64,000 nucleotides of DNA from Auanema rhodensis (GCA_964057225.1 OZ059900.1:10726001-10790000); one strand, 5' to 3'. Numbered from the stretch's first letter, positions 1 through 64,000 are shown. Numbers and translations are program-made. The notes: generated by a model from the letters alone, not told the origin.

Positions 1-815
1 TACCTCACTCTGCTATTGCACCGCTCTAGAGCGACGTGCTAGAGCACCATGCTACAGCACCATGCTACGGCATGAACATTGTAAAGTATAGTTCAAGATC
101 GATACAATAGTATTTAGAGAAATTATGCAGCATGAATTACGTGAATACTTTTTAGAATGTTTCTTTGTGTTTTTTTTGAACTTGCGTACGTTGTATCCTC
201 ACAATACTTATGCATGGAACCGTGCTACAGCACCGCGCTAGAGCAACGTGCTAGAGCACCATGCTACGGCATGAACATTGAAAAGTATAGTTCAAAATCA
301 ATACAGGGATATTTAGAGAACTTATACAACATGAATTAGGTGAATACTTATTAAAATATTTCTTTGTGTTTTTTTCAACTTGCATACATTGTATACTTAC
401 AATCCTTATGAATGGGAAGGTGTTACCTCACTCTGCTATAGCACCGCGCTAGAGCAACGTGCTAGAGCACCATGCTACGGCATGAACAGTGAAAAGTATA
501 GTTCAAAATCAATACAAGGGTATTTAGAGAACTTATACAACATGAATTACGTGAACACTTTTTAAAATGTTTCTTTGTGTTTTTTTTGAGCTTGCATACG
601 TTGTATCCTCATAATACTTATGCATGGAAACGTGCTATAGCACCGCGCTAGGGCAACGTGCTAGAGCACCATGCTACGGCATGAACATTGTAAAGTATAG
701 TTCAAGATCGATACAACGATATTAAGAGAACTTATGCAGCATGAATTACGTGAATACTTCTTAAAATGTTTCTCTGTGTTTTTTTTTGAACTTGCATACA
801 TTGTATCCTTACAAT
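1..815. repeat. Tandem satellite, ~200-212-bp monomers alternating as a ~410-bp dimer
   Basis: The motif ctagagcaccatgcta recurs at 39, 251, 462 and 661 (spacings 212/211/199). Two monomer types alternate. It ends abruptly at the tRNA array near 815-835. Confidence 0.85.
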
Positions 816-880
816 CGTATAAAAAATAAATAAAATGATAGTTTGAATGGAGCATCCGTTGTGATAAAAAACCAAATTAA

Positions 881-962
881 CGATCAGGATGAGATTCGAA
901 CTCACGCGGGGAAACCCCAATGGATTAGCAGTCCATCGCCTTAACCACTCGGCCACCTGATC
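881..962 (-). tRNA. tRNA-Ser(GCT)
   Basis: Reverse complement reads GATCAGG TG GCCGAGTGGTTAAGGC G ATGGA CTGCTAA TCCAT TGGGGTTTCCCCGC GTGAG TTCGAAT CTCAT CCTGATC G. Full cloverleaf, long variable arm, GCT anticodon, discriminator G. Confidence 0.95.
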
Positions 963-1128
963 ACAGGGTTTTTCCAAGAATACTCTTACTTAAACAAAGA
1001 AATTATTGTGAGAATAAATAACGTCAACAAATGAATAATAAAGTCTTTCTATTAAATCAGGTGGCTTGGCTTTATTTAGAAATTGATAGTTTGAATGGAG
1101 CATCCGTTGTCATAAAAAACAAAATTAA

Positions 1129-1210
1129 CGATCAGGATGAGATTCGAACTCACGCGGGGAAACCCCAATGGATTAGCAGTCCATCGCCTTAACCACTCGG
1201 CCACCTGATC
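1129..1210 (-). tRNA. tRNA-Ser(GCT)
   Basis: Same 82-nt cloverleaf, 248 bp from the previous copy. Confidence 0.95.
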
Positions 1211-1376
1211 ACAGGGTTTTTCCAAGAATACTCTTACTTAAACAAAGAAATTATTGTGAGAATAAATAATTTCAACAAATAAATAATAAATTCTTCCTAT
1301 TAAATCGGGTGGCTTGGCTTTATTTAGAAAATGATAGTTTGAATGGAGCATCCGTTGTCATAAAAAACAAAATTAA

Positions 1377-1458
1377 CGATCAGGATGAGATTCGAACTCA
1401 CGCGGGGAAACCCCAATGGATTAGCAGTCCATCGCCTTAACCACTCGGCCACCTGATC
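1377..1458 (-). tRNA. tRNA-Ser(GCT)
   Basis: Same 82-nt cloverleaf, 248-bp period. Confidence 0.95.
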
Positions 1459-1575
1459 ACAGGGTTTTTCCAAGAATACTCTTACTTAAACAAAGAAATT
1501 ATTGTGACAACAAATATCGTCAGCAAACAAATAAGAAAGTCTTCCTATTGAATCAGTTGTCTTGGCTTTATTTAG

Positions 1576-1992
1576 TGTTACATACATATCTCAAAGGAAA
1601 GCAGCTGACCATGGCAGCTGCTATTATTAAACTAATGCAGATAGTTTTTAAGCAATTCTGAGAATATTCTAGATGCACTTTTTATAAGCTTTGTAACAAT
1701 TTGTGTAAACTGAGTAGGAGTTGTATGGATATATAAACCTGAGTCCTCAAGACTCAGGCATCTCATTATCTCATTATCTTACTTTCTCTTTATCTTCTTT
1801 ATATTCTCTTTCTTAACTCTAGCTTTAATCTTTGTATAATTATATTATAATGCGAACAATAAACCTTTATATATTTCATCTCTTGTTTCTTATTTCACCT
1901 TACATTACACACTTATATTTAAAATCATACTCATCTTCTCATAGTCTGTTTGGATCTCTCAACTTGGAACCATTGAGAATCTAAATGGAACG
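1576..1992 (+). repeat. 5' LTR of gypsy copy 1
   Basis: Direct repeat of 13468-13884. TATATAAA at 1730-1737 and AATAAA at 1858-1863. Confidence 0.93.
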
Positions 1993-2010
1993 TGGAGGTT
2001 CCGCCGAGAT
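1993..2010 (+). promoter_or_regulatory. Primer-binding site, tRNA-Gln
   Basis: TGGAGGTTCCGCCGAGAT (ACC variant at 25768 and 27662) is complementary to the metazoan tRNA-Gln 3' end ...ATCTCGGTGGAACCT-CCA as I recall it. The G variant can still pair G:U. Confidence 0.85.
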
Positions 2011-3239
2011 CCTTCCTTTTGGACAGGATCTCGTAAAGGAACTCAAGCGCTACCGTCTACATCTCTTATTCAATTAAAAATCTTATCTCTCTCTTAAAGT
2101 TAGCTTATAATATTTTCTTAAAAACTCTAAAACTTTTCTATTAAAAATTATATCCAAAAACTCTTTACAAAAACTCAGTTTTCCATTCATTATATTCTCA
2201 TAAAATTATTCATAAGAGTACTTATATCATTTATCATTCTCTCTATCCAAAATCCTATATACGAAAATTATTCAAATTCAATAATTAACTTTTCTAAGAA
2301 TTATAAGTTTATTTTCACATTTTTTGAACAAAAATAGTTAAGTTCTTTATAAAATTAATTTAGAATTAAGAAATAAAAAAAAAGAATATTGCTTCTATAC
2401 CTCTCAATCTTAATCATCTTATCATATTATCTGAATCTTCATCTTATCATACTATTTAATCATCCTATCATACCATATTTTCATTATTTTCTTTATGTTC
2501 GTTTATAAAACTATTATTCTTATACTACTACACTGTATTCTCATAAACCCACCCCTTCCCCCCCCGCCGTTATTTCATAAGCAAGAAATCCCGTGTTAAA
2601 CACGACAGTAAAAATATTTATTAGGCGCAGCGTATCCAAATTCCGATTACCTTAGCACCTGAAAATACGAAAAATAATTAAATTAATCAATAAGTTTTAA
2701 CTCATACGCAAAAACCATCTCCCCCCTCGTTAAGAATAATGCCAGACACTCAAGAGACTCGAGCGGAGGCCGACACTCAGGATAAGACGTACGCCCCATG
2801 AAATAATGAGAGAATTTTTGAATTGAAATCTGCCCCACATTGAGATAAATAATAAGAGTGGTCTCGCCATCATAGAGTCAGGGAGCAGGATGCAGAAGGC
2901 AGCTGACATACCTGTGACTCAGATAGGTTAATGAGGTCTGGGAAAATGAAATGATTGCGAAAATTCTGTTTTGTATCCTTGTCCCAAAAGACTGGCGAAC
3001 TATTAACTTTCATTTCATGCCTTTTTCACAATATAGAACTTGTCCCTTCGAAAAGGCACACTAGTTTCAAACCTGTGTTAGACCCGGACGAGCTATATTG
3101 GTAAAGAGATTACTTGCAAGACTAGCTACCTTCATAAGAATCGCGCACACAAACCCAACATTATTCTTTACGTTTTTCAATATATAAAATTATTTTGGCA
3201 CACGTTGGATATAACAAATTTCCTTACAGGATACCAACG

Positions 3240-6200
3240 ATGCTGCCCAATACTGGTCCAAAACCTCCGCTGGACCCTGCTGCCACTTCAAATATTATAA
3301 GAAGAAAAAGACAACCGCCCGCAACATATTCTCCCCCCTCTGCAAAACAAGCGAAGTTAAGCATTAAAACAAAGTCAATGGTAATACATACCCCAAGACA
3401 TCGCGGCATTCAAAAACAATTCACCAATCCCAAATCACATGAAAAAACGAAGAAACAAAAAACAGACATAGTCGAAAGAAACACCTTAGAAAAGAAAATT
3501 ATCCCAAACATTAATCCTATTCCTAAAAACATAGCAAGCAAAGGGAACCCTCAAAACCCCCCAACCAACACCATACCAAATACAATCAACCCAATCAATC
3601 GTTTAATAGCCACCCCTAGAAGAAGCAATACACCAACCACACAAAAATCACCTACGCCCGCACTTTCTTCAACCACACCCGCAGTAAGCTCATCGCCACC
3701 TCTACGAAACTCACCTTCATCCATTGATCATTCTACATCTGGGCATTCTCTATCTCCGTCTCTTCCATCGCAAACTAATCAAGCAAATACTTTTGTTGCA
3801 GAAAACAAGAGAATTAACCCAAGAATGGACCCAATGGACGAAGGCGCACCACTTACGCAAACCTCGGGAAGGGCACCTGTTCCAACACCTACAATCATCC
3901 CTCAACCAGCAGCGATTCCGTCCGCCATACGCGATATAAAAGCTCCACGCTACGATGGAAAAACACCATTCAACCGCTATCTACTATACCTAGATGAACA
4001 CTTCAACGCTACAAGAACAACTATGCCCGAACGTCTTCAAAGCATACAATTATTGCTAGAAGATGATCGAGCAAGAGAAGCGTACAGAAAACTCACAACC
4101 GAAGATAAGCGACTTGGATGGGACCATGTCAAGAAGCGACTCTCAGAAATGATCACACCGAAAAAACAGAGAGAACGAGCAATGCACCGCCTACATGGCT
4201 TGAAACAGTTACCAACGGAATCGGTACAAAGCTTTGCAACAAGATGTTCTAACGAAGCCTACTCGGCTATGGACATGAACAACGAAAGTGAGCTTAACAT
4301 GCTCCGATCCACCTTCACTTGGGGACTAAGACCCGAAATAAGCGAACATGTTAGCCGTCTAGACCCACCAAACTTTGAGGAAGCTTACGAAATGGCCTTA
4401 CGAGAAGAACTCTTTATACAAAATAGACCAACATCGTTTGTCAACAATATAGAGAAGTCGTTCAACAACCTCAACATTCGAGACTCGAAGGACAACAATC
4501 AATACCAGAGAAACGAATCTAAGGATTTCAAAGGAACCAAACCGATGTATAATGGCAATGGCAAACCACACAACCGATATCCGGACAGATACAACAACCA
4601 ATATCGGCCTCATCAACACCAATACAGGAACCATAACTCACGATTCTCTCAAAATAAGGGATCAAGACAAAACTACTTCGACAGATCACGAAACAGAAGC
4701 CAAGAAAGACCATACTATCGAAACCGCGACCAAAACTATAGCGGACACAACAACCGGCGACAATCAAATAATCACGAACAATACCCCTCACAATACAATC
4801 GAAGCCAATACAACAATTATAGAAGTCGCCCGCGCAGCACCTCCAATGGACCGGAACGGTATAGAGAACGCACACAGAGCCCAGGAGTACGTTTTCAAGT
4901 CAACAACGTCACGGAAAACGAAGTACCGAACAACAAAAGAAAATCAACACCATTCCTACCCCTCTTTATCACAATTATCGCACTCATTATAAACACATGC
5001 AGTGCAGAAACAACGTACCAGCTATGCACAGGAAACAGAGGAGGAATATATGTTGAGCCGCCATCGCCAACAGCTTGCCGATCCATCGCACCAACTAATA
5101 ACCATATCCAGAAGACTACAGCAGAATTGTTCATCCAAAACCTACAACCAAAAGAATGGGAAGCATGGAAATGTGCAATTGAAACTTACCAGCTTTGCAT
5201 TCACGACGTTTTCTTCATCAGAGAAACTAATGTCTCACTAGCAAAAGTTTCACCAACAACACTGCAAGAATGTACGTCAGCTATTAAAGAAAGAATATTC
5301 AACGGTACCAACCTTCAAAGAGAAGCACCAGGACTCTATGGAACTCCATTCCCAGAGACAACCATTACTAATGGTATATGGAAACAGGAATGCGAACAAC
5401 GTACCAGATTCATAGCTGAACGAGGACACATGACCAGCCTACAAGACAATACAGTACTCTCAGATATATTCATAAACGACAACGGATGCACCAGTGACAA
5501 AGGACAATGCCTAACCAACAACGCTCTCATCATATGGACCCCACCATCAGAAAAACATAGTTGCTCGTACACTTCATTAGGCTCTCACGAAGTTTTTATA
5601 TCAGAAGACACCATATTGATTCCCGGAATTCAAAGTGCTTTTATTCTAAACAATAAAACACCGGAAAAAGAAGCCTCCTCATGCTTACAAAAAGAGATAT
5701 TTACTACAAATAGCGGAACTCTAATCTCCTTCAACTCAACCTCAAGCTTAGGACGATCAAGAAGACACGCAATCACGGAATACCCTAAAGGATTCTTGAC
5801 AGTTCATCAATACCCCTCGCTAAGATATTCAGCCAGCAAAACCGGAACTATTCTACTATATACAACCTATATTCAACGGAAAAGACTTGACATCCATTAC
5901 AATCTCAATAACATAACAAATATGTTACCTAAGTATATCGCAATCTTCAAATACCTAGGTATAAATTTTGATGTTATTAAAAATCGTCTTATATGGCACA
6001 AATATGAAGACGTCAACATAGCCATTCTACACGCCCTAGGAGAAGCAGAAATAAGAGAAGCAACAAAAATCGCGATCGATAATCTATCGTATAAGGAACT
6101 TACGCAAAAACTTAGCAAACGGATCACAATTAAGGATTTTAAGAAAATACTACCAACCAAAACAGGAGACTACTATGAAATCGCGAAAGAAATTGCTTAC

Positions 6201-9200
6201 TCACTTGCGGAAATACCTACTACATTAGCTACAGGAGAAACAACACCATCTTTAGAAGAATACTTATATCAACTTATGCCACCAAGAAAACCAAAACTCA
6301 CCAAGACACGAAACGATTTAGAACTGTACGAACAACTAGCACAAGCAAAAATTATCCTGAACGCAATAAATAATCCGAAGAAGCTACATTCAAAAGAAGA
6401 ATACGAAGCAGAAATGAAGAAATGGATCAAATATGAAAAAGAACTGAACTTACCACCATTACAACTGCCAAACTACACAGTTATCTTCGATGGCGACGAT
6501 ATATTCTACGGCTTCCGGAAAAGAAATCCTACAAATTATAGCATTACACAAGAGGATAGTGAAAAATTTTATAATCATTATCTACCCCTTATCAGTACTC
6601 CCGGAACACGACCTTTTGCAACCACAATTAGAAGCACTTCGACCCCCCTACAAACTACTACTACAACCACTACCACGACCCCTAAGCCTACAACCATAAG
6701 GAACGTCATCACTTCGACAATCACACCCAAAACACATATATCCGAAACAACTAGACCCAAACCAACAATACCCACGTCTTCATCAACTACTACTACTACT
6801 ACCACTACTACTACTACTACTTCTACTACTGCTAGACCCAGATCAACAACAACCACAACACCTACAACAACCACAACTATATTCACCACTCATCGACCAA
6901 CACAATCATTCTCCACCCCCCAATCTACATTCAATATTACTACAAACCCAATCACAATCACCTCAAGCCAGGAATACAATAGGAAAGAATCACTCACCAA
7001 GTCACCGCCTCCAAGAACTACAAAAAGATCTATCACTACCACTCGCAGCACACCTGAAGAAATATCATCACATATCGGTAAGAAAGCTCACGTAGACTAC
7101 CTTAAAGCTAAGAACGATATCGTCCAAAAATGGAATGAACATCTTCATCAACAAGAAACGCAATCTCATCTACAATATGCCACTACCAATCTGGAAGATG
7201 ATATCATACGTACGTTCACAACAAACAGAAACAACATCTGCCACGTACAAAATAAACAACTAATTACCTGGTGGGCTATTCTTCAAATAAATCCTACTAT
7301 AGGGATGCGTACAATGCTACGACGACAGGATATATCTGCAAGATTCATAAATGATAAACTAATTTATGTAATGCCATGCACACCAATTCAAATTACAAAA
7401 ACATACCGCGATCACAAAGTCAACAGCACGTGTTTTCTGGAAACCCCAGTCGAAACGGAACATCACGGCCAACTGTTCATCCTACCAGGTACAAGAGACC
7501 TCACACCGATGGCACATGCCATACCTTGCGGACTCACAATCAAGGATCCCTGGAAAGAAAACGATCAATGGACTAATAATAACCAATCAATAAATGTAAC
7601 ATCACCAGCATACATCGACGAGTTAGGATCAATCAACCTAGAACATATCAAGTTTAATGGAAGCAACATTTTCAACAACCTAACAGAATCAACGTTTCCT
7701 ATGGCACTAGCAATATCATATGGATCCAGCTTAGCAACGCTACAGGCTACTTTACCAGGAAGAATAAAACCTGTAATCAAACAAAGATTAATTCCTAACA
7801 TGAACCCTGTTACCCTAACAGCAGGAGCAGCCAGCAGCTTACTACTCAGCTACGAACATACAAAAGAAGCTATAACTAGGAAAATGTTTGACTTTCTGTC
7901 ACCAATATGGGAAAAGATTCAAACCTGGACACTACGCGTACTTGCTATCATTGGATCAATCATCATAACAATTGGCATAATCACACTCGCCACCTGGATA
8001 ATAAAAATATACGCATGTAGTTCAAGGATGCCCATCAACAATGTCAAATGGGAAGCAGAATACTTACAACCACTATCAACTGAGAACACAAGAACAGAAA
8101 CATCTCATCCTTCTCCGTCCGCTCCATACGTCGACAACCATCACAACAGCTGTCAACTCACATTGTATGATCCTTCAGCACCAATTCCTGAACACATTTA
8201 TGAAGCTTATTTCCCTACAAACATGAAGAAAGAAAACATAAACTACATAGGAGGATCACAATTACCGTTTGTCCCGATTTCAATCCACAATCACATCTTT
8301 AAGGCACTATGGGACACGGGAGCATCAGCATCATACATGCGAGAATCCACCTTCAAACAACTGCCCGCTGCAACGATGGTACTAAAACAAACAACAGCGA
8401 TAGTCGCGAATAAATCTAAATTCTCATTTATGGGATACACAAGGATCCTCATAACAATAGGAACAACAGAAACAGAACACAAATTTTATGTAGCAGAAGA
8501 TAACTACTGTCCAGCACCAGTGTTACTTGGAATAGACTTCATGGAAGCATTACATCAACAAGGAATTTACACCTCACTTCGACCGCTGGATAAAACAATT
8601 GTTATCGGCACAACACATGTTCCACTAGCACGAGAAACATCTCCGTGGGAACACCAGACCACGAAAGCATATGTGGTTAGCTTAGAAAACAAAACGCTAA
8701 GACCAGGAGAAACAAGAACGCTCACGCTAGAAGTACACGATCCAGAAAGCTATGAACAGGCGTTTCTAGATTGTAAGAAACCAGGCAACAAACTCTCTTT
8801 CACGCCTACTATATTTACGCCAACTGGATACGGAGTACAAATTTACGCGACGAATATATGCAAACAGCCACTCGAAATTCAAATGAATCAAGAAATAGGG
8901 ATAGCAGAAGCGATACCAAAGGACAACCAAGAAAAATACGAAGGACAATACATACCTCTGGAAGCTCGATGGGAAGAGCAACTGCCATATTTTCCAGACA
9001 ATTTCATCAATGAGCTTGACCTTTCAGAAGCCTGCTTCTCACAAATCGAACAACAGCAACTGAAAGAAATAATTTTACTACATAAACAAGCGTTTCTCAA
9101 CGAAGATAGAAATATCGGACTCTTCCTAGGACCAATTGAACACTCCATTCCAATCATGCCAGGAAAAACACCATCATTCAAAATTACTTATCGTATACCA

Positions 9201-12200
9201 CTCTCCCAACAAGAAGAAGTGGAGAAACAAATAGAAGAAATGCTACAACAAAGAATCATTGAACCATCAAACTCAATGACAACTAGTCCAGTAATTTTGG
9301 TGAAGAAGAAAGACAAAACTTATAGATTTGTAACGGACTTTCGAGCTCTGAATGCAATCACTCAGAAACAAGTATATGTCATATCAAACATACAGGACAT
9401 CCTAGATTTGGCCGCTGGAGCAAGGATCTTCAGCAACTTTGATTTAGTATCTGGATTTTTCCAAATACCTCTTAAGAAAGAAGATCGTCATCTTACAGCT
9501 TTCACAACAACAAGTGGAACTTATCAATATTGTCGAATGCCGATGGGATTATGTGGATCACCCCATACTTTTCAAAACGCAGTACGATACCTGCAATCAA
9601 TGGTTAAATGCAAGCTATTCGTATATCTAGATGATTTACTGTTAATCTCTGAATCTACGACAGCACATTTAAAAGATATTGAAGAAGTTTTGGAAGCAGT
9701 AACTCAAATAGGATTCAAAATAAAACTGAAGAAATGCGCATTCGCAAGAAAGGAAGTAAAATTTCTAGGATACATAGTTGGACAAGAAGGAATTAAACCG
9801 GACCCACATAAAATTAAGGCAATACAAGATTATCCCCAACCAAAATCAACAACAGGAGTAAGAGCTTTCATGGGAGTAGTAAACTACTTCAGAAGGTTCA
9901 TAAAGAACGCTGCAGGAATAGCAACACCGCTCTACAACCTCACTCGGAAAGACACTCCGTTCAAATGGACAGAAGAAGAAGAAATTGCTTTTAATACTTT
10001 GAAGAAAACATTGACTCAAGCACCTGTGTTACAAGCACCAATCCCGAAGCGACCATATGTTATTGAAAGTGATGGAAGTATGATAGCAGTTGGCGCTGTA
10101 CTACTTCAAGCGAAAGACGATCAAGAACCATTACATCCAATAGCTTTTGCTAGTCGGAAACTCAACAAAGCCGAAAGGAATTATCCACCAATAGAAGTAG
10201 AAGCATTAGCTCTTACATTCGCCGTCAAACAATTTCGCACCTACATACTAGGAACAGCAACCAAAATTATCACGGACCATAGACCACTCACTAGTTTAAT
10301 GACTAGAAAGGATTTAATAGGTCGTTTAGCAAAATTTCAAATTGTTTTACAAGAATACGATATTGAAATTATCTACAGACCAGGAAAATTAAACAGTGTA
10401 TGTGACGCATTATCACGATATTTTGAAGATGAAATCAACGAAGCAAAACCACCAGCAAAGAAGAAAAACGAAAGAAAAACGACGGAAGATACTATTCATC
10501 AGATAAACACCTTCACGATAGCAGATATTCGATCAGTTCAGAATCAATCAAATTGGATAAAAGAAACTATGGATAAAATAAAGAATAATACAGCTGGACG
10601 ACAACTGACGGACAGATATATAGTGTACAACGATGTACTATACTCAAAACCAAAAAGAAGCCTACAAGTACCACGAACAATTTTACCACGAGAAGAGCAC
10701 ATAATTAATCCAATTATGAAGAAATTTCATGAAGATCCGACACTCGGAGCTCATCTAGGAATAAACAAAACAATGGACTCAATATCAAAACGATTTACAT
10801 GGACTGGAATGCAAGAAGACATTACAAACTACATCAACAGATGTCTTGCTTGTGCGAAAAGAAAGAACAACCCTCACGAAGCAACGGTGGAACCAATGAA
10901 AAATTTTCCAACATCAACAAAACCATGGCAAAGAGTACACATGGATATACTCGGACCATTACCTAGGACAGAACAAGAAAACAGATATGTTCTTTCAATT
11001 CAAGATTCTTTTTCAAAATGGATAATCGCAATTCCGCTAATCAGACAAACATCAGAAGAAATTATATCAGCTATCGAAAAATATCTCTTCTATGTTTTTG
11101 GACCACCTGTCACTATCATCACAGACAATGGATCTAATTTTATTTCAAACGATTTCACCACTATGTGCAGTAATTTTGGAACTACACACCACACTACTAT
11201 GCCGTATTACAAAAACGCTAACGGACAAGTAGAAAGATTACATCGGACGATCGAAGAAGCATTAACAGCCTACGTTAATGACGAACAAAACGATTGGGAT
11301 AAGATACTTCCGAAGATTATTTTTACACTCAACAGATTACCAAACGCCACCACTAAAACATCACCATACGAATGTTTGTTTGGACAAGTAGCACGTCTAC
11401 CCATTGACAAAAACTTGGAAACACCGGAAGAACAAAATATCACGGATCAGCTCAAAAACTTAAGAGATATTCAAGAAAAAGTCAAGGAAAAGATTGCCAC
11501 CAATGAAGAAAGAATGAAGCAGAAATACGATCAAACACATAGGACAAAAGAAAGAATATTAGATATAGGAGATCGAGTATTTGTACAAAGAGCGAACCCA
11601 AGCAACAAATTACAAATACGAAGAGATGGACCATACCGGATAGTGACAATTGAAGGAAACAACATCAGCATAACGGATCAAGATGGAAATATTATAAAAG
11701 CTCACAAAAATAACATACGTTATTTTCCACCAGACGATAATCTTATATCAACAAGAAATAATGAAGAAGAGGAAGAAGAAGACCAAGACATAGCAAACGA
11801 AGAAGAAGAAGAAGAAGAAGCAAGTTGGAATAATCTGGATGAATGGGAACAAACCAATAATACGGAAAATAACAACAACTGTTACCCAACAGGCAGTCCA
11901 GATACTCTCGCGCAACTGTTACCTATCACAGGGAATAACAGAGGAGTAAACGAAGAAGAAATTGAACATAATTCAGAAACACCTGACGACCTTGCTACAG
12001 CAAGAAGAATAACAAATTCTAATATACAATTAGAAGATGAATCAACAACAATCGACAGAATTCAAGAGGACCTCAGACAGCTGACACCTTTCTCTCAAGA
12101 AGAAGGTTCTAATCAAAACGATATAGAAGATAATAACGCGAAAACATACGAAAAGCTACGAGATCAATTCAAGAATGAAAACAGAAAGGAGCTATTTGAG

Positions 12201-12440
12201 GACAGAAACAGAAACTCACCAGCAATCAAAAATTGGAACACTACACTTGCCGCAGCACTAGGAATAGGAAATGAAAACTCACGCCCGTATCATGTTAAAC
12301 TACAACCCAAAAGAAAAACACAAGACGAAGAAATCAGAAATAATGGAGAATTGGAACTACATGGAAAAGCGGATCAAAGCAAAAAGCAGCAGAATAAATC
12401 TCCAACGCAAAACAAAGGAGAACAAGTACGAAACTTTTAA
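3240..12440 (+). CDS. Gag-Env(gB-like)-PR-RT-RNaseH-IN polyprotein, ~3066 aa from the first ATG (frame open from 3195)
   Basis: Gag CA motifs (APRYDGK; LKQLPTESVQSFATR). Internal signal peptide ~4950-5006. Cys-rich ectodomain. TM 7938-8003. Protease DTG at 8313, RT YLDD at 9624, RNase H ESDGS...EALAL...TDH. IN H-H-CLAC, HMD/TDNG/VER, GPY at 11628. Acidic C-tail. Confidence 0.93.
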   Translation: MLPNTGPKPPLDPAATSNIIRRKRQPPATYSPPSAKQAKLSIKTKSMVIHTPRHRGIQKQFTNPKSHEKTKKQKTDIVERNTLEKKIIPNINPIPKNIASKGNPQNPPTNTIPNTINPINRLIATPRRSNTPTTQKSPTPALSSTTPAVSSSPPLRNSPSSIDHSTSGHSLSPSLPSQTNQANTFVAENKRINPRMDPMDEGAPLTQTSGRAPVPTPTIIPQPAAIPSAIRDIKAPRYDGKTPFNRYLLYLDEHFNATRTTMPERLQSIQLLLEDDRAREAYRKLTTEDKRLGWDHVKKRLSEMITPKKQRERAMHRLHGLKQLPTESVQSFATRCSNEAYSAMDMNNESELNMLRSTFTWGLRPEISEHVSRLDPPNFEEAYEMALREELFIQNRPTSFVNNIEKSFNNLNIRDSKDNNQYQRNESKDFKGTKPMYNGNGKPHNRYPDRYNNQYRPHQHQYRNHNSRFSQNKGSRQNYFDRSRNRSQERPYYRNRDQNYSGHNNRRQSNNHEQYPSQYNRSQYNNYRSRPRSTSNGPERYRERTQSPGVRFQVNNVTENEVPNNKRKSTPFLPLFITIIALIINTCSAETTYQLCTGNRGGIYVEPPSPTACRSIAPTNNHIQKTTAELFIQNLQPKEWEAWKCAIETYQLCIHDVFFIRETNVSLAKVSPTTLQECTSAIKERIFNGTNLQREAPGLYGTPFPETTITNGIWKQECEQRTRFIAERGHMTSLQDNTVLSDIFINDNGCTSDKGQCLTNNALIIWTPPSEKHSCSYTSLGSHEVFISEDTILIPGIQSAFILNNKTPEKEASSCLQKEIFTTNSGTLISFNSTSSLGRSRRHAITEYPKGFLTVHQYPSLRYSASKTGTILLYTTYIQRKRLDIHYNLNNITNMLPKYIAIFKYLGINFDVIKNRLIWHKYEDVNIAILHALGEAEIREATKIAIDNLSYKELTQKLSKRITIKDFKKILPTKTGDYYEIAKEIAYSLAEIPTTLATGETTPSLEEYLYQLMPPRKPKLTKTRNDLELYEQLAQAKIILNAINNPKKLHSKEEYEAEMKKWIKYEKELNLPPLQLPNYTVIFDGDDIFYGFRKRNPTNYSITQEDSEKFYNHYLPLISTPGTRPFATTIRSTSTPLQTTTTTTTTTPKPTTIRNVITSTITPKTHISETTRPKPTIPTSSSTTTTTTTTTTTTSTTARPRSTTTTTPTTTTTIFTTHRPTQSFSTPQSTFNITTNPITITSSQEYNRKESLTKSPPPRTTKRSITTTRSTPEEISSHIGKKAHVDYLKAKNDIVQKWNEHLHQQETQSHLQYATTNLEDDIIRTFTTNRNNICHVQNKQLITWWAILQINPTIGMRTMLRRQDISARFINDKLIYVMPCTPIQITKTYRDHKVNSTCFLETPVETEHHGQLFILPGTRDLTPMAHAIPCGLTIKDPWKENDQWTNNNQSINVTSPAYIDELGSINLEHIKFNGSNIFNNLTESTFPMALAISYGSSLATLQATLPGRIKPVIKQRLIPNMNPVTLTAGAASSLLLSYEHTKEAITRKMFDFLSPIWEKIQTWTLRVLAIIGSIIITIGIITLATWIIKIYACSSRMPINNVKWEAEYLQPLSTENTRTETSHPSPSAPYVDNHHNSCQLTLYDPSAPIPEHIYEAYFPTNMKKENINYIGGSQLPFVPISIHNHIFKALWDTGASASYMRESTFKQLPAATMVLKQTTAIVANKSKFSFMGYTRILITIGTTETEHKFYVAEDNYCPAPVLLGIDFMEALHQQGIYTSLRPLDKTIVIGTTHVPLARETSPWEHQTTKAYVVSLENKTLRPGETRTLTLEVHDPESYEQAFLDCKKPGNKLSFTPTIFTPTGYGVQIYATNICKQPLEIQMNQEIGIAEAIPKDNQEKYEGQYIPLEARWEEQLPYFPDNFINELDLSEACFSQIEQQQLKEIILLHKQAFLNEDRNIGLFLGPIEHSIPIMPGKTPSFKITYRIPLSQQEEVEKQIEEMLQQRIIEPSNSMTTSPVILVKKKDKTYRFVTDFRALNAITQKQVYVISNIQDILDLAAGARIFSNFDLVSGFFQIPLKKEDRHLTAFTTTSGTYQYCRMPMGLCGSPHTFQNAVRYLQSMVKCKLFVYLDDLLLISESTTAHLKDIEEVLEAVTQIGFKIKLKKCAFARKEVKFLGYIVGQEGIKPDPHKIKAIQDYPQPKSTTGVRAFMGVVNYFRRFIKNAAGIATPLYNLTRKDTPFKWTEEEEIAFNTLKKTLTQAPVLQAPIPKRPYVIESDGSMIAVGAVLLQAKDDQEPLHPIAFASRKLNKAERNYPPIEVEALALTFAVKQFRTYILGTATKIITDHRPLTSLMTRKDLIGRLAKFQIVLQEYDIEIIYRPGKLNSVCDALSRYFEDEINEAKPPAKKKNERKTTEDTIHQINTFTIADIRSVQNQSNWIKETMDKIKNNTAGRQLTDRYIVYNDVLYSKPKRSLQVPRTILPREEHIINPIMKKFHEDPTLGAHLGINKTMDSISKRFTWTGMQEDITNYINRCLACAKRKNNPHEATVEPMKNFPTSTKPWQRVHMDILGPLPRTEQENRYVLSIQDSFSKWIIAIPLIRQTSEEIISAIEKYLFYVFGPPVTIITDNGSNFISNDFTTMCSNFGTTHHTTMPYYKNANGQVERLHRTIEEALTAYVNDEQNDWDKILPKIIFTLNRLPNATTKTSPYECLFGQVARLPIDKNLETPEEQNITDQLKNLRDIQEKVKEKIATNEERMKQKYDQTHRTKERILDIGDRVFVQRANPSNKLQIRRDGPYRIVTIEGNNISITDQDGNIIKAHKNNIRYFPPDDNLISTRNNEEEEEEDQDIANEEEEEEEASWNNLDEWEQTNNTENNNNCYPTGSPDTLAQLLPITGNNRGVNEEEIEHNSETPDDLATARRITNSNIQLEDESTTIDRIQEDLRQLTPFSQEEGSNQNDIEDNNAKTYEKLRDQFKNENRKELFEDRNRNSPAIKNWNTTLAAALGIGNENSRPYHVKLQPKRKTQDEEIRNNGELELHGKADQSKKQQNKSPTQNKGEQVRNF
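4950..8003 (+). other. Envelope glycoprotein domain, herpesvirus gB-like class III fusogen, embedded between Gag and protease
   Basis: PFLPLFITIIALIINTCSA|ETTYQLC signal. LQY...CHVQNKQLITWWAILQINP...ISARFINDKLIYVMPC...CFLETPV...AIPC resembles by eye gB LQF...[20 protein letters not shown]...VSARMLGDVMAVSTC...CYSRPLV...IEPC. Furin site RSRR, many NxS/T sequons, C-terminal TM. Confidence 0.78.
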
Positions 12441-12640
12441 TTAGCTAACAAAAATCGTAGAATTGTAAAAATAATTTTTCTTTCTTTCGTATAGTACATT
12501 AAACATAAGACATAGATCAAAAACCACCGAAATTCTAATTTCTATCCTTTAATTTTAACAAATTGTAACAATCACTGAAAAACAAACTATATAAAGAGAA
12601 AATTTTGATAGAGAAAAATTCAAAAACATTTTTACTCAAA

Positions 12641-13285
12641 ATGACCTCCTCTCTCGCCAACGTCACACTCTCTACATTCCTCGCAACTCCAACACCACTG
12701 GTCCCTCTAGCGACCACTATTGAGCAAGAATGGATAGAGGTAGAAAACCTTCGCGAAGGTCTTCTACCTATCAACTGCATGAAGCCGAACTTAGGACCAA
12801 TAATAAGCCTCCAAACGAGCAAATTGGAAAAGAAGACACAGCACATCCTATTTATGATGGAACTATTGGAGGAGAAAACCAAAAACTATAAGGAACACGA
12901 TCTGAAGGAGCTTCGCCAGCATCAAAAGAAATGGACAGAAGGATGTTCTCTCAGCCAGAAAGAGAACAGAATCCGAAACATAATGCTGGGACAACCCGCC
13001 AGAACGCAGACCACAGCTGACATCTACAAAGCAATGCCGACGTGGACAACACAGATGACACAACAAGCTGTAGGAAATAGCGGAACCAAAGAAGAAGCAT
13101 CGTGGATAGAGATAGGGCAAGACCTATCAGTAGTAATCGAAAAACTACTGACAAAAAGGACTACCAACACGTCCGCATCAAAAAGTAAGGCAAAAGCAGT
13201 TAGCCAAACCATCAGAACAATGGAGCTGCTTGGACTAGCATCAATGACGGAAATGATCCAGGAAATTGACCAACTGGCGGATTAA
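12641..13285 (+). CDS. Accessory ORF2, 214 aa, unknown function
   Basis: ATG at 12641 in AAAATG context. Intact in all three full copies. No TM or signal peptide; looks helical. Confidence 0.7.
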   Translation: MTSSLANVTLSTFLATPTPLVPLATTIEQEWIEVENLREGLLPINCMKPNLGPIISLQTSKLEKKTQHILFMMELLEEKTKNYKEHDLKELRQHQKKWTEGCSLSQKENRIRNIMLGQPARTQTTADIYKAMPTWTTQMTQQAVGNSGTKEEASWIEIGQDLSVVIEKLLTKRTTNTSASKSKAKAVSQTIRTMELLGLASMTEMIQEIDQLAD

Positions 13286-13467
13286 AGAAGAGAGGAAAGG
13301 TTTAAATCATTTATAAAATTCTATCTCTTAAAAAAATTTTTCTCTTTATCAATAGTTTGTTGAAAAATTTGCTTTATCTCATGCCATTTTATTTTTTTTT
13401 ATTTTTCTCTCTTAATTATTATTTGCATATAACAGCTGAGGTCAGCTGACTTGTATCCGTTGGGGCA

Positions 13468-13884
13468 TGTTACATACATATCTCAAAGGAAAGCAGCTGA
13501 CCATGGCAGCTGCTATTATTAAACTAATGCAGATAGTTTTTAAGCAATTCTGAGAATATTCTAGATGCACTTTTTATAAGCTTTGTAACAATTTGTGTAA
13601 ACTGAGTAGGAGTTGTATGGATATATAAACCTGAGTCCTCAAGACTCAGGCATCTCATTATCTCATTATCTTACTTTCTCTTTATCTTCTTTATATTCTC
13701 TTTCTTAACTCTAGCTTTAATCTTTGTATAATTATATTATAATGCGAACAATAAACCTTTATATATTTCATCTCTTGTTTCTTATTTCACCTTACATTAC
13801 ACACTTATATTTAAAATCATACTCATCTTCTCATAGTCTGTTTGGATCTCTCAACTTGGAACCATTGAGAATCTAAATGGAACG
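13468..13884 (+). repeat. Shared LTR (3' LTR of copy 1 = 5' LTR of copy 2)
   Basis: Preceded by the 3' internal end (...gttggggca) and followed by the PBS at 13885. Confidence 0.93.
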
Positions 13885-15130
13885 TGGAGGTTCCGCCGAG
13901 ATCCTTCCTTTTGGACAGGATCTCGTAAAGGAACTCAAGCGCTACCGTCTACATCTCTTATTCAATTAAAAATCTTATCTCTCTCTTAAAGTTAGCTTAT
14001 AATATTTTCTTAAAAACTCTAAAACTTTTCTATTAAAAATTATATCCAAAAACTCTTTACAAAAACTCAGTTTTCCATTCATTATATTCTCATAAAATTA
14101 TTCATAAGAGTACTTATATCATTTATCATTCTCTCTATCCAAAATCCTATATACGAAAATTATTCAAATTCAATAATTAACTTTTCTAAGAATTATAAGT
14201 TTATTTTCACATTTTTTGAACAAAAATAGTTAAGTTCTTTATAAAATTAATTTAGAATTAAGAAATAAAAAAAAAGAATATTGCTTCTATACCTCTCAAT
14301 CTTAATCATCTTATCATATTATCTGAATCTTCATCTTATCATACTATTTAATCATCCTATCATACCATATTTTCATTATTTTCTTTATGTTCGTTTATAA
14401 AACTATTATTCTTATACTACTACACTGTATTCTCATAAACCCACCCCTTCCCCCCCCCCGTTATTTCATAAGCAAGAAATCCCGTGTTAAACACGACAGT
14501 AAAAATATTTATTAGGCGCAGCGTATCCAAATTCCGATTACCTTAGCACCTGAAAATACGAAAAATAATTAAATTAATCAATAAGTTTTAACTCATACGC
14601 AAAAACCATCTCCCCCCTCGTTAAGAATAATGCCAGACACTCAAGAGACTCGAGCGGAGGCCGACACTCAGGATAAGACGTACGCCCCATGAAATAATGA
14701 GAGAATTTTTGAATTGAAATCTGCCCCACATTGAGATAAATAATAAGAGTGGTCTCGCCATCATAGAGTCAGGGAGCAGGATGCAGAAGGCAGCTGACAT
14801 ACCTGTGACTCAGATAGGTTAATGAGGTCTGGGAAAATGAAATGATTGCGAAAATTCTATTTTGTATCCTTGTCCCAAAAGACTGGCGAACTATTAACTT
14901 TCATTTCATGCCTTTTTCACAATATAGAACTTGTCCCTTCGAAAAGGCACACTAGTTTCAAACCTGTGTTAGACCCGGACGAGCTATATTGGTAAAGAGA
15001 TTACTTGCAAGACTAGCTACCTTCATAAGAATCGCGCACACAAACCCAACATTATTCTTTACGTTTTTCAATATATAAAATTATTTTGGCACACGTTGGA
15101 TATAACAAATTTCCTTACAGGATACCAACG

Positions 15131-18100
15131 ATGCTGCCCAATACTGGTCCAAAACCTCCGCTGGACCCTGCTGCCACTTCAAATATTATAAGAAGAAAAA
15201 GACAACCGCCCGCAACATATTCTCCCCCCTCTGCAAAACAAGCGAAGTTAAGCATTAAAACAAAGTCAATGGTAATACATACCCCAAGACATCGCGGCAT
15301 TCAAAAACAATTCACCAATCCCAAATCACATGAAAAAACGAAGAAACAAAAAACAGACATAGTCGAAAGAAACACCTTAGAAAAGAAAATTATCCCAAAC
15401 ATTAATCCTATTCCTAAAAACATAGCAAGCAAAGGGAACCCTCAAAACCCCCCAACCAACACCATACCAAATACAATCAACCCAATCAATCCTTTAATAG
15501 CCACCCCTAGAAGAAGCAATACACCAACCACACAAAAATCACCTACGCCCGCACTTTCTTCAACCACACCCGCAGTAAGCTCATCGCCACCTCTACGAAA
15601 CTCACCTTCATCCATTGATCATTCTACATCTGGGCATTCTCTATCTCCGTCTCTTCCATCGCAAACTAATCAAGCAAATACTTTTGTTGCAGAAAACAAG
15701 AGAATTAACCCAAGAATGGACCCAATGGACGAAGGCGCACCACTTACGCAAACCTCGGGAAGGGCACCTGTTCCAACACCTACAATCATCCCTCAACCAG
15801 CAGCGATTCCGTCCGCCATACGCGATATAAAAGCTCCACGCTACGATGGAAAAACACCATTCAACCGCTATCTACTATACCTAGATGAACACTTCAACGC
15901 TACAAGAACAACTATGCCCGAACGTCTTCAAAGCATACAATTATTGCTAGAAGATGATCGAGCAAGAGAAGCGTACAGAAAACTCACAACCGAAGATAAG
16001 CGACTTGGATGGGACCATGTCAAGAAGCGACTCTCAGAAATGATCACACCGAAAAAACAGAGAGAACGAGCAATGCACCGCCTACATGGCTTGAAACAGT
16101 TACCAACGGAATCGGTACAAAGCTTTGCAACAAGATGTTCTAACGAAGCCTACTCGGCTATGGACATGAACAACGAAAGTGAGCTTAACATGCTCCGATC
16201 CACCTTCACTTGGGGACTAAGACCCGAAATAAGCGAACATGTTAGCCGTCTAGACCCACCAAACTTTGAGGAAGCTTACGAAATGGCCTTACGAGAAGAA
16301 CTCTTTATACAAAATAGACCAACATCGTTTGTCAACAATATAGAGAAGTCGTTCAACAACCTCAACATTCGAGACTCGAAGGACAACAATCAATACCAGA
16401 GAAACGAATCTAAGGATTTCAAAGGAACCAAACCGATGTATAATGGCAATGGCAAACCACACAACCGATATCCGGACAGATACAACAACCAATATCGGCC
16501 TCATCAACACCAATACAGGAACCATAACTCACGATTCTCTCAAAATAAGGGATCAAGACAAAACTACTTCGACAGATCACGAAACAGAAGCCAAGAAAGA
16601 CCATACTATCGAAACCGCGACCAAAACTATAGCGGACACAACAACCGGCGACAATCAAATAATCACGAACAATACCCCTCACAATACAATCGAAGCCAAT
16701 ACAACAATTATAGAAGTCGCCCGCGCAGCACCTCCAATGGACCGGAACGGTATAGAGAACGCACACAGAGCCCAGGAGTACGTTTTCAAGTCAACAACGT
16801 CACGGAAAACGAAGTACCGAACAACAAAAGAAAATCAACACCATTCCTACCCCTCTTTATCACAATTATCGCACTCATTATAAACACATGCAGTGCAGAA
16901 ACAACGTACCAGCTATGCACAGGAAACAGAGGAGGAATATATGTTGAGCCGCCATCGCCAACAGCTTGCCGATCCATCGCACCAACTAATAACCATATCC
17001 AGAAGACTACAGCAGAATTGTTCATCCAAAACCTACAACCAAAAGAATGGGAAGCATGGAAATGTGCAATTGAAACTTACCAGCTTTGCATTCACGACGT
17101 TTTCTTCATCAGAGAAACTAATGTCTCACTAGCAAAAGTTTCACCAACAACACTGCAAGAATGTACGTCAGCTATTAAAGAAAGAATATTCAACGGTACC
17201 AACCTTCAAAGAGAAGCACCAGGACTCTATGGAACTCCATTCCCAGAGACAACCATTACTAATGGTATATGGAAACAGGAATGCGAACAACGTACCAGAT
17301 TCATAGCTGAACGAGGACACATGACCAGCCTACAAGACAATACAGTACTCTCAGATATATTCATAAACGACAACGGATGCACCAGTGACAAAGGACAATG
17401 CCTAACCAACAACGCTCTCATCATATGGACCCCACCATCAGAAAAACATAGTTGCTCGTACACTTCATTAGGCTCTCACAAAGTTTTTATATCAGAAGAC
17501 ACCATATTGATTCCCGGAATTCAAAGTGCTTTTATTCTAAACAATAAAACACCGGAAAAAGAAGCCTCCTCATGCTTACAAAAAGAGATATTTACTACAA
17601 ATAGCGGAACTCTAATCTCCTTCAACTCAACCTCAAGCTTAGGACGATCAAGAAGACACGCAATCACGGAATACCCTAAAGGATTCTTGACAGTTCATCA
17701 ATACCCCTCGCTAAGATATTCAGCCAGCAAAACCGGAACTATTCTACTATATACAACCTATATTCAACGGAAAAGACTTGACATCCATTACAATCTCAAT
17801 AACATAACAAATATGTTACCTAAGTATATCGCAATCTTCAAATACCTAGGTATAAATTTTGATGTTATTAAAAATCGTCTTATATGGCACAAATATGAAG
17901 ACGTCAACATAGCCATTCTACACGCCCTAGGAGAAGCAGAAATAAGAGAAGCAACAAAAATCGCGATCGATAATCTATCGTATAAGGAACTTACGCAAAA
18001 ACTTAGCAAACGGATCACAATTAAGGATTTTAAGAAAATACTACCAACCAAAACAGGAGACTACTATGAAATCGCGAAAGAAATTGCTTACTCACTTGCG

Positions 18101-21100
18101 GAAATACCTACTACATTAGCTACAGGAGAAACAACACCATCTTTAGAAGAATACTTATATCAACTTATGCCACCAAGAAAACCAAAACTCACCAAGACAC
18201 GAAACGATTTAGAACTGTACGAACAACTAGCACAAGCAAAAATTATCCTGAACGCAATAAATAATCCGAAGAAGCTACATTCAAAAGAAGAATACGAAGC
18301 AGAAATGAAGAAATGGATCAAATATGAAAAAGAACTGAACTTACCACCATTACAACTGCCAAACTACACAGTTATCTTCGATGGCGACGATATATTCTAC
18401 GGCTTCCGGAAAAGAAATCCTACAAATTATAGCATTACACAAGAGGATAGTGAAAAATTTTATAATCATTATCTACCCCTTATCAGTACTCCCGGAACAC
18501 GACCTTTTGCAACCACAATTAGAAGCACTTCGACCCCCCTACAAACTACTACTACAACCACTACCACGACCCCTAAGCCTACAACCATAAGGAACGTCAT
18601 CACTTCGACAATCACACCCAAAACACATATATCCGAAACAACTAGACCCAAACCAACAATACCCACGTCTTCATCAACTACTACTACTACTACCACTACT
18701 ACTACTACTACTTCTACTACTGCTAGACCCAGATCAACAACAACCACAACACCTACAACAACCACAACTATATTCACCACTCATCGACCAACACAATCAT
18801 TCTCCACCCCCCAATCTACATTCAATATTACTACAAACCCAATCACAATCACCTCAAGCCAGGAATACAATAGGAAAGAATCACTCACCAAGTCACCGCC
18901 TCCAAGAACTACAAAAAGATCTATCACTACCACTCGCAGCACACCTGAAGAAATATCATCACATATCGGTAAGAAAGCTCACGTAGACTACCTTAAAGCT
19001 AAGAACGATATCGTCCAAAAATGGAATGAACATCTTCATCAACAAGAAACGCAATCTCATCTACAATATGCCACTACCAATCTGGAAGATGATATCATAC
19101 GTACGTTCACAACAAACAGAAACAACATCTGCCACGTACAAAATAAACAACTAATTACCTGGTGGGCTATTCTTCAAATAAATCCTACTATAGGGATGCG
19201 TACAATGCTACGACGACAGGATATATCTGCAAGATTCATAAATGATAAACTAATTTATGTAATGCCATGCACACCAATTCAAATTACAAAAACATACCGC
19301 GATCACAAAGTCAACAGCACGTGTTTTCTGGAAACCCCAGTCGAAACGGAACATCACGGCCAACTGTTCATCCTACCAGGTACAAGAGACCTCACACCGA
19401 TGGCACATGCCATACCTTGCGGACTCACAATCAAGGATCCCTGGAAAGAAAACGATCAATGGACTAATAATAACCAATCAATAAATGTAACATCACCAGC
19501 ATACATCGACGAGTTAGGATCAATCAACCTAGAACATATCAAGTTTAATGGAAGCAACATTTTCAACAACCTAACAGAATCAACGTTTCCTATGGCACTA
19601 GCAATATCATATGGATCCAGCTTAGCAACGCTACAGGCTACTTTACCAGGAAGAATAAAACCTGTAATCAAACAAAGATTAATTCCTAACATGAACCCTG
19701 TTACCCTAACAGCAGGAGCAGCCAGCAGCTTACTACTCAGCTACGAACATACAAAAGAAGCTATAACTAGGAAAATGTTTGACTTTCTGTCACCAATATG
19801 GGAAAAGATTCAAACCTGGACACTACGCGTACTTGCTATCATTGGATCAATCATCATAACAATTGGCATAATCACACTCGCCACCTGGATAATAAAAATA
19901 TACGCATGTAGTTCAAGGATGCCCATCAACAATGTCAAATGGGAAGCAGAATACTTACAACCACTATCAACTGAGAACACAAGAACAGAAACATCTCATC
20001 CTTCTCCGTCCGCTCCATACGTCGACAACCATCACAACAGCTGTCAACTCACATTGTATGATCCTTCAGCACCAATTCCTGAACACATTTATGAAGCTTA
20101 TTTCCCTACAAACATGAAGAAAGAAAACATAAACTACATAGGAGGATCACAATTACCGTTTGTCCCGATTTCAATCCACAATCACATCTTTAAGGCACTA
20201 TGGGACACGGGAGCATCAGCATCATACATGCGAGAATCCACCTTCAAACAACTGCCCGCTGCAACGATGGTACTAAAACAAACAACAGCGATAGTCGCGA
20301 ATAAATCTAAATTCTCATTTATGGGATACACAAGGATCCTCATAACAATAGGAACAACAGAAACAGAACACAAATTTTATGTAGCAGAAGATAACTACTG
20401 TCCAGCACCAGTGTTACTTGGAATAGACTTCATGGAAGCATTACATCAACAAGGAATTTACACCTCACTTCGACCGCTGGATAAAACAATTGTTATCGGC
20501 ACAACACATGTTCCACTAGCACGAGAAACATCTCCGTGGGAACACCAGACCACGAAAGCATATGTGGTTAGCTTAGAAAACAAAACGCTAAGACCAGGAG
20601 AAACAAGAACGCTCACGCTAGAAGTACACGATCCAGAAAGCTATGAACAGGCGTTTCTAGATTGTAAGAAACCAGGCAACAAACTCTCTTTCACGCCTAC
20701 TATATTTACGCCAACTGGATACGGAGTACAAATTTACGCGACGAATATATGCAAACAGCCACTCGAAATTCAAATGAATCAAGAAATAGGGATAGCAGAA
20801 GCGATACCAAAGGACAACCAAGAAAAATACGAAGGACAATACATACCTCTGGAAGCTCGATGGGAAGAGCAACTGCCATATTTTCCAGACAATTTCATCA
20901 ATGAGCTTGACCTTTCAGAAGCCTGCTTCTCACAAATCGAACAACAGCAACTGAAAGAAATAATTTTACTACATAAACAAGCGTTTCTCAACGAAGATAG
21001 AAATATCGGACTCTTCCTAGGACCAATTGAACACTCCATTCCAATCATGCCAGGAAAAACACCATCATTCAAAATTACTTATCGTATACCACTCTCCCAA

Positions 21101-24100
21101 CAAGAAGAAGTGGAGAAACAAATAGAAGAAATGCTACAACAAAGAATCATTGAACCATCAAACTCAATGACAACTAGTCCAGTAATTTTGGTGAAGAAGA
21201 AAGACAAAACTTATAGATTTGTAACGGACTTTCGAGCTCTGAATGCAATCACTCAGAAACAAGTATATGTCATATCAAACATACAGGACATCCTAGATTT
21301 GGCCGCTGGAGCAAGGATCTTCAGCAACTTTGATTTAGTATCTGGATTTTTCCAAATACCTCTTAAGAAAGAAGATCGTCATCTTACAGCTTTCACAACA
21401 ACAAGTGGAACTTATCAATATTGTCGAATGCCGATGGGATTATGTGGATCACCCCATACTTTTCAAAACGCAGTACGATACCTGCAATCAATGGTTAAAT
21501 GCAAGCTATTCGTATATCTAGATGATTTACTGTTAATCTCTGAATCTACGACAGCACATTTAAAAGATATTGAAGAAGTTTTGGAAGCAGTAACTCAAAT
21601 AGGATTCAAAATAAAACTGAAGAAATGCGCATTCGCAAGAAAGGAAGTAAAATTTCTAGGATACATAGTTGGACAAGAAGGAATTAAACCGGACCCACAT
21701 AAAATTAAGGCAATACAAGATTATCCCCAACCAAAATCAACAACAGGAGTAAGAGCTTTCATGGGAGTAGTAAACTACTTCAGAAGGTTCATAAAGAACG
21801 CTGCAGGAATAGCAACACCGCTCTACAACCTCACTCGGAAAGACACTCCGTTCAAATGGACAGAAGAAGAAGAAATTGCTTTTAATACTTTGAAGAAAAC
21901 ATTGACTCAAGCACCTGTGTTACAAGCACCAATCCCGAAGCGACCATATGTTATTGAAAGTGATGGAAGTATGATAGCAGTTGGCGCTGTACTACTTCAA
22001 GCGAAAGACGATCAAGAACCATTACATCCAATAGCTTTTGCTAGTCGGAAACTCAACAAAGCCGAAAGGAATTATCCACCAATAGAAGTAGAAGCATTAG
22101 CTCTTACATTCGCCGTCAAACAATTTCGCACCTACATACTAGGAACAGCAACCAAAATTATCACGGACCATAGACCACTCACTAGTTTAATGACTAGAAA
22201 GGATTTAATAGGTCGTTTAGCAAAATTTCAAATTGTTTTACAAGAATACGATATTGAAATTATCTACAGACCAGGAAAATTAAACAGTGTATGTGACGCA
22301 TTATCACGATATTTTGAAGATGAAATCAACGAAGCAAAACCACCAGCAAAGAAGAAAAACGAAAGAAAAACGACGGAAGATACTATTCATCAGATAAACA
22401 CCTTCACGATAGCAGATATTCGATCAGTTCAGAATCAATCAAATTGGATAAAAGAAACTATGGATAAAATAAAGAATAATACAGCTGGACGACAACTGAC
22501 GGACAGATATATAGTGTACAACGATGTACTATACTCAAAACCAAAAAGAAGCCTACAAGTACCACGAACAATTTTACCACGAGAAGAGCACATAATTAAT
22601 CCAATTATGAAGAAATTTCATGAAGATCCGACACTCGGAGCTCATCTAGGAATAAACAAAACAATGGACTCAATATCAAAACGATTTACATGGACTGGAA
22701 TGCAAGAAGACATTACAAACTACATCAACAGATGTCTTGCTTGTGCGAAAAGAAAGAACAACCCTCACGAAGCAACGGTGGAACCAATGAAAAATTTTCC
22801 AACATCAACAAAACCATGGCAAAGAGTACACATGGATATACTCGGACCATTACCTAGGACAGAACAAGAAAACAGATATGTTCTTTCAATTCAAGATTCT
22901 TTTTCAAAATGGATAATCGCAATTCCGCTAATCAGACAAACATCAGAAGAAATTATATCAGCTATCGAAAAATATCTCTTCTATGTTTTTGGACCACCTG
23001 TCACTATCATCACAGACAATGGATCTAATTTTATTTCAAACGATTTCACCACTATGTGCAGTAATTTTGGAACTACACACCACACTACTATGCCGTATTA
23101 CAAAAACGCTAACGGACAAGTAGAAAGATTACATCGGACGATCGAAGAAGCATTAACAGCCTACGTTAATGACGAACAAAACGATTGGGATAAGATACTT
23201 CCGAAGATTATTTTTACACTCAACAGATTACCAAACGCCACCACTAAAACATCACCATACGAATGTTTGTTTGGACAAGTAGCACGTCTACCCATTGACA
23301 AAAACTTGGAAACACCGGAAGAACAAAATATCACGGATCAGCTCAAAAACTTAAGAGATATTCAAGAAAAAGTCAAGGAAAAGATTGCCACCAATGAAGA
23401 AAGAATGAAGCAGAAATACGATCAAACACATAGGACAAAAGAAAGAATATTAGATATAGGAGATCGAGTATTTGTACAAAGAGCGAACCCAAGCAACAAA
23501 TTACAAATACGAAGAGATGGACCATACCGGATAGTGACAATTGAAGGAAACAACATCAGCATAACGGATCAAGATGGAAATATTATAAAAGCTCACAAAA
23601 ATAACATACGTTATTTTCCACCAGACGATAATCTTATATCAACAAGAAATAATGAAGAAGAGGAAGAAGAAGACCAAGACATAGCAAACGAAGAAGAAGA
23701 AGAAGAAGAAGCAAGTTGGAATAATCTGGATGAATGGGAACAAACCAATAATACGGAAAATAACAACAACTGTTACCCAACAGGCAGTCCAGATACTCTC
23801 GCGCAACTGTTACCTATCACAGGGAATAACAGAGGAGTAAACGAAGAAGAAATTGAACATAATTCAGAAACACCTGACGACCTTGCTACAGCAAGAAGAA
23901 TAACAAATTCTAATATACAATTAGAAGATGAATCAACAACAATCGACAGAATTCAAGAGGACCTCAGACAGCTGACACCTTTCTCTCAAGAAGAAGGTTC
24001 TAATCAAAACGATATAGAAGATAATAACGCGAAAACATACGAAAAGCTACGAGATCAATTCAAGAATGAAAACAGAAAGGAGCTATTTGAGGACAGAAAC

Positions 24101-24331
24101 AGAAACTCACCAGCAATCAAAAATTGGAACACTACACTTGCCGCAGCACTAGGAATAGGAAATGAAAACTCACGCCCGTATCATGTTAAACTACAACCCA
24201 AAAGAAAAACACAAGACGAAGAAATCAGAAATAATGGAGAATTGGAACTACATGGAAAAGCGGATCAAAGCAAAAAGCAGCAGAATAAATCTCCAACGCA
24301 AAACAAAGGAGAACAAGTACGAAACTTTTAA
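15131..24331 (+). CDS. Gag-Env-Pol polyprotein, copy 2 (frame open from 15086)
   Basis: Same motifs as copy 1; uninterrupted ORF. Confidence 0.93.
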   Translation: MLPNTGPKPPLDPAATSNIIRRKRQPPATYSPPSAKQAKLSIKTKSMVIHTPRHRGIQKQFTNPKSHEKTKKQKTDIVERNTLEKKIIPNINPIPKNIASKGNPQNPPTNTIPNTINPINPLIATPRRSNTPTTQKSPTPALSSTTPAVSSSPPLRNSPSSIDHSTSGHSLSPSLPSQTNQANTFVAENKRINPRMDPMDEGAPLTQTSGRAPVPTPTIIPQPAAIPSAIRDIKAPRYDGKTPFNRYLLYLDEHFNATRTTMPERLQSIQLLLEDDRAREAYRKLTTEDKRLGWDHVKKRLSEMITPKKQRERAMHRLHGLKQLPTESVQSFATRCSNEAYSAMDMNNESELNMLRSTFTWGLRPEISEHVSRLDPPNFEEAYEMALREELFIQNRPTSFVNNIEKSFNNLNIRDSKDNNQYQRNESKDFKGTKPMYNGNGKPHNRYPDRYNNQYRPHQHQYRNHNSRFSQNKGSRQNYFDRSRNRSQERPYYRNRDQNYSGHNNRRQSNNHEQYPSQYNRSQYNNYRSRPRSTSNGPERYRERTQSPGVRFQVNNVTENEVPNNKRKSTPFLPLFITIIALIINTCSAETTYQLCTGNRGGIYVEPPSPTACRSIAPTNNHIQKTTAELFIQNLQPKEWEAWKCAIETYQLCIHDVFFIRETNVSLAKVSPTTLQECTSAIKERIFNGTNLQREAPGLYGTPFPETTITNGIWKQECEQRTRFIAERGHMTSLQDNTVLSDIFINDNGCTSDKGQCLTNNALIIWTPPSEKHSCSYTSLGSHKVFISEDTILIPGIQSAFILNNKTPEKEASSCLQKEIFTTNSGTLISFNSTSSLGRSRRHAITEYPKGFLTVHQYPSLRYSASKTGTILLYTTYIQRKRLDIHYNLNNITNMLPKYIAIFKYLGINFDVIKNRLIWHKYEDVNIAILHALGEAEIREATKIAIDNLSYKELTQKLSKRITIKDFKKILPTKTGDYYEIAKEIAYSLAEIPTTLATGETTPSLEEYLYQLMPPRKPKLTKTRNDLELYEQLAQAKIILNAINNPKKLHSKEEYEAEMKKWIKYEKELNLPPLQLPNYTVIFDGDDIFYGFRKRNPTNYSITQEDSEKFYNHYLPLISTPGTRPFATTIRSTSTPLQTTTTTTTTTPKPTTIRNVITSTITPKTHISETTRPKPTIPTSSSTTTTTTTTTTTTSTTARPRSTTTTTPTTTTTIFTTHRPTQSFSTPQSTFNITTNPITITSSQEYNRKESLTKSPPPRTTKRSITTTRSTPEEISSHIGKKAHVDYLKAKNDIVQKWNEHLHQQETQSHLQYATTNLEDDIIRTFTTNRNNICHVQNKQLITWWAILQINPTIGMRTMLRRQDISARFINDKLIYVMPCTPIQITKTYRDHKVNSTCFLETPVETEHHGQLFILPGTRDLTPMAHAIPCGLTIKDPWKENDQWTNNNQSINVTSPAYIDELGSINLEHIKFNGSNIFNNLTESTFPMALAISYGSSLATLQATLPGRIKPVIKQRLIPNMNPVTLTAGAASSLLLSYEHTKEAITRKMFDFLSPIWEKIQTWTLRVLAIIGSIIITIGIITLATWIIKIYACSSRMPINNVKWEAEYLQPLSTENTRTETSHPSPSAPYVDNHHNSCQLTLYDPSAPIPEHIYEAYFPTNMKKENINYIGGSQLPFVPISIHNHIFKALWDTGASASYMRESTFKQLPAATMVLKQTTAIVANKSKFSFMGYTRILITIGTTETEHKFYVAEDNYCPAPVLLGIDFMEALHQQGIYTSLRPLDKTIVIGTTHVPLARETSPWEHQTTKAYVVSLENKTLRPGETRTLTLEVHDPESYEQAFLDCKKPGNKLSFTPTIFTPTGYGVQIYATNICKQPLEIQMNQEIGIAEAIPKDNQEKYEGQYIPLEARWEEQLPYFPDNFINELDLSEACFSQIEQQQLKEIILLHKQAFLNEDRNIGLFLGPIEHSIPIMPGKTPSFKITYRIPLSQQEEVEKQIEEMLQQRIIEPSNSMTTSPVILVKKKDKTYRFVTDFRALNAITQKQVYVISNIQDILDLAAGARIFSNFDLVSGFFQIPLKKEDRHLTAFTTTSGTYQYCRMPMGLCGSPHTFQNAVRYLQSMVKCKLFVYLDDLLLISESTTAHLKDIEEVLEAVTQIGFKIKLKKCAFARKEVKFLGYIVGQEGIKPDPHKIKAIQDYPQPKSTTGVRAFMGVVNYFRRFIKNAAGIATPLYNLTRKDTPFKWTEEEEIAFNTLKKTLTQAPVLQAPIPKRPYVIESDGSMIAVGAVLLQAKDDQEPLHPIAFASRKLNKAERNYPPIEVEALALTFAVKQFRTYILGTATKIITDHRPLTSLMTRKDLIGRLAKFQIVLQEYDIEIIYRPGKLNSVCDALSRYFEDEINEAKPPAKKKNERKTTEDTIHQINTFTIADIRSVQNQSNWIKETMDKIKNNTAGRQLTDRYIVYNDVLYSKPKRSLQVPRTILPREEHIINPIMKKFHEDPTLGAHLGINKTMDSISKRFTWTGMQEDITNYINRCLACAKRKNNPHEATVEPMKNFPTSTKPWQRVHMDILGPLPRTEQENRYVLSIQDSFSKWIIAIPLIRQTSEEIISAIEKYLFYVFGPPVTIITDNGSNFISNDFTTMCSNFGTTHHTTMPYYKNANGQVERLHRTIEEALTAYVNDEQNDWDKILPKIIFTLNRLPNATTKTSPYECLFGQVARLPIDKNLETPEEQNITDQLKNLRDIQEKVKEKIATNEERMKQKYDQTHRTKERILDIGDRVFVQRANPSNKLQIRRDGPYRIVTIEGNNISITDQDGNIIKAHKNNIRYFPPDDNLISTRNNEEEEEEDQDIANEEEEEEEASWNNLDEWEQTNNTENNNNCYPTGSPDTLAQLLPITGNNRGVNEEEIEHNSETPDDLATARRITNSNIQLEDESTTIDRIQEDLRQLTPFSQEEGSNQNDIEDNNAKTYEKLRDQFKNENRKELFEDRNRNSPAIKNWNTTLAAALGIGNENSRPYHVKLQPKRKTQDEEIRNNGELELHGKADQSKKQQNKSPTQNKGEQVRNF

Positions 24332-24531
24332 TTAGCTAACAAAAATCGTAGAATTGTAAAAATAATTTTTCTTTCTTTCGTATAGTACATTAAACATAAG
24401 ACATAGATCAAAAACCACCGAAATTCTAATTTCTATCCTTTAATTTTAACAAATTGTAACAATCACTGAAAAACAAACTATATAAAGAGAAAATTTTGAT
24501 AGAGAAAAATTCAAAAACATTTTTACTCAAA

Positions 24532-25176
24532 ATGACCTCCTCTCTCGCCAACGTCACACTCTCTACATTCCTCGCAACTCCAACACCACTGGTCCCTCTA
24601 GCGACCACTATTGAGCAAGAATGGATAGAGGTAGAAAACCTTCGCGAAGGTCTTCTACCTATCAACTGCATGAAGCCGAACTTAGGACCAATAATAAGCC
24701 TCCAAACGAGCAAATTGGAAAAGAAGACACAGCACATCCTATTTATGATGGAACTATTGGAGGAGAAAACCAAAAACTATAAGGAACACGATCTGAAGGA
24801 GCTTCGCCAGCATCAAAAGAAATGGACAGAAGGATGTTCTCTCAGCCAGAAAGAGAACAGAATCCGAAACATAATGCTGGGACAACCCGCCAGAACGCAG
24901 ACCACAGCTGACATCTACAAAGCAATGCCGACGTGGACAACACAGATGACACAACAAGCTGTAGGAAATAGCGGAACCAAAGAAGAAGCATCGTGGATAG
25001 AGATAGGGCAAGACCTATCAGTAGTAATCGAAAAACTACTGACAAAAAGGACTACCAACACGTCCGCATCAAAAAGTAAGGCAAAAGCAGTTAGCCAAAC
25101 CATCAGAACAATGGAGCTGCTTGGACTAGCATCAATGACGGAAATGATCCAGGAAATTGACCAACTGGCGGATTAA
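24532..25176 (+). CDS. Accessory ORF2, copy 2
   Basis: Identical translation to copy 1. Confidence 0.7.
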   Translation: MTSSLANVTLSTFLATPTPLVPLATTIEQEWIEVENLREGLLPINCMKPNLGPIISLQTSKLEKKTQHILFMMELLEEKTKNYKEHDLKELRQHQKKWTEGCSLSQKENRIRNIMLGQPARTQTTADIYKAMPTWTTQMTQQAVGNSGTKEEASWIEIGQDLSVVIEKLLTKRTTNTSASKSKAKAVSQTIRTMELLGLASMTEMIQEIDQLAD

Positions 25177-25358
25177 AGAAGAGAGGAAAGGTTTAAATCA
25201 TTTATAAAATTCTATCTCTTAAAAAAATTTTTCTCTTTATCAATAGTTTGTTGAAAAATTTGCTTTATCTCATGCCATTTTATTTTTTTTTATTTTTCTC
25301 TCTTAATTATTATTTGCATATAACAGCTGAGGTCAGCTGACTTGTATCCGTTGGGGCA

Positions 25359-25767
25359 TGTTACATACATATCTCAAAGGAAAGCAGCTGACCATGGCAG
25401 CTGCTATTATTAAACTAATGCAGATAGTTTTTAAGCAATTCTGAGAATATTCTAGATGCACTTTTTATAAGCTTTGTAACAATTTGTGTAAACTGAGTAG
25501 GAGTTGTATGGATATATAAACCTGAGTCCTCAAGACTCAGGCATCTCATTATCTTACTTTCTCTTTATCTTCTTTATATTCTCTTTCTTAACTTTAGCTT
25601 TAATCTTTGTATAATTATATTATAATGCGAACAATAAACCTTTATATATTTCATCTTTTGTTTCTTATTTCACCTTACATTACACACTTATATTTGAAAT
25701 CATACTCATCGTCTCATAGTCTGTTTGGATATCTCAACTTGGAACCATTGAGAATCTAAATGGAACG
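25359..25767 (+). repeat. Variant LTR (409 bp) closing copy 2
   Basis: Lacks one TCTCATTA repeat and has several SNPs relative to the LTRs at 1576 and 13468. Followed by a PBS rather than a TSD. Confidence 0.9.
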
Positions 25768-26011
25768 TGGAGGTTCCACCGAGATCCTTCCTTTCGGACA
25801 GGATCTCGTAAAGGAACTCAAGCGCTACCGTCTACAACTCTTATTCATTTAAAAATCTTATCTCTCTCTTAAAGTTAGCTTATAATATTTTCTTAAAAAC
25901 TCTAAAACTTTTCTATTAAAAATTATATCCAAAAACTCTTTACAAAAACTCAGTTTTCCATTCATTATATTCTCATAAATCATTTTCAATTATTCATAAG
26001 AGTACTTATAT
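25768..26011 (+). mobile_element. PBS plus truncated 5' leader of a further gypsy copy
   Basis: TGGAGGTTCCACCGAGAT and leader variants shared with copy 3 (aaatcattttcaatt). Breaks into the tRNA spacer near 26011. Confidence 0.88.
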
Positions 26012-26065
26012 TGTTGTCACAATAATTTCTTTGTTTAAGTAAGAGTATTCTTGGAAAAACCCTGT

Positions 26066-27139
26066 GATCAGGTGGCCGAGTGGTTAAGGCGATGGACTGC
26101 TAATCCATTGGGGTTTCCCCGCGTGAGTTCGAATCTCATCCTGATCGTTAGTTTTGTTTTTTATGACAACGGATGCTCCATTCAAACTATCATTTTCTAA
26201 ATAAAGCCAAGCCACCTGATTTAATAGGAAGACTATATTATTCATTTGTTGACGTTATTTATTCTCACAATAATTTCTTTGTTTATGTAAGAGTATTCTT
26301 GGAAAAACCCTGTGATCAGGTGGCCGAGTGGTTAAGGCGATGGACTGCTAATCCATTGGGGTTTCCCCGCGTGAGTTCGAATCTCATCCTGATCGTTAGT
26401 TTTGTTTTTTATGACAACGGATGCTCCATTCAAACTATCATTTTCTAAATAAAGCCAATCCACCTGATTTAATAGGAAGATTATATTATTCATTTGTTGA
26501 CGTTATTTATTCTCACAATAATTTCTTTGTTTATGTAAGAGTATTCTTGGAAAAACCCTGTGATCAGGTGGCCGAGTGGTTAAGGCGATGGACTGCTAAT
26601 CCATTGGGGTTTCCCCGCGTGAGTTCGAATCTCATCCTGATCGTTAGTTTTGTTTTTTATGACAACGGATGCTCCATTCAAACTATCATTTTCTAAATAA
26701 TGCCAAGCCATCTGATTTAATAGGAAGACTTTCTTATTTGTTTGCTGACGATATTTGTTGTCACAATAATTTCTTTGTTTAAGTAAGAGTATTCTTGGAA
26801 AAACCCTGTGATCAGGTGGCCGAGTGGTTAAGGCGATGGACTGCTAATCCATTGGGGTTTCCCCGCGTGAGTTCGAATCTCATCCTGATCGTTAGTTTTG
26901 TTTTTTATGACAACGGATGCTCCATTCAAACTATCATTTTCTAAATGAAGCCAAGCCACCTGATTTAACAGGAAGACTTTCTTATTTGTTTGTTGACGAT
27001 ATTTGTTGTCACAATAATTTCTTTGTTTAAGTAAGAGTTTTCTTGGAAAAACCCTGTGATCAGGTGGCCGAGTGGTTAAGGCGATGGACTGCTAATCCAT
27101 TGGGGTTTCCCCGCGTGAGTTCGAATCTCATCCTGATCG
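26066..27139 (+). tRNA. Five tandem tRNA-Ser(GCT) genes
   Basis: 82-nt genes start at 26066, 26314, 26562, 26810 and 27058. Each is followed by a TTTTGTTTTTT Pol III terminator. Confidence 0.95.
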
Positions 27140-28903
27140 TTAGTTTTGTTTTTTATGACAACGGATGCTCCATTCAAACTATCATTTTCTAAATAAAGCC
27201 AAGCCACCTGATTTAATAGGAAGACTATATTATTCATTTGTTGATGTTACATACATATCTCAAAGGAAAGCAGCTGACCATGGCAGCTGCTATTATTAAA
27301 CTAATGCAGATAGTTTTTAAGCAATTCTGAGAATATTCTAAATGCACTTTTTATAAGCTTTGTAACAATTTGTGTAAACTGAGTAGGAGTTGTATGGATA
27401 TATAAACCTGAGTCCTCAAGACTCAGGCATCTCATTATCTCATTATCTTACTTTCTCTTTATCTTCTTTATATTCTCTTTCTTAACTCTAGCTTAAATCT
27501 TTGTATAATTATATTATAATGCGAACAATAAACCTTTATATATTTGATCTCTTGTTTCTTATTTCACCTTACATTACACACTTATATTTAAAATCATACT
27601 CATCGTCCCATAATCTGTTTGGATATCTCAACTTGGAACCATTGGGAATCTAAATGGAACGTGGAGGTTCCACCGAGATCCTTCCTTTCGGACAGGATCT
27701 CGTAAAGGAACTCAAGCGCTACCGTCTACAACTCTTATTCATTTAAAAATCTTATCTCTCTCTTAAAGTTAGCTTATAATATTTTCTTAAAAACTCTAAA
27801 ACTTTTCTATTAAAAATTATATCCAAAAACTCTTTACAAAAACTCAGTTTTCCATTCATTATATTCTCATAAATCATTTTCAATTATTCATAAGAGTACT
27901 TATATCATTTATCATTTTCTCTATCCAAAATCCTATATACGAAAATTATTCAAATTCAATAATTAACTTTTCTAAGAATTATAAGTTTATTTTCACATTT
28001 TTTGAACAAAAATAGTTAAGTTCTTTATAAAATTAATTTAGAATTAAGAAATAAAAAAGAATATTACCTCTCAATCTTAATCATCTTATCATATTATCTG
28101 AATCTTCATCTTATCATACTATCTTAATCATCCTATCATACCATATTTTTATTATTTTCTTTATGTTCGTTTATAAAACTATTATTCTTATGCTACTACA
28201 CTGTATTCTCATAAACCCACCCCTTCCCCCCCCGTAATTTCATAAACAAGAAATCCCGTGTTAAACACGACAGTAAAAATATTTATTAGGCGCAGCGTAT
28301 CCAAATTCCGATTACCTTAGCACCTGAAAATACGAAAAATAATTAAATTAATCAATAAGTTTTAACTTATACGCAAAAACCATCCCCCCCTCGTTAAGAA
28401 TAATGCCAGACACTCAAGAGACTCGAGCGGAGGCCGACACTCAGGATAAGACGTACGCCCCATGAAATAATTAGAAAATTTTTGAATTGAAATCTGCCCC
28501 ACATTGATATAAATAATAAGAGTGGTCTCGCCATCATAGAGTCAGGGAGCAGGATGCAGAAGGCAGCTGACATACCTGTGACTCAGATAGGTTAATGAGG
28601 TCTGGGAAAATGAAATGATTGCGAAAATTCTATTTTGTATCCTTGTCCCAAAAGACTGGCGAACTATTAACTTTCATTTCATGCCTTTTTCACAATATAG
28701 AACTTGTCCCTTCGAAAAGGCACACTAGTTTCAAACCTGTGTTAGACCCGGACGAGCTATATTGGTAAAGAGATTACTTGCAAGACTAGCTACCTTCATA
28801 AGAATCGCGCACACAAACCCAACATTATTCTTTACGCTTTTCTATATATAAAATTATTTTGGCACACGTTGGATATAACAAATTTCCTTACAGGATACCA
28901 ACG

Positions 28904-31900
28904 ATGCTGCCCAATACTGGTCCAAAACCTCCGCTGGACCCTGCTGCCACTTCAAATATTATAAGAAGAAAAAGACAACCGCCCGCAACATATTCTCCCC
29001 CCTCTGCAAAACAAGCGAAGATAAGCATTAAAACAAAGTCAATGGTAATACATACCCCAAGACATCGCGGCATTCAAAAACAATTCACCAATCCCAAATC
29101 ACATGAAAAAACGAAGAAACAAAAAACAGACATAGTCGAAAGAAACACCTTAGAAAAGAAAATTATCCCAAACATTAAACCTATTCCTAAAAACATAGCA
29201 AGCAAAGGGAACCCTCAAAACCCCCCAACCAACACCATACCAAATACAATCAACCCAATCAATCCTTTAATAGCCACCCCTAGAAGAAGCAACACACCAA
29301 CCACACAAAAATCACCTACGCCCGCACTTTCTTCAACCACACCCGCAGTAAGCTCATCCCCACCTCTACGAAACTCACCTTCATCCATTGATCATTCTAC
29401 ATCTGGGCATTCTCTATCTCCGTCTCTTCCATCGCAAACTAATCAAGCAAATACTTTTGTTGCAGAAAACAAGAGAATTAACCCAAGAATGGACCCAATG
29501 GACGAAGGCGCACCACTTACGCAAACCTCGGGAAGGGCACCTGTTCCAACACCTACAATCATCCCTCAACCAGCAGCGATTCCGTCCGCCATACGCGATA
29601 TAAAAGCTCCACGCTACGATGGAAAAACACCATTCAACCGCTATCTACTATACCTAGATGAACACTTCAACGCTACAAGAACAACTATGCCCGAACGTCT
29701 TCAAAGCATACAATTATTGCTAGAAGATGATCGAGCAAGAGAAGCGTACAGAAAACTCACAACCGAAGATAAGCGACTTGGATGGGACCATGTCAAGAAG
29801 CGACTCTCAGAAATGATCACACCGAAAAAACAGAGAGAACGAGCAATGCACCGCCTACATGGCTTGAAACAGTTACCAACGGAATCGGTACAAAGCTTTG
29901 CAACAAGATGTTCTAACGAAGCCTACTCGGCTATGGACATGAACAACGAAAGTGAGCTTAACATGCTCCGATCCACCTTCACCTGGGGACTAAGACCCGA
30001 AATAAGCGAACACGTTAGCCGTCTAGACCCACCAAACTTTGAGGAAGCTTACGAAATGGCCTTACGAGAAGAACTCTTTATACAAAATAGACCACCATCG
30101 TTCGTCAACAATATGGAGAAGTCGTTCAATAACCTCAACATTCGAGACTCGAAGGACAACAATCAATACCAGAGAAACGAATCTAAGGATTTCAAAGGAA
30201 CCAAACCGATGTATAATGGCAATGGCAAACCACACAACCGATATCCGGACAGATACAACAACCAATATCGGCCTCATCAACACCAATACAGGAACCATAA
30301 CTCACGATTCTCTCAAAATAAGGGATCAAGACAAAACTACTTCGACAGATCACGGAACAGAAGCCAAGAAAGACCATACTATCGAAACCGCGACCAAAAC
30401 TATAGCGGACACAACAACCGGCGACAATCAAATAATCACGAACAATACCCCTCTCAATACAATCGAAGCCAATACAACAATTATAGAAGTCGCCCGCGCA
30501 GCACCTCCAATGGACCGGAACGGTATAGAGAACGCACACAGAGCCCAGGAGTACGTTTTCAAGTCAACAACGTCACGGAAAACGAAGTACCGAACAACAA
30601 AAGAAAATCAACACCATTCCTACCCCTCTTTATCACAATTATCGCACTCATTATAAACACATGCAGTGCAGAAACAACGTACCAGTTATGCACAGGAAAC
30701 AGAGGAGGAATATATGTCGAGCCGCCATCTCCAACAGCTTGCCGATCCACCGCACCAACTAATAACCATATCCAGAAGACAACAGCAGAATTGTTCATCC
30801 AAAACCTACAACCAAAAGAATGGGAAGCATGGAAATGTGCAATTGAAACTTACCAACTCTGCATTCACGACGTTTTCTTCATCAGAGAAACTAATGTCTC
30901 ACTAGCAAAAGTTTCACCAACAACACTGCAAGAATGTTCGTCAGCTATTAAAGAAAGAATATTCAACGGTACCAACCTTCAAAGAGAAGCACCAGGACTC
31001 TATGGAACTCCATTCCCACATACAACTATTACTAATGGTATATGGAAACAGGAATGCGAACAACGTACCAGATTCATAGCTGAACGAGGACACATGACCA
31101 GCCTACAAGACAATACAGTACTCTCAGATATATTCATAAACGACAACGGATGCACCAGTGACAAAGGACAATGCCTAACCAACAACGCTCTCATCATATG
31201 GACCCCACCATCAGAAAAACATAGTTGCTCGTACACTTCATTAGGCTCTCACGAAGTTTTTATATCAGAAGACACCATATTGATTCCCGGAATTCAAAGT
31301 GCTTTTATTCTAAACAATAAAACACCGGAAAAAGAAGCCTCCTCATGCTTACAAAAAGATATATTTACTACAAATAGTGGAACTCTAATCTCCTTCAACT
31401 CAACCTCAAGCTTAGGACGATCAAGAAGACACGCAATCACGGAATACCCTAAAGGATTCTTGACAGTTCATCAATACCCCTCGCTAAGATATTCAGCCAG
31501 CAAAACCGGAACTATTCTACTATATACAACCTATATTCAACGGAAAAGACTTGACATCCATTACAATCTCAATAACATAACAAAAATGTTACCTAAGTAT
31601 ATCGCAATCTTCAAATACCTAGGTATAAATTTTGATGTTATCAAAAATCGTCTTATATGGCACAAATATGAAGACGTCAACATAGCCATTCTACACGCCC
31701 TAGGAGAAGCAGAAATAAGAGAAGCAACAAAAATCGCGATCGATAATCTATCGTATAAGGAACTTACGCATAAACTTAGCAAACGGATCACAATTAAGGA
31801 TTTTAAGAAGATACTACCAACCAAAACAGGAGACTACTATGAAATCGCGAAAGAAATTGCTTACTCACTTGCGGAAATACCTACTACGTTAGCTACAGGA

Positions 31901-34900
31901 GAAACAACACCATCTTTAGAAGAATACTTATATCAACTCATGCCACCAAGAAAACCAAGACTCACCAAGACACGAAACGATTTAGAACTGTACGAACAAC
32001 TAGCACAAGCAAAAATTATCCTGAACGCAATAAATAATCCGAAGAAGCTACATTCAAAAGAAGAATACGAAGCAGAAATGAAGAAATGGATCAAATATGA
32101 AAAAGAACTGAACTTACCACCATTACAACTGCCAAACTACACAGTTATCTTCGATGGCAACGATATATTCTACGGCTTCCGGAAAAGAAATCCTACAAAT
32201 TATAGCATTACACAAGAGGATAGTGAAAAATTTTATAATCATTATCTACCCCTTATCAGTACTCCCGGAACACGACCTTTTGCAACCACAATTAGAAGCA
32301 CTTCGACCCCCCTACAAACTACTACTACAACCACTACCACGACCCCTAAGCCTACAACCATAAGGAACGTCATCACTTCGACAATCACACCCAAAACACA
32401 TATATCCACAACAACTAGACCCAAACCAACAATACCCACGTCTTCATCAACTACTACTACTACTACCACTACTACTACTACTACTTCTACTACTGCTAGA
32501 CCCAGATCAACAACAACCACAACTATATTCACCACTCATCGACCAACACAATCATTCTCCACCCCCCAATCTACATTCAATATTACTACAAACCCAATCA
32601 CAATCACCTCAAGCCAGGAATACAATAGGAAAGAATCACTCACCAAGTCACCGCCTCCAAGAACTACAAAAAGATCTATCACTACCACTCGCAGCACACC
32701 TGAAGAAATATCATCACATATTGGTAAGAAAGCTCACGTAGACTACCTTAAAGCTAAGAACGATATCGTCCAAAAATGGAATGAACATCTTCATCAACAA
32801 GAAACGCAATCTCATCTACAATATGCCACTACCAATCTGGAAGATGATATCATACGTACGTTCACAACAAACAGAAACAACATCTGCCACGTACAAAATA
32901 AACAACTACTTACCTGGTGGGCTATTCTTCAAATAAATCCTACTATAGGGATGCGTACAATGCTACGACGACAGGATATATCTGCAAGATTCATAAATGA
33001 TAAACTAATTTATGTAATGCCATGCACACCAATTCAAATTACAAAAACATACCGCGATCACAAAGTCAACAGCACGTGTTTTCTGGAAACCCCAGTCGAA
33101 ACGGAACATCACGGCCAACTGTTCATCCTACCAGGTACAAGAGACCTCACACCGATGGCACATGCCATACCATGCGGACTCACAATCAAGGATCCCTGGA
33201 AAGAAAACGATCAATGGACTAATAATAACCAATCAATAAATGTAACATCACCAGCATACATCGACGAGTTAGGATCAATCAACCTAGAACATATCAAGTT
33301 TAATGGAAGCAACATTTTCAACAACCTAACAGAATCAACGTTTCCTATGGCACTAGCAATATCATATGGATCCAGCTTAGCAACGCTACAGGCCACTTTA
33401 CCAGGAAGAATAAAACCTGTAATCAAACAAAGATTAATTCCTAACATGAACCCTGTTACCCTAACAGCAGGAGCAGCCAGCAGCTTACTACTCAGCTACG
33501 AACATGCAAAAGAAGCTATAACTTGGAAAATGTTTGACTTTCTGTCACCAATATGGGAAAAGATTCAAACCTGGACACTACGCGTACTTGCTATCATTGG
33601 ATCAATCATCTTAACAATTGGCATAATCACACTCGCCACCTGGATAATAAAAATATACGCATGTAGTTCAAGGATACCCATCAACAATGTCAAATGGGAA
33701 GCAGAATACTTACAACCACTATCAACTGAGAACACAAGAACAGAAACATCTCATCCTTCTCCGTCCGCTCCATACGTCGACAACCATCACAACAGCTGTC
33801 AACTCACATTGTATGATCCTTCAGCACCAATTCCTGAACACATTTATGAAGCTTATTTCCCTACAAGCATGAAGAAAGAAAACATAAACTACATAGGAGG
33901 ATCACAATTACCGTTTGTCCCGATTTCAATCCACAATCACATCTTTAAGGCACTATGGGACACGGGAGCATCAGCATCATACATGCGAGAATCCACCTTC
34001 AAACAACTGCCCGCTGCAACGATGGTACTAAAACAAACAACAGCGATAGTCGCGAATAAATCTAAATTCTCATTTATGGGATACACAAGGATCCTCATAA
34101 CAATAGGAACAACAGAAACAGAACACAAATTTTATGTAGCAGAAGATAACTACTGTCCAGCACCAGTGTTACTTGGAATAGACTTCATGGAAGCATTACA
34201 TCAACAAGGAATTTACACCTCACTTCGACCGCTGGATAAAACAATTGTTATCGGCACAACACATGTTCCACTAGCACGAGAAACATCTCCGTGGGAACAC
34301 CAGACCACGAAAGCATATGTGGTTAGCTTAGAAAACAAAACGCTAAGACCAGGAGAAACAAGAACGCTCACGCTAGAAGTACACGATCCAGAAAGCTATG
34401 AACAGGCGTTTCTAGATTGTAAGAAACCAGGCAACAAACTCTCTTTCACGCCTACTATATTTACGCCAACTGGATACGGAGTACAAATTTACGCGACGAA
34501 CATATGCAAACAGCCACTCGAAATTCAAATGAATCAAGAAATAGGGATAGCAGAAGCGATACCAAAGGACAACCAAGAAAAATACGAAGGACAATACATA
34601 CCTCCAGAAGCTCGATGGGAAGAACAACTGCCATATTTCCCAGACAATTTCATCAATGAGCTTGACCTTTCAGAAGCCTGCTTCTCACAAATCGAACAAC
34701 AGCAACTGAAAGAAATAATTTTACTACATAAACAAGCGTTTCTCAACGAAGATAGAAATATCGGACTCTTCCTAGGACCAATTGAACACTCCATTCCAAT
34801 CATGCCAGGAAAAACACCATCATTCAAAATTACTTATCGTATACCACTCTCCCAACAAGAAGAAGTGGAGAAACAAATAGAAGAAATGCTACAACAAAGA

Positions 34901-37900
34901 ATCATTGAACCATCAAACTCAATGACAACTAGTCCAGTAATTTTGGTGAAGAAGAAAGACAAAACTTATAGATTTGTAACGGACTTTCGAGCTCTGAATG
35001 CAATCACTCAGAAACAAGTATATGTCATATCAAACATACAGGACATCCTAGATTTGGCCGCTGGAGCAAGGATCTTCAGCAACTTTGATTTAGTATCTGG
35101 ATTTTTCCAAATACCTCTTAAGAAAGAAGATCGTCATCTTACAGCTTTCACAACAACAAGTGGAACTTATCAATATTGTCGAATGCCGATGGGATTATGT
35201 GGATCACCCCATACTTTTCAAAACGCAGTACGATACCTGCAATCAATGGTTAAATGCAAGCTATTCGTATATCTAGATGATTTACTGTTAATCTCTGAAT
35301 CTACGACAGCACATTTAAAAGATATTGAAGAAGTTTTGGAAGCAGTAACTCAAATAGGATTCAAAATAAAACTGAAGAAATGCGCATTCGCAAGAAAGGA
35401 AGTAAAATTTCTAGGATACATAGTTGGACAAGAAGGAATTAAACCGGACCCACATAAAATTAAGGCAATACAAGATTATCCCCAACCAAAATCAACAACA
35501 GGAGTAAGAGCTTTCATGGGAGTAGTAAACTACTTCAGAAGGTTCATAAAGAACGCTGCAGGAATAGCAACACCACTCTACAACCTCACTCGGAAAGACA
35601 CTCCGTTCAAATGGACAGAAGAAGAAGAAATTGCTTTTAATACTTTGAAGAAAACATTGACTCAAGCACCTGTGTTACAAGCACCAATCCCGAAACGACC
35701 ATATGTTATTGAAAGTGATGGAAGTATGATAGCAGTTGGCGCTGTACTACTTCAAGCGAAAGACGATCAAGAACCATTACATCCAATAGCTTTTGCTAGT
35801 CGGAAACTCAACAAAGCTGAAAGGAATTATCCACCAATAGAAGTAGAAGCATTAGCTCTTACATTCGCCGTCAAACAATTCCGCACCTACATACTAGGAA
35901 CAGCAACCAAAATTATCACGGACCATAGACCACTCACTAGTTTAATGACTAGAAAAGATTTAATAGGTCGTTTAGCAAAATTTCAAATTGTTTTACAAGA
36001 ATACGATATTGAAATTATCTACAGACCAGGAAAATTAAATAGTGTATGTGACGCATTATCACGATATTTTGAAGATGAAATCAACGAAGCAAAACCACCA
36101 GCAAAGAAGAAAAACGAAAGAAAAACGACGGAAGATACTATTCATCAGATAAACACCTTCACGATAGCAGATATTCGATCAGTTCAGAATCAATCAAATT
36201 GGATAAAAGAAACTATGGATAAAATAAAGAACAATACAGCTGGACGACAACTGACGGACAGATATATTGTGTACAACGATGTACTATACTCAAAACCAAA
36301 AAGAAGCCTACAAGTACCACGAACAATTTTACCACGAGAAGAACACATAATTAATCCAATTATGAAGAAATTTCATGAAGATCCGACACTCGGAGCTCAT
36401 CTAGGAATAAACAAAACAATGGACTCAATATCAAGACGATTTACATGGACTGGAATGCAAGAAGACATTACAAACTACATCAACAGATGTCTTGCTTGTG
36501 CAAAAAGAAAGAACAACCCTCACGAAGCAACGGTGGAACCAATGAAAAATTTTCCAACATCAACAAAACCATGGCAAAGAGTACACATGGATATACTCGG
36601 ACCATTACCTAGGACAGAACAAGAAAACAGATATGTTCTTTCAATTCAAGATTCTTTTTCAAAATGGATAATCGCAATTCCGCTAATCAGACAAACATCA
36701 GAAGAAATTATATCAGCTATCGAAAAATATCTCTTCTATGTTTTTGGACCACCTGTCACTATCATCACAGACAATGGATCTAATTTTATTTCAAACGATT
36801 TCACCACTATGTGCAGTAATTTTGGAACTACACACCACACTACTATGCCGTATTACAAAAACGCTAACGGACAAGTAGAAAGATTACATCGGACGATCGA
36901 AGAAGCATTAACAGCCTACGTTAATGACGAACAAAACGATTGGGATAAGATACTTCCGAAGATTATTTTTACACTCAACAGATTACCAAACGCCACCACT
37001 AAAACATCACCATACGAATGTTTGTTTGGACAAGTAGCACGTCTACCCATTGACAAAAACTTGGAAACACCGGAAGAACAAAATACCACGGATCAGCTCA
37101 AAAACTTAAGAGATATTCAAGAAAAAGTCAAGGAAAAGATTGCCACCAATGAAGAAAGAATGAAGCAGAAATATGATCAAGCACATAGGACAAAAGAAAG
37201 AATATTAGATATAGGAGATCGAGTATTTGTACAAAGAGCGAACCCAAGCAACAAATTACAAATACGAAGAGATGGACCTTACCGGATAGTGACAATTGAA
37301 GGAAACAACATCAGCATAACGGACCAAGAAGGAAATATTATAAAAGCTCACAAAAATAACATACGTTATTTTCCACCAGACGATAATCTTATATCAACAA
37401 GAAATAATGAAGAAGAGGAAGAAGAAGACCAAGACATAGCAAACGAAGAAGAAGAAGAAGAAGAAGCAAGTTGGAATAATCTGGATGAATGGGAACAAAC
37501 CAATAATACGGAAAATAACAACAACTGTTATCCAACAGGCAGTTCAGATACTCTCGCGCAACTGTTACCTATCACAGGGAATAACAGAGGAGTAAACGAA
37601 GAAGAAATTGAACATAATTCAGAAACACCTGACGACCTTGCTACAGCAAGAAGAATAACAAATTCTAATATACAATTAGAAGATGAATCAACAACAATCG
37701 ACAGAATTCAAGAGGACCTCAGACAGCTGACACCTTTCTCTCAAGAAGAAGGTTCTAATCAAAACGATATAGAAGATAATAACGCAAAAACATACGAAAA
37801 GCTACGAGATCAATTCAAGAATGAAAACAGAAAGGAGCTATTTGAGGACAGAAACAGAAACTCACCAGCAATCAAAAATTGGAACACTACACTTGCCGCA

Positions 37901-38086
37901 GCACTAGGAATAGGAAATGAAAACTCACGCCCGTATCATGTTAAACTACAACCCAAAAGAAAAACACAAGACGAAGAAATCAGAAGTAATGGAGAATTGG
38001 AACTACATGGAAAAGCGGATCAAAGCAAAAAGCAGCAGAATAAATCTCCAACGCAAAACAAAGGAGAACAAGTACGAAACTTTTAA
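28904..38086 (+). CDS. Gag-Env-Pol polyprotein, copy 3 (frame open from 28859)
   Basis: Same architecture, with a 6-aa deletion in the Thr tract and scattered substitutions. Confidence 0.93.
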   Translation: MLPNTGPKPPLDPAATSNIIRRKRQPPATYSPPSAKQAKISIKTKSMVIHTPRHRGIQKQFTNPKSHEKTKKQKTDIVERNTLEKKIIPNIKPIPKNIASKGNPQNPPTNTIPNTINPINPLIATPRRSNTPTTQKSPTPALSSTTPAVSSSPPLRNSPSSIDHSTSGHSLSPSLPSQTNQANTFVAENKRINPRMDPMDEGAPLTQTSGRAPVPTPTIIPQPAAIPSAIRDIKAPRYDGKTPFNRYLLYLDEHFNATRTTMPERLQSIQLLLEDDRAREAYRKLTTEDKRLGWDHVKKRLSEMITPKKQRERAMHRLHGLKQLPTESVQSFATRCSNEAYSAMDMNNESELNMLRSTFTWGLRPEISEHVSRLDPPNFEEAYEMALREELFIQNRPPSFVNNMEKSFNNLNIRDSKDNNQYQRNESKDFKGTKPMYNGNGKPHNRYPDRYNNQYRPHQHQYRNHNSRFSQNKGSRQNYFDRSRNRSQERPYYRNRDQNYSGHNNRRQSNNHEQYPSQYNRSQYNNYRSRPRSTSNGPERYRERTQSPGVRFQVNNVTENEVPNNKRKSTPFLPLFITIIALIINTCSAETTYQLCTGNRGGIYVEPPSPTACRSTAPTNNHIQKTTAELFIQNLQPKEWEAWKCAIETYQLCIHDVFFIRETNVSLAKVSPTTLQECSSAIKERIFNGTNLQREAPGLYGTPFPHTTITNGIWKQECEQRTRFIAERGHMTSLQDNTVLSDIFINDNGCTSDKGQCLTNNALIIWTPPSEKHSCSYTSLGSHEVFISEDTILIPGIQSAFILNNKTPEKEASSCLQKDIFTTNSGTLISFNSTSSLGRSRRHAITEYPKGFLTVHQYPSLRYSASKTGTILLYTTYIQRKRLDIHYNLNNITKMLPKYIAIFKYLGINFDVIKNRLIWHKYEDVNIAILHALGEAEIREATKIAIDNLSYKELTHKLSKRITIKDFKKILPTKTGDYYEIAKEIAYSLAEIPTTLATGETTPSLEEYLYQLMPPRKPRLTKTRNDLELYEQLAQAKIILNAINNPKKLHSKEEYEAEMKKWIKYEKELNLPPLQLPNYTVIFDGNDIFYGFRKRNPTNYSITQEDSEKFYNHYLPLISTPGTRPFATTIRSTSTPLQTTTTTTTTTPKPTTIRNVITSTITPKTHISTTTRPKPTIPTSSSTTTTTTTTTTTTSTTARPRSTTTTTIFTTHRPTQSFSTPQSTFNITTNPITITSSQEYNRKESLTKSPPPRTTKRSITTTRSTPEEISSHIGKKAHVDYLKAKNDIVQKWNEHLHQQETQSHLQYATTNLEDDIIRTFTTNRNNICHVQNKQLLTWWAILQINPTIGMRTMLRRQDISARFINDKLIYVMPCTPIQITKTYRDHKVNSTCFLETPVETEHHGQLFILPGTRDLTPMAHAIPCGLTIKDPWKENDQWTNNNQSINVTSPAYIDELGSINLEHIKFNGSNIFNNLTESTFPMALAISYGSSLATLQATLPGRIKPVIKQRLIPNMNPVTLTAGAASSLLLSYEHAKEAITWKMFDFLSPIWEKIQTWTLRVLAIIGSIILTIGIITLATWIIKIYACSSRIPINNVKWEAEYLQPLSTENTRTETSHPSPSAPYVDNHHNSCQLTLYDPSAPIPEHIYEAYFPTSMKKENINYIGGSQLPFVPISIHNHIFKALWDTGASASYMRESTFKQLPAATMVLKQTTAIVANKSKFSFMGYTRILITIGTTETEHKFYVAEDNYCPAPVLLGIDFMEALHQQGIYTSLRPLDKTIVIGTTHVPLARETSPWEHQTTKAYVVSLENKTLRPGETRTLTLEVHDPESYEQAFLDCKKPGNKLSFTPTIFTPTGYGVQIYATNICKQPLEIQMNQEIGIAEAIPKDNQEKYEGQYIPPEARWEEQLPYFPDNFINELDLSEACFSQIEQQQLKEIILLHKQAFLNEDRNIGLFLGPIEHSIPIMPGKTPSFKITYRIPLSQQEEVEKQIEEMLQQRIIEPSNSMTTSPVILVKKKDKTYRFVTDFRALNAITQKQVYVISNIQDILDLAAGARIFSNFDLVSGFFQIPLKKEDRHLTAFTTTSGTYQYCRMPMGLCGSPHTFQNAVRYLQSMVKCKLFVYLDDLLLISESTTAHLKDIEEVLEAVTQIGFKIKLKKCAFARKEVKFLGYIVGQEGIKPDPHKIKAIQDYPQPKSTTGVRAFMGVVNYFRRFIKNAAGIATPLYNLTRKDTPFKWTEEEEIAFNTLKKTLTQAPVLQAPIPKRPYVIESDGSMIAVGAVLLQAKDDQEPLHPIAFASRKLNKAERNYPPIEVEALALTFAVKQFRTYILGTATKIITDHRPLTSLMTRKDLIGRLAKFQIVLQEYDIEIIYRPGKLNSVCDALSRYFEDEINEAKPPAKKKNERKTTEDTIHQINTFTIADIRSVQNQSNWIKETMDKIKNNTAGRQLTDRYIVYNDVLYSKPKRSLQVPRTILPREEHIINPIMKKFHEDPTLGAHLGINKTMDSISRRFTWTGMQEDITNYINRCLACAKRKNNPHEATVEPMKNFPTSTKPWQRVHMDILGPLPRTEQENRYVLSIQDSFSKWIIAIPLIRQTSEEIISAIEKYLFYVFGPPVTIITDNGSNFISNDFTTMCSNFGTTHHTTMPYYKNANGQVERLHRTIEEALTAYVNDEQNDWDKILPKIIFTLNRLPNATTKTSPYECLFGQVARLPIDKNLETPEEQNTTDQLKNLRDIQEKVKEKIATNEERMKQKYDQAHRTKERILDIGDRVFVQRANPSNKLQIRRDGPYRIVTIEGNNISITDQEGNIIKAHKNNIRYFPPDDNLISTRNNEEEEEEDQDIANEEEEEEEASWNNLDEWEQTNNTENNNNCYPTGSSDTLAQLLPITGNNRGVNEEEIEHNSETPDDLATARRITNSNIQLEDESTTIDRIQEDLRQLTPFSQEEGSNQNDIEDNNAKTYEKLRDQFKNENRKELFEDRNRNSPAIKNWNTTLAAALGIGNENSRPYHVKLQPKRKTQDEEIRSNGELELHGKADQSKKQQNKSPTQNKGEQVRNF

Positions 38087-38290
38087 TTAACTAACAAAAA
38101 TCGTAGAATTGTAAAAATAATTTTTCTTTCTTTCGTATAGTACATTAAACATAAGACATAGATCAAAAACCACCGAAATTCTAATTTCTATCCTTTAATT
38201 TTAACAAATTGTAACAATCACTGAAAAACAAACTATATAAAGAGAAAATTTTGATAGAGAAAAATTCAATAACACTTTTTCTTACTCAAA

Positions 38291-38935
38291 ATGACCTCCT
38301 CTCTTGCCAACGTCACACTCTCTACATTCCTCGCAACTCCAACACCACTGGTCCCTCTAGCGACCACTATTGAACAAGAATGGATAGAGGTAGAAAACCT
38401 TCGTGAAGGTCTTCTACCTATCAACTGCATGAAGCCCAACTTAGGACCAATAATAAGCCTCCAAACGAGCAAATTGGAAAAGAAGGCACAGCACATCCTA
38501 TTTATGATGGAACTATTGGAGGAGAAAACCAAAAACTATAAGGAAAACGAGCTGAAGGAGCTTCGCCAGCATCAAAAGAAATGGACAGAAGGATGTTCTC
38601 TCAGCCAGAAAGAGAACAGAATCCGACACATAATGCTGGGACAACCCGCCAGAACGCAGACCACAGCTGACATCTACAAAGCAATGCCGACGTGGACAAC
38701 ACAGATGACACAACAAGCTGTAGGAAATAGCGGAACCGAAGAAGAAGCATCGTGGATAGAGATAGGGCAAGACCTATCAGTAGTAATCGAAAAACTACTG
38801 ACAAAAAGGACTACAAACACGTCCGCATCAAAAAGTAAGGCAAAAGCAGTTAGCCAAACCATCAGAACAATGGAGCTGCTTGGACTAGCATCAATGACGG
38901 AAATGATCCAGGAAATTGACCAACTGGCGGATTAA
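38291..38935 (+). CDS. Accessory ORF2, copy 3
   Basis: Intact 214-aa ORF with a few substitutions. An upstream indel removes the TTG extension seen in copies 1/2, which supports this ATG as the start. Confidence 0.72.
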   Translation: MTSSLANVTLSTFLATPTPLVPLATTIEQEWIEVENLREGLLPINCMKPNLGPIISLQTSKLEKKAQHILFMMELLEEKTKNYKENELKELRQHQKKWTEGCSLSQKENRIRHIMLGQPARTQTTADIYKAMPTWTTQMTQQAVGNSGTEEEASWIEIGQDLSVVIEKLLTKRTTNTSASKSKAKAVSQTIRTMELLGLASMTEMIQEIDQLAD

Positions 38936-39009
38936 AGAAGAGAGGAAAGGTTTAAATCATTTATAAAATTCTATCTCTTAAAATTTTTCTCTTTATCAAT
39001 AGTTTGTTG

Positions 39010-39041
<32 letters not shown>

Positions 39042-39634
39042 GCTTTATCTCATGCCATTTTATTTTTTTTTTTATTTTATTTTTTATTTTTCTCTCTTAA
39101 TTATTATTTGCATATAACAGCTGAGGTCAGCTGACTTGTATCCGTTGGGGCATGTTACATACATATCTCAAAGGAAAGCAGCTGACCATGGCAGCTGCTA
39201 TTATTAAACTAATGCAGATAGTTTTTAAGCAATTCTGAGAATATTCTAAATGCACTTTTTATAAGCTTTGTAACAATTTGTGTAAACTGAGTAGGAGTTG
39301 TATGGATATATAAACCTGAGTCCTCAAGACTCAGGCATCTCATTATCTCATTATCTTACTTTCTCTTTATCTTCTTTATATTCTCTTTCTTAACTCTAGC
39401 TTAAATCTTTGTATAATTATATTATAATGCGAACAATAAACCTTTATATATTTGATCTCTTGTTTCTTATTTCACCTTACATTACACACTTATATTTAAA
39501 ATCATACTCATCGTCTCATAATCTGTTTGGATATCTCAACTTGGAACCATTGGGAATCTAAATGGAACGTTGACGTTATTTATTCTCACAATAATTTCTT
39601 TGTTTATGTAAGAGTATTCTTGGAAAAACACTGT

Positions 39635-42600
39635 GATCAGGTGGCCGAGTGGTTAAGGCGATGGACTGCTAATCCATTGGGGTTTCCCCGCGTGAGTTCG
39701 AATCTCATCCTGATCGTTAGTTTTGTTTTTTATGACAACGGATGCTCCATTCAAACTATCATTTTCTAAATAAAGCCAAGCCACCTGATTTAATAGGAAG
39801 ACTATATTATTCATTTGTTGACGTTATTTATTCTCACAATAATTTCTTTGTTTATGTAAGAGTATTCTTGGAAAAACCCTGTGATCAGGTGGCCGAGTGG
39901 TTAAGGCGATGGACTGCTAATCCATTGGGGTTTCCCCGCGTGAGTTCGAATCTCATCCTGATCGTTAGTTTTGTTTTTTATGACAACGGATGCTCCATTC
40001 AAACTATCATTTTCTAAATAAAGCCAAGCCACCTGATTTAATAGGAAGACTATATTATTCATTTGTTGACGTTATTTATTCTCACAATAATTTCTTTCTT
40101 TATGTAAGAGTATTCTTGGAAAAACCCTGTGATCAGGTGGCCGAGTGGTTAAGGCGATGGACTGCTAATCCATTGGGGTTTCCCCGCGTGAGTTCGAATC
40201 TCATCCTGATCGTTAGTTTTGTTTTTTATGACAACGGATGCTCCATTCAAACTATCATTTTCTAAATGAAGCCAAGCCACCTGATTTAACAGGAAGACTT
40301 TCTTATTTGTTTGTTGACGATATTTGTTGTCACAATAATTTCTTTGTTTAAGTAAGAGTTTTCTTGGAAAAACCCTGTGATCAGGTGGCCGAGTGGTTAA
40401 GGCGATGGACTGCTAATCCATTGGGGTTTCCCCGCGTGAGTTCGAATCTCATCCTGATCGTTAGTTTTGTTTTTTATGACAACGGATGCTCCATTCAAAC
40501 TATCATTTTCTAAATAAAGCCAAGCCACCTGATTTAATAGGAAGACTATATTATTCATTTGTTGACGTTATTTATTCTCACAATAATTTCTTTGTTTATG
40601 TAAGAGTATTCTTGGAAAAACCCTGTGATCAGGTGGCCGAGTGGTTAAGGCGATGGACTGCTAATCCATTGGGGTTTCCCCGCGTGAGTTCGAATCTCAT
40701 CCTGATCGTTAGTTTTGTTTTTTATGACAACGGATGCTCCATTCAAACTATCATTTTCTAAATAAAGCCAAGCCACCTGATTTAATAGGAAGACTATATT
40801 ATTCATTTGTTGACGTTATTTATTCTCACAATAATTTCTTTCTTTATGTAAGAGTATTCTTGGAAAAACCCTGTGATCAGGTGGCCGAGTGGTTAAGGCG
40901 ATGGACTGCTAATCCATTGGGGTTTCCCCGCGTGAGTTCGAATCTCATCCTGATCGTTAGTTTTGTTTTTTATGACAACGGATGCTCCATTCAAACTATC
41001 ATTTTCTAAATAAAGCCAAGCCACCTGATTTAATAGGAAGACTATATTATTCATTTGTTGACGTTATTTATTCTCACAATAATTTCTTTGTTTATGTAAG
41101 AGTATTCTTGGAAAAACCCTGTGATCAGGTGGCCGAGTGGTTAAGGCGATGGACTGCTAATCCATTGGGGTTTCCCCGCGTGAGTTCGAATCTCATCCTG
41201 ATCGTTAGTTTTGTTTTTTATGACAACGGATGCTCCATTCAAACTATCATTTTCTAAATAAAGCCAAGCCACCTGATTTAATAGGAAGACTATATTATTC
41301 ATTTGTTGACGTTATTTATTCTCACAATAATTTCTTTGTTTAAGTAAGAGTATTCTTGGAAAAACCCTGTGATCAGGTGGCCGAGTGGTTAAGGCGATGG
41401 ACTGCTAATCCATTGGGGTTTCCCCGCGTCAGTTCGAATCTCATCCTGATCGTTAGTTTTGTTTTTTATGACAACGGATGCTCCATTCAAACTATCATTT
41501 TCTAAATAAAGCCAAGCCACCTGATTTAATAGGAAGACTATATTATTCATTTGTTGACGTTATTTATTCTCACAATAATTTCTTTGTTTAAGTAAGAGTA
41601 TTCTTGGAAAAACCCTGTGATCAGGTGGCCGAGTGGTTAAGGCGATGGACTGCTAATCCATTGGGGTTTCCCCGCGTGAGTTCGAATCTCATCCTGATCG
41701 TTAGTTTTGTTTTTTATGACAACGGATGCTCCATTCAAACTATCATTTTCTAAATAAAGCCAAGCCACCTGATTTAATAGGAAGACTATATTATTCATTT
41801 GTTGACGTTATTTATTCTCACAATAATTTCTTTGTTAATGTAAGAGTATTCTTGGAAAAACCCTGTGATCAGGTGGCCGAGTGGTTAAGGCGATGGACTG
41901 CTAATCCATTGGGGTTTCCCCGCGTGAGTTCGAATCTCATCCTGATCGTTAGTTTTGTTTTTTATGACAACGGATGCTCCATTCAAACTATCATTTTCTA
42001 AATAAAGCCAAGCCACCTGATTTAATAGGAAGACTATATTATTCATTTGTTGACGTTATTTATTCTCACAATAATTTCTTTGTTTATGTAAGAGTATTCT
42101 TGGAAAAACCCTGTGATCAGGTGGCCGAGTGGTTAAGGCGATGGACTGCTAATCCATTGGGGTTTCCCCGCGTGAGTTCGAATCTCATCCTGATCGTTAG
42201 TTTTGTTTTTTATGACAACGGATGCTCCATTCAAACTATCATTTTCTAAATAAAGCCAAGCCACCTGATTTAATAGGAAGACTATATTATTCATTTGTTG
42301 ACGTTATTTATTCTCACAATAATTTCTTTGTTTATGTAAGAGTATTCTTGGAAAAACCCTGTGATCAGGTGGCCGAGTGGTTAAGGCGATGGACTGCTAA
42401 TCCATTGGGGTTTCCCCGCGTGAGTTCGAATCTCATCCTGATCGTTAGTTTTGTTTTTTATGACAACGGATGCTCCATTCAAACTATCATTTTCTAAATA
42501 AAGCCAAGCCACCTGATTTAATAGGAAGACTATATTATTCATTTGTTGACGTTATTTATTCTCACAATAATTTCTTTGTTTATGTAAGAGTATTCTTGGA

Positions 42601-44924
42601 AAAACCCTGTGATCAGGTGGCCGAGTGGTTAAGGCGATGGACTGCTAATCCATTGGGGTTTCCCCGCGTGAGTTCGAATCTCATCCTGATCGTTAGTTTT
42701 GTTTTTTATGACAACGGATGCTCCATTCAAACTATCATTTTCTAAATAAAGCCAAGCCACCTGATTTAATAGGAAGACTATATTATTCATTTGTTGACGT
42801 TATTTATTCTCACAATAATTTCTTTGTTTATGTAAGAGTATTCTTGGAAAAACCCTGTGATCAGGTGGCCGAGTGGTTAAGGCGATGGACTGCTAATCCA
42901 TTGGGGTTTCCCCGCGTGAGTTCGAATCTCATCCTGATCGTTAGTTTTGTTTTTTATGACAACGGATGCTCCATTCAAACTATCATTTTCTAAATAAAGC
43001 CAATCCACCTGATTTAATAGGAAGACTATATTATTCATTTGTTGACGTTATTTATTCTCACAATAATTTCTTTGTTTATGTAAGAGTATTCTTGGAAAAA
43101 CCCTGTGATCAGGTGGCCGAGTGGTTAAGGCGATGGACTGCTAATCCATTGGGGTTTCCCCGCGTGAGTTCGAATCTCATCCTGATCGTTAGTTTTGTTT
43201 TTTATGACAACGGATGCTCCATTCAAACTATCATTTTCTAAATAAAGCCAAGCCACCTGATTTAATAGGAAGACTTTATTATTCATTTGTTGACGTTATT
43301 TATTCTCACAATAATTTCTTTGTTTAAGTAAGAGTATTCTTGGAAAAACCCTGTGATCAGGTGGCCGAGTGGTTAAGGCGATGGACTGCTAATCCATTGG
43401 GGTTTCCCCGCGTGAGTTCGAATCTCATCCTGATCGTTAGTTTTGTTTTTTATGACAACGGATGCTCCATTCAAACTATCATTTTCTAAATAAAGCCAAG
43501 CCACCTGATTTAATAGGAAGACTATATTATTCATTTGTTGACGTTATTTATTCTCACAATAATTTCTTTGTTAATGTAAGAGTATTCTTGGAAAAACCCT
43601 GTGATCAGGTGGCCGAGTGGTTAAGGCGATGGACTGCTAATCCATTGGGGTTTCCCCGCGTGAGTTCGAATCTCATCCTGATCGTTAGTTTTGTTTTTTA
43701 TGACAACGGATGCTCCATTCAAACTATCATTTTCTAAATAAGGCCAAGCCACCTGATTTAATAGGAAGACTATATTATTCATTTGTTGACGTTATTTATT
43801 CTCACAATAATTTCTTTGTTAATGTAAGAGTATTCTTGGAAAAACCCTGTGATCAGGTGGCCGAGTGGTTAAGGCGATGGACTGCTAATCCATTGGGGTT
43901 TCCCCGCGTGAGTTCGAATCTCATCCTGATCGTTAGTTTTGTTTTTTATGACAACGGATGCTCCATTCAAACTATCATTTTCTAAATAAAGCCAAGCCAC
44001 CTGATTTAATACGTAGACCTTCTTATTTGTTTGCTGACGATATTTGTTGTCACAATAATTTCTTTGTTTAAGTAAGAGTATTCTTGGAAAAACCCTGTGA
44101 TCAGGTGGCCGAGTGGTTAAGGCGATGGACTGCTAATCCATTGGGGTTTCCCCGCGTGAGTTCGAATCTCATCCTGATCGTTAGTTTTGTTTTTTATGAC
44201 AACGGATGCTCCATTCAAACTATCATTTTCTAAATAAAGCCAAGCCACCTGATTTAATAGGAAGACTATATTATTCATTTGTTGACGTTATTTATTCTCA
44301 CAATAATTTCTTTGTTAATGTAAGAGTATTCTTGGAAAAACCCTGTGATCAGGTGGCCGAGTGGTTAAGGCGATGGACTGCTAATCCATTGGGGTTTCCC
44401 CGCGTGAGTTCGAATCTCATCCTGATCGTTAGTTTTGTTTTTTATGACAACGGATGCTCCATTCAAACTATCATTTTCTAAATAAAGCCAAGCCACCTGA
44501 TTTAATACGTAGACCTTCTTATTTGTTTGCTGACGATATTTGTTGTCACAATAATTTCTTTGTTTAAGTAAGAGTATTCTTGGAAAAACCCTGTGATCAG
44601 GTGGCCGAGTGGTTAAGGCGATGGACTGCTAATCCATTGGGGTTTCCCCGCGTGAGTTCGAATCTCATCCTGATCGTTAGTTTTGTTTTTTATGACAACG
44701 GATGCTCCATTCAAACTATCATTTTCTAAATAAAGCCAAGCCACCTGATTTAATAGGAAGACTATATTATTCATTTGTTGACGTTATTTATTCTCACAAT
44801 AATTTCTTTGTTTAAGTAAGAGTATTCTTGGAAAAACCCTGTGATCAGGTGGCCGAGTGGTTAAGGCGATGGACTGCTAATCCATTGGGGTTTCCCCGCG
44901 TGAGTTCGAATCTCATCCTGATCG
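39635..44924 (+). tRNA. 22 tandem tRNA-Ser(GCT) genes, 248-bp period
   Basis: Starts at 39635+248n (n=0-21). The copy at 41371 has a T-stem G>C at 41430. Confidence 0.95.
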
Positions 44925-45516
44925 TTAGTTTTGTTTTTTATGACAACGGATGCTCCATTCAAACTATCATTTTCTAAATAAAGCCAAGCCACCTGATTTA
45001 ATAGGAAGACTTTCTTATTTGTTTGCTGACGATATTTATTCTCACAATAATTTCTTTGTTTAAGTAAGAGTATTCTTGGAAAAACCCTGTGATCAGGTGG
45101 CCGAGTGGTTAAGGCTGTCGGCGAATGCCTGACTAGAAATGAAATACAATAATTTAACCTAGAAACATAACTCTTCTGAAACTCTAAACCATTGTCTAAT
45201 AACCTTGTAATTGTATCATTAACCTCTTGCGCAACATTCTTAAAGGATATTGAACTTTTATCACCTCTATAGTTTACATTGACCTGACCTTTGTATTCAA
45301 ATATCGAATATCACCTTCAAGCTAAATCATATATAAAGCCCAAGAAACCTTCACTCTCACTCTTAATTTAATTCTACCACTGAACTTATACCGATCTTAT
45401 AATAAACCTTTCTCATTTAACTAACTGTTTGGATTCGCCACTAACTCATATTATCCCCATTAACCGGGGAACAACCGAGTATAGACGCTCGTCATTGGGA
45501 ACATTGAAAACCAAAT

Positions 45517-45533
45517 TGGTGCAACTTTCGACC
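45517..45533 (+). promoter_or_regulatory. Probable PBS, tRNA-Gly(GCC), interrupted
   Basis: TGGTGCA-actt-TCGACC versus the complement of the invertebrate tRNA-Gly(GCC) 3' end, TGGTGCATCGACC (recalled). Confidence 0.6.
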
Positions 45534-45546
45534 CGAAAAAGAAAAA

Positions 45547-48500
45547 ATGGACCGTATCGAAACGGTTTTTAATACAAAATTCCAAAGTTTCGTTCAAACT
45601 TTTGAAAAACTAGAGAGCCTTTTGGAAAACAAACAAAGTGAGGAACAATTCTCTCTTTATTCCGACATTAACAACACTCTTGAACAGCTTCGCTTTCACG
45701 AATCCAATTTAGCTACCATAGCTTCACTTCAAATAGACCCTTTTCTTTCGGAATTTAATAATCGTATAAATAATTTAACAAACCAACATGCCGCAACTAT
45801 AGAAAGAGCAAACAAAAAACTGTTTGAGCTCGAAACTAAAGTTGCTGGCGCACACTCAATCCCGGACTCAGACGATGAGACCGAACTAGCACTTACCGCA
45901 CCGCATACAACCCTTTTTACATCACCGCGCATTTCGAAAACGAACATTAGCAAATTACTTTTGAAACCACCTCAACTTTCCATACCCACATTCAATGGAG
46001 ATAACAAAACCTTTCCGACATTTTGGAGACAATTTAAAACGCTCATTCACCAAGACCCTGACCTCAATAATAGGCAAAAAAGCATTTATTTAGCTGAAGC
46101 TCTTAAAGGTTCAGCACGAGTTCATCTTGAAAATAAACCATTAGATGGCACTGCGTATGAACGTATTATATCTACTCTTAAAACCACTTACGCACCAAAA
46201 CTAAAAGTTGATTACCGTATCCATGATGAACTGGTGAAATTACCTCCTGCAAAAAATGACCCCATGTCAGTTAGATCTCGCGTGAATGAAATCAGAGCAC
46301 TTCTTGATCAGCTTGAGACTGATACACTTTATAATTCTGAAGACCCCGCTTGGGTCAAACTTATCACAACTAAATTTCCTATTGATATCATCAATATGCT
46401 CTGTTGGAGATCATCTAGGGCAACCTCTATAAAACAACTACTAAGAAACATTGAGGAAACGGCCGACTCAATGGAAAATTTTTCAATTTATTCTTCTAAA
46501 TCTCCTTTTATCCCGCAATACCATGCTCAAACTAATTCAATTTCTCCCTTGAAACATAACTCACATATTACAACTGTTACGAAAACCGAACGCCCATGCG
46601 TATTTTGTGACCAAAACGGACATCGATCCGCAAAATGTTTAACCATACATAATCCTCAACAGAGGAGAGACATAATAAAACAAAAAAACAGGTGCTGGAT
46701 TTGTTTCAGTCCTACACACACTAGCACTAAGTGTACCTTTGATAAATGTAAAATATGTAATAGAGATCATCACCCATCTCTTTGTCTCCCTCCTGCTTCA
46801 TCAAAATCATCTAATAAAAAAGCAACCATGGGTATCAATTGCTCTATTTCGCAATCAACTCACACTCCACCTTCGCCCGCATATCTTATGACTTCTAAAG
46901 TATCAATTTTTAACCCCCATACAGGTAAGTTCCACACCAAAATATTGTTTTTCGACCCTGGAGCAACTCAAAGCTTCATTTACGAGCCGGCAGCCAAAGA
47001 ATGCCAGCTCAAAACTTTAAATTCCCAATTAATCACAGCAACCGGTTTCTCCGGGAGCTGTGAGGCATTTAATTCTTTAACGGTCGAAGCAAGTTTAAGA
47101 ACTCCATTTGGAAAAAATATCATACTTACGCTCCTCACCTCACCCAAACCTCTCACAGGAAAACTAAAGAGCTGTCAACTTTCTCTAAAAGACAAAGAAG
47201 CTCTAGAACAATCTAATATAACCATTACTAACCAATTGGTGGATGGTGAATTATTCATTCCCGATATTTTGCTAGGTATGGATTGGTGTGATACAATCAT
47301 ACATGATACCAAACCTACTATACTTCCATCGGGATTGAAAGTCAAACATACCCAGATTGGACCCTGTATTTACGGTAAGCAAATACCGAACGATAATATC
47401 GCAGCCATAAATACACTTATTGTTAACCCTGTGATACCAGAAGACGTTATGATTAAACAACTTTTTGAAATAGATAACTTAGGAATTTCTCCACACGAAG
47501 GAGCCTTGAACCGATCGGAGCTATTCTTCAATGAATATACTTCGCTAATAAAATTCGACAAGGGTTTTGTTATGGCTCCCTTACCTCTTAAATCAAACGC
47601 CACAAAAATTCAATCCAATCGAAGCATGGCATTAGCCACTCTAAACAGATTACAGAAATCTCTCAAAGAGGAACATAACCAGCTACAACACTATCATCAA
47701 ACCATTATGCGATATATAGAGGAAGGTGTGGTGGAACAAGTTCCTCTTACTTCAGAGAACTCTTTGCTCTACTACATGCCGCATAGAGGGGTATGGAAGC
47801 CCAACAAGAGCAAACCGCTGAGGGTTGTGTTTAACGCTTCAGCAAAGCAAAAAGGCCAACTCTCATTAAATGATGTTACGGAAACAGGTGAAAGTTTTAA
47901 CAATAAAATCATAGATATTCTGATAGGGATACGGATCAAAAAGTACTTCCTCATGTGCGATATTGAGGGTGCCTTCACCCAAATAAGGATAACTAATGAT
48001 CATAAAGATCTCTGCCGCTTTCTCTGGTTACGCGATCCTCACAAAGGTACCACTCCAGATAACATTTTAGAATTAAGATTTAACCGACTGGCGTTTGGCA
48101 TAACAGCCAGTCCGTCCATACTGAATATGTCACTCTACGCATTCTTGCAAAGCCTAGAGTCGCACTTAGTTCCGGAAACCCTACGGTACCTATATGTGGA
48201 CAATATCTTCTACACGACAAACAGTTCAGAAGATTTACATAGCATATATGAAGAATCTAAGCAGATTTTTTCTCGAATATCTATGAACATAAGAGAGTAT
48301 TATAGCAACTACACCAACTTCAACTCAACCGTACCAGACAAGGATAAACATCCAGATCTGAACCCAAAAATATTAGGCATTAAACATTATTCAGATAAAG
48401 ACATTTTTTCGATAAACTGTCAACTACGCACTCAGAACTCATTCACAAAACGAGATCTACTCAGCAGTCTTCACAGTGTTTACGACCCTTTAGGAGTAGC

Positions 48501-51500
48501 GGCTCCCCTTTTACTGCATTTCAAACTACTACTACGCCAAGTAATGAATGGGTCTATAGACTGGAAAGAACAAGTGCCAAGCGATGTGGTCAATAGCTGG
48601 AATACAGTGAGTAATAAAATAGGAACAGCTACGATTCAGATTCCACGAAAGCTGACAGATACATCAGAATGCCGAGAGATTTGGATATTTGTAGACGCTA
48701 GTGTACTAGCTATTGCTGCATGTGCCTTCTGCACATCACCTACAACACGGAGTCCCCTGGTCATGGGTAAGATTAAATTAGCTCCAAAAAACAGAACATT
48801 GACAATTCCACGTTTGGAAATGTCTGCGATTCTCATGGGTATGAAAATGGCCGAAACCATATACAACAATTTACCAACACATGAGGTCTCCATCAACATC
48901 GCTTCCGACAGCCAGATAGCTTTATCTTGGCTGTTCACTAAAAAGAATATACCTGTGTTCGTAAGCAATTTACGCCAGAATACTGACCAAATTGCAAGAA
49001 AATTAGAGCTAAAAGGAGCCAATATAACGTATCACTACGTGGACACGGATCATAATCCGGCAGACATAGGCACTAGAGGCACCACTGATATTGCCCTTCT
49101 TAAGGACAAATGGCTTTTTTCTCCTGAGTGGCTATTAAATAAGAACGATAGACCAGCAAAGGAATTCAGAGCACCTTTAGAAGAAGAAGAACCTTCAATG
49201 CTTATACTACCAGTCACCACAAACAATCCTGTATTAGACAATCTTTTAGATCCCAGCCGCTTCAGCTCATACTTCAAGTTACGCAGAATCGCTGGATTAG
49301 TTTTAAAAGCCGCACTGTATTTTTTAGGCAAACGCAACAAAACGCCAACATCATATTTATTAAAAGCAGCAACAACAGAATGGCAAGTATCCCAGTTTAT
49401 TAACACAACCGCTGAGATACTGCTTATAAAAGAAGCTCAGACTCATCTTTCAAATTCATATAAAAAACAATTTCGATTAAAACAGGATGGGAATGGACTA
49501 ACCTGCATACAGACTCGGTTCACCAATTCATCACTTCCAACAAAAACTAAGTTTCCATATCTTCTTCCCAAAAAATCTACTTTAGGTAAACTCATTCTTA
49601 TGTTCCTACACAGGACGAATGGTCATGCCGGAGTTAGCCAATTACTGTACCTCTTTATGACAAGGTTCTTCATGACAGCGGCTAGACAAGTATGCAAATC
49701 AATAATAAAAAGATGTGTGCCATGTCAAAAGACTCTAAGTAACCCATTTTCAATAGAATACTTTGCCCCGTTACCGGAGGACAGAGTGACGAGAGCTATG
49801 CCATTTAGACATACAGGCCTTGATTGCATAGGTCCCATAAAATTCAGAAAAAATCAGCATATATACGTTGTGATATTCACCTGCCTTACTATTAGAGCCG
49901 TCCATTTAGAACCAATTAATGACATGAGTTCGAACTCTTTTATCAATGCCTTCATTCGATTTGTAGCGCGGAGAGGTTTACCGCATGTTCTACGATCAGA
50001 CAACGGGGCCAATTTCACTCATGCGGCCAAAATACTTCACACATTAGAGGAACATAGTAGGGAACACCAGACTAATTTTATCAACTATATACAAAATCAC
50101 AATATCACATGGATATTCAACACTCCCAGCGCTCCCTGGACTGGTGGGGTTTGGGAGAGATTAGTTGCTATTACAAAGAATGCACTTGTGAAAACACTAT
50201 CACTTAAGTTAATAGAAAAAGACCAACTAGTTACAGCAATAATTAAAATAGAAGGAATCATGAACTCACGGCCCATCACGTATACAGATTCCGAGAATTT
50301 TCACGAGAATCCACTAACGCCAGCAGATTTTTTAACTCATGGCTCCCCCATACTCATACCAGGTGATAATGTAGACAGTTTAGGTGACAGACTCGACCTA
50401 CCCAACACGATCGCAAGCAACAAACAAGCGTTTGAAAATTTACAGAAAATCGAAATAATAGCCGAAGCATTCTGGAACACATGGTCACACGAATATCTTC
50501 TTACTTTAAGGCATGCACATGCATCAAGGAAAATGGGGCACCATAACTTGCGACACCCATATCACAACGAAATAGTACTTGTAGAAGAGGACCATACAAA
50601 TAGAAACAATTGGAATATGGCTAGGGTAATCGAACTAATTCCTTCTTCAGACAAAGTAGTTCGGACCGCCAAGATAAAAACAGGTAGCGGTAAGATATTG
50701 ACAAAACCAGTAGAGCGATTATACCCTTTAGAACTTTTTGATGAATTCACAGAAACTCAGCGAAAAACCGCACATATTAACCATGCCACCTATTCAACAC
50801 ACCCAAACACAAGGCATACGAATACGAATTTTTTGACTAATATCATGAAATTCTTATTATTAATACAACTATTTTTTGTCGCCACAGCTGAGCCATTATT
50901 CACCTGCTCATACTCTCATATACTATTTCCCGCACAAACAAAACCATCGACATTTTGTATTAATGGGGACTGTCATGATTTACCAGCCAACCAATCAAAA
51001 GATATTCAACTTCAAGTGTCTGTAATTCCAAAAACTACAGCAGTTACTCGCTACGACAAAGATAGGCGGCAAACTCAGATTTGTCATCTCCCCCACCCCT
51101 GCGATTTTCCTCCACCTGCGTTATTGCATATAATAGGCAACCCACATTGTAACCCTTTCTTAGCTATTTTGATAGCTCTTACTCCAATAATAGGCTGCGC
51201 TCTTTTTTGCATTATCGGGGGTCTAATCTATAAAAAATTAAAAACACACCGCCAACAGCACACAATTTCGTACATCCCTTCTCTCTTATTCGCAATCTTT
51301 TATCTCACATGCCAAGCGCAAGCTTGTGGATCCCCCAACGCGCACAAACACATAGAATTCTTTTGCGACGATTTACACAATTGCACAAAAATAACCAACG
51401 AAGAAATTTCATTCAATCCCCTACAAAACTCTCTTTGCTCCTACATAAAATATCAAAACTCCACTATAGGCAAACTAGAAATTCAAATAATTCAGCAAAA

Positions 51501-52836
51501 ATTTTTATGTCAAAAAGTTTCCCAAGGATTTACTCGCATTACTAACCTAACTATCCACTCCTCTCATAGATGCGCCGGTACAACTCACTGCCCATGGGGC
51601 ACCGGATGCGATGATATCCGACAGGATACTTTCGTAGCCGAACTACATTCAGCTTACGAAAATCCTGGAAGAACCTACTGCACCAGAGCCGGAGGAGGCC
51701 TATTCAACAGCTGTGGACTTCCTATAGAAGGATGCATTTTATTTAGGCCAACTTATCAGCCCGAAAACGAAGAAGTATACGAAGAAATTAAATGCATACA
51801 ATGGAAACAGGAAGTGCAAGCAAAATTATTAATCACATACCTCAATAACACTCACCAATACGATATTTTCCTACAACCCTACCGAAAATATGAGTTTCAC
51901 GGAATTTCATTACAGATTTCGTCGGTTACAACAAAAGCAACGACGGAACTATACAACAAAATTTTTCTCACATCTGAGACTAAAAGCTACATGATACCGG
52001 AACAAATAAAACCAGCGGTAATATGCAGCAATGCACGAATCGCAGCAGATAAGTTTAATGCATGCCACATACGAAAGCCTTGCCCATGTTTGGGGGCCGC
52101 AGCGCAGCTCTCTTGCAATTGCGATTCAGCAACACAAAGAGAACTGAAAAAATATAAACTTCCACAAATTAATACAAATTATAGAATCACAAAAGAAGCA
52201 GGAACAATAACTGTTTTATCACAAATGGAAGAATCAACGCTCACAATGGAAAACCCGCAATTTAGCATCGAAAGCTTATATACTAATAGACATCCTTGTT
52301 CTTCAGATTTTCAAATGTTAACAGGATGCTACAAATGCAGAGAAGGAACAACGCTGAATATTACATGTGAAACAAAGGACGAACTGAATGCCATTCTGAA
52401 CTGCGACTCCTTTTCTACTACAATACGATGCTCTGACCAAAATCCCGCCACAACGGTCAAACTATATTTCAATGAACCCAAAGTACAAGAAAACTGTACT
52501 CTGACTTGCGGACGAGCAACAAAACAAATTATACAGCTAAGTACCAGACTACACTACATAAGCGACACTACCATTTTTTCAGAAGAATCGATCAAACTAC
52601 ATAATGGAACATCCGGACTATCATGGAATCTCCCGAATTTGGAACCGCTTTTCGACGTCATCCATGATAATTGGAAATGGATAGTACCTGCCGTAGCTGC
52701 AATCACTGCAGGTTCATACTTATTATACATAGCAGCCCCATTCCTTACATCATTACTTCTTCCTGCTACACTCTCTTATTGCTGTGTGAGAAACTCAAAC
52801 CGCAACCCTCGCCCGGCAATGTCGGCGAATGCCTGA
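45547..52836 (+). CDS. BEL/Pao Gag-PR-RT-RNaseH-IN-Env polyprotein, 2429 aa
   Basis: Three BEL-type Cys/His knuckles (CVFC..H..C, CWIC..H..C, CKIC..HH..C). PR FDPGA, RT YVDN, Pao RNase H FVDAS and TIPRLE, IN GLDC/SDNG/WERL. Then signal MKFLLLIQLFFVATA (50845), a Gn-like segment, a TM, and Gc starting at C (51325) with a C-terminal TM. Confidence 0.94.
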   Translation: MDRIETVFNTKFQSFVQTFEKLESLLENKQSEEQFSLYSDINNTLEQLRFHESNLATIASLQIDPFLSEFNNRINNLTNQHAATIERANKKLFELETKVAGAHSIPDSDDETELALTAPHTTLFTSPRISKTNISKLLLKPPQLSIPTFNGDNKTFPTFWRQFKTLIHQDPDLNNRQKSIYLAEALKGSARVHLENKPLDGTAYERIISTLKTTYAPKLKVDYRIHDELVKLPPAKNDPMSVRSRVNEIRALLDQLETDTLYNSEDPAWVKLITTKFPIDIINMLCWRSSRATSIKQLLRNIEETADSMENFSIYSSKSPFIPQYHAQTNSISPLKHNSHITTVTKTERPCVFCDQNGHRSAKCLTIHNPQQRRDIIKQKNRCWICFSPTHTSTKCTFDKCKICNRDHHPSLCLPPASSKSSNKKATMGINCSISQSTHTPPSPAYLMTSKVSIFNPHTGKFHTKILFFDPGATQSFIYEPAAKECQLKTLNSQLITATGFSGSCEAFNSLTVEASLRTPFGKNIILTLLTSPKPLTGKLKSCQLSLKDKEALEQSNITITNQLVDGELFIPDILLGMDWCDTIIHDTKPTILPSGLKVKHTQIGPCIYGKQIPNDNIAAINTLIVNPVIPEDVMIKQLFEIDNLGISPHEGALNRSELFFNEYTSLIKFDKGFVMAPLPLKSNATKIQSNRSMALATLNRLQKSLKEEHNQLQHYHQTIMRYIEEGVVEQVPLTSENSLLYYMPHRGVWKPNKSKPLRVVFNASAKQKGQLSLNDVTETGESFNNKIIDILIGIRIKKYFLMCDIEGAFTQIRITNDHKDLCRFLWLRDPHKGTTPDNILELRFNRLAFGITASPSILNMSLYAFLQSLESHLVPETLRYLYVDNIFYTTNSSEDLHSIYEESKQIFSRISMNIREYYSNYTNFNSTVPDKDKHPDLNPKILGIKHYSDKDIFSINCQLRTQNSFTKRDLLSSLHSVYDPLGVAAPLLLHFKLLLRQVMNGSIDWKEQVPSDVVNSWNTVSNKIGTATIQIPRKLTDTSECREIWIFVDASVLAIAACAFCTSPTTRSPLVMGKIKLAPKNRTLTIPRLEMSAILMGMKMAETIYNNLPTHEVSINIASDSQIALSWLFTKKNIPVFVSNLRQNTDQIARKLELKGANITYHYVDTDHNPADIGTRGTTDIALLKDKWLFSPEWLLNKNDRPAKEFRAPLEEEEPSMLILPVTTNNPVLDNLLDPSRFSSYFKLRRIAGLVLKAALYFLGKRNKTPTSYLLKAATTEWQVSQFINTTAEILLIKEAQTHLSNSYKKQFRLKQDGNGLTCIQTRFTNSSLPTKTKFPYLLPKKSTLGKLILMFLHRTNGHAGVSQLLYLFMTRFFMTAARQVCKSIIKRCVPCQKTLSNPFSIEYFAPLPEDRVTRAMPFRHTGLDCIGPIKFRKNQHIYVVIFTCLTIRAVHLEPINDMSSNSFINAFIRFVARRGLPHVLRSDNGANFTHAAKILHTLEEHSREHQTNFINYIQNHNITWIFNTPSAPWTGGVWERLVAITKNALVKTLSLKLIEKDQLVTAIIKIEGIMNSRPITYTDSENFHENPLTPADFLTHGSPILIPGDNVDSLGDRLDLPNTIASNKQAFENLQKIEIIAEAFWNTWSHEYLLTLRHAHASRKMGHHNLRHPYHNEIVLVEEDHTNRNNWNMARVIELIPSSDKVVRTAKIKTGSGKILTKPVERLYPLELFDEFTETQRKTAHINHATYSTHPNTRHTNTNFLTNIMKFLLLIQLFFVATAEPLFTCSYSHILFPAQTKPSTFCINGDCHDLPANQSKDIQLQVSVIPKTTAVTRYDKDRRQTQICHLPHPCDFPPPALLHIIGNPHCNPFLAILIALTPIIGCALFCIIGGLIYKKLKTHRQQHTISYIPSLLFAIFYLTCQAQACGSPNAHKHIEFFCDDLHNCTKITNEEISFNPLQNSLCSYIKYQNSTIGKLEIQIIQQKFLCQKVSQGFTRITNLTIHSSHRCAGTTHCPWGTGCDDIRQDTFVAELHSAYENPGRTYCTRAGGGLFNSCGLPIEGCILFRPTYQPENEEVYEEIKCIQWKQEVQAKLLITYLNNTHQYDIFLQPYRKYEFHGISLQISSVTTKATTELYNKIFLTSETKSYMIPEQIKPAVICSNARIAADKFNACHIRKPCPCLGAAAQLSCNCDSATQRELKKYKLPQINTNYRITKEAGTITVLSQMEESTLTMENPQFSIESLYTNRHPCSSDFQMLTGCYKCREGTTLNITCETKDELNAILNCDSFSTTIRCSDQNPATTVKLYFNEPKVQENCTLTCGRATKQIIQLSTRLHYISDTTIFSEESIKLHNGTSGLSWNLPNLEPLFDVIHDNWKWIVPAVAAITAGSYLLYIAAPFLTSLLLPATLSYCCVRNSNRNPRPAMSANA

Positions 52837-53447
52837 CTAGAAATGAAATACAATAATTTAACCTAGAAACATAACTCTTCTGAAACTCTAAACCATTGTC
52901 TAATAACCTTGTAATTGTATCATTAACCTCTTGCGCAACATTCTTAAAGGATATTGAACTTTTATCACCTCTATAGTTTACATTGACCTGACCTTTGTAT
53001 TCAAATATCGAATATCACCTTCAAGCTAAATCATATATAAAGCCCAAGAAACCTTCACTCTCACTCTTAATTTAATTCTACCACTGAACTTATACCGATC
53101 TTATAATAAACCTTTCTCATTTAACTAACTGTTTGGATTCGCCACTAACTCATATTATCCCCATTAACCGGGGAACAACCGAGTATAGACGCTCGTCATT
53201 GGGAACATTGAAAACCAAAAAGGCGATGGACTGCTAATCCATTGGGGTTTCCCCGCGTGAGTTCGAATCTCATCCTGATCGTTAGTTTTGTTTTTTATGA
53301 CAACGGATGCTCCATTCAAACTATCATTTTCTAAATAAAGCCAAGCCACCTGATTTAATAGGAAGACTATATTATTCATTTGTTGACGTTATTTATTCTC
53401 ACAATAATTTCTTTGTTTAAGTAAGAGTATTCTTGGAAAAACCCTGT

Positions 53448-55513
53448 GATCAGGTGGCCGAGTGGTTAAGGCGATGGACTGCTAATCCATTGGGGTTTCC
53501 CCGCGTGAGTTCGAATCTCATCCTGATCGTTAGTTTTGTTTTTTATGACAACGGATGCTCCATTCAAACTATCATTTTCTAAATAAAGCCAAGCCACCTG
53601 ATTTAATAGGAAGACTATATTATTCATTTGTTGACGTTATTTATTCTCACAATAATTTCTTTGTTTAAGTAAGAGTATTCTTGGAAAAACCCTGTGATCA
53701 GGTGGCCGAGTGGTTAAGGCGATGGACTGCTAATCCATTGGGGTTTCCCCGCGTGAGTTCGAATCTCATCCTGATCGTTAGTTTTGTTTTTTATGACAAC
53801 GGATGCTCCATTCAAACTATCATTTTCTAAATAAAGCCAAGCCACCTGATTTAATAGGAAGACTATATTATTCATTTGTTGACGTTATTTATTCTCACAA
53901 TAATTTCTTTGTTTAAGTAAGAGTATTCTTGGAAAAACCCTGTGATCAGGTGGCCGAGTGGTTAAGGCGATGGACTGCTAATCCATTGGGGTTTCCCCGC
54001 GTGAGTTCGAATCTCATCCTGATCGTTAGTTTTGTTTTTTATGACAACGGATGCTCCATTCAAACTATCATTTTCTAAATAAAGCCAAGCCACCTGATTT
54101 AATAGGAAGACTTTCTTATTTGTTTGCTGACGATATTTATTCTCACAATAATTTCTTTGTTTAAGTAAGAGTATTCTTGGAAAAACCCTGTGATCAGGTG
54201 GCCGAGTGGTTAAGGCGATGGACTGCTAATCCATTGGGGTTTCCCCGCGTGAGTTCGAATCTCATCCTGATCGTTAGTTTTGTTTTTTATGACAACGGAT
54301 GCTCCATTCAAACTATCATTTTCTAAATAAAGCCAAGCCACCTGATTTAATAGGAAGACTATATTATTCATTTGTTGACGTTATTTATTCTCACAATAAT
54401 TTCTTTGTTTATGTAAGAGTATTCTTGGAAAAACCCTGTGATCAGGTGGCCGAGTGGTTAAGGCGATGGACTGCTAATCCATTGGGGTTTCCCCGCGTGA
54501 GTTCGAATCTCATCCTGATCGTTAGTTTTGTTTTTTATGACAACGGATGCTCCATTCAAACTATCATTTTCTAAATAAAGCCAAGCCACCTGATTTAACA
54601 GGAAGACTTTCTTATTTGTTTGTTGACGATATTTGTTGTCACAATAATTTCTTTGTTTAAGTAAGAGTATTCTTGGAAAAACCCTGTGATCAGGTGGCCG
54701 AGTGGTTAAGGCGATGGACTGCTAATCCATTGGGGTTTCCCCGCGTGAGTTCGAATCTCATCCTGATCGTTAGTTTTGTTTTTTATGACAACGGATGCTC
54801 CATTCAAACTATCATTTTCTAAATAAAGCCAAGCCATCTGATTTAATAGGAAGACTTTCTTATTTGTTTGCTGACGATATTTGTTGTCACAATAATTTCT
54901 TTGTTTAAGTAAGAGTATTCTTGGAAAAACCCTGTGATCAGGTGGCCGAGTGGTTAAGGCGATGGACTGCTAATCCATTAGGGTTTCCCCGCGTGAGTTC
55001 GAATCTCATCCTGATCGTTAGTTTTGTTTTTTATGACAACGGATGCTCCATTCAAACTATCATTTTCTAAATGAAGCCAAGCCACCTGATTTAACAGGAA
55101 GACTTTCTTATTTGTTTGTTGACGATATTTGTTATCACAATAATTTCTTTGTTTAAGTAAGAGTTTTCTTGGAAAAACCCTGTGATCAGGTGGCCGAGTG
55201 GTTAAGGCGATGGACTGCTAATCCATTGGGGTTTCCCCGCGTGAGTTCGAATCTCATCCTGATCGTTAGTTTTGTTTTTTATGACAACGGATGCTCCATT
55301 CAAACTATCATTTTCTAAATAAAGCCAAGCCACCTGATTTAATAGGAAGACTATATTATTCATTTGTTGACGTTATTTATTCTCACAATAATTTCTTTGT
55401 TTATGTAAGAGTATTCTTGGAAAAACCCTGTGATCAGGTGGCCGAGTGGTTAAGGCGATGGACTGCTAATCCATTGGGGTTTCCGCGCGTGAGTTCGAAT
55501 CTCATCCTGATCG
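53448..55513 (+). tRNA. Nine tandem tRNA-Ser(GCT) genes
   Basis: Starts at 53448+248n (n=0-8). Variable-arm SNPs in the copies at 54936 and 55432. Confidence 0.94.
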
Positions 55514-55601
55514 TTAGTTTTGTTTTTTATGACAACGGATGCTCCATTCAAACTATCATTTTCTAAATAAAGCCAAGCCACCTGATTTAATAGGTAGACT
55601 T

Positions 55602-55897
55602 TGTCGCTTCGGCGAAGGTATTCGGTTGTCGGTATTCCGCTGAGAATTAATAGAACAGATAGTCAGTGGTAGAATGCTTTATTAAAGAATTAACAATTCA
55701 ACAAAATATAGATCGTCTATAGTCCGTTGAGGTTTGGTTGAGGTATATCGTATTTTCCGATCCCAAAGATGAAGATATGAGAAGGCGGGCAGAAAAGTAC
55801 AATCTGAAATAGACAAAGTAAAGGAAAACGATAAAAACAAAACTGAAATGGAACAAAACATAGAAAAAAGGATAAAAAATAATCGCTAACCGCGACA
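55602..55897 (-). mobile_element. Solo LTR of a third element family (296 bp)
   Basis: TGTCGC...GCGACA termini (6-bp inverted repeat, TG..CA). AATAAA on the minus strand at 55678-55683. No TSD. Confidence 0.75.
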
Positions 55898-55961
55898 TGA
55901 CGTTATTTATTCTCACAATAATTTCTTTGTTTAAGTAAGAGTATTGTTGGAAAAACCCTAT

Positions 55962-56043
55962 GATCAGGTGGCCGAGTGGTTAAGGCGATCGACTGCTAAT
56001 CCGTTGGGGTTTCCCCGCGTGAGTTCGAATCTCATCCTGATCG
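55962..56043 (+). pseudogene. Degenerate tRNA-Ser(GCT) copy
   Basis: The anticodon stem ATCGA/TCCGT has a C:C mismatch and a new T:G pair. The upstream flank is also mutated. Confidence 0.6.
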
Positions 56044-56209
56044 TTAGTTTTGTTTTTTATGACAACGGATGCTCCATTCAAACTATCATTTTCTAAATAA
56101 AGCCAAGCCACCTGATTTAATAGGAAGACTATATTATTCATTTGTTGACGTTATTTATTCTCACAATAATTTCTTTGTTTATGTAAGAGTATTCTTGGAA
56201 AAACCCTGT

Positions 56210-57779
56210 GATCAGGTGGCCGAGTGGTTAAGGCGATGGACTGCTAATCCATTGGGGTTTCCCCGCGTGAGTTCGAATCTCATCCTGATCGTTAGTTTTG
56301 TTTTTTATGACAACGGATGCTCCATTCAAACTATCATTTTCTAAATAAAGCCAAGCCACCTGATTTAATAGGAAGACTATATTATTCATTTGTTGACGTT
56401 ATTTATTCTCACAATAATTTCTTCGTTTATGTAAGAGTATTCTTGGAAAAACCCTGTGATCAGGTGGCCGAGTGGTTAAGGCGATGGACTGCTAATCCAT
56501 TGGGGTTTCCCCGCGTGAGTTCGAATCTCATCCTGATCGTTAGTTTTGTTTTTTATGACAACGGATGCTCCATTCAAACTATCATTTTCTAAATAAAACC
56601 AAGCCACCTGATTTAATAGGTAGACTTTCTTATTTGTTTGCTGACGATATTTGTTGTCACAATAATTTCTTTGTTTAAGTAAGAGTATTCTGGGAAAAAC
56701 CCTGTGATCAGGTGGCCGAGTGGTTAAGGCGATGGACTGCTAATCCATTGGGGTTTCCCCGCGTGAGTTCGAATCTCATCCTGATCGTTAGTTTTGTTTT
56801 TTATGACAACGGATGCTCCATTCAAACTATCATTTTCTAAATGAAGCCAAGCCACCTGATTTAACAGGAAGACTTTCTTATTTGTTTGTTGACGATATTT
56901 GTTGTCACAATAATTTCTTTGTTTAAGTAAGAGTATTCTTGGAAAAACCCTGTGATCAGGTGGCCGAGTGGTTAAGGCGATGGACTGCTAATCCATTGGG
57001 GTTTCCCCGCGTGAGTTCGAATCTCATCCTGATCGTTAGTTTTGTTTTTTATGACAACGGATGCTCCATTCAAACTATCATTTTCTAAATAAAGCCAAGC
57101 CACCTGATTTAATAGGAAGACTATATTATTCATTTGTTGACGTTATTTATTCTCACAATAATTTCTTTCTTTATGTAAGAGTATTCTTGGAAAAACCCTG
57201 TGATCAGGTGGCCGAGTGGTTAAGGCGATGGACTGCTAATCCATTGGGGTTTCCCCGCGTGAGTTCGAATCTCATCCTGATCGTTAGTTTTGTTTTTTAT
57301 GACAACGGATGCTCCATTCAAACTATCATTTTCTAAATAAAGCCAAGCCACCTGATTTAATAGGTAGACTTTCTTATTTGTTTGCTGACGATATTTGTTG
57401 TCACAATAATTTCTTTGTTTAAGTAAGAGTATTCTTGGAAAAACCCTGTGATCAGGTGGCCGAGTGGTTAAGGCGATGGACTGCTAATCCATTAGGGTTT
57501 CCCCGCGTGAGTTCGAATCTCATCCTGATCGTTAGTTTTGTTTTTTATGACAACGGATGCTCCATTCAAACTATCATTTTCTAAATGAAGCCAAGCCACC
57601 TGATTTAACAGGCAGACTTTCTTATTTGTTTGTTGACGATATTTGTTGTCACAATAATTTCTTTGTTTAAGTAAGAGTATTCTTGGAAAAACCCTGTGAT
57701 CAGGTGGCCGAGTGGTTAAGGCGATGGACTGCTAATCCATTGGGGTTTCCCCGCGTGAGTTCGAATCTCATCCTGATCG
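56210..57779 (+). tRNA. Seven tandem tRNA-Ser(GCT) genes
   Basis: Starts at 56210+248n (n=0-6). Confidence 0.94.
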
Positions 57780-57945
57780 TTAGTTTTGTTTTTTATGACA
57801 ACGGATGCTTCATTCAAACTATCATTTTCTAAATAAAGCCAAGCCACCTGATTTAATAGGAAGACTATATTATTCATTTGTTGACGTTATTTATTCTCAC
57901 AATAATTTCTTTCTTTATGTAAGAGTATTCTTTTAAAAACCCTGT

Positions 57946-58007
57946 GATCAGGTGGCCGAGTGGTTAAGGCGATGGACTGCTAATCCATTGGGGTTTCCCC
58001 GCGTGAG
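57946..58007 (+). pseudogene. 3'-truncated tRNA-Ser fused to gypsy env sequence
   Basis: The tRNA stops at GCGTGAG, just before the T-loop. Confidence 0.9.
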
Positions 58008-61000
58008 GCTCTCACGAAGTTTTTATATCAGAAGACACCATATTGATTCCCGGAATTCAAAGTGCTTTTATTCTAAACAATAAAACACCGGAAAAAGAAG
58101 CCTCCTCATGCTTACAAAAAGATATATTTACTACAAATAGTGGAACTCTAATTTCCTTCAACTCAACCTCAAGCTTAGGACGATCAAGAAGACACGCAAT
58201 CACGGAATACCCTAAAGGATTCTTGACAGTTCATCAATACCCCTCGCTAAGATATTCAGCCAGCAAAACCGGAACTATTCTACTATATACAACCTATATT
58301 CAACGGAAAAGACTTGACATACATTACAATCTCAATAACATAACAAATATGTTACCTAAGTATATCGCAATCTTCAAATACCTAGGTATAAATTTTGATG
58401 GTATCAAAAATCGTCTTATATGGCACAAATATGAAGACGTCAACATAGCCATTCTACACGCCCTAGGAGAAGCAGAAATAAGAGAAGCAACAAAAATCGC
58501 GATCGATAATCTATCGTATAAGGAACTTACGCATAAACTTAGCAAACGGATCACAATTAAGGATTTTAAGAAGATACTACCAACCAAAACAGGAGACTAC
58601 TATGAAATCGCGAAAGAAATTGCTTACTCACTTGCGGAAATACCTACTACGTTAGCTACAGGAGAAACAACACCATCTTTAGAAAAATACTTATATCAAC
58701 TCATGCCACCAAGAAAACCAAGACTCACCAAGACACGAAACGATTTAGAACTGTACGAACAACTAGCACAAGCAAAAATTATCCTGAACGCAATAAATAA
58801 TCCGAAGAAGCTACATTCAAAAGAAGAACACGAAGCAGAAATGAAGAAATGGATCAAATATGAAAAAGAACTGAACTTACCACCATTACAACTGCCAAAC
58901 TACACAGTTATCTTCGATGGCGACGATATATTCTACGGCTTCCGGAAAAGAAATCCTACAAATTATAGCATTACACAAGAGGATAGTGAAAAATTTTATA
59001 ATCATTATCTACCCCTTATCAGTACTCCCGGAACACGACCTTTTGCAACCACAATTAGAAGCACTTCGACCCCCCTACAAACTACTACTACAACCACTAC
59101 CACGACCCCTAAGCCTACAACCATAAGGAACGTCATCACTTCGACAATCACACCCAAAACACATATATCCACAACAACTAGACCCAAACCAACAATACCC
59201 ACGTCTTCATCAACTACTACTACTACTACCACTACTACTACTACTACTTCTACTACTGCTAGACCCAGATCAACAACAACCACAACACCTACAACAACCA
59301 CAACTATATTCACCACTCATCGACCAACACAATCATTCTCCACCCCCCAATCTACATTCAATATTACTACAAACCCAATCACGATCACCTCAAGCCAGGA
59401 ATACAATAGGAAAGAATCACTCACCAAGTCACCGCCTCCAAGAACTACAAAAAGATCTATCACTACCACTCGCAGCACACCTGAAGAAATATCATCACAT
59501 ATTGGTAAGAAAGCCCACGTAGACTACCTTAAAGCTAAGAACGATATCGTCCAAAAATGGAATGAACATCTTCATCAACAAGAAACGCAATCTCATCTAC
59601 AATATGCCACTACCAATCTGGAAGATGATATCATACGTACGTTCACAACAAACAGAAACAACATCTGCCACGTACAAAATAAACAACTACTTACCTGGTG
59701 GGCTATTCTTCAAATAAATCCTACTATAGGGATGCGTACAATGCTACGACGACAGGATATATCTGCAAGATTCATAAATGATAAACTAATTTATGTAATG
59801 CCATGCACACCAATTCAAATTACAAAAACATACCGTGATCACAAAGTCAACAGCACGTGTTTTCTGGAAACCCCAGTCGAAACGGAACATCACGGTCAAC
59901 TGTTCATCCTACCAGGTACAAGAGACCTCACACCGATGGCACATGCCATACCATGCGGACTCACAATCAAGGATCCCTGGAAAGAAAACGATCAATGGAC
60001 TAATAATAACCAATCAATAAATGTAACATCACCAGCATACATCGACGAGTTAGGATCAATCAACCTAGAACATATCAAGTTTAATGGAAGCAACATTTTC
60101 AACAACCTAACAGAATCAACGTTTCCTATGGCACTAGCAATATCATATGGATCCAGCTTAGCAACGCTACAGGCTACTTTACCAGGAAGAATAAAACCTG
60201 TAATCAAACAAAGATTAATTCCTAACATGAACCCTGTTACCCTAACAGCAGGAGCAGCCAGCAGCTTACTACTCAGCTACGAACATACAAAAGAAGCTAT
60301 AACTTGGAAAATGTTTGACTTTCTGTCACCAATATGGGAAAAGATTCAAACCTGGACACTACGCGTACTTGCTATCATTGGATCAATCATCATAACAATT
60401 GGCATAATCACACTCGCCACCTGGATAATAAAAATATACGCATGTAGTTCGAGGATACCCATCAACAATGTCAAATGGGAAGCAGAATACTTACAACCAC
60501 TATCAACTGAGAACACAAGAACAGAAACATCTCATCCTTCTCCGTCCGCTCCATACGTCGACAACCATCACAACAGCTGTCAACTCACATTGTATGATCC
60601 TTCAGCACCAATTCCTGAACACATTTATGAAGCTTATTTCCCTACAAGCATGAAGAAAGAAAACATAAACTACATAGGAGGATCACAATTACCGTTTGTC
60701 CCGATTTCAATCCACAATCACATCTTTAAGGCACTATGGGACACGGGAGCATCAGCATCATACATGCGAGAATCCACCTTCAAACAACTGCCCGCTGCAA
60801 CGATGGTACTAAAACAAACAACAGCGATAGTCGCGAATAAATCTAAATTCTCATTTATGGGATACACAAGGATCCTCATAACAATAGGAACAACAGAAAC
60901 AGAACACAAATTTTATGTAGCAGAAGATAACTACTGTCCAGCACCAGTGTTACTTGGAATAGACTTCATGGAAGCATTACATCAACAAGGAATTTACACC

Positions 61001-64000
61001 TCACTTCGACCGCTGGATAAAACAATTGTTATCGGCACAACACATGTTCCACTAGCACGAGAAACATCTCCGTGGGAACACCAGACCACGAAAGCATATG
61101 TGGTTAGCTTAGAAAACAAAACGCTAAGACCAGGAGAAACAAGAACGCTCACGCTAGAAGTACACGATCCAGAAAGCTATGAACAGGCGTTTCTAGATTG
61201 TAAGAAACCAGGCAACAAACTCTCTTTCACGCCTACTATATTTACGCCAACTGGATACGGAGTACAAATTTACACGACGAACATATGCAAACAGCCACTC
61301 GAAATTCAAATGAATCAAGAAATAGGGATAGCAGAAGCGATACCAAAGGACAACCAAGAAAAATACGAAGGACAATACATACCTCCAGAAGCTCGATGGG
61401 AAGAACAACTGCCATATTTCCCAGACAATTTCATCAATGAGCTTGACCTCTCAGAAGCCTGCTTCTCGCAAATCGAACAACAGCAACTGAAAGAAATAAT
61501 TTTACTACATAAACAAGCGTTTCTCAACGAAGATAGAAATATCGGACTCTTCCTAGGACCAATTGAACACTCCATTCCAATCATGCCAGGAAAAACACCA
61601 TCATTCAAAATTACTTATCGTATACCACTCTCCCAACAAGAAGAAGTGGAGAAACAAATAGAAGAAATGCTACAACAAAGAATCATTGAACCATCAAACT
61701 CAATGACAACTAGTCCAGTAATTTTGGTGAAGAAGAAGGACAAAACTTACAGATTTGTAACGGACTTTCGAGCTCTGAATGCAATCACCCAGAAACAAGT
61801 ATACGTCATATCAAACATACAGGACATCCTAGACTTGGCCGCTGGAGCAAGGATCTTCAGCAACTTTGATTTAGTATCTGGATTTTTCCAAATACCTCTT
61901 AAGAAAGAAGATCGTCATCTTACAGCTTTCACAACAACAAGTGGAACTTATCAATATTGTCGAATGCCGATGGGATTATGTGGATCACCCCATACTTTTC
62001 AAAACGCAGTACGATACCTGCAATCAATGGTTAAATGCAAGCTATTCGTATATCTAGATGATTTACTGTTAATCTCTGAATCTACGACAGCACATTTAAA
62101 AGATATTGAAGAAGTTTTGGAAGCAGTAACTCAAATAGGATTCAAAATAAAACTGAAGAAATGCGCATTCGCAAGAAAGGAAGTAAAATTTCTAGGATAC
62201 ATAGTTGGACAAGAAGGAATTAAACCGGACCCACATAAAATCAAGGCAATACAAGATTATCCCCAACCAAAATCAACAACAGGAGTAAGAGCTTTCATGG
62301 GAGTAGTAAACTACTTCAGAAGGTTCATAAAGAACGCTGCAGGAATAGCAACACCACTCTACAACCTCACTCGGAAAGACACTCCGTTCAAATGGACAGA
62401 AGAAGAAGAAATTGCTTTTAATACTTTGAAGAAAACATTGACTCAAGCACCTGTGTTACAAGCACCAATCCCGAAACGACCATATGTTATTGAAAGTGAT
62501 GGAAGTATGATAGCAGTTGGCGCTGTACTACTTCAAGCGAAAGACGATCAAGAACCATTACACCCCATAGCTTTTGCTAGTCGGAAACTCAACAAAGCTG
62601 AAAGGAATTATCCACCAATAGAAGTAGAAGCATTAGCTCTTACATTCGCCGTTAAACAATTTCGCACCTACATACTAGGAACAGCAACCAAAATTATCAC
62701 GGATCATAGACCACTTACTAGTTTAATGACTAGAAAAGATTTAATAGTTCGTTTAGCAAAATTTCAAATTGTTTTACAAGAATACGATATTGAAATTATC
62801 TACAGACCAGGAAAATTAAATAGTGTATGTGACGCATTATCACGATATTTTGAAGATGAAATCAACGAAGCAAAACCACCAGCAAAGAAGAAAAACGAAA
62901 GAAAAACGACGGAAGATACTATTCATCAGATAAACACCTTCACGAAATGGATAATCGCAATTCCGCTAATCAGACAAACATCAGAAGAAATTATATCAGC
63001 TATCGAAAAATACCTCTTCTATGTTTTTGGACCACCTGTCACTATCATCACAGACAATGGATCTAATTTTATTTCAAACGATTTCACCACTATGTGCAGT
63101 AATTTTGGAACTACACACCACACTACTATGCCGTATTACAAAAACGCTAACGGACAAGTAGAAAGATTACATCGGACGATCGAAGAAGCATTAACAGCCT
63201 ACGTTAATGACGAACAAAACGATTGGGATAAGATACTTCCGAAGATTATTTTTACACTCAACAGATTACCAAACGCCACCACTAAAACATCACCATACGA
63301 ATGTTTGTTTGGACAAGTAGCACGTCTACCCATTGACAAAAACTTGGAAACACCGGAAGAACAAAATACCACGGATCAGCTCAAAAACTTAAGAGATATT
63401 CAAGAAAAAGTCAAGGAAAAGATTGCCACCAATGAAGAAAGAATGAAGCAGAAATACGATCAAGCACATAGGACAAAAGAAAGAATATTAGATATAGGAG
63501 ATCGAGTATTTGTACAAAGAGCGAACCCAAGCAACAAATTACAAATACGAAGAGATGGACCTTACCGGATAGTGACAATTGAAGGAAACAACATCAGCAT
63601 AACGGACCAAGATGGAAATATTATAAAAGCTCACAAAAATAACATACGTTATTTTCCACCAGACGATAATCTTATATCAACAAGAAATAATGAAGAAGAG
63701 GAAGAAGAGGACCAAGACATAGCAAACGAAGAAGAAGAAGAAGAAGAAGCAAGTTGGAATAATCTGGATGAATGGGAACAAACCAATAATACGGAAAATA
63801 ACAACAACTGTTACCCAACAGGCAGTCCAGATACTCTCGCGCAACTGTTACCTATCACAGGGAATAACAGAGGAGTAAACGAAGAAGAAATTGAACATAA
63901 TTCAGAAACACCTGACGACCTTGCTACAGCAAGAAGAATAACAAATTCTAATATACAATTAGAAGATGAATCAACAACAATCGACAGAATTCAAGAGGAC
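58006..64000 (+). mobile_element. 5'-truncated gypsy copy 4 (env-pol), with a 498-bp in-frame integrase deletion; runs off the window
   Basis: Begins at a position equivalent to ~5579 of copy 1. At ~62945, INTFT joins KWIIAIP (copy-1 10519-11016 missing). Confidence 0.92.

Follow-up and report, generated by a model that had tools for sequence, protein, structure and literature searches.

A Ty3/gypsy element of the published GAG-ENV-POL type with a predicted class III fusogen inside its single reading frame

The locus considered here lies in a window of 64,000 nucleotides, the whole stretch of DNA that was analysed. It raises the question of what kind of retroelement places an envelope region in frame between gag and pol, and of how the product of such a frame could be distributed across a membrane. 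We propose, with a probability of about 85%, that it is a recently active Ty3/gypsy LTR element of the already published GAG-ENV-POL type, likely from a nematode, in which the capsid, a predicted class III fusogen and the enzymes would be made from one ORF threaded through the endoplasmic reticulum (ER).

One reading frame, its copies and their surroundings

The Gag-Env-Pol frame of copy A runs without a stop from its ATG at position 3240 to position 12440 of the plus strand and encodes 3066 aa. Copy B (15131-24331, plus strand), in tandem with copy A, and copy C (28904-38086, plus strand) are also open, with 99.9% and 98.9% amino acid identity to copy A, respectively, as the sequence-only reading had claimed for three copies. 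Copy E (58006/58007 to 64000, plus strand) is 5'-truncated and broken, has an internal deletion that leaves 162 aa of the integrase missing, and runs past the window end. Between copies A and C, 41 codon differences are synonymous and 27 non-synonymous (15 and 13 within env), where neutral change would be expected to give roughly three times more non-synonymous than synonymous differences.

Pfam and a hydropathy scan (19-aa window, cut-off 1.6) agree on the order Gag, signal, ectodomain, transmembrane helix (TM), protease (PR), reverse transcriptase (RT), RNase H (RH) and integrase (IN), all on the plus strand, and env does lie in frame between gag and pol. Gag (3915-4949, by Pfam and motif inspection) consists of a capsid-like domain, with a Retrotrans_gag match at aa 275-364, and of an R/N/Q/Y-rich nucleocapsid-like stretch from which a CCHC knuckle is absent. 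An internal signal sequence (4950-5006), with basic residues upstream and a predicted signal-peptidase site at its end, precedes Env, and a predicted stop-transfer TM (7938-8003) follows it; these are the sole hydrophobic segments of the whole protein (best windows 4950-5006 and 7938-7994), where the earlier reading had placed them. Further downstream lie the aspartic protease (8262-8555; Pfam aa 1675-1772, DTG at aa 1692), RT and RNase H (9300-10358; Pfam aa 2021-2180 and 2243-2373, YLDD at aa 2129) and the integrase with HHCC, core and GPY module (10704-11720; Pfam aa 2489-2657), then an acidic tail without match up to 12440. The PR-RT-RH-IN order, with the catalytic motifs found, and the position of the RT among Caenorhabditis elements argue for a Ty3/gypsy identity. 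A dUTPase-like domain, suspected by eye between PR and RT, gave no Pfam match. After pol, a second ORF of 214 aa (ORF2, 12641-13285, plus strand) is kept in copies A, B and C and is without match in Pfam families, PDB sequences or the ESM Atlas. Sacco et al. (2022, J Gen Virol 103:1739) reportedly described nematode endogenous retroviruses in which gag, env, pro and pol form one continuous ORF, with an Env like that of nyamiviruses and one or more small extra ORFs after pol.

Copy A begins with a 417-bp LTR (1576-1992, plus strand) with TG...CG ends, a TATA near 1730 and a poly(A) signal at 1858, and shares an LTR identical to it (13468-13884, plus strand) with copy B, as the 3' LTR of the former and the 5' LTR of the latter. 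LTR identity is 417/417 in copy A and 416/417 in copy C, in keeping with the young copies envisaged from the sequence; the exception is the 3' LTR of B (25359-25767), of a different type and matching the shared LTR at 404/417 positions, which looks recombinant and is followed by a primer-binding site (PBS), a leader of ~230 bp and then a tRNA array. Since A and B stand in tandem with one shared LTR, the independent insertions are fewer than the ORFs. Copy C is complete (27245-39569, plus strand), has a 4-bp target duplication and lies 64 bp upstream of a tRNA-Ser gene. The ending in CG instead of the usual CA is backed by the copy C junction and by one loose end in an RNA-type run (X15). Directly adjoining the first LTR is a PBS of tRNA-Gln type (1993-2010, plus strand), and agreement with the last 12 nt given for two Caenorhabditis elements is 11/12 in A and B and 12/12 in C. 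A Gln primer is recorded in 8/36 Nematoda rows of supplementary file 1 of Chary and Hayashi (eLife 2026, PMC13524379), twice with the 12-mer of copy C.

The stretch is contained in 15 sequencing runs from four studies, eight of which were compared, as contigs, at 93% likeness: four DNA runs and four of RNA type, the latter a guessed type, all from one study and of low depth. The contigs carry no strand and show presence only. The tandem of A and B might be put down to a duplication in the assembly instead of two genomic copies, in that A and B differ by just 2 codons and have an identical common LTR, and no contig in the compared runs spans the whole stretch. We hold this to be unlikely: the terminal LTR of B is of a different type, as expected from recombination, and the same open layout is carried by copies C and E and by the four DNA runs, which makes the finding independent of the tandem.

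The 248-bp "satellite" that surrounds the copies consists of 47 tRNA-Ser(GCT) genes arrayed in tandem, in segments at 832-1575, 26017-27249, 39569-45115 and 53220-58007, the three leftmost genes being inverted relative to the rest. Targeting of tRNA genes is unsupported: the junctions are upstream of tRNA genes, at distances of 116 bp and 64 bp, a BEL/Pao element inside a tRNA gene and a third LTR-like piece are also found in the array, and a general sink fits equally well. Our literature search retrieved nothing on point for retrotransposons in nematode tRNA arrays. The BEL/Pao neighbour (45116-53219) is intact and Atlas-like, with a stop-to-stop ORF of 2442 aa, LTRs identical at 400/400 positions and a C-terminal phlebovirus G2 domain (E 1e-46), and has inserted into a tRNA-Ser gene, with a duplication of 5 bp. 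The array is also split by a ~296-bp piece with short inverted termini (~55600-55895) that has the appearance of a solo LTR from a third family. At positions 1-830, a separate 199-bp satellite (~4 copies, 85% matches) adjoins the inverted tRNA genes. Loose ends with LTR-like letters at 4988 and 12978 in run X15 suggest that in that sample other copies carry nested insertions of this element or of a related one.

A predicted class III fusogen and its proposed membrane topology

The ectodomain had been described as Cys-rich, which is true of its two ends, with 10 cysteines in aa 590-845 and 4 in aa 1296-1560, and does not apply to the 450 aa between them, where there are none. Its N-terminal half (5007-5774, plus strand), which contains the first ten cysteines, is assigned to domains I and II of a class III protein and carries a furin-type site at 5754-5765. 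Between domains II and III this site is followed by a Cys-free inserted domain of ~280 aa (5775-6614, plus strand), predicted to be helical over ~200-280 aa with an all-helical core at aa 869-1069, and then by a mucin-like linker of ~170 aa (6615-7124, plus strand; 49% Ser+Thr), predicted to be disordered. The C-terminal half (7125-7919, plus strand) would hold a 72-residue central helix (domain III), domains IV and V and a membrane-proximal region. There are 14 N-glycosylation sequons in Env.

The assignment to class III is drawn from profiles and from a predicted model. The herpesvirus gB family PF00606 matches aa 1308-1386 at E 5.6e-5, under the Pfam curated cut-off. A HMMER search with Env gave 252 relatives, and a profile of 96 Env sequences (95 of the best 150 proteins, aligned with that of the window) matches herpes gB (E 3.6e-17) and rhabdovirus-type G (E 4.5e-6). 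The alignment-based model has a pLDDT of 69 and a pTM of 0.47, with 314/999 residues below pLDDT 50, mostly in linkers; a single-sequence fold (pLDDT 34) was discarded. With this model, Foldseek retrieved gB at E 1.4e-11 and mononegavirus glycoproteins at E 1.2e-16, the top two viral matches being Beihai rhabdo-like virus 3 and Nyavirus midwayense, with many class III proteins scoring close. The best fold match was prefusion HSV-1 gB (Z 11.4, rmsd 6.0, 383 aligned), and whole-model TM-scores are low, at 0.16-0.21 by query length. The eight-cysteine pattern of domains I-II resembles, by eye, the Nematoda C1 rows in the accessible material of PMC13524379. Taken together, the ectodomain is predicted to be a class III, herpes-gB-like fusogen.

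With ~446 aa, the Env insert is the second largest of 46 measured, the range in the 45 relatives being -2 to 482 aa. An insert of at least 40 aa is present in 31/46 Env, and 18 of those 31 also have a furin-type site. Over its full length the insert is matched only by two proteins (P0002 and P0004), and 11 others match ~45-90 aa near its start. The helical insert is without usable match in Pfam, PDB sequences or the ESM Atlas; the fold searches barely covered it and do not bear on the novelty of its fold.

To place these features in a membrane, 65 env-before-pol proteins were surveyed, that of the window included. A hydrophobic signal precedes Env in 34/37 scorable proteins and a TM follows it in 58/63, while the Gag side of the signal has a positive net charge in 27/37 and a negative one in 5; the proteins are related, and neither these counts nor those of the motif below are independent. 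The motif [IV]N-x-[IVLF] is present before the signal in 16/36 proteins (shuffle mean 1.8) and after the TM in 31/58 (shuffle mean 5.3). On the luminal side, taken as a control, it is weakly raised, at 12/58 (shuffle mean 7.1; 74/2000 shuffles reach 12). Within the protein of the window, 6/11 motif matches fall at domain borders (aa 401, 554, 1599, 1667, 1923 and 2422). We consider this [IV]N-x-hydrophobic motif a likely processing site of the element's own protease, and, if so, its occurrence on the cytosolic sides fits a signal-in/TM-out topology. The threading of Env through the ER that had been suggested from the sequence is well backed, by inference, by the conserved signal, TM and cytosolic-side motif.

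We propose that Gag is made in the cytosol and that the internal signal then carries Env into the ER, the signal staying on Gag as a membrane anchor after signal-peptidase cleavage. The TM would stop transfer and leave Pol hanging from the cytosolic tail of Env, and the element protease would release Gag, the Env tail, PR, RT and IN at the repeated [IV]N-x-hydrophobic motif. Host furin may cut Env ahead of the helical insert, which would remain joined to the membrane-anchored half via the mucin-like linker. Gag, Env and Pol would in this way be gathered on one membrane, with neither a frameshift nor a spliced env message, and Env trimers could possibly bring protease monomers together.

The same element might instead lead a purely intracellular life and form no infectious particle, Env being a membrane scaffold for Gag and Pol or a slowly decaying passenger. 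In its accessible text, PMC13524379 gives the transmission mechanism as unknown for most such elements and calls the entry of gB-type elements unknown. Two env-less proteins inside the nematode clade indicate that env can be lost, and the insert varies in size among relatives as given above. The class III architecture, the cysteine pattern, the sequons and the furin-type site are nevertheless all kept, and within env the A-C differences show no bias towards non-synonymous change; we regard an intracellular-only element as possible, though rather doubtful.

Spliced antisense RNA and the sense message

The proposed polyprotein would yield Gag, Env and Pol at 1:1:1 unless its message is spliced. 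A sense-strand joint removing env, which in dominant transcripts would by the sequence-only reading undermine its model, was looked for in the four RNA-type runs and is not among the 18 joints listed; env therefore does not seem to be spliced out of the presumed sense RNA. Sense splicing or early termination might nonetheless produce separate messages in other proportions, and it is general knowledge that most retroelements make Gag in excess; moreover, contigs drop rare forms, and three further joints exist beyond the 18 listed. Against such messages, which we hold to be quite improbable, there is no GT..AG joint among those 18, no TT[TC][CT]AG acceptor is present on the plus strand in gag or env, and one RNA-type contig covers 3248-6529 without a splice. 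Coverage of the PBS and leader is slight or nil in the RNA-type runs, a point to which we give no weight. All splice evidence is antisense and the contigs are strandless, so that the sense transcript is a presumed one.

On the minus strand, the RNA-type runs contain joints with CT..AC ends that define 13 antisense GT-AG introns of 41-1015 nt, including lengths of 41-74 nt, across env and pro (5142-9468). The joints number 13 in X12, 7 in X8, 5 in X14 and 3 in X15, and 0 in the four DNA runs. Twelve of the 13 recur in at least two runs, and three rest on 28 letters at one side. The donors fit the consensus, and 12/13 acceptors end in YAG. One X15 contig, with 26 loose letters, joins donor 8955 to acceptor 2659 in the non-coding leader across an intron of 6297 nt. 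This acceptor is of consensus nematode type and has a poly(A) signal 37 nt past it (2622), a layout kept in copies A, B and C, which points to 2600-2658 (minus strand) as the likely terminal exon of the antisense RNA. The region after pol (12441-13467, minus strand) has a further antisense acceptor of consensus type, with no joint to it among those listed. An antisense protein-coding gene was considered and rejected, since in 8192 intron subsets no stop-free stretch exceeds 123 aa and with the long intron the maximum is 89 aa, and the antisense RNA is likely non-coding.

This spliced non-coding RNA may well feed silencing of the element. According to the available text of PMC7264820, other LTR elements, e.g. 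Drosophila micropia, are known to make non-coding antisense RNAs driven by their LTRs, and the RNA described here resembles that of micropia in its lack of coding capacity and its overlap with the coding region. It differs from the micropia RNA, as presented there, in being heavily spliced, with 13 introns and a 6.3-kb skip over env and pro. No report of spliced antisense RNA in nematode LTR elements was found in the literature. Alternatively, the splicing may be incidental, arising by read-through from a host promoter at one copy and from cryptic sites on a U-rich minus strand, and have no role. The composition of the minus strand of the ORF, with 40% T and 34 GT[AG]AG donors as opposed to 5 on the plus strand, would favour this, as would the lack of coding capacity in the spliced product and the origin of all four RNA-type runs in one study at low depth. 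Conversely, the recurrence of the joints between runs, the contig leading to the conserved leader acceptor with its poly(A) signal, and the precedent cited from PMC7264820 speak for a regulator driven by the LTR. We see the balance between this regulator and cryptic splicing as close to even. An extended reading seems unlikely to us. In it, the element would have a brake of its own, namely a spliced, polyadenylated and non-coding antisense RNA that begins at or close to the 3' LTR, has more than 12 introns overprinting env and pro, finishes in a dedicated terminal exon within the leader and leads to small-RNA silencing of Gag-Env-Pol; the helical insert would moreover be an attachment domain grafted into the gB-like protein, turning it into a one-piece entry machine.

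Placement among known elements

The five best-scoring RT-RH matches are Caenorhabditis polyproteins with 59-63% identity that also have env Pfam domains. An RT-RH tree was built from the window and 125 of 267 proteins, chosen for having a near-complete RT and RH and with BEL/Pao left out, and an RT-only tree from 130 sequences, both with FastTree, midpoint-rooted and composed without named Metaviridae references. Among the 125 proteins, env lies before RT in 38, which confirms that relatives with the same order exist, after it in 9, and is absent from 78. The window nests among nematode env-before-RT elements, in a 9-tip clade made up entirely of them (support 0.999) in the RT-RH tree and in a 26-tip clade with P0001 (0.936) in the RT-only tree. 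Deeper nodes are weak (0.4-0.7), and the wider nematode clade includes the 2 env-less proteins. The Env of P0001 is that of the published Cbre_errantivirus_2 row, as matched by eye. Taken with the Atlas-like neighbour and the introns of 41-74 nt, the nearest named RTs point towards a nematode as the likely host. A word-index search with Env against longer proteins gave 0 matches among 3960 candidates, and a region search with the polyprotein 1 among 7971; a metagenome scan with RT-RH gave 14 loci at 26-43% identity, too distant for comparison of LTR, leader or splice sites.

The traits of other families are not found in this ORF. Env after the integrase, as in Belpaoviridae, is not seen, and Pao A17 and DUF5641 are absent from 3240-12440 and present in the neighbour at 45508-52836. 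A separate env 3' of pol, of F-type or class I, as in Drosophila-type errantiviruses and Retroviridae, is likewise lacking, and ORF2 after pol has no family match. As a separate observation, gB-like Env also follows BEL/Pao pol in 16 of the best 150 matches (P0026, P0030, P0049, P0113 and others), mostly lacking the insert, and follows Ty3/gypsy pol in 9/125 RT-RH proteins; with Env before pol, this amounts to at least three layouts.

Any novelty of the gene order that the earlier reading may have implied cannot be upheld. According to the available text of Chary and Hayashi (eLife 2026, PMC13524379), elements of Nematoda, Bryozoa and Platyhelminthes have only HSV/gB-type Env in the order GAG-ENV-POL, and Sacco et al. 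2022 are credited there with the nematode case. That text appears to include no antisense splicing or tRNA-array setting (no match to "splic") and no test of the orientation and processing of a Gag-Env-Pol polyprotein; the accessible part of bioRxiv 10.64898/2026.03.22.711591 adds nothing on Gag-Env-Pol order. By its sequence, the element is a new family within the published nematode GAG-ENV-POL gB-type Ty3/gypsy group (NERV, or gB-type "errantivirus"). The finding adds a family and not a category, the layout having been published; the details that are new here are the large Env insert and the antisense spliced RNA, to which the candidate processing motif adds interest. The large predicted helical insert could explain entry in the absence of herpes-type partner proteins, and the antisense spliced RNA could account for the restraint of such elements. 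With its young copies, its DNA and RNA-type runs in public archives, and a conserved candidate protease motif flanking Env cytosolically, the family makes a useful system.

In gene order, gB-type Env between signal and TM, Ty3/gypsy pol, LTRs and tRNA-Gln primer site, the element resembles the nematode elements of PMC13524379. It differs from its nematode GAG-ENV-POL relatives as a distinct family, with a best RT-RH identity of 63% among full-length matches, from most Env relatives measured in its ~446-aa insert, and from the nematode elements in the accessible text of PMC13524379 in its TG...CG LTR ends. The one-ORF 1:1:1 polyprotein with Env is not new either, being known from Atlas virus, an intact nematode element with a Gag-Pol-Env polyprotein (PMC9094657, available text). 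With Atlas virus and the related nematode belpaoviruses, as described in that text, our element has in common its intactness, identical LTRs, a single polyprotein and a captured viral fusogen, whereas Atlas virus has a BEL/Pao pol and a C-terminal Env of class II phlebovirus fold. Herpesvirus gB and mononegavirus G are comparable to the predicted Env in profile, fold, long central helix and a cleavage site between domains II and III, at 9-16% identity. Unlike gB and G, the Env described here is embedded in a retroelement polyprotein and carries a predicted helical insert and a mucin-like linker after its furin-type site.
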